Part shown: positions 1 to 64,000 of the stretch, in pieces
Layout: each line of letters opens with the position of its first letter
Numbering within the stretch: position 1 is the first letter of the stretch
Assembly: GCA_973895155.1 (NCBI GenBank)
Contig: OZ316898.1
Location: forward strand, 15,716,330-15,780,329
Length of the DNA stretch: 64,000 bases
DNA from: Marsupella aquatica
Lineage: Eukaryota > Plantae > Marchantiophyta
Direction of reading: 5' to 3'
Notes under the pieces: generated by a model
Database searches by the model: none
What the model was told of the DNA's origin: nothing
What the model saw: the letters and a program-made list of their open reading frames with translations, nothing else
Made by a program: the position numbers and the translations under genes

Positions 1-623
1 CTCTCTACTTCAAATGAGCATTCTACTCTGTCTTATAAGTGCTGGAATCCTAAAATGGAGGAGGTAAGAACAGTCGTGCCTTTCCAAGCTTAAAACTAAA
101 CAAGGGAGAAGCACAGCATAAGTACTTCAACAAGGGTGGTAGAATACTACTTTACTAGTAATCTACTTCAAAAACTAAGTGTTGAGCGGACGCTGCTAGA
201 AGCGTCGGGAGAATCTGGACGCTGCTAGAAGCGTCTTAAGTAAAACCAACGGACGCTGCTCACACTGCTCACAGCGTCAATACTAGGGTGGACGCTGCTC
301 ACAGCGTCGTGTGTTGAAGCTGACGCTTTCCACAGCGTCGGTCGAAATCCTCATAGAGTCTTGGTGGCGGTCGGGCGCTGCCAAAAGCGTCATGAGGAGG
401 TTGGACGCTTCCGCAGCGTCTTGAGTAAAAGAAACGGGCGCTGGTCACAGCGTCGGGCAAAGTACACTAGGAATCGTCAGGAAAGCCGGAGATGTCAAAT
501 ATTTCTATAAGTGTCCAGAACAAGTAAATGTTGGCCGGAAGGTGTCTAAAGTGTAAGTAAATCTTGTGATATGCTAAAAATAAACAAGTTTCCAGAAAAA
601 ATTGCAGGGACACCCATACCACA
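1..623 (-). mobile_element. End of an unrelated insertion (probably an LTR) nested in the integrase of element A1; continues beyond the window
   Basis: Identity with element A2 integrase stops at ...GCTGTTTT. The minus strand continues TGTGGTATGGG (TG-type terminus at 623), whereas A2 continues TGCTTACAATC. The other end is outside the window, so no TSD check is possible. Confidence 0.6.
188..454. repeat. Array of 8 short hairpin units (GRCGCT-N5-15-AGCGTC) with variable spacers
   Basis: Units start near 188, 217, 251, 290, 321, 373, 403 and 436, e.g. GGACGCTGCTAGAAGCGTC and GGACGCTGCTCACAGCGTC. Confidence 0.85.
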
Positions 624-3370
624 AAAACAGCAGCAAACAATTTATCATCCCAATCAAGTTTGTTCTGAGCTACTGTCTTGTTCAATATCTTTCCTATAAT
701 TCCGTTTGCTCGTTCTGTCAACCCGTTTGCCTTTGGATGGTAGGGAGTAGTAGGCCTATGTTTAACTAAATACTGCTCATTTAAACGACTAATTATATCA
801 TTCAAAAAATGGGTTCCTCTATCACTAACTAATTCTAGGGGTGCTCCATACCTGGTGAAGATCTGCTCATACATGAATCTAGCCGTAGTAATTGCATCAT
901 CCTTCGTTGTTGGTCTGGCCTCTACCCATTTAGTTGCATAATCCGTAGCCAGGATTATGTACTTGTTCCGTCGAGGGTGGGTCAGTGGTTTCAGAGGTCC
1001 AATGTAATCAATACCCCACTTCTCGAATGGTGCCAGAGGTAGAATAGGGTGCAGTGGATGCCTGGTGGACGCCCTTGGTCCTCCCGCTCGTTGACAAGGA
1101 TCGCATTGTTTGATAAACTGATAGACATCTTTGTGCAAGGTGGGCCACCAGTAACCGGCATTTAATATCTTCTTAGACGTGGTTACTGGGGCAAAATGTC
1201 CTCCGGCCTCCTCTCCATGCATGGCCCGTAGGACTCGTTTTACCTCTCTCTTTTCCAAACATCTTTGAATCGTGCCGTTGATTCCATGCTTGTGCAGTAT
1301 GCCTTTAATGCACTGATACTGTCTGACCTTCCGCACAAAGACTGCGGCTTGCTCTCGGCTTAATCCTGGCTTTAATCTGGAAGTGCTGAGAAATTGTAAA
1401 ATCTCAGGGTACCATGTACCAGCTATTTCCACAACGAATAGCTCCTCGTCGGGGAATCGATCATCGATGCAATCCGTGGCAGGTTTACCTGTGATCCTTG
1501 AAAAGAAGTCGGCATTGGCATGTAACTTTCCCGGCTTGATCCTCAGCTCATAGTCAAACTCCTGTAATAGCAAAATCCATCTTGCTACTCTGCCTGTAAG
1601 GTCCGGCTTATTGACTAGGTACTTCAAACTTTCATGATCAATATGAAAGATTACCTTGTACCCTAGTAAATAATGCCTAAACTTTGTACAAGAATAAATG
1701 ACTCCTAATGCTTCTCTTTCCGTGGTAGAGTAGTTCCGTTCGGCATCGGCAAGCTGACGGCTTGCGAAGTATATGGGATGGTCCCTTCCTTTCTCATCCA
1801 ACTGACTTAGTACTGAGCCAATACAGAAGCCCGAGACATCTACAAAAACATGAAAATCTTTGTTCCAGTCCGGTGCTATCATGACTGGGGCCTCTACTAA
1901 CATCTGCTTCAATTCTACCACCGCTGTGACTCGTTCGGGTGTGGGTTCGAAGTCTGCTCCTGCCTTGAGCATATTGGTTAATGGTAAAGCTAGCTTGGCA
2001 AAATCCTTGATGAACCGGCGATAGTAACCAATGCATCCCAAGAAGGATCTTACATCCTTTATGTTCTTAGGTTGCATGATATCTAGCCATACTGCTAGCT
2101 TACCTTTGTCAATCTCAATGCCCTTCCTTGATACCTTGTGACCTAGTAGCACCCCCTCGGTTACTGCAAAAAAACATTTATCTGGGTGTAACTTGAGACC
2201 CACCTCTCTACATCTCATGAAGGTTTTCCTGAGGTATTTAGCATGTTTCGATGCCTTCCCGAATACTGCAAAGTCGTCAATGAAGATTTCCATGAACTTT
2301 CTCAAGTAATCATGAAAAATGTTCACCATTAATCGTTGGAACATAGCTGGTGCGTTGCAGAGTCCAAACGGCATACGATTGAAGACATAGATCCCCCATT
2401 CCGTGATGAAGGCCGTCTTGATTTGGTCTTCCTGCCGAATCCTGATTTGGTTATAACCAGAGTATCCATCCATGAATGAATATAGTTCATGACTGGCTAC
2501 CATGTCTAGTACCATATCAGTAAACGGTAAAGGAAAATGGTCTTTTAATGTTGCTTCATTCAGCTTCCTGTAATCCTGACAAACCCGGATCTTGGGTTTA
2601 CCATCGGGTCCAGCTTTCTTGGGAACTATCACAATTGGAGACACCCAGTCTGAATGCAGGACTGGAGTGATGAATCCAGCTTCCACTAGTTTGTCGATTT
2701 CTGTTTTGACCAGCAGGGAATACTTCGGGTTCATCCTTCGAATTGGTTGTCGAAATGATTTGGCTCCTAACATGAGATCAATTCGATGTTCCCCTAGTGT
2801 TGGATCTACTCCCTTTAGATCTTGGTGACTCCATGCAAACACATCCTGAAATTCAATCAATAAGTCACTGATCTCTTTCTCGAGCTCAGGTGCTAGGTTT
2901 CTCCCTAAGTTCAGTTCTCTTCCCTCGCCTAAGTCGAGCTTCCGATATTGCCGTGCTTGGATCATATTAATCTGCTTCTTCAAATTCGGGTCCAGTTCGG
3001 CTTCCAGTCTCTCTAATCTCATACCTCCATAAACTGGGATCTCGGCTGGACTAGTCGAGTCGGTCCCGTCCTTGGTGTCCATAGATTGTCCCCTTACCGG
3101 TCTATTCGGTTTTGAATTGGTGGTCGGCTCCCCTTCCTGCCTTGGCTCTGGATTGTGTCTGTCCATCTCATCCATCTCTTGCTCCTGAGAGTTAGGCCGC
3201 TGTGCTCTCTCGGCTTCTAATAGGGCCTCAATTTGTTCTGCCCTCGTAATCGGCTTGTATGCCGATCCCTTGGTATTTAATTCCTTGCCGATGATCGATG
3301 GCGTTGTGAACCCTGCCGGCTCTGCCACAACGCCTGCAGAAAATCCACTGTCCCTGCTACTGCTCCCCAC
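624..3370 (-). CDS. pol: Pol (RT, RNase H, integrase); truncated in integrase by the insertion at 623
   Basis: RT motifs VCQDYRKLN, KDHFPLPF, MPFGLCNAP, FIDDF; RNase H DVSG...EREAL; integrase H-H-C-C (MH...GGH...CDPC), WGIDYIGP, SDRGTHF, ERAN. The last ~52 aa of the computed ORF (467-623) come from the insertion. Confidence 0.93.
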
Positions 3371-6267
3371 TTAGCCATTTCATCCAATTGGTCTACATCC
3401 TTTACTTCCTCCGGAATTGCAGCTAAAAAGGTGGATTCTATTGTAAAGCAGTCCTCGACCTCTTCGTCTTCTTCTTCCAAGTCACCTTCCAGTGGTTCTT
3501 GCCATAATCCGCTGGGGGGTACCTCTGGTCCAAAGACACTTTCTTCGGTTAGGTCAGTGAGGCATTCTAACCAACGTACTTCATCGGCTGACTCCAGTCC
3601 ACTGTCGTACCCATCTACTTCCCTTATGCTTTTCCTACGGTCATCCTTAGTGTCCCAGGATACCGTGATAGAGGGGGTCCCGAAAGTGAACTGCTTTTTA
3701 CCCCAATCTTCTATTACCTCGGCTAGGTACAGCCATGGCCTACCAATCAATAGCCGGAATGACGTAGGATTTACCGGCTTCATTACTACATAGTTAATGC
3801 TAAAGAAGATACCTCCTATCTTTGTCTTGATGTCGGTTAACACTCCCGTGGGAATGACCTGATATCCATTGGCCATGTTCAACACTCTTCCAGTCATCTC
3901 CGGTGTTAGACCCCACCCTTTTGCTGTTGAATCAATCATAATACATACCCCTGATCCTCCATCGATGGGTACCCGTAGTAATAATTCTCCTTGAATCATT
4001 AATGGTAATGCTGGGGCTCCTTGATCTTCTTCTATCATTAGTACGTCGGATCTGGTTGCTACCTTGGGTAATCTCGGCTTGCCGAGAATAGCCTTCCTTA
4101 ATTGCTTCCGGAAGTACGGGCTATTTTTCAATAGTTGACCTACTGTTGCCGAGACTCTAGATTCTAGTACATCTTTAGCCAGGTCATAGGGAACAATCGG
4201 CTTCTCTTCTGGTGGTGTTTTCGTCTTGGATTCGGCCAGTTTTGCCACGCTAGTCTCCACAGCTGTTGGGTCTTCCGAAGCAAACAATGCTTTTGCTCGT
4301 TTTACATCCTTGGCAATGGCTTCGGTATTCTCCAGGGTTTCTAATTCTCTTAGTTGTTCCTTAACACTAGCCGTAACAGAGGGGTAGAACAACTTAGGAT
4401 GATCTCGATTGAAGTCGCTATCTTGTGAAGGATTGGTTTCACTGGTGGGCTCATGGCTTACCTGTATTGCCGGAGCCCTCCCTTCTCCTTCTGTTGATGT
4501 TGACGAAGAGTCGATCCTTTCCTCCGTAACCTTCCCTTTATTTTTGGCCAGCCCATCCCACCTTTCCTTCCTTCTGGTAGATCGAGTAGAGACCCGGTAG
4601 CAATCATGATCTAAATCCTCCTCTGAGAAGGTTGATAGGGCTTCGGCCTCATCATCAGATGGTACAAACTCTGCCTCGGCATCCTCTTGCCATCCTAGTT
4701 CGATGTGGTTGATTTGAACTCCTCCGGGGGTAGTGCCTGGCGGTAGGATCTTGATCGGCAAAAGCTTATGATTTGCGGCCAGGCCTGCCAACCAAGTAGG
4801 ACATTGCCCTAGCATATGACCTTCCTGTCGGCATCCCATACAGAGCTGAGCTGGTTGTCCATCACCCTGTTTGCGTGCATTCGGGCATTCTCTAGCAAAA
4901 TGGCCAGGTTGACCACAATTATAGCACGCCGCAAATCTTTGCACATTCGGCCTAGGAGGTACTGACGGGTTCTGAATAATCCGAGGATACATCTCTCCTG
5001 GATTGTTCCTTAACCCTGACCACAGAGATGCAGGTCTGTTGGATAGGTCTCGTGCTCCAGTCTCACTGATGCCGAAAACACTATCAGCGGCATCTCCTAA
5101 AAAGTACTCTACTTCTCCCTGACATGGTCTGATCTCGGCCACATGCCGAACATGATTAGTATTAAGCTTAGGACACGCATCTTTATGGTGTCCGGTTTTA
5201 TAACATAAGGCACACCATACAGAGCTATCCTCCTGTACTACCTTCTTCTTTGGTTTTACCTCTGCAATGATAGCCTTAAGTTGCTCGGTAAGGGCTACGA
5301 TGTTATCTGGTGGCTTAGCCTCCATCTTGACTTTCGTCTTCCCTCTCCTTCTGCCCTTCCTTTTCCTAGTTTTTTCTTCTTCAGAACTAGAAGATGACTC
5401 ACTCTTGCTACTCCCACTATCCGAGCTTGACTTATCACTTCTAGACTTCTTGGGATGTTTCTTCTTCTTATCTTTTTTCTTATGGGGTGATCCCTCCTCT
5501 GATGAGGAACTCTCAGACTTAAGCTGTTTCTTCCGGCTTGTGATATCTGCATTAATGTATAATTGAATATCCTTAATTGCTTCGGCTAAAGTCTCCGGGT
5601 TCTCCTTCCTAATTGCAAAACTCATCTTCTGTGGCAAAGCATTCACCAACCATTGAAGTTGCATACCTTCAGATGCATTGGTCTTTGTACGTCTTACCAG
5701 TTTCTGAAAGCGTTGCAAGAACTTCCTGAAGGATTTGTTCTCCTTGAACCGAAGTTGTCCCAACTGAACTGCTAGTTCTGAAGTTCCAATGGGTCGAAAC
5801 TCCTTAACAAAGAGTGTTTTGAAGATATCCCAGATGGCTTGATCTTCCACATCTAATGCTCTGTACCAAGGCCTAGCCTCACCCTTGAACAGGCCGGGAA
5901 GAATCTGCATCTTGATGGCCGATTCTCCATTTGCTGCAGCGGTTCCCTCGAAATCATCCAACCATTCATCCGGATCCTCATCTCCTCTCCCATGAAATGC
6001 CTTGTAATGTATGCGCGACCGCTGGCTCAATCTGGTCCCTGGCCTCTCGTCTGGCCGTGCCTCTGGTTCCCCCATGTCGGTTGGAGACTCACTTCTCCTT
6101 ACCGACTCTTCTTCTGGTATGTCTTCTTCGACGCCACTTCCAGTTTCGGAGCTACCAGCTCTTTCTGCCCCTCTCAGTCGCTGTGTATCATGCCACCCGG
6201 CGAGCTGCTGCAGTCGAGCTCTCTCCCGTTGAATCACTCTTTCTTCCCTCGGCGTAAGGTCAGTCAT
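3277..6267 (-). CDS. gag: Gag-protease polyprotein (996 aa)
   Basis: Capsid-like FHGRGDEDPDEWL...GEARPWY; three CCHC knuckles (CALCYKTGHHKDAC, CYNCGQPGHFAREC, CMGCRQEGHMLGQC); aspartic protease IDGGSG...LLIGRPWL. Confidence 0.93.
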   Translation of the reverse strand: MTDLTPREERVIQRERARLQQLAGWHDTQRLRGAERAGSSETGSGVEEDIPEEESVRRSESPTDMGEPEARPDERPGTRLSQRSRIHYKAFHGRGDEDPDEWLDDFEGTAAANGESAIKMQILPGLFKGEARPWYRALDVEDQAIWDIFKTLFVKEFRPIGTSELAVQLGQLRFKENKSFRKFLQRFQKLVRRTKTNASEGMQLQWLVNALPQKMSFAIRKENPETLAEAIKDIQLYINADITSRKKQLKSESSSSEEGSPHKKKDKKKKHPKKSRSDKSSSDSGSSKSESSSSSEEEKTRKRKGRRRGKTKVKMEAKPPDNIVALTEQLKAIIAEVKPKKKVVQEDSSVWCALCYKTGHHKDACPKLNTNHVRHVAEIRPCQGEVEYFLGDAADSVFGISETGARDLSNRPASLWSGLRNNPGEMYPRIIQNPSVPPRPNVQRFAACYNCGQPGHFARECPNARKQGDGQPAQLCMGCRQEGHMLGQCPTWLAGLAANHKLLPIKILPPGTTPGGVQINHIELGWQEDAEAEFVPSDDEAEALSTFSEEDLDHDCYRVSTRSTRRKERWDGLAKNKGKVTEERIDSSSTSTEGEGRAPAIQVSHEPTSETNPSQDSDFNRDHPKLFYPSVTASVKEQLRELETLENTEAIAKDVKRAKALFASEDPTAVETSVAKLAESKTKTPPEEKPIVPYDLAKDVLESRVSATVGQLLKNSPYFRKQLRKAILGKPRLPKVATRSDVLMIEEDQGAPALPLMIQGELLLRVPIDGGSGVCIMIDSTAKGWGLTPEMTGRVLNMANGYQVIPTGVLTDIKTKIGGIFFSINYVVMKPVNPTSFRLLIGRPWLYLAEVIEDWGKKQFTFGTPSITVSWDTKDDRRKSIREVDGYDSGLESADEVRWLECLTDLTEESVFGPEVPPSGLWQEPLEGDLEEEDEEVEDCFTIESTFLAAIPEEVKDVDQLDEMAKWGAVAGTVDFLQALWQSRQGSQRHRSSARN
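3287..3346 (-). promoter_or_regulatory. Candidate -1 ribosomal frameshift signal (G_GAT_TTT plus stem-loop/pseudoknot), copy A1
   Basis: Heptamer in gag phase within the gag/pol overlap, followed after 5 nt by stem GGCGTTGTGG/TCACAACGCC. Confidence 0.75.
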
Positions 6268-6314
6268 TACCTACGCTTCCGTTCTAACTTCATATCTCAC
6301 GGCTTAAGAAATGC

Positions 6315-6332
6315 CCCCTCCATCTAGCGCCA
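6315..6332 (-). promoter_or_regulatory. Primer binding site
   Basis: TGGCGCTAGATGGAGGGG, 4 nt after the LTR end; tRNA identity not assigned. Confidence 0.8.
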
Positions 6333-6336
6333 AAAA

Positions 6337-9300
6337 TGTGGTGCGTCCCATGGCTCCCTAAACCCAAGAAACCCCTCAGCTCAAGCCGATTCCCACAGGT
6401 TTCGTGCTTGGCGAGGCCGTTTCCGCGGCTTAGCGGCATGGGACGCTGCTAACCTTCTACTACTACTATTAACATTTTACACACATATACTGGACAGATC
6501 CTTCATCGGGTCATGAGATACGTAGCCGGCCTAATATAGGCCTTCCCCTGTCTTCCCCTGTCTTCCCCTGTCTTCCCCTCCGTCTTGTTAGGTATGTTTG
6601 GATTCCGCCGTTGGAATGATCCCCAATAGGCTTGGTTAAGCCGCTAAGACCTCTCTCAGCTCGACACATCCAACTCTTACTCCCTTGCTTACTTTCCTTC
6701 CTTCTGTTGATGTGGGCACTCTTCACACAAGTTAATGCGACACACAAATAGCAAAATGACTCATTCTGACTGAGTCATACCATGCACTTGCCATACAAAC
6801 AGTACATCTCATACACAAGTTCTGCGAACTAAGCCGTGAGGCCAACTCTATTCAGCTCTTAGGCATGAGGAAACATGAATATACACAAGGGTCACTGTAT
6901 GACTAACCGAGAGCTTCTCGTACTACTTGATCCCAGCCCGGCTGGTGCAAACTAAAAACTTGCTAAAGAAGAGGCCCTGAGCTCCCCGCTGCCCAGGTAC
7001 TTATCCTGGTAGTGGATCCGCCATTCTTTGCATCGTAAGCCTAATCTACTTAACAGTAATCTACTTGCCCGAATCTACCTATGTACAGCAAGGCAGGAGC
7101 ACAAGTGTTGCTCCTACCAGTGGGACCGCAATCCCACTAAGCTAAGTGTGAGGGCCGCTCCTGGTTCTGATCCTAATCCTAACGTGGAGATCCGCGCCCG
7201 CCCTGCCCACTCACACCTCCTCCCTCCACGTCCGCCCTCCCTAAAAGGAACGGCGCCCTTGCACCGTCACGACACCGGTGGTGGATCCTTAATGGACGCC
7301 CCCAACGCTTCCTCCTCAGCCACTGCCGTAGGCTCATTCCCTGACAGATTACCTGCCCTTGACTGAGTCAACTCTCCATCGGCCTGACTGGGTCCACCAT
7401 CGGCGTCGGCATCGGCTCGAGAATCGGTTACGGCCTCAGCCTCGGCTACGGTCTCCCCGGCCTGCTCAAGAGGCGGATCGGGAATACTGGCCTCCTCATT
7501 GAGTAGTTCGGCTTGGGCCGCACCATCCCTACCTGTGATCATAGCGGGATCTATTGCCGTATTCATGTCGGAGGATGGTGCTGGTTCTACCTCTTTGGTC
7601 ACCACGGCTTGTGGAGTCGGATTACTCCTTGACCCTGAAGGTTTCCGCTTTTTCTTCTTTTCTGGTTCGGCAGCTGGTCCCTTCCCCTTCCCACTTACCT
7701 CCGACACTGGTGCAGTTGGCGTGGCTTTTTCTTCGGCCAGTACCACTCCTGGTAACTTGGTTGCCCCAATTGGAGTTGGGCCTGATGAAGACAAGCACCT
7801 AAATACTGCGGCTTGTTTCTTCAGCCGCTCCGTTTGGTTGTCGGCCCGCCGCTGGAGGTTCTCCATCTTCCTCGTGATTTCCTCCAACTCCTCCTGGGTC
7901 TCATCCAGGTCCTTGCGTGCCTCCTCTAGTTCCTTCTGGGCTTCCTCCCGTTCTTGTTTCAAGGTAGTCCTCTCCTCCTGGGTTGCTTTTAGCTCCTTGT
8001 TGAGCTCTGCAATGATGACAGACTCCATCTGGTTCATCTTGGCGTAAGTCTGTTCGAGCATCTCGTCCTTCTCCCTTAGGTCGGCCTTGAAGCTGGCCGT
8101 CAGGGACGCAAGCTCCTGCTGCAGCGCCATAATCCCTTGATAGGATTTCCCTAACTCGGCCTCCTTCTGCTCAAGGGCTCCGCGGATTTTCTCGAGCTCC
8201 CCTTTCAACGCCCATTCCTTTCTTTGGGTCTCTGCCATGGCCCGGCTGTTGGCTGTTATGTGGGCCTCCTCTGTATTCTTCAGCTCTTGCTTCCACTTCT
8301 CCCTCTCTTTGATCGTGTCGGCCAACTCTCCCTGCGTCTGAGTCAGTTTATCCTTGATATTCTGATTATCAGCCTGCGCGGTGTCCAACTGCCCCTGCGT
8401 GATGTTTAGCTCATGTCGTTTAATCCGTAGTTCATCTTGGGCTTTCTTGGCCGCCCTTAGATCTTCAATCTCGGCTTCCATCTTCCTAAGCCGCCGAATG
8501 ACCTCGTCCTTCTTGCTTCTCTCTAAAGCCACCGCTTCTTCTAATTGGTGCTTCTCCAACTGCTCCCTATGGAAAAAGGGTCCTACCTCCAACTCCTCTC
8601 CAAAGATGCCGAGCGCAAGTTCCCCACACATCTCACCATACTCCATGGCTCTATTCTTAGCGTAGGTGGAGTAAGTAGAAGTGATCGGCATCGCCCATCG
8701 CGGCCTCTGCTCCCAAGCCGTCCTGCGGATCTCTTCAATCGTGGCTAGAGGTTTGCTTCCTTTTTTGGCTAGCCGCCTGATGTCCTCTGGCCAATCTCCT
8801 CCTGGTAAATCCTTTTCCTTAGCCAGGGCGGCCTCCTCCTCCTGCTTGATTCGCTCCTGAAATTCCTGCACCGTCTGTTTTATGCCGTCGAAGCTCGGGG
8901 GAGCAACATCTGGTGGGGGAGACTCAGGGCTACTCTGCTGGTTGGGGTCCCCTCGCACTACCCTTGGAAGTGTGGGGACAAACCGGCCACAGGTCCTTAC
9001 TCCTGGAACGTGATGGTCCGACCCATAGCCGGAATTATCATGGCTGCAGTCCTCCACTGCCTCCTCTACCTCTTGGACGTCCGGCTTCTCCCTCTCCTCT
9101 TCGTCGGTAGGAGCTTCAGGCAATTCTGCCTCAGATTCGGAGCTTGAGGTTCCCACGTACATTCGAACACCTGGCTTGGATTCCGGCCTGATTCTCTCCT
9201 TGTCTCCAGCAAAGGGGTTTTCTCTTGTGAGCCGGTGTAGGCCTACCTCTGTAGTAGTGTCCTGCATTGTTGCCATTGCCGTTGTTGTTGCCGATGCCGA

Positions 9301-11014
9301 TTTCTTTTCTTTCTCCAGTAGTTTCAGCAGACTCTGCATGCCTGGTTGCTGCATCGGCAAGTCTTCCTTCCTGGGCCTAAACACCTGCTCGATCGTAGGA
9401 CTAACAGGTGGTTGAGGCTTCTCAGCCAACGGCCTCGGCGTTGGAGCTTCCTCAGGTGCCCTTACCTGCAGGGGAAGTACCGGGGCAAAAGTCTGACCTC
9501 TGGCATACCGGCACAACAGCGGCATGTGATAGCCAAGCCGCGACACGCTCCCCATGCCGATTACCTGCTGCTCCTCCTTTAAGATCTTCTTCAATTGGTT
9601 GAGGAGGTACCCGTTGTAGTCCCGGCTTGGGTCTGGCCTTTCTGCCAGATAGACCTGTGCCTTGCCGATCTCTGCCCTCGGCAAGTTACAATGCATGGTC
9701 ACCCGCAAGAAGTCGATCATCTCTCCTATGTGCGGGTTGGTGCAGGTGTTCCGGAAGAAGCCATTCTTCGTTGATGGCCCGGGGAACGACCGGAACTCCT
9801 TGTCAGGTAAGGTCTTCCTGGTATCAACTTTGGTCTTATTGCCTATCGGCAGGCCAAACACTTCGGCAATTACCTTGGGAGTAAGATAGAAATCCTTCCC
9901 ATATATCCTCGTGCAATTGGTCTCGGGTTCCCATGACCCCACGAATTCTAATAGGTCTGACTCCGGTACCTCCGGCTTCAGCCATGGTAATCTTACAAAG
10001 GCCTCCAAGCCGGATCCGGCCATGAAGCCTTGGTACTTCTTGGTCTGCATGGCCGTGAAGCATGCATCCTCCTCCCGTGCAAAATGTAGTTGCACCTCCA
10101 CCGGTAGGGTTGCCGCCCAGCCCTTCCAGGTGTCATCCCTGGTTGGAATGGCCTTGATGGGATCGACCTCCTCCTCTTCGGCTTCTCCCTGCCTCCTGCT
10201 CTGCTGCTCGGCTGGCTTCTTTGGTGCCGCCGACCTCGTTCTTTTTGCCGGGGTGGCTTCATCGTTGACGGCTCCCTTCCTCTTCATCTCTGCTGCCGTG
10301 GAGGTTTCTCCTAGCACCGTTGCCTGGGTCCACCTTTCTGTGCTACCCTTTAATTCCCAGTGTATGTCATTGCAGTTCTTGATGGCCTCTCGGATGCCGA
10401 CGACGCTGTCTTTGCAAAACAGAAGATCGTCGAGTTGATTGGAAGTAGGCGTCCATAGGAACTCGTCCTTGATGAGTTCGCCTCCTAAGAAAGCCGTCTT
10501 CTGCAGCTCCCACAATCGAGCGAGCTCCTGCCGTTCTCGAGCTGCCCTTTCTGATTCCTCGTCCTCGTAAGTCTTGATGTACTCAGTTGCCCGTTCGAAC
10601 AGGCATCCCCAGAAATGTGCCGCTTGATTGACATTGCTCATACCCTCCTTAGGTCGATCGTCGGTATCTACTCTCTCCCCGAGTGCTTACCTAAGCAGCT
10701 GACAGTAGTTGGCCTCCCGTAGTCGTCTGCCTAGTTCGTGCTCGCAAATGAGCCACCATCTCCTGCAAGCGCTCCTTACCCCTCTCCTCCGCCGGTCCTT
10801 CTTCCCATTGATCCTTCCTAGCCGCCGACGCTTAACGCGCCCTAACCCTAATCGGGTTTTCACCCCCAGCCTTACCTCCGGCCTCGGCCCGGGTTCCATG
10901 GTTGCCCCTAATTGTTTATATTTTCCTTGTTTTGTCCCTATACTAAGGTGTTCCTAGGGTGCCTTCCTGCTTTACCCACTTAACCGGCCGAGTGATTCCT
11001 GTCTAGGCATCACA
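6337..11014 (-). repeat. 5' LTR of A1 (4678 bp)
   Basis: Matches both A2 LTRs end to end; TG...CA termini. Confidence 0.93.
7267..10641 (-). CDS. LTR-encoded 1124-aa protein (two conserved globular regions, acidic/Pro-rich linker, long coiled coil)
   Basis: Intact ATG-to-stop ORF wholly inside the LTR. EFV...TRIYGK..LTP..I..VFGLP resembles plant retrotransposon accessory (Transposase_32-like) proteins; heptad-rich E/K/Q/L region; KKKRK NLS-like motif. Confidence 0.85.
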   Translation of the reverse strand: MSNVNQAAHFWGCLFERATEYIKTYEDEESERAARERQELARLWELQKTAFLGGELIKDEFLWTPTSNQLDDLLFCKDSVVGIREAIKNCNDIHWELKGSTERWTQATVLGETSTAAEMKRKGAVNDEATPAKRTRSAAPKKPAEQQSRRQGEAEEEEVDPIKAIPTRDDTWKGWAATLPVEVQLHFAREEDACFTAMQTKKYQGFMAGSGLEAFVRLPWLKPEVPESDLLEFVGSWEPETNCTRIYGKDFYLTPKVIAEVFGLPIGNKTKVDTRKTLPDKEFRSFPGPSTKNGFFRNTCTNPHIGEMIDFLRVTMHCNLPRAEIGKAQVYLAERPDPSRDYNGYLLNQLKKILKEEQQVIGMGSVSRLGYHMPLLCRYARGQTFAPVLPLQVRAPEEAPTPRPLAEKPQPPVSPTIEQVFRPRKEDLPMQQPGMQSLLKLLEKEKKSASATTTAMATMQDTTTEVGLHRLTRENPFAGDKERIRPESKPGVRMYVGTSSSESEAELPEAPTDEEEREKPDVQEVEEAVEDCSHDNSGYGSDHHVPGVRTCGRFVPTLPRVVRGDPNQQSSPESPPPDVAPPSFDGIKQTVQEFQERIKQEEEAALAKEKDLPGGDWPEDIRRLAKKGSKPLATIEEIRRTAWEQRPRWAMPITSTYSTYAKNRAMEYGEMCGELALGIFGEELEVGPFFHREQLEKHQLEEAVALERSKKDEVIRRLRKMEAEIEDLRAAKKAQDELRIKRHELNITQGQLDTAQADNQNIKDKLTQTQGELADTIKEREKWKQELKNTEEAHITANSRAMAETQRKEWALKGELEKIRGALEQKEAELGKSYQGIMALQQELASLTASFKADLREKDEMLEQTYAKMNQMESVIIAELNKELKATQEERTTLKQEREEAQKELEEARKDLDETQEELEEITRKMENLQRRADNQTERLKKQAAVFRCLSSSGPTPIGATKLPGVVLAEEKATPTAPVSEVSGKGKGPAAEPEKKKKRKPSGSRSNPTPQAVVTKEVEPAPSSDMNTAIDPAMITGRDGAAQAELLNEEASIPDPPLEQAGETVAEAEAVTDSRADADADGGPSQADGELTQSRAGNLSGNEPTAVAEEEALGASIKDPPPVS

Positions 11015-11705
11015 TATCAATTTAGGGAGTGCATCCTACCTTTTGGATGCACGGGCTATCACGATGCATATGGCATTGCAAAATTGGACCCTAAAAAAAC
11101 AAAGACAAAACCAACAACCCAACCCTCTCCAAACAAGTACTGCACAATACACACACAAGGTTAATACCCTATGTTTGGCCTCCCACAAAATATTGCACAT
11201 CACATATAACAAAAGACCATCACATATTGGCAGGAAGTACAATATAATGGCAAGAACATACCAGCCTATATATATATATGTTACCCCAAAATTTGTCCGT
11301 TTGGATAAATTGCCGCATGTACTACAATGTAACCATCCGATCAAAAACCACGTTGGCGAAACAAAACCCGGACCACCCAAAGCAAACCTACATTTCATTG
11401 CAAGTAAATGATGAAGTTAATATCCTTAAAAAAACACTAATCCCAATTACCAACCCTATTCCCAACTACTATCCCATTAAAAATTCATCGGAAACGTAGT
11501 CGGATGCCAAGCGGCAGTGAATGTCCGATGCTGGGATGAGGGGTCCGATTCTTATAGGATCGGACATTTGTGATGTTTCTAGTATCGGACATACAATCGG
11601 ATAGTTAATTAGGTTGCTCGACTAAAGTGCGAGTGCACCTCAATCGGGCATTGTTTCGGAAGAGTGTCGGGTGGACTTGGCGAGCTCAATTGCGCGAGCT
11701 CTGGA

Positions 11706-13670
11706 GGTCATGGCTATGGAGGGAAATGGTGGGGCACCGGGGGGATGGAGCTGGTCCATCTAAAAGCTTTGCTCTCATAATGGCAGAGGTTTTCAGGACG
11801 CAAGCTGGGCTGTCTGCTGAATCTGCAGAGAAAGTTGCCCATTTGACTCAAGGGCTGATTGACTCCTCCAACACAGCTGTGATCAGGCTAGAGAAGGAGA
11901 GGAAAAGAAAGAGGAAGGAGGAGAGTAGGAGGCCAGAGGAGACTCTCACACCACAACAGAGAGAGAAGAGCCTGAGGAAGGAGGCTCGAGCTGTAGAGAG
12001 GCTTTGAATTGAGGAGGAGAGACTGCGTGCAGAGGAGAGGGCAAAACGACCAAAGCTGGTTCTGAATGAGGGAGGAGCTCCCACAGCGAAGAGCTATAGG
12101 CTCTTCAGGAGTCAGCTGGGGCAGGTCTTAAGGTCACATTTTGGCCCCTTAGACTACTGGGGAAAGAAGAAAGAAGAGGAGCAATTTTGGGTTAGGGAGC
12201 AAGTGAAAGAGAGATTCAGCAATGGCTTGTTCTTAGATGACTGATTTCTGAACAGGAAAATCTCTGTATCACTTGCAGATCGTCGAAATCACATTAGGGA
12301 GAAGATGAGGAAGTACCTGCTTGAATGTCAGGATGAGGAAGAGGTGATCAGGAAGGGAAATCCCTTGGATGACATAGACGCTGATGCCTGGTCCGCTTGG
12401 ATTGAGGCTGAGCTGCAGGTCCGTGCTTGGCAAGCTCGTCGTCACTGGCAAGCTGAGGTTTCTGAGGCAGAGAAGAGGGCCCTTGCAGGAGAGACTGCTG
12501 ACATCCGCCCTCTGCAGTGCAAAGCAATTGAATGGGAGAGGAAATCGAAATAGCTTGGAGACCCACCCCTGGCAATTCAGAAGGCAATTAATAGAGTGGA
12601 GAAGAGACCAAAAGTGACTCACCGGATGGAACAAGGTGGATCCCTTCGTCTCAAAGCAGAGTTTGTGAGTTCTCTGCCCCCCTCCTCTTTGCTCAATTCC
12701 TACCTCCTTGCAAGGTCCTTCCTCCTCCTGATCACCTTACGCACCAATCCTGGGTCATGCCTGCAGAGCCCCCCCGCAACTACCATTCTTATGCTAATGT
12801 AAACAGTGTGGCTGTCTAGCTTATTAATTGTCATGGATTTTCAGTTTCCAGTTTTTTCTGCTGAGTCCGATGCATGTCCGACTTTAATTTAGTCGGAAGC
12901 AACATCGGATGTTGTATTATGGTCAGTTGCAGGGCCGTGTCCGATCCAGCTCCGATTACTTTAACATCGGACTCAAAGTGTCGGGTTTGCTTCCAATGTG
13001 GCAAAGAGGGGTCCGATGCACTTAGGATCGGATAAATTCAAATTTTTGAATTATCAACGAGTGTTATTGGGTGAGCGGCCATGATTCATGCCAAGTGCTT
13101 AATTAGGTTATAGGTAGGGTTTTTCTGAAAGTGAAGGGGGATGATTTTTAAAACTAAGATGAAGGGTTGATGAAGGGTTTAATTTTTGGAAGTAATGTAT
13201 ATATTGAGTTTGAAAGGAGTATTAATTTGTTGGAGTGCAAGAGCGAGAGCATGGACGCCCAATCTTGCCAACCAAGAGAGAGTTAGCTAAGAAGCTTGAA
13301 CTGCGGGCTCTCAAGCTTTGCATGGAGGAGGAGTTGGGGTCGGTAAGTTTATTCAATACCATTAATCCTAAGGTGATCAATTCATCATTGACTTGTTGTA
13401 ATTAAGTTTGTGGTAACACTAACATATTGGTTGGTGCTTGCGTATATATATGGATGTAGGGCTCAGAGGAGGGGTCAGAGAGTTCTGGCGAGGAGGAGGA
13501 GGAGGAGGGATCGGACAACTCAGATTCAGAATCTGAGGGCGTGGCACCCATCCTTGTGCCTCCAATTGGTGCAACATCCCGAGGGCGTGGAGGTAGTTAG
13601 TCTAGACAGAGGACACATGATGGTGGTAGGTGTCGTAGTGTTGGAGGAGGTAGTAGGGGTGCTCGCGTAG
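11706..13670 (+). pseudogene. Decayed, probably spliced accessory gene, possibly CACTA TnpA-like
   Basis: Broken E/K/R-rich frames (11627-12007, 12305-12553) separated by intron-like T-rich tracts with TCCGAT/ATCGGA repeats, upstream of a CACTA transposase. Confidence 0.35.
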
Positions 13671-13694
13671 GAGGTGCATCTCGCCATACAGTGG

Positions 13695-14215
13695 CTGGTG
13701 GGGCTGGTGGTTCTCACCGGTCTGCTCCTGGTAGGGGGGGTGGTAGTAGGGCACCCGATGGTTTGCACCGGTCGACTTCTGGTGGGGGGGTGGTAGTAGG
13801 GCACCCGATGGTTTGCACTGGTCCACTTCTGGTGGAGGGGCTGGTACTAGGGCACCTGGTGGTTCTCACCGGTCCGCTTCTGGTGGGGGGGGCAGGGCGG
13901 GGGTGGCACCGGGGCCCCTAGTGGTTCTCATCGGGCAGGTTCTGGTGGGGGGGGGAGGGGCCAGGGCTCCTGGTGGTTCTCATCGGGCAGGTTCTGGTGC
14001 GGGGGGGGTGGTAGTGGGGCACCTGGTGGTTATCACCGGTCCGCTTCTGGTGGGGGGGGGTGGCACCGGGGCTCCTAGTGGTTCTCGCCATTCAGGGGCA
14101 GCAGGTGGCGGGAGTAGTGGGGCACATCCTGCTTCTCGTCATTCAGGGGCTGGTGGTGGGGAGGTAGTGGGACCCCTGCTGGTTCTCACCAGTCAGTTGG
14201 GGATGGGGGCAGTGC
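13695..14215. repeat. G-rich minisatellite (~57-60-bp unit; Gly-rich GGSHRS-type reading)
   Basis: About 9 recurrences of GGTGGTTCTCACCGGTC...TCTGGTGGGGGGG...GGGCACC. Confidence 0.85.
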
Positions 14216-15367
14216 CCCAGCTGACCAGTTAGGGGCCAACCAGGGTACTACGAGCGTTGGAGGCAGTGGTGGTGGTGCGAGTGGGTCTCACCAGTCGGGT
14301 GCCATCAGGGGTGATGGCTCTCACCACTCTGGCACCCAAGTGGGTAGTGGGGATGCATCCTTTCATACTTGCTCTGCTGGTGGGGGTACTGCACCGCCTT
14401 CGCATGACTCAAGAGGTGTGTCTGGTGGTGATGCCCGTGGAAGTAGTGGTACAGCAGGTCCTAGCACCACAGGTGCAGGTGGGTCACAAGCCCCCATTGA
14501 CGAGGCCCTAGAGGTAGTGCCAGCTGCTAGTACCCCACCATCAAGATCTCGCACCCTTTCCAAGAAAAGGAATGGACGACATGCACCAGCATATGGATAG
14601 GGCAGCCTAGGATAGGCCCATATATAGGTAGGCATTTTGCCGATTGACTTAGAGTACACTTGTGCATTTTGTACTTACATGTTCATTTGGCAAGGCCAGG
14701 CCATTGATCCTGTTTTGTATATCTATTTTGGGGTCTCCCCTTTTTGATTATATATTTATACCTTCTTTGCCTACACACAGATGTTGGGGTCTATGTGTGT
14801 CACCATCTTAATACCCTAATTCAGCCCCCAAATTGAATCCAATAAAAACCCCAAATTTATGAGCCCTACTCTACTGCTTCCGATACTAGATTTGACACTC
14901 AGTCCAATACACATTCCGTTGCTACCATCTTTGCAATGTCCGATACCACACCCTACACACTTTCCAAATCGGCAAATAATGCAACGTCCGATACTTATAA
15001 TTACGCAATTTCCAATTTCTCAATAAACGGATAAACCGATATTATTACAATCGGACCATGATCGCATGTGTATAATGCCTTGCATGCAGTAGCTGCCTCA
15101 TTTCTGAAACTCTTCGCCTCGGGCGTGATTTTATCCAATACCCTCTGCGTCGGTCTATGCGATTACTACTACATCAGAAATTCCAAAGGAGATCCGATTG
15201 TTGGTATCCGATGGTTAAAACAACGGACATTGCGATATAAGAAACATCGGAAATGTGGTTTTCTATTGTACATTTTTTTGAAGGGATCCGATGCCTGTAG
15301 AGTCGGAAAATGGCCCTATAATGTACTAGTGTATGGTTAAGTTTGGCATTCCCAGCATCGCTCAGAT

Positions 15368-17856
15368 ATGAGTTCACAACCACCTACCATACGCATGATG
15401 GTTGACTCCCTCTCAAACAGGTTTGTGGAGGAGAGGTGGGGCGAGTTTTGGACAGATCCACGTCATGTTCGTCTAGGTTTGGCAGCAAATGGCATCAGCC
15501 CATTTGCACTAGCAGGTAAGGCCCAGCCATATTCGCTATGGCCAGTGGTCCTTACTAATTACAACATCCCTCCATGGATGTCCATGAAGAAGGGTCATTT
15601 GCTGCTTTCTATGATTATCCCTGGCCCTAAGCAAGTGAAAAAAATTGATGTGGTCTTGCAACCATTGATTGAGGAGTTGCAAAAGCTTTGGAGGGGTGTG
15701 GATTGCTATGATGGAAGAGTGCAAACAGGGGGTTTACATCAAGAATTTAAGTTGAAGGTCATTCTTATGTGGACCATACATGATCTTCCAGGTATGTATC
15801 TTTGTTAAATTACCCAAGCATGCTTTGTTATGTAATGAGTTAAGAGCGTGTCTTTTAATTAAGTTTAATATTTACTTATGGGCTATCCCTACATATATTT
15901 CTGGCCTTACCACATCGGGATATCGAGCTTGCCCAACTTGTGGACCTGATTTGGAAGGAATAGCACGGCCAAAGTCCAAGACCTTACGGAAGATAGTGTA
16001 CATTGGTCACACCAAGTACCTCCCTCCCGACCATGATTGGAGGAGTGACCCCTTTTTATATGACACTGAGGATGGCCAACCAGACAGACAACCTCCACCT
16101 ATTCCAAAAGATCCAGCATATTGTAAAGAGGTATGGGGGAGAGTATGTGACCCAGATGACCCATTGCAGTTTGCCCGGTGTGGCATGACAGACTTGTTTA
16201 TCCGCATTGTCACAGTTGCCTTATTGGGCTGAGATGCCACTTAACCATTTATTTGATCCTATGCACATCGAGGGAAATGTTGGGAGGTCCTTGATTCGCC
16301 ATCTATATGGAGAGAAAGACAACAACTGGAGAGAGAGTTGTGAAGAGATGGGGATGCATGGCCCTCATGGTTTTTGGCCATCTATGGATCCCGATAATGC
16401 CCCTCTTACTGTTCATCCTCCTTGGGTGTTGACAAGAGGTGAGCGAACTGAGTTTCGCAAACACATTGGACCTATGCAATTTCCTATAGGGTATGGTGCT
16501 AATCTCCGCAAGGCATTTGGTGGATCTGACTCCAAATTGGCCAGCTTTCTTGAAGACCTATCATTACCATTGTCTGTTGCAACATGTTATTCTAGTTGCT
16601 ATTATTGGATTGGGTAGTGAGGATCTTCGTGATGCCCTTTGGTCATTGGGTAAGTTGTTGAGATGGGTGTGTCAAAAGGAGGTCAATGAGGATGAGGTTG
16701 CAGCAATGGAGGTGTTTGCAGTGGAAGTTGTGTGCAAACTTGAGAGGGCCCTTCCTCCTTCATTTTTTGACGGTCAGGTTCATTTTCTACTACATCTAGT
16801 GCGTGAGGTTGGTATTGCAGGCCCTGTACATTGTCGTTGGATGTATTGGGTAGAGCGGTACATGGGATTGATGAAGTCCTATGTTTCAAATTGCGCAAGG
16901 GTGGAAGGTAGCATTGTCGAGCGTCATCTTGGAGCAGAGAGCATGACATTCTATTGTACAAACATTATTGCTACACTTGATCCAAATGCTCCAAAGGGGT
17001 GGATAGATGAGGCATCAAGAGAAGCAGACTATGAGGATGACCGTTTGACAGGCGCAAAGGGAGAACAACTTTTGGAACCTAGTGAGTGCACTAAACTCAC
17101 CACATTCATGTTGTATAACTCCCCAGAGATTGTTGGGGAGTGAACCACATTGTACGAGAAGGATAAGCATAATAGTCGGAGACCACACTTATTTCCCAAA
17201 TTCCACATGTACATGAAGGGGAAGTTGTTGGAGGTGGATGCCTTGGTGGGTATTGGGGAGAGTGTATCACACTTCCCAAAGGTGATTGATGAGTTGCGCA
17301 CCTTGGTTCATGGACCACTACTTACAGTGACAACTATATAGGACTGCCATGTGGTCCAAGGGAAGACACTTTTGTGTGGAACGGCTTGATGACAAGAGGG
17401 CAGCTACACAAGATTGTGGGGTGATGGGTTGGTTCACCCAAGATTCACAAAGTAGCATCTCTGACACAAACCCCATCCGTTCTACTATAGCTCACTACGG
17501 AAAGATAGAAGAGAATGATCCTTGTTGTAAAGTATCATGCGCATACAAAATTGGAAGAGGTGGCGTTGAAGTGCAAATGGTTTCGGATGAATCTTGTTGG
17601 CCACAATAGGACATGTGAAGAGGATCCTTGTGGCTTCACACGACTGAAGACAGGGGCTGTCATTAGCTCAAACTCCTCAGATCCTTTTGCATTCCCTCAT
17701 CATCTTGAGCAGACGTTCTATCTCCCTTATCCTGATGACCCAGAGTGGTCCATTGTGATGCCCTACATTCCTCAATCACGGTCTATAGTCCAAGAACAAC
17801 CAAATATAGTTGTTATTGAAGATTTGGAAATTGAGAATGTAGACCTAGTTACTTAG
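15368..17856 (+). pseudogene. CACTA/En-Spm transposase (TnpD/Tnp2-like), frameshifted
   Basis: DPRHVRLGLA..GISPF, YSLWPV...YNIPPW, IIPGPK (Transposase_21-like); DPMHIEGNV; LERALPPSFFD...GPVHCRWMYWVERYM (DUF4218-like); CKWF...DPFAFP...TFY (DUF4216-like). Fragments lie in several frames. Confidence 0.9.
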
Positions 17857-20809
17857 GAATTCCATGGTAATAGCTAGACAGCTAGCACTAGCTATATAGA
17901 CCTAAATGACCACTTGTCTCCATGTGTTGATTTCATCGGCATATATATATACCTTATTTACGTACATTGTAATTATAATAACATTCTTCGTTGTTATTTT
18001 ACTTAAATTGCTTCACTCTCCCCTCTAGCTAGTGACAAGTGGTCATTAAGTCCTACCACATAACATCAAATGAAAGCTTAATTCCAATTATATTCCTTTG
18101 AAGTTGACCCTTCCCATACTGTGTCCCATGTCCATCATTTGGAAAATTATCAGGGATACAATGACTTGCCTTAAAAGAAAAATGTAAATCCCCCCATGCC
18201 ACTCCTAATCCCCCACTCTAACAAAACCCAATTAGTTCGATTCCCAACAAAATGAACACCATATGCCATACAAAAACCATTGGGAACCTTTTCCATACCA
18301 AAACCATCGAATACTGTTTTTGTTCCTATCCACTTTGTATAAAGATCGGAAACCATTATCAATACTATTTATATCAAAAACATTTTTGTTCTTTCTAACA
18401 TCACAAACAATATGCAAATATCATGGATTGGACGCCTCCTGCTCCACGGCCATGACACTATCCAATTTTCTGTGAATCAGAAAATATCTAATGCAATTAG
18501 AATGGTACAACGCATCCGATAGTTTTAGTATCGGTAGTATTGTTACCGATGTAGGTAACATGGCAAATATGCATGGAAAATAGAGTGTGAAAAAGAGTAT
18601 CGGAAAAAGCCAAAATATGTACGAGTGCTGGTAGAAGACAACAAGTTTGGCAACATGCGCATAGTCTTTCCTGTAAGCAGCATCTAGCAATGGCAACAGA
18701 CCTGCACAACTGCCACAATACCTATCAGCTTGGACATTGTCCGGGTGACCGTGTTTTTTGGTAAGAGCATTGGATCTTATAAACTCAACCTTGCATGCCC
18801 ATAAGTTCTACACTAAAACCAAAATGATAATTCTAGTAATAAGGAGAGTGAATATTAAGAAAAGTTCAGGTAAAACTAATATATTGTTAAACCCTAATTT
18901 CACCATACTTGTAGGCCAACACATCTTGGAAAATAGTTTTTTATGACATATGATCATAATATCTTGAAGAGAAAATGAAACAGAAATGTCACCTGGACTC
19001 ATATTTAGACCATGATTTTAATAAAGGACAAAGATAATGCACTCTCACTCCTCTCGGTAAGACACTACTGAATATATTATTGGCTCGTTAGAATCCATAA
19101 CAACAGCTGCAAATTGAGCTCCAAAATGATAGGTTAAATGTTGTCTCATGGATGACTTGTCTAAAAGATAAACTCTAATAAAAAAGAGGCTACAAAAAGG
19201 AATATTAAGGATATCTCTTTCTCCTAGATTCATGGTGGCTCTCTTGTTCCTTTGCTATCTCGGCCAAATGACGCCCCCCCTAAGTTTTCAAAGAGACTCT
19301 ATTTTCTAAGGTATCACCTATAAGTCTATCACTCATTCCTTTGCTATATGGGCCAGAGGACACTCCACTACTATGTTCAAGATACAAAAAACTTCACAAC
19401 CTTGAATGATGAAAATTGAGGAATGAGGAGAGAGTGCCCCTCTCCACTTTATTTATAGTGCTCACCAAGAGGGCATGGATCAAGCCCAAACACTTGGATG
19501 AATGCCAAGTGGTAAGCATCTAAGGTACAAGAGTGTGCTAATACTGTAGCCAAAAGATAGTAGGGGGAATTATCAGACATTTCACTAATTCTGGAAAATT
19601 CTCCCAAGAATGGAATATTGAAAAGTGCTTTTTGGAAATTTAGAGAAGGGGTTTTGGAATTTCTAAAATGAGGTTTTGGAATATTTAGTTTAGAGTTTTG
19701 GAATTTTCAGATTAGAGTTTTGGAATGAACACAAAGGGCACCTTGTCCATTGAAACTGTCAATTTTCTCGTTCATTCTATCGAGTGCTCATTTTATATAG
19801 TGCAAATCTTTGTGGAGCTTGTCCTTATTATCGACAGATGCAACGATGAAGGAATTTAAAATCAAATGTGCTAGAGTCCTTTTTATATTGAACTTTTCTT
19901 CCATAATATAAATTGTCACGTCATCAGCCTTGGCCTTACCTCGGGCTTCAGCTTTAAACGGGCACCTCCTTCGTAAATATGAGGGTTCGGGCAGGGAGGG
20001 AAGAGCGTAATGCACCTAATTCACGTAAACTAGCACTAAGTGCGCCTACTGTTAGATACAGACATCTCCTAGGTATGGTTTGTGGTCCGCTGCCGGAACG
20101 TACCTTAGTCGATAACAGGATCGACCCCGGCTTAAGGGCTTCTAAGCCTTCGTGTTGTCCGCCTTCGATCTGGATTCTATGATACAGGTCCTCAACCCGT
20201 GCTCGCAACCACATACCCGCAAGTTGCACCCCGTGCATGACTCGGGTAGTGCGTTCGGCCCAGCGTTGTCACCTATACACGAGATTCACACACATACACG
20301 CGCACAAGCATACAATCTCGATTTACATGAAGGAAATAATGGGAAAGGATTTTACTACATAGGGGACATGTGCGTACACTTGGTTGACCCGACAGCTCCG
20401 GAATGAACAGGTTCAAGGCCGAGAGAGTATACTACAACGGAGCCCGGCTCTGCACTCGCCTGATGAGCTTAGTCCTACCCCCTCCCCTTGGTACTCTTTC
20501 ACTCCCAGAGGTCGGGACTCCCCGCACATACCACGGATGTCCAACTCTGAGACTAAAAACCCCCCTTGCCTCTACCGAGGGGTGCACTAAATACTAAGGG
20601 CCGAGGAACGGAGTGTCCTCCCGCCCAAAGATTCGCTGACTTAGGTCCTAACTAATCTGACTGTCAGGCCAAAAAACGGCTGTGTCTTATTAGAAGATCC
20701 TAATCTACGCAGGTTGGACAGCATGGCAGTGCTACTGTAACTAAGGCAGGTGCCTGTCCCAATAGCCTGACTTAGCTATTCCTAACCCTATTCTATTCCT
20801 ACTCCGCCG

Positions 20810-23500
20810 CTAATGCCTGGCACGCTTGCCAGAGCCGCCCGAGTGGGAGCGGCCATCCCGCTGCTTACAAAGTCTGTCATTGTCCGCCTTGAGGAGCTGG
20901 ACCTGGTCCAGCAGAGATTCATTCTCTCGCTTCGCCGCGTCTGTCTCCTCCGCTGCCTCCTGGCATGCCTCCTCCAGCTGCTGGGCGTCGCTCGTAAGCT
21001 TGCCCGCCAGCTGGTCTTGCTTCTCGGCCTCGGTTTGGAGTCGCGCCACTTCGGCCTGTAGCATGGCTATCTCCGCAGTGTCCCGCTGGGCCCGTTCTTC
21101 GGCCTCCTCTAGGTCTTTCTGCCAGATGACAGTTTGCTCCTCTAGGTCTTTCTGCCAGATGACAGTTTGATCCTTCAAACTGTCAATCTGGTTCCGAAGT
21201 CGTGCAATCTCGGCCTCGTTCCCAGCTTTGGTCTGCTCGGCTAGGGCGGTAAGGGCGTGCGCCTTTGCTAACAACTCGTCGACGGCTGCAACTTTGGGTC
21301 GTAGTTGCAAAAGCTCAGCCTCTTGAGCCGCAACTTCATTCTTTAAGTATACGGACTCCACCCGGTATCGCTCTATCCTCTGAAGGGCCTCTGACTAGGC
21401 CCGACCTGCCTTTACTGCGGCAACTAACTCCTGATTGAAGAAACAGGCTACCTTCCGGGCCATGAACTCCCCGGTATCCCGGGCAATTTGATGAGAGAAA
21501 TCTCCCAGAAGCCCGTTCAGAAATGTACCCGGTACGAAGAGTTCCGGGTGGTCCAGGTTGTGCCTGTCCGGAGTTGGGCACGGGCAGACGTCAACATGCG
21601 CGGGGGCCGGGGCAATGACATCCAGCCCTGGGGACGTAATGTTGGAAGGGGCTGGAGTGTCCTCCTGCAGCAATGTCCGGTTCTCCGGAATAGCCACCGG
21701 TGGGTCTTTGGGAGACCCGGGCTCGAGTAAGACCTCCGTTGTACCAACTTCGGTACTTAGCCCGGCCTGTTGGATCGCATCTACGGTTGCGATAACTGAC
21801 CCATCCGGTACCTCCTCGGTTACGACTACAGCTACTTGGGGGGTGGGTGAAGCTTGCGTGTCCGCTGGACTTTGGGCCTCGGGTTGGGGCCGTCTCTCCA
21901 AGGTCGGAAAAACCCACCTAGCTGGGACCAGCTTTGTAACGTTGACACGGGGAAGGGTTCGTCGATCAAACCGAGCATACCACTCAAGAATGATCTCGAT
22001 GTGGCTAGCAAAATACGCCTTCCCGCCAATGTACAGCATCTTCCTTCGCCGCTCCATCTCTTCATGGAATTTCTTAGTGAAGTACGACGCCCACTTCCTA
22101 GGTCGATAGTTCTCGACCTGGATAACCTGGGCGGCGGAGATCTCCCCCCGGGGTTCCATCATGTGGAGGGCGTACCTTTGGAACTCCAGTCGCTCAGCTA
22201 TCTCGGGGATGAGGCAGGTCCTCATCACGAACCCGTTGTCCACTGCTCCCTCTGAGGGAAAACTTGAGGATTGGTACTTGGCTCCCTTGCCCCCGGGAGC
22301 TCGTGATTCGACTCGATGGTCACCTTTTGGTAATCCGAAGATCATCTTGAGCCGTTCTTCCATGAGGGACATATTCCTTCCCCGCAGCCGAGTATGCTGA
22401 CGTGCGTCATCATAATTCTTGACGAATTCTATCATGTCCTCCCCGTAGTACCTGCAAGTGTTCCAGGGAAGAGAGGCAAGGTGCTCGAATCCCTGAGTCT
22501 TCAGGTACACCGCATGCTTGGGATGGAGGATGTTCTTATGCACGTTTTCCCCCATGCGGTGCATTGTCACCTTGGCCACGGCTACCGTGGCCAATGGTAA
22601 CCCGGATGCAGTGGTGGGTTCCTTCCTCTTCTTCCCCCGTGACTGGCTTGGGGAGGGTGACACCTCCCCATCCTCTCTATCGGGCATAGGTAGTGCTACC
22701 GCCGTTAAAATTGGGCCCGGGGCGGCCACGGTCACCGTGTTGTCTGCTGGAGCCGCTCCTTGGGTCCGAGCATGGGGAGGGGACGATGTAGTGTCAGCCC
22801 CCTGAGTATTTGCTCCTCTAGGCCGCCTGAGCAAGTGTGGGGTAGCCTCATCGTCGTCGCTAAGGTCCACAGCGTTGATGACGGAGTGTACTTGTACTGC
22901 TAGCGGGGCGATCGGTGGTGGGGGTTGGCTAGGCTGAGACTAAGACTAAGACTGAGACTGAAGCTGAGCCTGAGCCTGAGCCTGAGTCTGCGTTGGTGCG
23001 GGTACGGGTATGGGGTCAACTAGGTCGGTGTCGGCGGTTGCGGGTCTAGTTCCCATGAAGCTCTGCAGGTGCTGGTAGAAGTTCTCCAAAGCAAGTGCAG
23101 ACGACCTTGTCGAATGGGTAGTGCTGGACTCGCTGTTGATGATAGCCCGAACCTGAGCAGGGATGTGGTCGAAGTGATGTCGTTGCAAGTCGATCGTACC
23201 CGGGATATTGAAGACCTCGTCCGGAAGCCGAAGCAATGCTTCCCAGAAACCGATATATTTGTCTCCATTGAAGAAGTACCCAGATACCTCTACTGGTCGA
23301 TAAAGCTCGCTCTGAGACAGGTAGTCAAAGTTAAGGATGTAGTGGTGTCGTCCTGCTAGGTGGATGGCTCTCTCGTACTCGCGTTCGATTTCATATCGGC
23401 GTGGGTTGGCGTGTTTCAATGAGTCGGCCAAGTGTCTTCCCGTAGATAGGAACTGCGTCCAGAATCGAATGGCCAAACTGGAGAGGATCATGTGCGACAT
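20810..23500 (-). pseudogene. Family-B LTR-encoded protein (~896 aa reconstructed) broken by three in-frame TAG codons
   Basis: ORFs 22946-23500, 21395-22870 and 20810-21361 share one frame. Stops at 22946, 22940 and 21395 are probable CAG>TAG changes. Homologous to the family-A LTR protein. Confidence 0.85.
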
Positions 23501-23562
23501 TCAGAGGAGATAGTAGTGGCGCGTGGACTGATGGACTGGTGCACTACAAAGGGTCGGCTCCC

Positions 23563-23570
23563 TTTTTATA
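23563..23570 (-). promoter_or_regulatory. TATA box upstream of the family-B LTR ORF
   Basis: GGTATAAAAAGG ~63 nt before the ATG at 23500; GGTATAAAAGG retained in copy B2 at 39158-39168. Confidence 0.55.
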
Positions 23571-25885
23571 CCTTGAGGGCTTGTCGATCCCCCGACATCT
23601 CCTCATTGCCTATAGGCTGAACCGTTCACGCTTGTAGTGTGCCGACCACTTTTCCGGTCTGAGTCACCGCGTGTCAGTGGACGCCTCCCGAAGTTCGTTA
23701 TACGGACCCGAGGGAGGGGCCCCTCCACGCTCGTAACCCGGGCGTGCGAATGGCGATGTGCCGCCAGCCCGAACATGAATTCCCCTTATTGACTAATGAT
23801 TTCCTACTCATAATGGCTACCTAAATACTGTCGTTATGCTAATCATAGCGGCCTAAGATACCCCTAATGCGCGTGCTAAGCACGGTTTAGACCGAATTAC
23901 TCATTACTCGCCGTACCGGCGGCGTCACATAAATTCCTTGATTTGATGGGTCAACGGTCTAATTATCAAAGATATCGCGGATCTTTCCGCGTATGACAAG
24001 GGACTTTCTATAGAGCCCTTTCTTTCTGTAAAATTCTGGATATCTTCCCCACGAAGCCTGAAACTCCAAGGCCTGGGATACCAACCGGGGGCAGGTTCGT
24101 TGTCAGATGTTTTTTCGCCAAACACTTTTGACCTTTCACCTTCGCCCATTTTAATTTTCACGACCTGGGACGGGGTACACCTTTCCAATTCTGATATTCT
24201 ACGCTCGAGAGTGTCAACTCTCTGAGTGAGGAGCGATAGAGACCAATTCTGTGAATCACTCAATCTCTCTAATCATCCCATAGATGATTCACAAAGTTAA
24301 CAAATCTCAAGAGGAAGGCCTCTGGGTCAGAAGCTTGGCCCAAAGGGGGGGACTTCTAGAGCCCAAGGATTAGACAGCCATCGGACGAGGAATTTGCGCT
24401 AAGCTGAGCTCTATTGGGTAACTGGAAATCAAGTCTACTTGCTTGGTGTACGCTACGCATCCTCCAAAGTTTTAGGAAAGAGGTGACACAAAAAAACGAG
24501 ATACATCAGAGCTGAAGATACCATGCAAGTGATTGACAACGTGCACACAATTTTGAAAAGGAAAACTTTTCATTATTCACAAAAATAGCTGATGTTGGAA
24601 GAGGCATCCCTCAAACCAATGCCATTGATGCCAAAACGGAATTCAAAATCTGTTGGGAAGATGACTCCAACCAAACTACCCAAGGAAGATGGCATCGAGA
24701 TGTGGGTAAGACAATTGCGGAGGAACAGAAGGACCTCAACGCTCTACGCGAGACTAGTGTAGAAAGAGATTTGGGTTTAGGGTTGATCTACGATCTCACA
24801 GTTGCAAGAGGCATTCCTCCAACCATCGTCGAGGTTCCTAAACACCTTTCAGATAAGAAAATCTCCTTTACCAGCTTAAAGCAAAAACAAAAGTGAGCGA
24901 ACACAATCTAAATTTTCCAGAGTCGAATATCTACGCGAGACCCGTGTAATCCTCAAAATGCTTCAAAAACTTAAGACTCTCCCCAATGGCTTCAAATCTT
25001 AATCGTTCCACGAAGATGGCATCCACTCATCCGAGTCCGGAGTGGATTTGCGGCAGTCAAGGAATGCTTCCTTTGCCCAAGCTCGATGGTCCATCAGAGC
25101 CCGCCGCTGCTTCTTTCCCTTCCCATAGTAGACATTGACGTTTTCCTTAGTTCATGCTTCTTTTGTTGACAGTCTCCCTGGGCATCTTTCCGGCTTTCCT
25201 CGCACCCGATGCCTCCTACCCCTCGATAGGCGGCACGGAATTTCCTCCACGGCTAATCTTTGAGTCATCCATTTTTTATTCTCCAGGTGTCTTACAATCG
25301 GGAAAGCCACAGGTATCTCCATCGAGTTCTGACAAGAAAAACCTTTTACATCGAGTACACTCTCTTAAAAAAGATCCTTCTTCGTCAGAATTGCAATTAT
25401 GGTCAAACCCATCCGCAGGCGTGTAAATCTTGGAAGACCTCCTTTGGGGCATTCCCCTCCTTTGAGCTATGAGGCGGGGAAACCTCTATTGAGTTGTTGG
25501 TCACGCCGAGGTCCTTGGACATCACTGGTGGATTCATCGAGAGAACTCAAGAGATCCTCTCGAAATCAGATTAAGAAATATGAAAACTAACACAAATCAA
25601 ATGATGATAGAAACTAACATCAACAGCAGATTGAAAGTGAATCAGAAACCGCAGAATGGGAAAAGAGAGTGAGGAGTTCCCTATTTGGACAAGACCAAGA
25701 AATGGCCAAAGCGTGCGAATCACGGGTCTACGGCCATGTCGCTTTCAGTAGACCCTAGCCTAGAGACCAGAGCGAGGCTGCTCTATGCGACCCTCGTGTA
25801 GATCCAAATGGTCTACCTAAACCTTCCTTGGTAAGGCAAAACGAAGAGGCCCTACGCGAGCCTCGTGCAGAAACAAACACTCCGT

Positions 25886-26896
25886 TCAGAAGTGCTCGGA
25901 GATGTATGCATTCACGCTTTCAAGAACATGAACTGGAACTTTCACTTTATCCTTTGCCTTTGAATTCCAGCCATTGATTGTAGACGTTGCGAGGAGCCAG
26001 TCGTGTTGGATTGTAGGACTTTGGTAATTTGGATCAACTTCCCAAGACTGTTTAGAATTGAAACAATCCCGATATCGTTCAGAGTCTGGGATAGATGATT
26101 TTTGATGGACAGGTCTCCACCATTCCACCTCAAACTCCCCAGCATGAGCATCATCCGGAACCCGCACAACGTGATCCATGGCTCTTCCTAGCCAGAATCG
26201 AAGGGGAACTGTTTGTTCGAATTCATCTGTTGGACGAAGAATAACAAACGTATCCTTTTTAATATCCTCAAGTGGGGAGAATCTTGACCTTTCTCGCTCC
26301 GAGCGGTGGCCAACAAATATTGTCTGTCTCTCATATTGATCTTCCTGAAGTTCACGCTCAAGGCTGCCCACAACATCGTTGACAGAGCCAATGTTATTCT
26401 CATAAATCCCAACCTCAGCTCGATATCCGGTTCCATTGTTAGTTCTTGGCCAAAACCCATCGAGTAGCAGATTAGGCGCAGAGCACAGGGAACCTTCGAA
26501 GACCTTGATGACATTTTCCCAATACTCAATTTCCGGGGATCGAAAATGATATCCCTCTGATGTGACATCTTTCCAGGCGGCTTTTAGCCATGAAACGTAA
26601 TGAACAAGGTATTCGAGAATGTCACTCGCTCGCTTATGAGTTGACTCCATTTGTTTTGAAAGAGGATTTCCGGAGGGAAACACAGAGTCCTTTCCAGTAG
26701 TTTTCCAAATGGTGTGACCTTTTATAGGTAGCCACGGCAAATCAATTTTCTCCCGATATTGATAAACAGGTGTATTTTCTTTCATTGAAAACAAGAACTG
26801 CACAAGGGCCGACTGACCTTGGATCTTCTTCACATAAGAAGAAACATAAGCTTTGTATCCGGCAACCTCTCGGATGAATCTTGGGACTGGATGCAT
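25886..26896 (-). pseudogene. C-terminal part of a putative DNA-transposase-like protein; 5' part missing
   Basis: 336-aa open frame; IQGQSALVQFLF...PVYQYRE and FVILRP...FWLGRA...FEVEWWRP recall DUF7869-type transposon proteins (from memory). Sequence character changes abruptly near 26900. Confidence 0.4.
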
Positions 26897-29800
26897 TTAT
26901 GACAAAAAGTCCCACAAGAAGTAAGGAAAGGACCCACTATTATTCGATGCTTCACTCTAAGAGAGAAGGAAAGTCCAACAAGGTACAAATTCCAACAGGG
27001 TAAAAGGTCCACCAGTGTACAAATTCCATTAGGGTACAAATTCCAATAGGGTACAAATCCCCAATCCATGTAATATCACATTAAGGAACCACCCAACTGA
27101 TAAATTGTGTTACAATTGAAGTCCAATTCCTCAAGACCAAGACATAACCCATGTCAGGACCCTCAATTGTCCTCAATTAAGAAGAAATGAAGTCTAATTC
27201 TAAAATTAGGGCAGGTAAGGAAGAAATGAGGTCTAATTCCTCTTGAAATGCTAAATATCCTATTACAATACCCCTATTTAGTAGAACTTTTGAAAGAAAT
27301 GAGGTACAGATAATTGTCCTAAAAAAACATTCTCCAAGAGTGACAGGAATGAGACACTGACAGGAATGAGACAGTCATAGGAATGGAATCCCAGAAGGGA
27401 CGTACCGATTGGGCGCCCAGAAGCAGTCCTTGGACTCAAATCCGTGCCAAAACCTGTCCTCTGAACCACCCGTGCCAGAACTTGTCCTCGGAACCATTCA
27501 CCTCTAGCGAGAGAATGACTAGAGAATCAGGCCGACTAATCGATAAATACCATTCCCAGATAGAAATCCCAAATATAATGGACAAAAATGATAGGGTGGC
27601 CGCTTTGCTAGATCATCGTGTGGTCCGATTTTCCAATATTTTGGCGGCACAATTAATCATGTCAGATAATGACAACAGATAATGACAAAAGAATAAGCAC
27701 ATCTGCTCGAATGTGACAAGCTGATAGCTCTGCACGATTGCCGTGTGGTAAGATTCGTGGATATTTTTGGCGGCGCTCTTAATGATGTCTTCACGCATCA
27801 CGCTGGCCCATTTTCACGCTCGCCCATTCCTCGCGTCAGTTATATATTTCAATGAGATTCGCTCATTCACTCATTCCTTCATCTTTGCCCTCTCGCTCAT
27901 TCTCCACCCTTTTGCTCATTCATCTCTCCCTTTGAGTTCTGCTCAATTCCGTCCATATTTTGCAAATTGCTTCACATGTGCAAAGAGGTTTCATGGAAAA
28001 TCTATCCAAATTGGAGGTCAGGGAGATGTCGGTCGCAGCTTTCACCAGAGTTGAAGGTATTTCCACACGACAATCGTGTAGATCTTTAGTTTTTCTTTTT
28101 GTTGTTTGTTTTTATTTCAAATTTCAGCGGTTCCTTCCACACAAGTCTCGTGTAGACATTATCCTATTAGATTTATTTGTGTTATGCGATACCCAATACT
28201 AAGTTTTCTACACGAGACTCGTGTAGATGAGCTCCAGTACTATGTCATGAATGCACAGATCATGCTTGAAGGTAACCCTCAGTCTTTTTCTCCAAATCAG
28301 TTTTAGACGTATTTTATCTCTATCTTCACGCGACTCTCGTGTAGATCCCGGACGATCCTCATCCCATCAGTGCTTCCGTATGAAAATGCGTTGGAGTAAA
28401 TATCATTTCCATTTGATTTCATGCGACTCTCGTGTAGAGCATGTTATTGACCTGAGGCTCATTTGTCACCTTGAAGGCCAAATTGACAATGCCTTGAAAC
28501 ATTTGAAATTGATCAAAGATAAACATGAGAAGGAGTCCCAAATGACTGAGGATGTCCTCGAGGAACTTGAGACCCTGCAAGAAACTGTGAAGGAGAAAGA
28601 TGAAGAGATTAGTTTGATTAGAAAGGATTATGCTGGAAGATATTTTTGAGCTCAGCGAAACCATCTTTAGACATGTCAGGAGTTGTGCCTAGTGATGAAG
28701 GAGGCCGCCAAGCTTGATGAGCTCCGTGAGAGTCAGATACAGACGCTCACAAAGAAGCTGATTATCATGACGGCCCAGGAGGAAGGCCACCTCCAGACTA
28801 TCAAGAGGCTAAAGAAGGAAGCAGCCTAGGAGACATTTCCCTAGAACTCATCTGTCAAGACTTAGTACTAGACAAGTTGTTTAGTTGGAGTTCGAGGCAC
28901 CCAGATGAATATGTGCCCCAACTTTAGAAGATGGTAGTTGAGCGGGCAAAGTCCATTTTGGTCGAATGAGTTGTTTTCTGGACGGATTTTCCATTTTTTT
29001 CAATAATAAAATCTCGGCATTTGTTTTGACATCTTGGACTCTGTTCTAAATCTTCCGTATTGGTTCTTTCCTAGGATTCCCGTATGTTTGTTTCAGCCAC
29101 CCGCGCCTACCGCAACCTCTAAGTTGAAGCACTGTTAGCCACCGAAATCCAATCGTCAATTCATGGTCTTTTGAAATGCGTATGGAGGGTGACGCTTGGA
29201 GGTGTTGGTTGCGGGGGATCATTATTGCCAAGCCCAAAAGGTTTTGGAAGTACTTTGGTGTGCTTGCCGATTGTAGGATTTCAAAAGCACTAGAGCACCA
29301 GAAGGGGAAGGTCTTTCTGATAGTGACGGTGGAGGACCGCGTTAATTGTGGATATAGAGAGTTCTCTCTTGCCGTTGAACAATATTGTTGTGCACATTGT
29401 CTTGAGTCAAATGATGCGACAATGAACATAACGTCCTTGGGATTTTTTGATCCATCCACTCATCGTTTCATGGATCCAGATAATGTTCTCACTGCTAAGG
29501 GGAAGGGTTAGTTTTTTGTTCTTTGAAGCTTATCAATCTCACCTTTCTGCAACCAGGCATGTTGTTTACGTCATGTCTCTATCTTTACCAGAAGATGAAC
29601 TCCGATAGGAGATCAAGATCATTCCGGAAATTTCTTTCCTAGATCCAGTTGACGAGGAAAGGATTAAACGTTGGGTTGCGACCCATCCTGTAGTGAAGGC
29701 CTTCAATTTGAATAAAAAAGGCACAGACGTCATGGTGGTGGCCCAAATCTCAAAGCAAGCAAAGTTGTACAGGAACCTGGATCGTCGTCGAGTTCAGATT

Positions 29801-30657
29801 CAGGATCATCAAGTTCACAGGGTACATCAGATGAACCGAGCATTGTTCCCAATGACTCTTTGAGTCCTGAGTTGGTTGGAACAGAGGAAATCTTTGAAGA
29901 TGAGATCCAAGTCGTGGATGAAGAACTTGTGGAAGTGGGAGGCTTAGAGGCTGAAGAGGAAAAGGACTTTGAGACTGAGATGGAGGTGCAGAAGAAAAAG
30001 AAAAGAAAGCGAATGGAAGAAGACGCTCTCCTTCCAAGAAGAAGAGATTGTCTTCAAAGATCGCTCTTCCAGAGAAGGTTGGGAAAGCTAATCTCCCTCA
30101 GGCAAAAATCCGCACTAGCTCTATTGAGGTGAAAGGGCCACAGATCGCAAAGTCCAAACAACCACAGAAGAAGATTAAAGCGACCGACATGCTAGAACAG
30201 AAGAAGGCTGTGAGGAAGAAGGCTCAAAAGAAGTAGGCAGTTATGGAAGAGATAGCAAAACCTGTATCAAAAGGTGTCATTAAGAAGGATTTGTCTCGTA
30301 AGGCTTCCACTGCAACACCTTCCGCTGTCGTGAAATAGAAGGTGCCCTCAAAATCTCAAAAGGTCAATACTCAAGTGCAAGACGTATCCACAGACCATGG
30401 GGTGACAAGATCGGAGAAGTCCAAGCGTGGAAAGGGCCGCAAAAGAGAGATTGAGGGAACGGAAGAGGCACCGGAAACCGGTGTCCCAATCCCGAAGAAA
30501 CAACGTAAGAAAGTGGAGATGATTGAGATGGATGTCGTGGATGACATGGGAGAGATGAATGTTGACTCAAGTTCTAAAGTAATCGTTGATTGAGCCAGAC
30601 TTGAGAGGGCAGAAAAGACTTTGCAGCAAAACTGATGCTGATATTCTTTTGGGCTAT

Positions 30658-32686
30658 TGTGGAATGGCTCAATGGAGGCTTGAGTAGGAAATGCGTCAGT
30701 TTTTTGCTTTCAAGGAGTAGTAATTACATAGTTTTAGTGATTAGCGGAGTTGTTAGGTTTAGGGTAACTTAATAACTAAGGAAGTAGAGTAGGGAAATAA
30801 ATTGAGGGAGAGGACATGTTTCTCTAAGAAGTATCAAGAGTTGAGTAAGTTATTTGGTAAGGGCAAAAAAAAGTTATGGTAGTCGGCAAGTCGGGCCGAA
30901 GGCATGACCGATACTTTTGAGTGATAAGTTTTGCTAAGACTCGCCCTATAGGTGCTAGGTAGTCCCTAGACCACACATAAAAGTCACAAAGTCAAGTGGG
31001 GTCTTAACCTAGGAGTTGTAAGTATTTTGGCAAAACTTAAAGTTACCAAATAGCGGGTCTCGGGAAAAATAGCTGATGGGAAAAGATAGGGGTTCCAAGT
31101 TTCAAAGTACGTTAAATATGGTCCACTCTATCCCTGGAAACTTGTGGGAGAACTTGGTTACCTTTGGTTACTTTTTGGGAGCATCTCAAAATTGAGAAGA
31201 ATTTTGGAAAACATAAGAATTAACCCTCTTTACCTAATTTTAGAAAATTGGTTATAGGGTTTTGTTTAGATCTTAGTAAACCAAGACATAGCCCTATGTC
31301 CATAGAATCTATGGATCTACTCAAAAGTCCTTTTGGCCTTATGGGTGATTTTTGGCGGTGGGTACAATATGGGCTGGGGAATTATATTTTTTCCAAAATA
31401 ACGAAATCCGACTAAGTGTAAAAACGCTTTGACGAGGCTACCACAAGGCAGGAATAAGTCAAGCACAAGGGCGGCTAGGAGTGGTTGAATAGACCAGGCA
31501 ATCACAAGGTGAAGGAGCTTGAGTGGGAGTGGTAGTTAGTTGGACTTTTGTTGTAGTGTGACTTTGGTAGTTAGGAGGACTTTGGTGATTGGACCTTGGT
31601 CCTTGGTCCTCCACTTTGGTCTTTGGTGGGCTACCTTGGTCCTTGGTCCTTGGTCCTCTACTTTGGTCCTTGGTCCTTGGTGGGCTACCTTGGTCCTTGG
31701 TCCTCCACTTTGGTCCTTGGTCCTTGGTGGGCTACTTTGGTCCTTGGTCCTTAGTGGGCTACTTTGGTCCTTGGTCCTTGGTGGGCTACCTTGGTCCTTG
31801 GTCCTTAGTGGGCTACCTTGGTGTGGTGTGGAAGGAGAATAGTATATAAGGAGGAAGTTTTCATTTGTTAGGGACCGGGAGTCTCATCTCTTAAGTGGAA
31901 TCTCTATCTTGCCAAGGTAGGGCTAAGCTTGAGAAGGGAGAGGTGGTCCATGCTTAGTGTGGAGAATGTGTAGTGAACTTTTGTTGTAAAGGTGATACAA
32001 TAAAATGAGACTTGTCAATCTTCATTGTGACCATTAAGTGTGAGTGCATTTGAAGTGTATGGGAGCAAGAGAAGAGTCCATGCTATGGTGTAATCCTGGT
32101 CTAAGCTCAAAAGGGATGTGCTAGTATAAAATCAAGGCCAAGGAGGCAAGGTTAAGGTAAAGTATTACTTTGAGACTTAGAGAGGATTATAGCTTGAGGG
32201 TGGAAAGTACTTTGCTTGGTGTGTGACCGTGTTAACAAAAAGTAAGTACAAGAGGAAGAGTCCTTAGATAGAGGAACCTTCTCTAGAGCTCAAAGGGGAT
32301 GTGTGAACCCAAACCAAGGCCAGGGGGCAAGGTTGAGGGGTAACACTACTTTGAGGGTCTTGAGGAGACTTAAGCTTGAAGAGGAAAGTACTTTGGGTTC
32401 TTGGGTGTTTGTGTGAGAATTTACTCTAAGGTGACAGCTTGGAGCGGAGATCCCCCTTGCTGATCCTTGGAGTAGAGGAGAGGGAAGGGTGTGAGTACAA
32501 AAGTAGTCAAGGGGACTACCTCTCTAGAAGTGGAGAGTTGAAACTACTTATGTATGGAGTGATTAGACATTGTAGGCACATTTCAAAAGTTTTGTCAATC
32601 TTTTGTGATCTGGTATGATATGGAGCAGGTATTAGGTAGTCTTTTGAGGAGAAAAGTCGCTTAAGCTCCTTGACAAGTGTTTGACA
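30658..32686. mobile_element. Solo LTR (family C, ~2.03 kb), non-coding
   Basis: TG...CA termini; near-TSD GCTAT/GCTGT; excision restores a reading frame (YSFG|LSKFFLIP); internal duplications. Confidence 0.65.
31589..31820. repeat. (TTGGTCC)n-based minisatellite
   Basis: TTGGTCC tandem runs interleaved with GTGGGCTACC. Confidence 0.9.
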
Positions 32687-34967
32687 GCTGTCAAAATTTT
32701 TCCTCATTCCTTTGATGAATATCTATCCTCCGCCGGCAAAAATGAATGAGCGATTACTCAACAAAGACCATGTCAACCATCTTGTTTAGTTGATGATTTC
32801 AAATACCGGTCAGGAATCTTTGCTTGCAGATTTGGTGCCTTACAAGATGATTAATGGTGTTTACAGTCTTATCGATCTTTCCGTCAGAGATTTTGATTCT
32901 AAACAATTATCTGAGTATCAATATTTTGCAATAAGTGGTCAACTCTCGACTATGGCCGCGAGGAAAATCATTCGGAGTTCTTGGACACAGCCATATCTGG
33001 TTGAAACTGCCAACCTCCTCAAATTCCGTCGTGCAAGAATTCTCAAGGGGTCGACACCTGTTAAGGTGTTGGTTGAGATTTCACGTGCAAACAACTTGCA
33101 AGCTGAAGCACATCGTTTCTCGTCACCATTCATCGACCAGGTCAGGCATGCGAGAATGCAATATTCGGAAATGAATCGACCAGTCCGGCCAATGCCGTCA
33201 GGGCAAAAATCCCAGGAATTCCAGGTCCGTTCTTGTTGACACCATAATTTCTTTTGTGGTCCACACGAGCCTTGTGTAGAATCCGAGGCTTGGCTCTAAG
33301 ATACCTTCTCCAAAGGTTTGGTTTACTGTGTTGTTCTTACCATTTGTTGTTGGGTTTCAGAGTTACAAAGGGTTGGCCAAAGTCACACTGAAAGTGAATA
33401 GCATCAGCGAATACAACTGGATCCTTTTCGCATCAGAGAGCCTCTATAAGTTGTGGATGTCGGTCTGCAATAGTTGGTTGTCCGGTAGTTTACCTGACAA
33501 CAATGGAGAGATGACTGGGAAGAAGAGGGAAGCAAAGCAGCTTACTGGGATGACATTCAGGGTATTTGAGGGGGCGCAAGAATCTGACATTACCTCTATC
33601 TTGAATAAAGTTCAATCGGGAGAGGTTCTCTTGATGAAAAGAAGACATGCAAGGACAGATATACCTTCAAAGTTCGATCTTGCCATGAAAGCCAAGTATA
33701 CTGAAAAGCTGAAAGCTGCAATCTTGTGGTTCTACCGCAAGACCTATGAAAGTGTTTTCAATGTTGGGGCCGTTTGGTCGGACGTGGTCCGCGAGTTTAA
33801 TTTCACGAATGAAGAATTGGATCGATGTTGCTCAATGGTCGACAATGCTTATTTCAAGAGTTTAGTCAAGGTCTCTGCAAAATTCAATATGCCGGAACCT
33901 TTGAAGAATAGGTTACGGAATATTTACCAAAAGAAATTTGGGGGAACTGTCCGCAAGAGAATGGATCCATATCGAATATTTTACTCTGGAATCTTCTTGC
34001 TTCTGCGGAGCCTCCTTTTGATTCGACGAGTTGTAGGGAGAGGATTAATGCGTCACTTGCTATTGTCGATATGACACACTCAATTCAAAATACCTGGACA
34101 CAATCGGAGCTACTGAATTTCTTGAAGACTGTCGTGAATGTCCCCGCCAACAACTTGGTGACTGTCGTATTTTTTGTGCACCCAGGTCTCTTGCTGGCCA
34201 GAATTATTGAAGCTGTCACTGATTTACCTTCCAGTTATAATGCTCATCTGGAGTATGGAAGCTATTGGAAGAGTGCAAAAGAAGTCCGCTCATCGCATTT
34301 CATGTCGGGTATTATTGAGTCCATTGTTTTCCTTGGAGTCTCCCAGGAACGAGAACTGGATTGGGAAAAACATTTCAGAGGGTTTCAAGGTCATTTCTTG
34401 GCGGAATCCATGGATCAGCTTGAACTGGCAAGACCAGCCAAAGAAGATTATGCTGGCCTTTCCAAGGAAGAGGTTGCAGCAAAGCAAAAATCCGCTCTTG
34501 GAGATCGCTTGTATAGACTCATTCCTTTCCGGACCCCCGGTGGCAGAACATTCATATCAAACATTAAGCCCAACAGAATTATCAAGGCAATCATTCTTCG
34601 ATTTTCCGAGAAGGAGGAAATTGTGTTGGACTTCTTTACTAGTGGGCAAGTTTTAAAGAATGCCCTGCTTCTGGAAAGGGAATGTTTCTCATTTTGTTTG
34701 GAAAGGGGGGATGTGATGGACCTCACGGCTTATGCGGAGAATGTCAAGTCGTTGGAGGGTGTTGCACAATTCGCAAAATCCTTATGGAAACTTCCAGGAG
34801 GGGAGGGCAGTTCAACGCAAAACTCTAATGCAAGTGGCGCAAAGGAAGGGAGGCACTATCATGGCACTGGAACAGTCTCCCATCAAGACGATAACAAATT
34901 TTCTGATCCTTGTGTTGGAATGATTAATGTTGGGGAACAGATTCGCCGTCCATGGGAATTTGGTTAG
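32687..34967 (+). pseudogene. Spliced gene with ParB-like N-terminal region and degenerate beta-class (N6_N4_Mtase-like) methyltransferase C-terminal region
   Basis: IP...I.PP...R.L...HV..L and YFAISGQLS (ParB-like); phase-0 GT-AG intron 33225-33360 joins two ORFs in frame; frameshift near 33980; LAIVDMTH and KPNRIIKAIILRFSEKEEIVLDFFTSGQVLKNALLLERECF match the MTase motif IV...X-I order. Confidence 0.55.
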
Positions 34968-35012
34968 GCACAAAGACCGATCCACAACTTAGGGAGTTCT
35001 GAAGGACCTCTT

Positions 35013-36014
35013 GTGGAGGAAGAACACAATGACGATGGGATACCTCTATCTCTACGCAAGCCTCGTGTGGGGTTGTTTGGCGAGGTGGACTCAATTGTAA
35101 ATGATATTGCACCGGTTGTGTCTGAGGATCCTTCCGATTACCTTCGGGTTGTCACTGGAGTTCAAGAGGCCGTTAACATCATCAATCCATCCCCTCCCCA
35201 CACTTGGGCAGAAAATCAGGGTCCATGCGAGGTCGAGCCCGTCATCGGACATGTCGATAATGTTGTCGTGGAACTTGCAGTGGAGCCTGTGAATGAGGCA
35301 GGTGCCAATTCACTCTTTCCCACTTCTCTCAACCTGAACGATGATGTGGCGATAGACTTTTGCCTCAACCCTGACATGGATCAGGATTTAGTTTTGTCGA
35401 CAATCAGTGGATGCATCATAACTCGTCGCGAGATGGCATGTCTAGGTCCCAAGCGATGGATAACTTCTGAAATTCTGAATGCTTATTTTGGTCTGATTGC
35501 TTCGAGAGCAGAATCCGTGGGTACCGACCTCCCGCTGGTTCATATTTTTGATACTTGCTTCTATTCGGAACTTGCTCGAGGTGGATATAAGTATGACGAT
35601 GTTCAAACTTGGACCTCAAAGTTGGAGTACTTTTTAACTGACGTAGAGATGGTCATGGTCCCTATTCATGAGGGACATAGCCATTGGGCACTGGTCGTCA
35701 TCGACATGGGTCTTAGGAAACTGGACTATTTGGATTCTTTGCACGGAGATAACCCTAAAGTTCTTGAGAACCTAGCAAGATATCTAGATGATGAAGCCAT
35801 GTTCAGAACTCATAAGGAACTGAATGCTTTGTCATGGCCGAGAAACTGTTGTAAAGACATCCCTCTTCAAACCGATGACTACAACTGCGGAGTGTTTGTC
35901 ATGAAATTTGCCAATTACCGGAGTAGGGAGAAGCCTATTGATTTCAAAGCCGAGGACATGGATGCTGAAAGGAGGAATATTGTTCTAAGCCTTTATCATC
36001 ACCATTTGAGTTAG
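35013..36014 (+). CDS. Ulp1-like (peptidase C48) SUMO/ubiquitin-like protease domain
   Basis: WITSEILNAY, IFDTCFY, VPIH..SHWALVVID, YLDSL, PLQTDDYNCGVFV with His/Asp/Gln/Cys intact; true start uncertain. Confidence 0.9.
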   Translation: MEEEHNDDGIPLSLRKPRVGLFGEVDSIVNDIAPVVSEDPSDYLRVVTGVQEAVNIINPSPPHTWAENQGPCEVEPVIGHVDNVVVELAVEPVNEAGANSLFPTSLNLNDDVAIDFCLNPDMDQDLVLSTISGCIITRREMACLGPKRWITSEILNAYFGLIASRAESVGTDLPLVHIFDTCFYSELARGGYKYDDVQTWTSKLEYFLTDVEMVMVPIHEGHSHWALVVIDMGLRKLDYLDSLHGDNPKVLENLARYLDDEAMFRTHKELNALSWPRNCCKDIPLQTDDYNCGVFVMKFANYRSREKPIDFKAEDMDAERRNIVLSLYHHHLS

Positions 36015-36129
36015 ATCTATGCGATTCTCGTGTGGAATAGGTTATTGTCAGACTTCCATACGCTGCAATGCAGCCATTGTAATTGATGTTACGCTCTTGC
36101 ATTGACTTTATGATATTGATGTTCATTTA

Positions 36130-36849
36130 TTGTTTCGTCACTCTACAGATATTGTAACATACGATATGGCAACTATTATACAAAACACCGTTCCTCATAA
36201 ACTGCTCGTACTTGACATGAATGTCGTCTTACATATTGTGCAAATATCGGGAGTGCGAGCAAAGTCTCTTAGGGATATAAATACTGAAAACGGGGAGACA
36301 TTGTTTCTAAAGAATAGAATCATCTATGTAAGACCGGGAATGCGGCGCTTCGTTGAATGGTGTCTTCAGACATTTGATGTGGGGATATGGGCCTGTGTCG
36401 TATATCATAATGTGCATGAGATTTTGGAGAAAGTGTTTCCCAACAAGAAGCATCGATTTGTCTTTGTGAGAACTGAAGCGGAAGCCTTGTCGACTGGGAT
36501 ATTTTATGGGGCTGGAAGAAACAAAGGGAAAATTTGCTTTGTGAAATTACTGAAAAATATTTGGGATGACCTCGTTTTATATGGAGATCAGACAAGCGCA
36601 CCTTATAATGATAGCAACACCATCCTTCTTGATGATTTACCTCATAGAAGTTTCTTTAACCCCAAATACTCGACGCTATTTTGTGATTGCTTCAACGGTA
36701 ATAATAATGGTTTCCTTGCAGATACGTTTATAAGCAACAAACTTCAACCAGTGTTGCAGGAGTTGGCCTTGGCAAGAGATGTGCGTGTGTATTTGTGGCG
36801 AAACACTCCAAAATGGTCTAGTCTGAATTTAGCTGAAGACCGGAAATAG
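36130..36849 (+). CDS. FCP1/NIF-like HAD phosphatase domain (DxDxT motif degenerate)
   Basis: KLLVLDMN, YVRPGMRRFVEWCLQTFDVGIW, KLLKNIW, NTILLDDLP; the frame continues past one TAG into 36871-37137. Confidence 0.75.
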   Translation: MFRHSTDIVTYDMATIIQNTVPHKLLVLDMNVVLHIVQISGVRAKSLRDINTENGETLFLKNRIIYVRPGMRRFVEWCLQTFDVGIWACVVYHNVHEILEKVFPNKKHRFVFVRTEAEALSTGIFYGAGRNKGKICFVKLLKNIWDDLVLYGDQTSAPYNDSNTILLDDLPHRSFFNPKYSTLFCDCFNGNNNGFLADTFISNKLQPVLQELALARDVRVYLWRNTPKWSSLNLAEDRK

Positions 36850-37946
36850 TATCAACAGATATACACTCAATTGCAGGGGTTTGGGGAATCTAATTCGCTT
36901 TTTGCGCCGTGGCCAGTGTGCAAATATGATGTTCTCCAACTGACAACTTCAGAACTTACTCCTCGGCACATAGAGATCATATTGTGGATGTCTCGTAAGG
37001 AAGACTTCACTGAGCATGAAACTAATCAATGCGCAAAAGGCCTAGGAGCTACACATGGGCTATTAACCACAAATTTTAGGGAGTTTGTGAAAGTAGTCAG
37101 TGAAGTTCACAGACAAACGTCAAATTTTGTAGAATAAACACAGGAGTAAAGAGTAGGCAGGACTTAACTAGTACTTCAGATTACGGATAGAATTTAGTGA
37201 ATATGTTTCATATAGATTAGAATTAGCCCCATTTGGAGGGAGGGGTGAAGGGCAATGCGCAACCCTGGAATCATTCCTTTTGGTTTGGCCCAATAGCAGA
37301 GGAGAGGAGAAGAGGAGTCGTTTTGGCTTGAAGGCGGACACAATTGGACTATGGTGGAACGCAGAGGGGAGAGGGGAGGCTTTGGCAGGGGTTTTGGAAG
37401 ATGGACAGAGTTTAGGAAGGAGGAGAAATGGGTGTCTATGATGAGGTTTTGGAAGATGGACAGAGTTTAGGAAGGAGGAGAAATAGGTGTCTGTGACGAA
37501 GCTATCCTTCATTTGTTAGTTCACAAATATTCTTGATATGATTAGTGTAGCTGTCTAGTCAAATATGTGTAGTTGTCTAGTCAACTTTGTAGTCACTTTA
37601 GCGGAAGACGATGTTGTAGTTAGCAAAAAACCCAACAATGAAGTCCCATGAAGGGATATCAAAATATATGTACGGCACCACCGTTAGTGCCCCATTTATT
37701 ATAAAGAGTAATTTCAGTCATTCATTTGAAGGAGTACTTTTTTCATTGCCTTTGAATTCGTAATTCATCCAATGGACTAGGTTTTGGAAATTTAAAAGTA
37801 TGCTTTTGGAAACTTCAATTTTGGGTTTTGGAAATTTTAGATCACGTTTTTGGATTTTTGAAATTAATGTTTTGGAAATTTCATTTTTCAACTTTGGACA
37901 AAAGAATCTCCAGAGTTAGTGAAATGTTAGATAATTATATACTATA

Positions 37947-38200
37947 CTATAGCTAGTGGAGTTATTGCAGTCCATATACTGTAGGTAGTAGAGCTACTAT
38001 AGTCCGTACACTATAGGTAGTGGAGCTACTGTAATTTGTACACTATAGCTAGTGGAGGTATTGTAGTTTGTACATTGTAGCTAGTGAAGTTACTGTAGTT
38101 CGTACACTGTAGTCTGTACACTATAGGTAGTGCAATTATTGTAGTCCGTACACTATCGCTAGTGGAGTTATTGTAGTCCATAGATTGTATCTAGTGGTTA
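37947..38200. repeat. ~32-bp minisatellite
   Basis: About 7 copies of CTATAGCTAGTGGAGTTATTGTAGTCCGTACA. Confidence 0.85.
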
Positions 38201-38801
38201 TTAAAATATAAATCTTATAAGCTAACTACTAAACTACTTATATAATCTATAACATATTAAAACAAACAATTTTCTATATATTAAAAGAAAATCACAACAA
38301 CGTAAAAAAGGGATAGGTGGGGAATGGTCTCCAAAGAGCCACAACAGAGTTTGGAGTCCCCGGGTACTCACCTCCATGCGTAGTGCCCGCCAAAATACGC
38401 CAGACATTTGTCTTACCTCTGGCCGGCAAGTCAAAGCCCGTAGTTTAGCCCATACCACGCTCCATTCACTCTCAAAGCGAGATAGAGACTAGATGTGGTT
38501 CAACCAACAGTAGATCAAGATTTGTGGCCTTAGAAACTAATAGACCCTACAGTTTGCAATCTGGAAATCCTTTAGAATATCAGGCTTGTCAGCCCACCTC
38601 CATTTAGGATCACCTAGTAGAGTAAGGTATGAGGTCAATAGGGTATAAATACCGTGACAGTAAACAGTAAACAACAAACAACAAAATAGTAAAAGTTACT
38701 GGTAACAAGAAATGGGTGACATTTTTTTTGGAAAAAAAATTGGAATTGTTTTTAATTGTTTTTTGTTTTGTCAATATTTTTTGGGTAGCGCCCGGAGCTA
38801 G

Positions 38802-41800
38802 TGTGACGCCGCCAACACGGCTAGTAATGAGTAATCCGGCCTAAATCGTGCCGAGCACGCATGGAAGGGACTTAGTAGTCCGTAGTAATTAGCATAGCGA
38901 CACAAAATTAGTAGTAATGATGAATAAGACAAGATTAGTCAATAAAGAGCATTCACGCTTGGGCTGGTGGCGCAGCACCGATCGTACCATCGGATTACAA
39001 TCTTGTTATGACCGTCTACCTCAAATCTGTATAACGGATTTTGGAGACGGCCCTCTGACATGCCCTGAACCGGACTGCAGAGTGGCCAGTACACTATAGG
39101 CGTGAGGGACTTGGCCTATCAAGAGCAGGAGGGGCCGATCGGCCAAGGCCTCTCCAGGGTATAAAAGGCAACCTCTTCCCCACCTCTGTATTGGCACTTC
39201 ACTCCTTGCACCAGCTTTGGTAGCAGCTCCCCCGTCTCTCTTAGCAATCCAGCGCTCTTTGCCTTATGACTGGCCCTATCTTGTCCAGCTCAGCCCTTCG
39301 GTTTTGGTATTGATTCAATCCACGGAGGTATGCCATTGAGAAGCATTTTGAACGACAAGTCCGGCTGCTAGGCCATTCCCATTGGATCAACAATTTTGGA
39401 CTTACCTACAACTCGACCTACAAGATCAAGTATTGCAAGGACAAAGAGATAACCGAGCTCTTCTTTGACGGGGATAAGTACATCGGCTTCAGGGAACCAT
39501 CCTCCGCCTCCCCGACAAGGTCTTCCAAATCCTAGGGATCATCGACCTACAACGGCACCACTTCAACAAGATCTTCGCCAAAGCCCAGGCACTTGCTTAG
39601 GCAAGACCTACCATGACCCACCGGTATAGGTCAAACTTGGCTACCATGGCACTCATTCATCCCATGAACAGCCAAATGCCGCTCGGCCTCACTCAAGCCG
39701 CTCCCCACCACCGATTGCACCGCCCATTTGGGTACTGTCCATGGTAAACGCGGTAAACAGAAGCTTGGAGGATGAGGAGGTTCATCCACCCCTTGTCCGG
39801 AGACCACCGGAGATGCACCGACATGAGTCAAGTAATACATCACCGCCCGCACAAGCCCAGACCCGAGAGGCAGCCTCGATGGACAACACGATGACGGTTG
39901 CAGCGCCGGCACCAGTTCTAATGGCAGTAGCACTACCCCTGCCGGATAGGGAAGATGGGGAGATGTCCCCTTCTACAAGCCACCTCGGGAACCAGTCTTG
40001 GGGAAGGAAGAGGAAGGAGCTGGCTGTAGTATCTGGCTTACCCGTGGCCACCGTCACAGTGGCCAAGTTGACCATGCACCGCATGGGGAAGAATGTCCAC
40101 AATAACATTATCCATCCAAAGCATGCGGCGTACTTGAAGACCCAAGGGTTTGAACACCTCGCCGCCCTCCCTTGAAACACTTGCAGGTACTATGGGCAAT
40201 ATATGATAGAGTTCATCCAGAACTTTGACAAGGCCCGCCAACAGACCCGTGCGCACGGACGGGTAATGTCCCTGAACGAGGAGCGGCTGAGCTCATTTTT
40301 GGCCTATGTGAGGGTCAAAACCGGGTAGAATCATGGGCCCCAGGGGGCAAGGGAGCAAGTACCAATCCTCTAGCTTCTCGGCCGAGGGTTCGGTGGACAA
40401 CAGCTTCCTAATCAGGACATGGCTCATCTCGGAGATCGTGGAGCAGCTGGAGTTTCAGCAATACGCCCTCCACATGATGGAGCCACGGGGCAAGATATCC
40501 GCTGCCCAGGTAATCCAGGTTGAGAACTACCGGCCTAGAAAGTGGGCTTCATTCTTTGTCAAGAAGTTCCACGAGGAGATGGAGCGACAAAGGAAGACCT
40601 GGCCTTGTACCTTGGGGGGGAGGCGTACCTCGCAAGCCACATCAAGATTATTATTGAGTGGTACGCCCATTTTGATCGATGAACTCTTTCGGGGCTCAAC
40701 TAGCCCAAACTCACCCCGGCCCGGTGGGTCTTTCCGGCTCAAGAAAGGCGGCCGCAGCCTAAATCCCGGAGTACAGCGCCAGTGATGCCCACCCCAGCCC
40801 CACCACCAACCATTGAGGCACCTTCTTTTGTGCTAGATTCAGTAGTAATTCCAACCCTGGATGCCCAAAACCAGGCCCGTGCAGTGACAGTCAAGCAGGA
40901 GGAAGTCAGCCTCAAACCCAAGGCCATAACCTCGGAGAAAGCCGTGGTACCCTTCGTGCATGTCCAAGTGGATCCCCTTGCTGGACACCCGTCCCCATCT
41001 ACCCTTACTACCCCGGAGCTGGATGTAAAAACCCCAGCCTCTACCCGGGTGGAGGTCTATCCTTCCACGAACCCGAGTGGTCACAGCTTGGTGAACTTGG
41101 AACTCTTTGCATCAGGCACGTATTTGAATGGGTTGCTGGGCGACTTCTCCCAACAGATTAGTCAAGAAATGGGGGAGTTCATGGCCCGCAAGGTTGCCTA
41201 CTTCTTCAGCTAGGAGCTGGTGGCAACGGTGAAAGCAGGACAGGCACAAGCTGAAGCCACAACAAAGATTGAACGATATCGGGTTGAAGCTGCCCAACTC
41301 TTAGATGAAGCTTCACAATGGGATACCGAGTTACAACTTCTCTGGCCTTAGCTTACGACCACCCTTGCCTAGGTTTCCGACACCAAAGCCAAGTTAACCT
41401 TGGCCGAGCAAGCCGGAGCCGGAAAGGACACCAAAATCTCATGGCTCTGGGCCCAGATTGACAGCTTGAAAGGGCAAGCTGTAATCTGGTAAAAAGATGT
41501 AGAGGAGGCCGACACTTGAGCCCAAAGGATACAGCCAAAGTGGACGCCCTGAAAGTAGAGGTGGCATGGCTTCAATAGCCTGAAGCCGCTAAACAGGACC
41601 AACTGGTGGTGCAACTGACAAGCGACGCTCAACAGTTGGAATTGAAGAGGCGTTGCAGGAGGCAGCAGAGGAGATGGACACAATGAAGTGAGAGAACAAG
41701 TCTCTCCTGGACCAAGTCTAGATTCTCAAGTAGGACGCTGATTGGCTGAGGAGGCAACAGGACTGGCGCTCCAAGTCCCACTCGGGCAGGTCTGGCAAAC

Positions 41801-42687
41801 ATGCCAGACATTAGGCGGTGCGGCAAATTTAGAATAGCTTAGGTTTAGCCACAAAAATTGAACACTGCAGACAAGCGTCAAAACTAATTAGCGACGCTGT
41901 CAACCGTTCTTTAGCATAGCATCTTATGGTAATGGCAAGCCATTTCACAACCTGGAATTTAGCGGAAACCGTTCCAGGCTACGGCTCTTAGTTAGTATTT
42001 AGAGCACTCCCGGTAGAGGCAGCGGGGGGGGGGGGGACTTTAGGTTTTGAACCGGGTATCCATGGATGTCCAAGGAGTCCCGACCTTACTGAATAGAAGA
42101 GTATTGCAGAGTGAGGGTATGACTAATCTCGTCGGGCGAGTGCGGAGCCGGGCTCCGTTGTAGTGTACGCCTCCCTGCCATTGGGCTATTTGTTCTTGAA
42201 GAAGTTGAGTCAACTGCGTATGTACATGTGATGGATTTGTAATTGAAAGTCTTTTCCCCACCATTTCCTTCGTGTAAACCGAGATTATATGGTATGTAAT
42301 CTGTTATGTTCATAAGTCTTGTATATGGGTATAGAATGCTTGGCCAAACACATTGTACAAGCTGCGCATGGGGTGACGGCTGTGGATAGTGGTTGCAAGC
42401 CCGGGTTAGATACCCTTATCATCAAAGCTGGATCAGAGGCGAATAACGCAAAGGCTTAGAAGTCCTTAAGCCGGGGTTGATCCCGTCATCGACTTAAGGT
42501 ACGTTCTGGCGGCGGAATACAAAACATACCTATGATGTGTGTAGACATAAAATTGGACTCGGGTAGCGTCAAGTTACGGGAATAAGTGCACTTTGCACGT
42601 CCCTCCTTGCCCGAAAACCTCAATATTTACAAAGCCGATGGTCGCCTAAGCCAAAATCCGCATAAGGGTGACGCTTTCGGTGTGACA
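38802..42687 (+). mobile_element. Solo LTR of family B, copy B2 (3886 bp, older)
   Basis: Termini TGTGACGCCGCC...GTGTGACA; TSD GCTAG/ACTAG (4 of 5); colinear with B1. Confidence 0.82.
39266..41814 (+). pseudogene. Degenerate family-B LTR ORF
   Basis: MTGPILSSSALRFW..., HPKHAAYLKTQGFEHLAALP, LHMMEPRGKISAAQVIQVENYRPRKW, LNGLLGDFS; many frameshifts and stops. Confidence 0.85.
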
Positions 42688-44105
42688 ACTAGTAATAGTA
42701 GCGCCTCGCGCTAGCAAAAAAATGTCATATTTTAATATATTTTGGAAAATATCACTTTTAATAACATATTTTTGGATTTTGGTTTTTATAATAGGACAAA
42801 TTTTGCTCATAATAGGAATTTTTTTGCTGTTTCCTTTCACAATGTAAACCCTCAAGTCAATAAATTTGCAGGTCTTTCACGTTCACTTGCATATGAAAAT
42901 TGAACACTTTGCTGTGAAGATAAATATAGCAATTTAATTCCTTGTTGTCTATGTAATAGACTATAGTGCATTTTGTCCATAAGCCTCACTTCCACTCAAA
43001 AGTATACTTTGATTGAGTGAAGGTAGGTTTTACTTGGAGTTTTCAAGGTGGAGGTGGCAAGAGTACTAGAGACAAGGTAATCCGAGCTGAGTGAGTCCAG
43101 ACCTTGTTGAGCTAAATTGAGTTGAATACGTCTGCGCTGCAAGCTTGGCATCTCGCAACTTGGCATTGTGGTCCCAATGAGGATTCTTACACTTTGCGTG
43201 AGTGGGGGTAACTAAAACTTGAGGTAAGTCCGCATTGCTAGTTTTTGTTGTTTCACTCATAGTTGAATTGAAGAAGAAGAAGAAGAAGAAGAAGAAGTCA
43301 TTAATTACATTACCAAGGAGTTTTGACTCACCTTCACTTGCATTCTCAAACTCCATAGACCATACAGGAATGAGATAATATAGGGATGAGATAATACACA
43401 AATGAGATTTAAGGCCGTGTGTATTGAACTTGAGCAAAATAAATTGGCTCAACACCCATTGTTTGGGCTCAGTTCTGGGCTGACAAGTCATACAAAAAGA
43501 GTGACTTGGGTTATTGCAACACATGAAGTAGGGTTTAAGATTGCATTGTGAAGCTTTCTAGTGAACATAATTACCTTTGTTGAACTAGTACAAGGAGAAG
43601 CCAAGGTCATAAAGCTTCCAACTCAGGTCATTCAAAGAATTTGGTACTACACTGATTCATAAGACGATGAGCAGAGTTCCACTCAGTCATTGTCTGAATT
43701 TGATGTAGGATATAGCAATTCCATAATAAAGAAGAATGTCTTTGAACATCATTGCTTTGCTGAATGTTTTCAAATTAAATGAAGCCTTTGCTTCATCCTT
43801 GATGAATTTGAATTGCACAAATTCAGTTGCCTGTTGATCTTTCCTCACCAAACTTGGTTTTGCAATGTAATTTTCTTATATGATGCAAATCTCTTGCCTA
43901 TTGAGAACCCTCGGAGCAGGTCCTCTCATCATAGAAGATTTGAGGGCTAACGACAGGACCAAGGCTTAGGACATTTAGGTTATCCACTATTGTTGAGAAT
44001 CAATGGTGTTCATTGTTCACTAAACTGTCATGGCCCAAACCCGGAGTAGTCACTGGCGAGACCTATGTAGGAGAGCCAAGAGATTGCAACTTTATTATAT
44101 GGTTT

Positions 44106-44448
44106 GGTGCATTGCAAGATTGAGGACTACCAAAGGAGGCAAAAAGTCTCCAGTCCTTTCACTAATGTAAAGGACTGCCAACGGCCAAGATTAGCACATC
44201 TTAGGTAAAAAAGGCTTCATGACACATTTCCACAAATGTTGGGCACACTTCCAAGAGGTAAGGACTTCTGAAAAGTGTGGACACACTTCCAAAAGACTTG
44301 GCATGCAAGATCTAACCTTTCAATCTTAACTACTTAATCCTAGCCATCAAGGGATATATGGCACATTTAATGCAAAATGGCAAGGACTCAAGTCCTTTTT
44401 ATGGAGAAAAAAGGAGAAACATGGTAGTCCTCAATCTTGAAATGCACC
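44106..44448. mobile_element. MITE (343 bp) with 27-bp TIRs and 4-bp TSD GTTT
   Basis: GGTGCATTGCAAGATTGAGGACTACCA (44106-44132) vs TGGTAGTCCTCAATCTTGAAATGCACC (44422-44448), 26/27 complementary; GTTT on both flanks. Confidence 0.75.
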
Positions 44449-44597
44449 GTTTGGAAACGCCTCTTGCCAGTTGAGTCTTGATATGAATCAATTTTCACTA
44501 ATATCCATGACTGTAGAGCTTCTAGTCTGTTACAATGCACCATGGTCACCACCCTCCCCAAACCCAGCCCAAGGCACAACGATTGCCTTAACATCAT

Positions 44598-47500
44598 TGT
44601 GATGCCTAGACAGGAATCACTCGGCCGGTTAAGTGGGTAAAGCAGGAAGGCACCCTAGGAACACCTTAGTATAGTGACAAAACAAGGAAAATATAAACAA
44701 TTAGGGGCAACCATGGAACCCGGGCAAAGGCCGGAGGTAAGGCTGAGGGTGAAAACCCGATTAGGGTTAGGGCGCGTTAAGCGTCGGCGGCTAGGAAGGA
44801 TCAACGGGAAGAAGGACCGGCAGAGGAGAGGGGTAAGGAGCGCTTGCAGGAGATGGTGGCTCATTTGCGAGCACGAACTAGGCAGACGACTACGGGAGGC
44901 CAACTACTGTCAGCTGCTTAGGCAAGCACTCGGGGAGAGAGTAGATACCGACGATCGACCTAAGGAGGGTATGAGCAACGTCAATCAAGCGGTACATTTC
45001 TGGGGATGCCTGTTCGAACGGGCAACTGAGTACATCAAGACTTACGAGGACGAGGAGTCAGAAAGGGCAGCTCGAGAACGGCAGGAGCTCGCTCGATTGT
45101 GGGAGCTGCAGAAGACGGCTTTCTTAGGAGGCGAACTCATCAAGGACGAGTTCCTGTGGACGCCTACTTCCAATCAACTCGACGATCTTCTGTTTTGCAA
45201 AGACAGCGTCGTCGGCATCCGAGAGGCCATCAAGAACTGCAACGACATACACTGGGAATTAAAGGGTAGCACGGAAAGGTGGACCCAGGCAACGGTGCTA
45301 GGAGAAACCTCCACGGCAGCAGAGATGAAGAGGAAGGGAGCCGTCAACGATGAAGCCACCCCGGCAAAAAGAACGAGGTCGGCGGCACCAAAGAAGCCAG
45401 CCGAGCAGCAGAGCAGGAGGCAGGGAGAAGCCGAAGAGGAGGAGGTCGATCCCATCAAGGCCATTCCAACCAGGGATGACACCTGGAAGGGCTGGGCGGC
45501 AACCCTACCGGTGGAGGTGCAACTACATTTTGCACGGGAGGAGGATGCATGCTTTACGGCCATGCAGACCAAGAAGTACCAAGGCTTCATGGCCGGATCC
45601 GGCTTGGAGGCCTTTGTAAGATTACCATGGCTAAAGCCGGAGGTACCGGAGTCAGACCTATTAGAATTCGTGGGGTCATGGGAACCCGAGACCAATTGCA
45701 CGAGGATATATGGGAAGGATTTCTATCTTACTCCCAAGGTGATTGCCGAAGTGTTTGGCTTGCCGATGGGCAATAAGACCAAAGTTGATACCAGGAAGAC
45801 CTTGCCTGACAAGGAGTTCCGGTCGTTCCCCGGGCCATCAACGAAGAATGGCTTCTTCCGGAACACCTGCACCAACCCGCACATAGGAGAGATGATCGAC
45901 TTCTTGCGGGTGACCATGCATTGTAACTTGCCGAGGGCAGAGATCGGCAAGGCACAGGTCTATCTGGCAGAAAGGCCAGACCCAAGCCGGGACTACAACG
46001 GGTACCTCCTCAACCAATTGAAGAAGATCTTAAAGGAGGAGCAGCAGGTAATCGGCATGGGGAGCGTGTCGCGGCTTGGCTATCACATGCCGCTGTTGTG
46101 CCGGTATGCCAGAGGTCAGACTTTTGCCCCGGTACTTCCCCTGCAGGTAAGGGCACCCGAGGAAGCTCCAACGCCGAGCCCGTTGGCTGAGAAGCCTCAA
46201 CCACCTGTTAGTCCTACGATCGAGCAGGTGTTTAGGCCCAGGAAGGAAGACTTGCCGATGCAGCAACCAGGCATGCAGAGTCTGCTGAAACTACTGGAGA
46301 AAGAAAAGAAATCGGCATCGGCAACAACAACGGCAACAGCAACAATGCAGGACACTACTACAGAGGTAGGCCTACACCGGCTCACAAGAGAAAACCCCTT
46401 TGCTGGAGACAAGGAGAGAATCAGGCCGGAATCCAAGCCAGGTGTTCGAATGTACGTGGGAACCTCAAGCTCCGAATCTGAGGCAGAATTGCCTGAAGCT
46501 CCTACCGACGAAGAGGAGAGGGAGAAGCCGGACGTCCAAGAGGTAGAGGAGGCAGTGGAGGACTGCAGCCATGATAATTCCGGCTATGGGTCGGACCATC
46601 ACGTTCCAGGAGTAAGGACCTGTGGCCGGTTTGTCCCCACACTTCCAAGGGTAGTGCGAGGGGACCCCAACCAGCAGAGTAGCCCTGAGTCTCCCCCACC
46701 AGATGTTGCTCCCCCGAGCTTCGACGGCATAAAACAGACGGTGCAGGAATTTCAGGAGCGAATCAAGCAGGAGGAAGAGGCCGCCCTGGCTAAGGAAAAG
46801 GATTTACCAGGAGGAGATTGGCCGGAGGACATCAGGCGGCTAGCCGAAAAAGGAAGCAAACCTCTAGCCACGATTGAAGAGATCCGTAGGACGGCTTGGG
46901 AGCAGAGGCCACGATGGGCGATGCCGATCACTTCTACTTACTCCACCTACGCTAAGAATAGAGCCATGGAGTATGGTGAGATGTGTGGGGAACTTGCGCT
47001 CGGCATCTTTGGAGAGGAGTTGGAGGTAGGACCCTTTTTCCATAGGGAGCAGTTGGAGAAGCACCAATTAGAAGAAGCGGTGGCGTTAGAGAGAAGCAAG
47101 AAGGACGAGGTCATTCGGCGGCTTAGGAGGATGGAAGCCGAGATTGAAGATCTAAGGGCGGCCAAGAAAGCCCAAGATGAACTACGGATTAAACGACATG
47201 AGCTGAACATCATGCAGGGGCAGTTGGACGCCGCGCAGGCTGATAATCAGAATATCAAGGATAAACTAACTCAGACGCAGGGAGAGTTGGCCGACACGAT
47301 CAAAGAGAGGGAGAAGTGGAAGCAAGAGCTGAAGAATACAGAGGAGGCCCACATAACAGCCAACAGCCGGGCCATGGCGGAGACCCAAAGAAAGGAATGG
47401 GCGTTGAAAGGGGAGCTCAAGAAAATCCGCGGAGCCCTTGAGCAGAAGGAGGTCGAGTTAGGGAAATCCTATCAAGGGATTATGGCGCTGCAGCAGGAGC

Positions 47501-49219
47501 TTGCGTCCCTGACGGCCAGCTTCAAGGCCGACCTAAGGGAGAAGGACGAGATGCTCGAACAGACTTACGCCAAGATGAACCAGATGGAGTCTGTCATCAT
47601 TGTAGAGCTCGACAAGGAGCTAAGAGCAACCCAGGAGGAGAGGGCTACCTTGAAGAAGGAATTGGAGGAAGCCCACAGGGAGCAGGAGGAGGCCAAAAAC
47701 GAGCTGGAGGGGGCACGTAAGGACCTGGATGAAACCCAAGAGGAGTTGGAAGAAATCACGAGGAAGATGGAGAACCTACAGCGGCGGGCCGACAACCAAA
47801 CAGAGCGGCTGAAGAAACAAGCCGCAGTATTTAAATGCTTAGCTGCAGCAGGTCCATCTCCCGTTGGGACAAACCAGTTACCAGGGGTGGTAATTGCCGA
47901 AGGACAAGCCGCGCCACCTGCACCAGTGCCGGAAGTAAGTGGGAAGGGGAAGGGACCAGCTGCCGAGCCACCAACGAAGAAGAAGCGGAAACCTTCAGGG
48001 TCAAGGAGTAATACGACTTCACAGGCCGTGGTGATCAAGGAGGTAGACCCAGCACCGACCCCAGACAGGGTCACGGCTAAGGATCCAACTACCCTAGGGG
48101 AAGGGGAGGCTGAAGCCGTGGGAGTGGCTGAGGCCGAAGCCGTGGGTATTGCCGAGGCCGGTGTCGAGGCTGAAGCCGAAGGTGGACCCAGTCAGGCCGA
48201 TGGAGAGTTGACTCGGTCAAGGGCAGGTAATCTGTCAGTAGGCGGGCCAACGGCAGTGGCTGAGGAGGAAGTGTTGGGGGCGTCCATTGAGGATCCACCA
48301 CCGGTGTCGTGACGGTGCAAGGGCGCCGTTCCTTTTAGGGAGGGCGGACGTGGAGGGAGGAGGCGTGAGTGGGCAGGGCAGGCGCGGATCTCCACGTTTA
48401 GGATTAGGATCAGAACCAGGAGCGGCCCTGACACTTAGCTTAGTGGGATTGCGGTCCCACTGGTAGGAGCAACACTTGTGCTCCTGCCTTGCTGTACATA
48501 AGTAGATTACTGTTAAGTAGATTAGGCTTACGATGCAAAGAATGGCGGATCCACTACTAGGATAAGTACCTGGGCAGCGGGGAGCTCAGGGCCTCTTCTT
48601 TAGCAAGTTTTTAGTTTGCACCAGCCGGGCTGGGATCAAGTAGTACGAGAAGCTCTCGGTTAGTCATACAGTGACCCTTGTGTATATTCATGTTTCCTCA
48701 TGCCTAAGAGCTGAATAGAGTTGGCCTCACGGCTTAGTTCGCAGAACTTGTGTATGAGATGTACTGTTTGTATGGCAAGTGCATGGTATGACTCAGTCAG
48801 AATGAGTCATTTTGCTATTTGTGTGTCGCATTAACTTGTGTGAAGAGTGCCCACATCAACAGAAGGAAGGAAAGTAAGCAGGGGAGTGAGAGTTGGATGT
48901 GTCGAGCTAAGAGAGGTCTTAGCGGCTTAACCAAGCCTATTGGGGATCATTCCGGCGGCGGAATCCAAACATACCTAACAAGACGGAGGGGAAGACAGGG
49001 GAAGACAGGGGAAGGCCTATATTAGGCCGGCTACGTATCTCATGACCCGATGAAGGATCTGTCCAGTATATGTGTGTAAAATGTTAATAGTAGTAGTAGA
49101 AGGTTAGCAGCGTCCCATGCCGCTAAGCCGCGGAAACGGCCTCGCCAAGCACGAAACCTGCGGGAATCGGCTTGAGCTGGGGGGTTTCTTGGGTTTAGGG
49201 AGCCATGGGACGCACCACA
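44598..49219 (+). repeat. 5' LTR of A2
   Basis: TGTGATG...CACCACA; direct repeat of 55444-60065 with roughly two dozen substitutions counted by eye. Confidence 0.96.
44971..48312 (+). CDS. LTR-encoded 1113-aa protein (frame also open upstream to 44674)
   Basis: Intact ORF inside the 5' LTR. Start placed at MSNVNQ because A1 has a stop upstream and the family-B ORF starts at the equivalent point. Confidence 0.85.
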   Translation: MSNVNQAVHFWGCLFERATEYIKTYEDEESERAARERQELARLWELQKTAFLGGELIKDEFLWTPTSNQLDDLLFCKDSVVGIREAIKNCNDIHWELKGSTERWTQATVLGETSTAAEMKRKGAVNDEATPAKRTRSAAPKKPAEQQSRRQGEAEEEEVDPIKAIPTRDDTWKGWAATLPVEVQLHFAREEDACFTAMQTKKYQGFMAGSGLEAFVRLPWLKPEVPESDLLEFVGSWEPETNCTRIYGKDFYLTPKVIAEVFGLPMGNKTKVDTRKTLPDKEFRSFPGPSTKNGFFRNTCTNPHIGEMIDFLRVTMHCNLPRAEIGKAQVYLAERPDPSRDYNGYLLNQLKKILKEEQQVIGMGSVSRLGYHMPLLCRYARGQTFAPVLPLQVRAPEEAPTPSPLAEKPQPPVSPTIEQVFRPRKEDLPMQQPGMQSLLKLLEKEKKSASATTTATATMQDTTTEVGLHRLTRENPFAGDKERIRPESKPGVRMYVGTSSSESEAELPEAPTDEEEREKPDVQEVEEAVEDCSHDNSGYGSDHHVPGVRTCGRFVPTLPRVVRGDPNQQSSPESPPPDVAPPSFDGIKQTVQEFQERIKQEEEAALAKEKDLPGGDWPEDIRRLAEKGSKPLATIEEIRRTAWEQRPRWAMPITSTYSTYAKNRAMEYGEMCGELALGIFGEELEVGPFFHREQLEKHQLEEAVALERSKKDEVIRRLRRMEAEIEDLRAAKKAQDELRIKRHELNIMQGQLDAAQADNQNIKDKLTQTQGELADTIKEREKWKQELKNTEEAHITANSRAMAETQRKEWALKGELKKIRGALEQKEVELGKSYQGIMALQQELASLTASFKADLREKDEMLEQTYAKMNQMESVIIVELDKELRATQEERATLKKELEEAHREQEEAKNELEGARKDLDETQEELEEITRKMENLQRRADNQTERLKKQAAVFKCLAAAGPSPVGTNQLPGVVIAEGQAAPPAPVPEVSGKGKGPAAEPPTKKKRKPSGSRSNTTSQAVVIKEVDPAPTPDRVTAKDPTTLGEGEAEAVGVAEAEAVGIAEAGVEAEAEGGPSQADGELTRSRAGNLSVGGPTAVAEEEVLGASIEDPPPVS

Positions 49220-49223
49220 TTTT

Positions 49224-49241
49224 TGGCGCTAGATGGAGGGG
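49224..49241 (+). promoter_or_regulatory. Primer binding site
   Basis: TGGCGCTAGATGGAGGGG just 3' of the 5' LTR. Confidence 0.8.
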
Positions 49242-49288
49242 GCATTTCTTAAGCCGTGAGATATGAAGTTAGAACGGAAGCGTAGGTA

Positions 49289-52282
49289 ATGACTGACCTT
49301 ACGCCGAGGGAAGAAAGAGTGATTCAACGGGAGAGAGCTCGACTGCAGCAGCTCGCCGGGTGGCATGATACACAGCGATTGAGAGGGGCAGAAAGAGCTG
49401 GTAGCTCCGAAACTGGAAGTGGCGTCGAAGAAGACATACCAGAAGAAGAGTCGGTAAGGAGAAGTGAGTCTCCAACCGACATGGGGGAACCAGAGGCACG
49501 GCCAGACGAGAGGCCAGGGACCAGATTGAGCCAGCGGTCGCGCATACATTACAAGGCATTTCATGGGAGAGGAGATGAGGATCCGGACGAATGGTTGGAT
49601 GATTTCGAGGGAACCGCTGCAGCAAATGGAGAATCGGCCATCAAGATGCAGATTCTTCCCGGCCTGTTCAAGGGTGAGGCTAGGCCTTGGTACAGAGCAT
49701 TAGATGTGGAAGATCAAGCCATCTGGGATATCTTCAAAACACTCTTTGTTAAGGAGTTTCGACCCATTGGAACTTCAGAACTAGCAGTGCTGAAGTTGGG
49801 ACAACTTCGGTTCAAGGAGAACAAATCCTTCAGGAAGTTCTTGCAACGCTTTCAGAAACTGGTAAGACGTACAAAGACCAATGCATCTGAAGGTATGCAA
49901 CTTCAATGGTTAGTGAATGCTTTGCCACAGAAGATGAGTTTTGCAATTAGGAAGGAGAACCCGGAGACTTTAGCCGAAGCAATTAAGGATATTCAATTAT
50001 ACATTAATGCAGATATCACAAGCCGGAAGAAACAGCTTAAGTCTGAGAGTTCCTCATCAGAGGAGGGATCACCCCATAAGAAAAAAGATAAGAAGAAGAA
50101 ACATTCCAAGAAGTCTAGAAGTGATAAGTCAAGCTCGGATAGTGGGAGTAGCAAGAGTGAGTCATCTTCTAGTTCTGAAGAAGAAAAAACTAGGAAAAGG
50201 AAGGGCAGAAGGAGAGGGAAGACGAAAGTCAAGATGGAGGCTAAGCCACCAGATAACATCGTAGCCCTTACCGAGCAACTTAAGGCTATCATTGCAGAGG
50301 TAAAACCAAAGAAGAAGGTAGTACAGGAGGATAGCTCTGTATGGTGTGCCTTATGTTATAAAACCGGACACCATAAAGATGCGTGTCCTAAGCTTAATAC
50401 TAATCATGTTCGGCATGTGGCCGAGATCAGACCATGTCAGGGAGAAGTAGAGTACTTTTTGGGAGATGCCGTTGATAGTGTTTTCGGCATCAGTGAGACT
50501 GGAGCACGAGACCTATCCAACAGACCTGCATCTCTATGGTCAGGGTTAAGGAACAATCCAGGAGAGATGTATCCTCGGATTATTCAGAACCCGTCAGTAC
50601 CTCCTAGGCCGAATGTGCAAAGATTTGCGGCGTGCTATAATTGTGGTCAACCTGGCCATTTTGCTAGAGAATGCCCGAATGCACGCAAACAGGGTGATGG
50701 ACAACCAGCTCAGCTATGTATGGGATGCCGACAGGAAGGTCATATGCTAGGGCAATGTCCTACTTGGTTGGCAGGCCTGGCCGCAAATCATAAGCTTTTG
50801 CCGATCAAGATCTTACCGCCAGGTACTACCCCCGGAGGAGTTCAAATCAACCACATCGAACTAGGATGGCAAGAGGATGCCGAGGCAGAGTTCGTACCAT
50901 CTGATGATGAGGCCGAAGCCCTATCAACCTTCTCAGAGGAGGATTTAGATCATGATTGCTACCGGGTCTCTACTCGATCTACCAGAAGGAAGGAAAGGTG
51001 GGATGGGCTGGCCAAAAATAAAGGGAAGGTTACGGAGGAAAGGATCGACTCTTCGTCAACATCAACAGAAGGAGAAGGGAGGGCTCCGGCAATACAGGTA
51101 AGCCATGAGCCCACCAGTGAAACCAATCCTTCACAAGATAGCGACTTCAATCGAGATCATCCTAAGTTGTTCTACCCCTCTGTTACGGCTAGTGTTAAGG
51201 AACAACTAAGAGAATTAGAAACCCTGGAGAATACCGAAGCCATTGCCAAGGATGTAAAACGAGCAAAAGCATTGTTTGCTTCGGAAGACCCAACAGCTGT
51301 GGAGACTAGCGTGGCAAAACTGGCCGAATCCAAGACGGAAACACCACCAGAAGAGAAGCCGATTGTTCCCTATGACCTGGCTAAAGATGTACTAGAATCT
51401 AGAGTCTCGGCAACAGTAGGTCAACTATTGAAAAATAGCCCGTACTTCCGGAAGCAATTAAGGAAGGCTATTCTCGGCAAGCCGAGATTACCCAAGGTAG
51501 CAACCAGATCCGACGTACTAATGATAGAAGAAGATCAAGGAGCCCCAGCATTACCATTAATGATTCAAGGAGAATTATTACTACGGGTACCCATCGATGG
51601 AGGATCAGGGGTATGTATTATGATTGATTCAACAGCAAAAGGGTGGGGTCTAACACCGGAGATGACTGGAAGAGTGTTGAACATGGCCAATGGATATCAG
51701 GTCATTCCGACGGGAGTGTTAACCGGCATCAAGACAGAGATAGGAGGTATCTTCTTTAGCATTAACTATGTAGTAATGAAGCCGGTAAATCCTACGTCAT
51801 TCTGGCTATTGATTGGTAGGCCATGGCTGTACCTAGCCAAGGTAATAGAAGATTGGGGTAAAAAGCAGTTCACTTTCGGGACCCCCTCTATCACGGTATC
51901 CTGGGACACTAAGGATGACCGTAGGAAAAGCATAAGGGAAGTAGATGGGTACGATAGTGGACTGGAGTCAGCCGATGAAGTACGTTGGTTATAATGCCTC
52001 ACTAACCTAACCGAAGAAGGTGTCTTTGGACCAGAGGTACCCCCCAGCGGATTATGGCAAGAACCAATGGAAGGTGACTTGGAAGAAGAAGACGAAGAGG
52101 TCGAGGACTGCTTTACAATAGAATCCACCTTTTTAGCTGCAATTCCGGAGGAAGTTAAGGATGTAGACCAATTGGATGAAACGGCTAAGTGGGGAGCAGT
52201 AGCAGGGACAGTGGATTTTCTGCAGGCGTTGTGGCAGAGCCGACGGGGTCCACAACGCCATCGATCATCGGCAAGGAATTAA
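49289..52282 (+). pseudogene. gag: gag-protease of A2 with one premature stop
   Basis: Same protein as 3277-6267; GAA>TAA at 51992-51994. Confidence 0.9.
52213..52272 (+). promoter_or_regulatory. Candidate -1 ribosomal frameshift signal, copy A2
   Basis: G_GAT_TTT 52213-52219; 10-bp stem 52225-52234/52250-52259; loop GCCGA complementary to TCGGC at 52268-52272. Confidence 0.75.
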
Positions 52283-55200
52283 ATACCAAGGGATCGGCAT
52301 ACAAGCCGATTACGAGGGCAGAACAAATTGAGGCCCTATTAGAAGCCGAGAGAGCACATCGGCCTAACTCTCAGGAGCAAGAGGTGGATGAGATGGACAG
52401 ACACGATCTAGAGTCAAGGCAGGAAGGGGAGCCGACCACTAATTCAAAACCGAATAGACCGGTAAGGGGACAATCTATGGACACCAAGGAAGGGACCGAC
52501 TCGGCTAGTCCAGCCGAGATCCCAGTTTATGGAGGTATGAGATTAGAGAGACTGGAAGCCGAACTGGACCCGAATTTGAAGAAGCAGATTAATATGATCC
52601 AAGCACGGCAATATCGGAAGCTCGACTTAGGAGAGGGAAGAGAACTGAACTTAGGGAGAAACCTAGCACCTGAGCTCGAGAAAGAGATCAATGACTTATT
52701 GATTGAATTTCAGGATGTGTTTGCATGGAGTCACCAAGATCTAAAGGGAGTAGATCCAACACTAGGGGAACATCGAATTGATCTCATGTTAGGAGCCAAA
52801 TCATTTCGACAACCAATTCGAAGGATGAACCCGAAGTATTCCCTGCTGGTCAAAACAGAAATCGACAAACTAGTGGAAGCTGGATTCATCACTCCAGTCC
52901 TGCATTCAGACTGGGTGTCTCCAATTGTGATAGTTCCCAAGAAAGCTGGACCCGATGGTAAACCGAAGATCCGGGTTTGTCAGGATTACAGGAAGCTGAA
53001 TGAAGCAACATTAAAAGACCATTTTCCTTTACCGTTTACTGATATGGTACTAGACATGGTAGCCAGTCATGAACTATATTCATTCATGGATGGATACTCT
53101 GGTTATAACCAAATCAGGATTCGGCAGGAAGACCAAATCAAGACGGCCTTCATCACGGAATGGGGGATCTATGTCTTCAATCGTATGCCGTTTGGACTCT
53201 GCAACGCACCAGCTATGTTCCAACGATTAATGGTGAACATTTTTCATGATTACTTGAGAAAGTTCATGGAAATCTTCATTGATGACTTTGCAGTATTCGG
53301 GAAGGCATCGAAACATGCTAAATACCTCAGGAAAACCTTCATGAGATGTAGAGAGGTGGGTCTCAAGTTACACCCAGATAAATGTTTTTTTGCAGTAACC
53401 GAGGGGGTGCTACTAGGTCACAAGGTATCAAGGAAGGGCATTGAGATTGACAAAGGTAAGCTAGCAGTATGGCTAGATATCATGCAACCTAAGAACATAA
53501 AGGATGTAAGATCCTTCTTGGGATGCATTGGTTATTATCGCCGGTTCATCAAGGATTTTGCCAAGCTAGCTTTACCATTAACCAACATGCTCAAGGCAGG
53601 AGCAGACTTCGAACCCACACCCGAACGAGTCATAGCGGTGGTAGAATTGAAGCAGATGTTAGTAGAGGCCCCAGTCATGATAGCACCGGACTGGAACAAA
53701 GATTTTCATGTTTTTGTAGATATCTCGGGCTTCTGTATTGGCTCAGTACTAAGTCAGTTGGATGAGAAAGGAAGGGACCATCCCATATACTTCGCAAGCC
53801 GTCAGCTTGCCGATGCCGAACGGAACTACTCTACCACGGAAAGAGAAGCATTAGGAGTCATTTATTCTTGTAAAAAGTTTAGGCATTATTTACTAGGGTA
53901 CAAGGTAATCTTTCATACTGATCATGAAAGTTTGAAGTACCTAGTCAATAAGCCGGACCTTACAGGCAGAGTAGCAAGATGGATTTTGCTATTACAGGAG
54001 TTTGACTATGAGCTGAGGATCAAGCCGGGAAAGTTACATGCCAATGCCGACTTCTTTTCAAGGATCACAGGTAAACCTGCCACGGATTGCATCGATGATC
54101 GATTCCCCGACGAGGAGCTATTCGTTGTGGAAATAGCTGGTACATGGTACCCTGAGATTTTACAATTTCTCAGCACTTCCAGATTACAGCCAGGATTAAG
54201 CCGAGAGCAAGCCGCAGTCTTTGTGCGGAAGGTCAGATAGTATCAGTGCATTAAAGGCATACTGCACAAGCATGGAATCAACAGCACGATTCAAAGGTGT
54301 TTGGAAAAGAGAGAGGTAAAACGAGTCCTACGGGCCATGCATGGAGAGGAGGCCGGAGGACATTTTGCCCCAGTAACCACGTCTAAGAAGATATTAAATG
54401 CCGGTTACTGGTGGCCCACCTTGCACAAAGATGTCTATCAGTTTATCAAACAATGCGATCCTTGTCAATGAGCGGGAGGACCAAGGGCGTCCACCAGGCA
54501 TCCACTGCACCCTATTCTACCTCTGGCACCATTCGAGAAGTGGGGTATTGATTACATTGGACCTCTGAAACCACTGACCCACCCTCGACGGAACAAGTAC
54601 ATAATCCTGGCTACGGATTATGCAACTAAATGGGTAGAGGCCAGACCAACAACGAAGGATGATGCAATTACTACGGCTAGATTCATGTATGAGCAGATCT
54701 TCACCAGGTATGGAGCACCCCTAGAATTAGTTAGTGATAGAGGAACCCATTTTTTGAATGATATAATTAGTCGTTTAAATGAGCAGTATTTAGTTAAACA
54801 TAGGCCTACTACTCCCTACCATCCAAAGGCAAACGGGTTGACAGAACGAGCAAACGGAATCATAGGAAAGATATTGAACAAGACAGTAGCTCAGAACAAA
54901 CTCGATTGGGATGATAAATTGTTTGCTGTTGTTTTTGCTTACAATCTTGCCTATAAATCCACTACCGGTCATACACCCTTCTTCTTAACCTTTGGACAAG
55001 AAGCCCTGGTACCCACGCAACTTGAGATACCGACATTTCAAGTTACAATTGAGGAAAGAGCCTCAGCGGAGGAGAGCCTAAAGGAGCGAGAATATAGGTT
55101 AGAAGCTTTAGAGGAAGCGAGAATGATTTCAGCCGAGAGAGTAGAATATAGACAGAATATCATGAAGCAGCAGTATGATAAAAGGTTAAAAGTAGTTAGT

Positions 55201-55430
55201 ATTCATACCCGTGATCTTGTGCTACTTTATGACAGTAGGTATAGTAGGTTTCCAGGAAAGCTTTACACTCGTTGGTTAGGACCCTTTAGAGTAACCATGA
55301 TGTTCCCCAATGGCTCCGTGCAATTGGCCAACATTACGGGAGAGGTATATCCAGTTCGCATCCATTATGACCGCCTCAAGAAATACTATATGGACGAAGA
55401 TGACGTTGTTCGCGAGGACGCTTCACAATT

Positions 55431-55440
55431 AAGTGGGGAG
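55431..55440 (+). promoter_or_regulatory. Polypurine tract
   Basis: AAGTGGGGAG 3 nt before the 3' LTR, inside integrase coding sequence. Confidence 0.75.
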
Positions 55441-55443
55441 CTA

Positions 55444-58400
55444 TGTGATGCCTAGACAGGAATCACTCGGCCGGTTAAGTGGGTAAAGCAGGAAGGCACC
55501 CTAGGAACACCTTAGTATAGTGACAAAACAAGGAAAATATAAACAATTAGGGGCAACCATGGAACCCGGGCAGAGGCCGGAGGTAAGGCTGAGGGTGAAA
55601 ACCCGATTAGGGTTAGGGCGCGTTAAGCGTCGGCGGCTAGGAAGGATCAACGGGAAGAAGGACCGGCAGAGGAGAGGGGTAAGGAGCGCTTGCAGGAGAT
55701 GGTGGCTCATTTGCAAGCACGAACTAGGCAGACGACTACGGGAGGCCAACTACTGTCAGCTGCTTAGGCAAGCACTCGGGGAGAGAGTAGATACCGACGA
55801 TCGACCTAAGGAGGGTATGAGCAACGTCAATCAAGCGGTACATTTCTGGGGATGCCTGTTCGAACGGGCAACTGAGTACATCAAGACTTACGAGGACGAG
55901 GAGTCAGAAAGGGCAGCTCGAGAACGGTAGGAGCTCGCTCGATTGTGGGAGCTGCAGAAGACGGCTTTCTTAGGAGGCGAACTCATCAAGGACGAGTTCC
56001 TGTGGACGCCTACTTCCAATCAACTTGACGATCTTCTGTTTTGCAAAGACAGCGTCGTCGGCATCCGAGAGGCCATCAAGAACTGCAATGACATACACTG
56101 GGAATTAAAGGGTAGCACGGAAAGGTGGACCCAGGCAACGGTGCTAGGAGAAACCTCCACGGCAGCAGAGATGAAGAGGAAGGGAGCCGTCAACGATGAA
56201 GCCACCCCGGCAAAAAGAACGAGGTCGGCGGCACCAAAGAAGCCAGCCGAGCAGCAGAGCAGGAGGCAGGGAGAAGCCGAAGAGGAGGAGGTCGATCCCA
56301 TCAAGGCCATTCCAACCAGGGATGACACCTGGAAGGGCTGGGCGGCAACCCTACCGGTGGAGGTACAACTACATTTTGCACGGGAGGAGGATGCATGCTT
56401 TACGGCCATGCAGACCAAGAAGTACCAAGGCTTCATGGCCGGATCCGGCTTGGAGGCCTTTGTAAGATTACCATGGCTAAAGCCGGAGGTACCGGAGTCA
56501 GACCTATTAGAATTCGTGGGGTCATGGGAACCCGAGACCAATTGCACGAGGATATATGGGAAGGATTTCTATCTTACTCCCAAGGTGATTGCCGAAGTGT
56601 TTGGCTTGCCGATGGGCAATAAGACCAAAGTTGATACCAGGAAGACCTTGCCTGACAAGGAGTTCCGGTCGTTCCCTGGGCCATCAACGAAGAATGGCTT
56701 CTTCCGGAACACCTGCACCAACCCGCACATAGGAGAGATGATCGACTTCTTGCGGGTGACCATGCATTGTAACTTGCCGAGGGCAGAGATCGGCAAGGCA
56801 CAGGTCTATCTAGCAGAAAGGCCAGACCCAAGCCGGGACTACAACGGGTACCTCCTCAACCAATTGAAGAAGATCTTAAAGGAGGAGCAGCAGGTAATCG
56901 GCATGGGGAGCGTGTCGCGGCTTGGCTATCACATGCCGCTGTTGTGCCGGTATGCCAGAGGTCAGACTTTTGCCCCGGTACTTCCCCTGCAGGAAAGGGC
57001 ACCCGAGGAAGCTCCAACGCCGAGCCCGTTGGCTGAGAAGCCTCAACCACCTGTTAGTCCTACGATCGAGCAGGTGTTTAGGCCCAGGAAGGAAGACTTG
57101 CCGATGCAGCAACCAGGCATGCAGAGTCTGCTGAAACTACTGGAGAAAGAAAAGAAATCGGCATCGGCAACAACAACGGCAACGGCAACAATGCAGGACA
57201 CTACTACAGAGGTAGGCCTACACCGGCTCACAAGAGAAAACCCCTTTGCTGGAGACAAGGAGAGAATCAGGCCGGAATCCAAGCCAGGTGTTCGAATGTA
57301 CGTGGGAACCTCAAGCTCCGAATCTGAGGCAGAATTGCCTGAAGCTCCTACCGACGAAGAGGAGAGGGAGAAGCCGGACGTCCAAGAGGTAGAGGAGGCA
57401 GTGGAGGACTGCAGCCATGATAATTCCGGCTATGGGTCAGACCATCACGTTCCAGGAGTAAGGACCTGTGGCCGGTTTGTCCCCACACTTCCAAGGGTAG
57501 TGCGAGGGGACCCCAACCAGCAGAGTAGCCCTGAGTCTCCCCCACCAGATGTTGCTCCCCCGAGCTTCGACGGCATAAAACAGACGGTGCAGGAATTTCA
57601 GGAGCGAATCAAGCAGGAGGAAGAGGCCGCCCTGGCTAAGGAAAAGGATTTACCAGGAGGAGATTGGCCGGAGGACATCAGGCGGCTAGCCGAAAAAGGA
57701 AGCAAACCTCTAGCCACGATTGAAGAGATCCGCAGGACGGCTTGGGAGCAGAGGCCATGATGGGCGATGCCGATCACTTCTACTTACTCCACCTACGCTA
57801 AGAATAGAGCCATGGAGTATGGTGAGATGTGTGGGGAACTTGCGCTCGGCATCTTTGGAGAGGAGTTGGAGGTAGGACCCTTTTTCCATAGGGAGCAGTT
57901 GGAGAAGCACCAATTAGAAGAAGCGGTGGCGTTAGAGAGAAGCAAGAAGGACGAGGTCATTCGGCGGCTTAGGAGGATGGAAGCCGAGATTGAAGATCTA
58001 AGGGCGGCCAAGAAAGCCCAAGATGAACTGCGGATTAAACGACATGAGCTGAACATCATGCAGGGGTAGTTGGACGCCGCGCAGGCTGATAATCAGAATA
58101 TCAAGGATAAACTAACTCAGACGCAGGGAGAGTTGGCCGACACGATCAAAGAGAGGGAGAAGTGGAAGCAAGAGCTGAAGAATACAGAGGAGGCCCACAT
58201 AACAGCCAACAGCCGGGCCATGGCGGAGACCCAAAGAAAGGAATGGGCGTTGAAAGGGGAGCTCAAGAAAATCCGTGGAGCCCTTGAGCAGAAGGAGGTC
58301 GAGTTAGGGAAATCCTATCAAGGGATTATGGCGCTGCAGCAGGAGCTTGCGTCCCTGACGGCCAGCTTCAAGGCCGACCTAAGGGAGAAGGACGAGATGC

Positions 58401-60065
58401 TCGAACAGACTTACGCCAAGATGAACCAGATGGAGTCTGTCATCATTGCAGAGCTCGACAAGGAGCTAAGAGCAACCCAGGAGGAGAGGGCTACCTTGAA
58501 GAAGGAATTGGAGGAAGCCCACAGGGAGCAGGAGGAGGCCAAAAACGAGCTGGAGGGGGCACGTAAGGACCTGGATGAAACCCAAGAGGAGTTGGAAGAA
58601 ATCACGAGGAAGATGGAGAACCTACAGCGGCGGGCCGACAACCAAACAGAGCGGCTGAAGAAACAAGCCGCAGTATTTAAATGCTTAGCTGCAGCAGGTC
58701 CATCTCCCGTTGGGACAAACCAGTTACCAGGGGTGGTAATTGCCGAAGGACAAGCCGCGCCACCTGCACCAGTGCCGGAAGTAAGTGGGAAGGGGAAGGG
58801 ACCAGCTGCCGAGCCACCAACGAAAAAGAAGCGGAAACCTTCAGGGTCAAGGAGTAATACGACTTCACAGGCCGTGGTGATCAAGGAGGTAGACCCAGCA
58901 CCGACCCCAGACAGGGTCACGGCTAAGGATCCAACTACCCTAGGGGAAGGGGAGGCCGAAGCCGTGGGAGTGGCTGAGGCCAAAGCCGTGGGTATTGCCG
59001 AGGCCGGTGTCGAGGCTGAAGCCGAAGGTGGACCCAGTCAGGCCGATGGAGAGTTGACTCGGTCAAGGGCAGGTAATCTGTCAGTAGGCGGGCCAACGGC
59101 AGTGGCTGAGGAGGAAGTGTTGGGGGCGTCCATTGAGGATCCACCACCGGTGTCGTGACGGTGCAAGGGCGCCGTTCCTTTTAGGGAGGGCGGACGTGGA
59201 GGGAGGAGGCGTGAGTGGGCAGGGCGGGCGCGGATCTCCACGTTTAGGATTAGGATTAGAACCAGGAGCGGCCCTGACACTTAGCTTAGTGGGATTGCGG
59301 TCCCACTGGTAGGAGCAACACTTGTGCTCCTGCCTTGCTGTACATAAGTAGATTACTGTTAAGTAGATTAGGCTTACGATGCAAAGAATGGCGGATCCAC
59401 TACCAGGATAAGTACCTGGGCAGCGGGGAGCTCAGGGCCTCTTCTTTAGCAAGTTTTTAGTTTGCACCAGCCGGGCTGGGATCAAGTAGTACGAGAAGCT
59501 CTCGGTTAGTCATACAGTGACCCTTGTGTATATTCATGTTTCCTCATGCCTAAGAGCTGAATAGAGTTGGCCTCACGGCTTAGTTCGCAGAACTTGTGTA
59601 TGAGATGTACTGTTTGTATGGCAAGTGCATGGTATGACTCAGTCAGAATGAGTCATTTTGCTATTTGTGTGTCGCATTAACTTGTGTGAAGAGTGCCCAC
59701 ATCAACAGAAGGAAGGAAAGTAAGCAGGGGAGTGAGAGTTGGATGTGTCGAGCTGAGAGAGGTCTTAGCGGCTTAACCAAGCCTATTGGGGATCATTCCG
59801 GCGGCGGAATCCAAACATACCTAACAAGACGGAGGGGAAGACAGGGGAAGACAGGGGAAGGCCTATATTAGGCCGGCTACGTATCTCATGACCCGATGAA
59901 GGATCTGTCCAGTATATGTGTGTAAAATGTTAATAGTAGTAGTAGAAGGTTAGCAGCGTCCCATGCCGCTAAGCCGCGGAAACGGCCTCGCCAAGCACGA
60001 AACCTGCGGGAATCGGCTTGAGCTGGGGGGTTTCTTGGGTTTAGGGAGCCATGGGACGCACCACA
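55444..60065 (+). repeat. 3' LTR of A2
   Basis: Direct repeat of 44598-49219, followed by TSD ATCAT. Confidence 0.96.
55817..59158 (+). pseudogene. 3'-LTR copy of the LTR-encoded ORF with three nonsense changes
   Basis: CAG>TAG at 55928, CGA>TGA at 57758 and CAG>TAG at 58067 relative to the 5' LTR. Confidence 0.92.
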
Positions 60066-60156
60066 ATCATCCCAATCATAAGGATTTCATGCCATGATAA
60101 TAAGCTTTGGTAGTGTGAAAGGTTAAGAACCAGACTTACAGGAGCTAGTAGGATGA

Positions 60157-61000
60157 GATGTCCTTGTGCAATCTGCCAAGGATCCCATACCAGGGGTCTA
60201 AATGAGGTTTGGCGGCATATCGTGGTTCATGGAAGAGACCCACAACATTGAGTTTGGAATGATCCAACAGAGGAAGATTCTTCCAAACAAGGAGTGGAGG
60301 TTAGAATTTCATGCAAGATGGGTAGAGGAGGTTTTGCTTGGTGCGTTTAACAATGTTGTAGCTGGTCTTTGTGGGATGTTAGACCTCCAACATGATGGTG
60401 CTCAGGCAACACCACGTGATGAAGGAATTCATGTGGAAGACATCATGATGGTGCGAGACATCTTCCAGGACTTGGATGCATTTTTTCACGGTAGGCTAGA
60501 CAACAAAGAGGATACAACTATAGATGCAAGTGTGCCCCCTGTCAAAGAGCCTCTTGATGAGTTTGAGATAGGGCAGGAAACCCCTAGGCACAATGGGATG
60601 CTTGGCTCTCCCCTACAAATATAGGAAGGTAGGAACTTGTCTTTGTATCTCGATAGCAAATGTTCTAAACTAGGATTTGTCATCATGTTCATAAACATTT
60701 GCGGCAACCACAATGTCCCCAATGTTTTAGTTTCTGAGTTTTTGGCATTCTTGTGAACTTGAACTGTACTACCAGATGGTAATATTTTGCCCAAGAACAT
60801 GTATGAGGCAAAAAGATGCATATCTAATCTTGGATTGAATTATGATTTCATCCATGCTTGTCCTGATGTCCAACATATTCTTTTCAGAAAGGAGTATGCA
60901 ACATTGTTGACATGCCCTAAGTGTGGGAAGCATAGGTATCACAACTCAGGAAAGTCTCTGGTTCTTGCCAAGGTATTTCATCATTTTCCACTCATTCCCA
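60157..61000 (+). pseudogene. N-terminal fragment of a CACTA transposase
   Basis: RCPCAIC (transposase-associated domain-like), then LPKNMYEAK...LGLNYDFIHAC...LFRKEY...CPKCGKHRY...FPLIP. Confidence 0.8.
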
Positions 61001-64000
61001 TGTGTTACATCAAGGATGAGACTCTGGGATTTCGATCGGACCAAATACATAGCACAGTATGAGCGTGTGAAGACAAGGGTGTGAAATTCTAATGAGAAGG
61101 AAGGGGTGATAGGAGCTGCTGTTGTATGCTAACAAAAGCAAATATCAAGAAATATATGCTAAAAACTCGGTGTTCATTCCCGTGGAAGAACAATAATGGG
61201 ATGCTAAGATGTTTTAAAGTGTTTTCAATTGAGGTTTAGAGATGGTACTCAAAATCTTAAAGAAAAGCAGAATCTTAAATAAAATATAGGCAATTAATAA
61301 AATAGGAGCAAAAGTGACATTTGCTAAAAAATAGAATCTTAGAGCTTTTAGAGGTATAGTTTGGCAATTTTTAACTCCATCACCATGTCTTAAGAAAAAG
61401 CTATGGTATTATTTAGGACGTTGATAAATCAAACATAACCTTGCTATAACTGCTCTCTAGGTTTCTATCATAATTCTAAGTTTAAGAAGTGTCTATGCTC
61501 ACAAAATCCAAGATAAGTTTTGGATTGTGTGTATAGTAGTGTGTCAATAAAATGCCAGCTACATGTTTTCTTCTTCAGCGATGCGCAATTCCAAAGGAAA
61601 ACTAATTATGCACATTCATTATACCACAATGGTGCTTCAAATCCGTGAATTAAGAATGTCGCTACTTCTTAATATATAGATTTTTCTTTCTTAATTACAT
61701 GCAATACTTATTTTCCAAAGATAAGTCCTTCATGCAAAAGACAGAAATTGACAATAAATGTTGTACTTTGAATTAGGCACCGACCAACAAATCTTCTAAT
61801 ACAAACAACAAGTTGAATTTTTATGGGTTTTACTTCCTACGGCAATTGCAACATGCATTACCATACAAAGGAGTGGTAGACTCCTAACACAAGTAATCAA
61901 ATTTCAAGGTACACAATCTTCCTTGCAAAAGTGCATTACAAATACAAAGGAGAAACTCCAAGATGAGGAGATGCAAATAACTATCCATAGTCTCAAAACG
62001 AGACTGGTATCACAATAAGTACATCAAATTGCCCACTGGCTAAGGAGGATGAAGATACATGCCTTTTCATTTCCTAAGTCTAAACTAAGTGAAATAAAAG
62101 TCAACTTTGACTAAAAGGTAGTCAAGAAGTCAAAACTAGAATAAGCTAAGTAAAAAGTCTACAAGACAAAGTACTAATCTCATAGTGTAATAGAAGGGGG
62201 GTCAACTACATAAAGGAAGGCAAGCTACAAAACCAAGGGCTATTTTTCCTTTAGCCTTCTGTCCCTTAAAATATTGTCGACGAAAAAGGTCCTCACGATA
62301 ACGAATAAGTCGTGGCTCACTGGTCTTCCAAATGGGATGTCCATCTGGTGTGATCCAAACAAAGTAATCTGATGGCCATGGAATGTCTGGGACTGGAAGA
62401 GAAAAAGGTGCAATGACCTTTCTACAATGATAAACGCAACTCCACAAGTCAGGGGTCTCAATCTCTGGCAGTCGCAGCTTGTCGATAGGAAGCCATAGAA
62501 TACCATGAGAAACCAGAACTGTGTCATAGTATGTGGAAAAGGAAAAGACTCACATCCAAACATAGGTGGAGGTGAGGGAGGTGCAAGAGGAATGCGTGCG
62601 TCAATGAGTGACGTGATCATCTTAGCAAACTCGGAGGGAAAAACAAAAAATGGCTCAATATTGGCAATAGAAGAGACAATAGGAGGCTGAGACATTAGGG
62701 GTGTAGGAGCTACAAATGGTACACTGGGAGGCTCTATAGTCTTAGGCTCAGGCTCGGAAATAGGCTCGGGAATGGGTTCATTTTCTTCCCCGGTAGGAGA
62801 AGGAAATGAAACGTCAGGGAGTGGGTACTAGTGAAGGGGGTAAAGGCTCAAGGGTAGGAGATGGAGGGTGCTCAGGTGGTAGATGTAGGAGGGATAGGTG
62901 AATCAACAATGGGAGAAGGAATGAGATTGGGTAAAAGGGGTGTAGGTGTGGATGGAAGAGGGAGTGAAGGGTCAACAATAGGTACCTCCGGCTCATCTAC
63001 ATCCATAGGGTGGTTAGGCTACGATGAAGGTGCAGGGGGTGAAACATGAAGAAGTGGGGTGGAACAAGACTTGGAAATCAAGCACGAATACAGTCAAGTA
63101 ACTGCATAGGAGTACTACTCGAAAGTCTAGTGACCTCATCTACCAAATGCTGGTTGAAACCAGCCACACTAGCTCGTTGCTCGACATCACCAACAAAATC
63201 AGTCTACGATGTGTAAGAGATGGAAGCAACAAAAGAGGGCTCCAAAGTCATCCCTGGCAGGCCTGGTGCTGTCATCTGTTCCATTGGAGGGGGTCTCGGT
63301 GAAATTGTGGGCAATGGAGTCAACTCTCTTGCTAACTCTGGTTGAGGAAGCTCAAAGTGTCTCACTCTCCTCCTCCAATTGCTCAGCTCCACTAGTAACA
63401 AGTAGCCTCTCGAAAGTGAATGTACGCCAAGTAGGGTGTCAAATAGGTATCACTGGTAGTAGTCACGACAACCACCGGGGTATTTACAAAAGACAGGAAC
63501 TAGGAAACAATAACAAGAAACAGTTACTGTTACCAGGAGAATTGGAGGTAAAAACCAAAAACATCGGACCAAAAAAAGGATTCCAAACAATCAAAATTAA
63601 AGCCCATTTGAGTCATTTTCATTAAAACCGTCTCATTCTGGAGGAAATATCCCGTCGGGTAGTTCGACCCAAATTTGCGACGATTACCAGCGCCCAGCGC
63701 TGGTATCAATGAAACAAATGGAAAGGTTGTAGGGTTTCATAGAAGAAGGAAAGAGTCAACAAAAATCCGAGAAGACAATGAGCGGCTGAAAACAAGGCAA
63801 TTCAAATCAACAGAGGCAGGGTCATACAACAACAAAATCCGGATGTCGTTGCTAGCTTAAACCTCAAAATCCCAAAATCCATGTTTAACGCCATCGAAAG
63901 GAAAACCAGACATTGGAGATTGAGCCGATCCAAAATTCATTTACTTCAAAAATGGGCGGAAACATATCACCGAGATTACATGGGCGAAGGAAAGCAATGA

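Follow-up and report, generated by a model that had tools for sequence, protein, structure and literature searches.

A solo LTR-like unit of 4,016 bp (unit B) in the 64,000-nt stretch of Marsupella aquatica DNA that we analysed (the window) encodes a protein homologous to one carried in the LTRs of family A, a Ty3/gypsy retrotransposon family in the same window. The original prediction had proposed homologous LTR-borne proteins in two families and long-term purifying selection on the LTR gene, and both proposals were supported: the former by a BLASTP match in domain 2 and a profile match in domain 1, the latter by dN/dS and third-position bias between unit B and its relative, unit C. That earlier work named no function; the predicted resemblance of the core of the LTR protein to the plant anti-silencing protein VANC is a new finding here. 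We put at about even the chance that unit B is a solo LTR left by a second Ty3/gypsy family, with a long conserved LTR gene that likely encodes an anti-silencing protein of VANC/PMD type. The ends, the duplication, the homology, the selection on the protein, the presence of the gene in both family A LTRs, and the decay of copies at CG and CWG sites are direct observations; the fold is a prediction. The features are listed in the table.

Table. Position, strand, and basis of the features described in the text.
Feature	Position	Strand	Basis
Unit B, solo LTR-like, 4,016 bp	19914..23929	-	TG...CA ends
Target-site duplication TAAAT, left of unit B	19909..19913	.	ends; empty-site joint
Target-site duplication TAAAT, right of unit B	23930..23934	.	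ends
LTR gene of unit B, 896 codons, 3 in-frame stops	20810..23500	-	
Domain 1 of unit B gene, ~110-125 aa	23126..23500	-	profile
Domain 2 of unit B gene, ~200 aa	21956..22543	-	homology; VANC21-like fold predicted for family A copy
Coiled-coil-like region, then basic C-terminus (KRAR), unit B	20846..21403	-	weak coiled-coil Pfam rows below cut-off
TATAAAA, unit B, 70 nt upstream of ATG	23564..23570	-	putative promoter role
28-nt motif, small predicted hairpin, common to 3' ends of A, B, and C	20070..20098	-	
Unit C, solo, related to B (~70% DNA identity), more decayed	38802..42687	+	TG...CA; flanks GCTAG/ACTAG (4/5)
Family A 5' LTR, 4,622 bp	44598..49219	+	
Family A LTR gene, intact, 1,113 aa	44971..48312	+	
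PBS-like TGG... stretch, 4 nt past 5' LTR	49224..49241	+	
Gag, protease-like region, RT, RNase H, integrase, in Ty3/gypsy order	49289..55455	+	Pfam
Family A 3' LTR, 99.5% identical to 5' LTR; gene copy with 3 stops	55444..60065	+	
5' LTR of second family A element (622-11014)	6337..11014	-	open LTR gene, 91% aa identity

Unit B had been described as a TAAAT-bounded unit of about 4 kb lacking gag and pol, and this description held: the unit runs from TG at 19914 to CA at 23929 with an imperfect terminal inverted repeat, TAAAT stands on both sides, and a Pfam scan of the unit returned no gag/pol domain. Reading of the flanks together with Pfam found no PBS, PPT, or gag/pol inside or adjoining it. 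When contigs of four runs were aligned over 19414-24414, one contig each from two of them (X1 and X2) joined the flanks without 4,021 nt, which equals the 4,016-nt unit plus the 5-nt duplication, although this empty site may be a paralogue because the flanking DNA is itself repeated. The summed contig depth of X1 and X2 rose ~100-fold at 19915 and fell again at 23923. The full layout is common to the family A LTR and units B and C (a leader of 373-429 nt, the gene, and a trailer of ~900 nt). The gene takes up 67-72% of the family A LTR and of the two LTR-like solo units. From the ends, duplication, layout, and common 3' motif, we strongly infer that unit B is an LTR. Gag/pol lying between two copies of one LTR was seen for the homologous family A but not for units B and C in the window. 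Similar 22-bp T-rich tandem arrays lie at 19630-19726, ~190 nt from unit B, and at 37781-37881, ~920 nt from unit C; they represent either a common host repeat or a target preference.

The single frame of ~896 aa proposed for unit B is present as 896 codons but is broken by stops at codons 185, 187, and 702; for the latter two, another letter predominates in the X1/X2 depth (among the positions listed, 40 of 613). All nine of the motifs originally picked out in the B protein were found, as were nine of ten in A, the exception being VFGLPIG, which belongs to the minus-strand family A copy; the gene at 44971-48312 has VFGLPMG in its place. Within domain 1, residues F13, W14, R40, and G101 are invariant across seven sequences. 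A TATAAAA at the matching place (LTR nt 359-360) also occurs in unit C.

Homology between the two proteins was clearest in domain 2, where B matched A by BLASTP at E 5e-20 (28% across 185 aa) and none of 2000 shuffles scored as well (z 35). The proposed colinearity of domain 1 was not recovered pairwise (BLASTP E 0.44; 12 of 2000 shuffles gave a local score at least as high) but emerged with a profile of six N-termini, made of B and five homologues chosen by eye with family A left out, which matched A residues 1-104 at 21.5 bits (E 2.3e-5) while the best of 2000 shuffles reached 7.9 bits. A coiled coil and a basic motif had been proposed for both proteins; B has a coiled-coil-like region followed by a basic C-terminus (KRAR), and the coiled-coil similarity is weak (E 0.005). 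The claim that A and B have no evident similarity at the DNA level agreed with a best blastn E of 0.19, except that the two have the 28-nt 3' motif in common.

Run against 1.84 billion representatives, the domain-2 profile retrieved 67 proteins at E<=0.001. Organism names stood on 8 of the 21 homologue clusters looked up from these 67, seven being Calypogeia fissa and one Riccia sorocarpa, names that point to a liverwort host for the window. Domain 1 also occurs in several of the domain-2 homologues, and one 906-aa protein, P0071, aligns with B across nearly its entire length (E 3e-76, 5e-13); the LTR gene is part of a wider family with two domains and a coiled coil, such as P0071. A tree was drawn for those rows, 33 of 62, that had 140 residues or more; its deep forks are weak and its root is arbitrary. 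In it, A grouped with P0004 and P0016 and B with P0071, P0005, and P0006, in different supported subgroups. Word-indexed searches for homologues gave no match among 5,445 candidates for A residues 1-400, and further such searches gave 1 of 538 and 0 of 3,178. No genomic locus of a homologue was confirmed among pattern matches in JGI metagenomes (353 and 517), viral contigs (115), or prokaryote genomes (28).

Selection on the gene was assessed between B and C, the latter being a unit absent from the earlier work whose homologous gene is frameshifted. The dN/dS ratio was 0.16 across 796 aligned codons and 0.06 in domain 2, values that are rough because dS is near saturation; the third-position bias was kept in transversions alone (107/63/188, P 2e-15) and with CG/CHG sites removed. 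Between the paired LTRs of family A, 21 of 23 transitions fell at CG or CWG; these contexts account for 800 of the 2,521 C/G sites. The pattern points to methylated copies and explains the stops. None of the 23 fell at the outer C of CCG (170 sites), compared with 10 at CWG (340 sites), which suggests CWG-biased CHG methylation in the host. Pairs of family A copies also had low dN/dS, 0.05-0.07 in places, which we rejected as proof of selection since counts are small and CG/CWG deamination favours both synonymous and stop changes; on the same ground we rejected a TAG-reassigned code as the cause of the stops.

Family A supplies the full structure of an element with such an LTR. It spans 44598-60065 between ATCAT duplications (44593-44597 and 60066-60070), and its internal region also has a zinc knuckle. 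The PBS-like stretch is putatively of tRNA-Arg type. PPT-like purines at 55411-55455 (+) lie inside the coding end of integrase, and the pol stop falls 10-12 nt within the 3' LTR, so that the element has no 3' spacer. Pfam gave no chromodomain row and no second RNase H row for family A, and liverwort Tat elements without the additional RNase H are on record in the accessible text of PMC13468544; family A may belong to that lineage, the candidate non-chromovirus groups being Tat without the additional RNase H, Phygy, and Selgy. The second family A element ends inside integrase near 622. Divergence of its LTR gene is mainly C-terminal (98 differences in 203 codons and four in-frame indels from codon 901), and the non-coding LTR parts of the two copies differ by just 1-2%; the divergent tail is either mosaic or fast-evolving. 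Between 0.59 and 0.81 of sampled words from the family A LTR were present in six runs with four organism codes, which suggests a family common to several species or labels.

The window as a whole is a nest of plant transposons. CACTA transposase fragments (PF02992, DUF4218) lie at 15341-17143 (+), and broken ORFs at 33280-36849 (+) with a Ulp1 protease (PF02902, E 1e-30), a NIF-type phosphatase (PF03031, E 8e-10), and a DNA-methylase row that is weak and under the cut-off (PF01555, E 1.4e-4) are probably DNA transposon cargo. A 336-aa ORF at 25886-26896 (-) has no Pfam family, its best row being MSL3 chromo-like at E 0.086. Tandem arrays with periods of ~51, 27, and 32 nt occupy 13708-14196, 31562-31859, and 37932-38196, respectively. 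TTAG is in excess in the non-coding LTR parts of A, B, and C (z ~4). Searches for tRNA and Rfam families gave no match.

The functional lead came from structure. The predicted fold of family A domain 2 resembles residues 304-533 of VANC21 in its DNA-bound crystal structure; the match has a middling Z, spans 190 of the 201 residues, and exceeds all other chains by >5 Z units. Identity is 9-10%, and no sequence-level link between domain 2 and VANC21 was found. Domain 2 is predicted to have the fold of VANC21 region 304-533. The Atlas had pointed to the same families before the fold match, with a DUF1985 (PF09331) lead at 0.88 and a cluster with PMD on 14% of its members at 0.87 and 0.90. The domain proteins have no Pfam row for DUF1985 and no PMD (PF10536) match at the curated cut-off; PF20167 appeared in 2 of the 67 homologues at E 0.006 (17 bits vs a cut-off of 45) and gave no row in the window's proteins. 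PDB sequence searches returned nothing meaningful, and BFVD had no match at E<=0.001, the best being A0A890CAY5, an unnamed protein of 805 aa (E 8e-3, TMq 0.37). A structure model built from three sequences was discarded as useless (pLDDT 35). The gene lies in Ty3/gypsy LTRs, not in a VANDAL/Mu-like DNA transposon, and with neither profile nor host element in agreement we do not file the protein as a VANC or PMD member. Neither protein has a transmembrane segment (maximum KD19 0.98 in A and 1.31 in B), and the family A gene sits in the LTR downstream of the PPT, unlike Athila env-like genes, whose place is between pol and the PPT. The LTR protein nevertheless most likely works like VANC/PMD.

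VANC proteins bind short family-specific motifs, as far as the available text of PMC5735166 shows, and family A contains a candidate. Against synonymous-codon shuffles, TGCCGA was the top 6-mer in the A LTR gene (14 vs 2.4 expected; z 8.7, compared with at most 7.3 in 200 null shuffles), and it recurs in family A, with 7 vs 1.6 in gag and 6 vs 1.5 in pol. The degenerate form WWGCCG, defined after TGCCGA, occurs 37 times vs 11.7 in the LTR gene, 16 vs 5.5 in gag, and 17 vs 7.1 in pol, counts reached by 0, 0, and 1 of 1000 shuffles. It occurs in B 4 times vs 7.1, and five other ORFs have no significant excess; among 26 CG-containing 4-mers, only GCCG was in clear excess. Two points count against the anti-silencing model: WWGCCG is dispersed and mostly in coding DNA, whereas VANC's motif forms non-coding tandem arrays, and B and C have no clear motif. 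No matching tandem array was found.

An anti-silencing protein might serve the element as follows. The LTR would be a self-contained cassette of TATA box, gene, and U/G-rich 3' region, a reading based on the TATAAAA kept at the same place in B and C and on the U/G-rich region noted by eye 3' of the gene's stop. Once in the nucleus, the protein would form oligomers by way of its coiled coil and bind to copies of a short motif, specific to its family and spread along its own element, with WWGCCG the candidate in family A; binding would relieve methylation-based silencing and let gag-pol be transcribed. The gene probably lies in U3, reached when plus-strand priming moved to the end of integrase, a placement that is simpler because the first strong-stop product stays short, and which fits the PPT inside the integrase end. 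Every insertion would then hold the gene twice, and LTR-LTR recombination would leave one copy, able to act in trans until it decays, as has happened in B and C.

The alternative with the most in its favour, though still unlikely, is that the same VANC/PMD-like fold does another job with no demethylation, either as a plain transactivator acting on the LTR promoter or by tethering to chromatin and so directing integration. Foamy-virus Tas is such a transactivator. The structural evidence fits this equally well, the family A motif could be an activator site, and the copies do bear methylation-type mutations; host PMD proteins, moreover, counter Polycomb and not DNA methylation, as the accessible part of 10.1101/2024.09.27.615353 has it. 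Against this, VANC21, the only element-encoded protein of this fold with a solved structure, removes methylation even without transcriptional activation (PMC5735166, available text), and motifs along the full element suit domain-wide action more than one promoter site.

The 3' motif bears on a quite improbable RNA-level role, in which the protein would bind the 28-nt hairpin for splicing, export, or packaging, with the gene in a long R/U5. A, B, and C all keep the motif, 160-270 nt short of the 3' end, although the remaining DNA fails to align; its 13-nt core has four matches in the window vs 0.20 expected, with a pattern built from these same sites. Also in favour, inspection of the family A LTR by eye picked out a TATA-like site (nt 95), a donor-like AG|GTAAGG (around nt 140), and an acceptor-like TTTAG|G close to the LTR end. 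However, the protein matched by fold was crystallised in complex with DNA, the hairpin is small (~ -9 kcal/mol, calculated without a shuffle control) with no Rfam match, two changes occur in the motif of the third A copy (the fifth LTR), and the motif could simply be a cis signal used in reverse transcription.

Slightly less probable still is that B and C, instead of being remnants of full elements, consist of an LTR alone or are otherwise non-autonomous, and depend on the machinery of another element to move. In the window, both occur solo with no gag/pol seen adjoining, and two distant domain-2 homologues, P0056 and P0060, one of them from Riccia sorocarpa, have a weak DDE_Tnp_4 stretch at the N-terminus ahead of the domain; their domain may sit beside PIF/Harbinger nucleases and so travel with other transposon types, or the gene models may be fused. 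The TG...CA ends, 5-bp duplications, A-like layout, and common 3' motif argue instead for LTRs, and a solo unit lacks the PBS and PPT of the usual copying route. That domain 2 resembles VANC21 by chance, both being mixed helical folds, and that the gene has an unrelated role such as env-like or structural, is very improbable: the Z is middling and no sequence-level link supports the match, but it covers nearly the whole domain far above other chains, the Atlas pointed there first, and no transmembrane segment is present.

Of the broader anti-silencing account, namely that an old, broad liverwort Ty3/gypsy lineage built a sequence-specific VANC-type gene into its LTR, that solo LTRs remain trans desilencers, and that the motif sits in the element's coding sequence, we are tentative, placing it somewhat below an even chance. 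If true, it would provide a retrotransposon counterpart of VANC, extend the history of the VANC/PMD fold in transposons to early land plants, and mean that solo-LTR formation does not disarm the element. A gene filling most of the LTR would make a solo LTR an expression cassette, not an inert remnant. Sequence-specific anti-silencing has been established in Mu-like DNA transposons of dicots. The present locus combines an intact gene with a structural lead and a candidate motif. It is also relevant to the debated origin of PMD, MAIN/MAIL1, and VANC, and new sequence-specific epigenome tools might be derived from it. The roles of extra ORFs in plant retrotransposons are described as largely open in the accessible parts of PMC7264820 and PMC12844716. 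In the open full-text literature, including the available portions of PMC5418596, PMC1142308, PMC6431247, PMC12859917, PMC12844716, and PMC12885004, and with most subscription journals and supplements outside that coverage, we found no VANC-like gene inside a plant LTR.

Among known systems, retroviruses have genes in their LTRs, namely MMTV sag, HIV nef (partly), and the foamy-virus bel region, whose coding in or overlapping U3 means that they are duplicated at each integration. These have no sequence or fold link to the gene described here, which is ~2.7-3.3 kb and appears to have its own TATA box. Athila env-like/ORF-1 (PF03078), PF20167, and Retrosat2 ORF0 resemble it as conserved, sense, fast-evolving accessory ORFs with a coiled coil, and through the weak PF20167 rows; unlike it, they lie in the internal region, where the accessible texts of PMC7264820 and PMC3485330 place them, and are lost on solo-LTR formation. 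Extra ORFs are indeed frequent in plant Ty3/gypsy elements, in the internal region (PMC6317226, PMC7264820, PMC3485330, PMC11728184, all from the parts available). PMD (PMD-A in Ogre/Tat extra ORFs, host MAIN/MAIL1) is closer, with a published structural link to DUF1985 and extra ORFs carried by non-chromovirus Ty3/gypsy elements, including 57% of Ogre elements (PMC6317226, available text); the accessible part of PMC5418596 surveys PMD in angiosperms. The published PMD ORFs lie up- or downstream of the polyprotein, in contrast to the LTR gene, which has no PF10536 match. The closest likeness is to VANC of VANDAL Mu-like transposons (VANC21, PDB 9LNJ/9LNK; DUF1985), a dicot-specific protein according to the available text of PMC13547354: a transposon-encoded accessory protein with a coiled coil, the fold predicted here for domain 2, and a short family-specific motif enriched in its own element, for which family A offers a candidate. 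The present gene differs in residing inside the LTR of a retrotransposon, in a liverwort, in its extra N-terminal domain, low identity, and lack of a Pfam match, in a motif that is dispersed rather than tandem, and in a function that is predicted.
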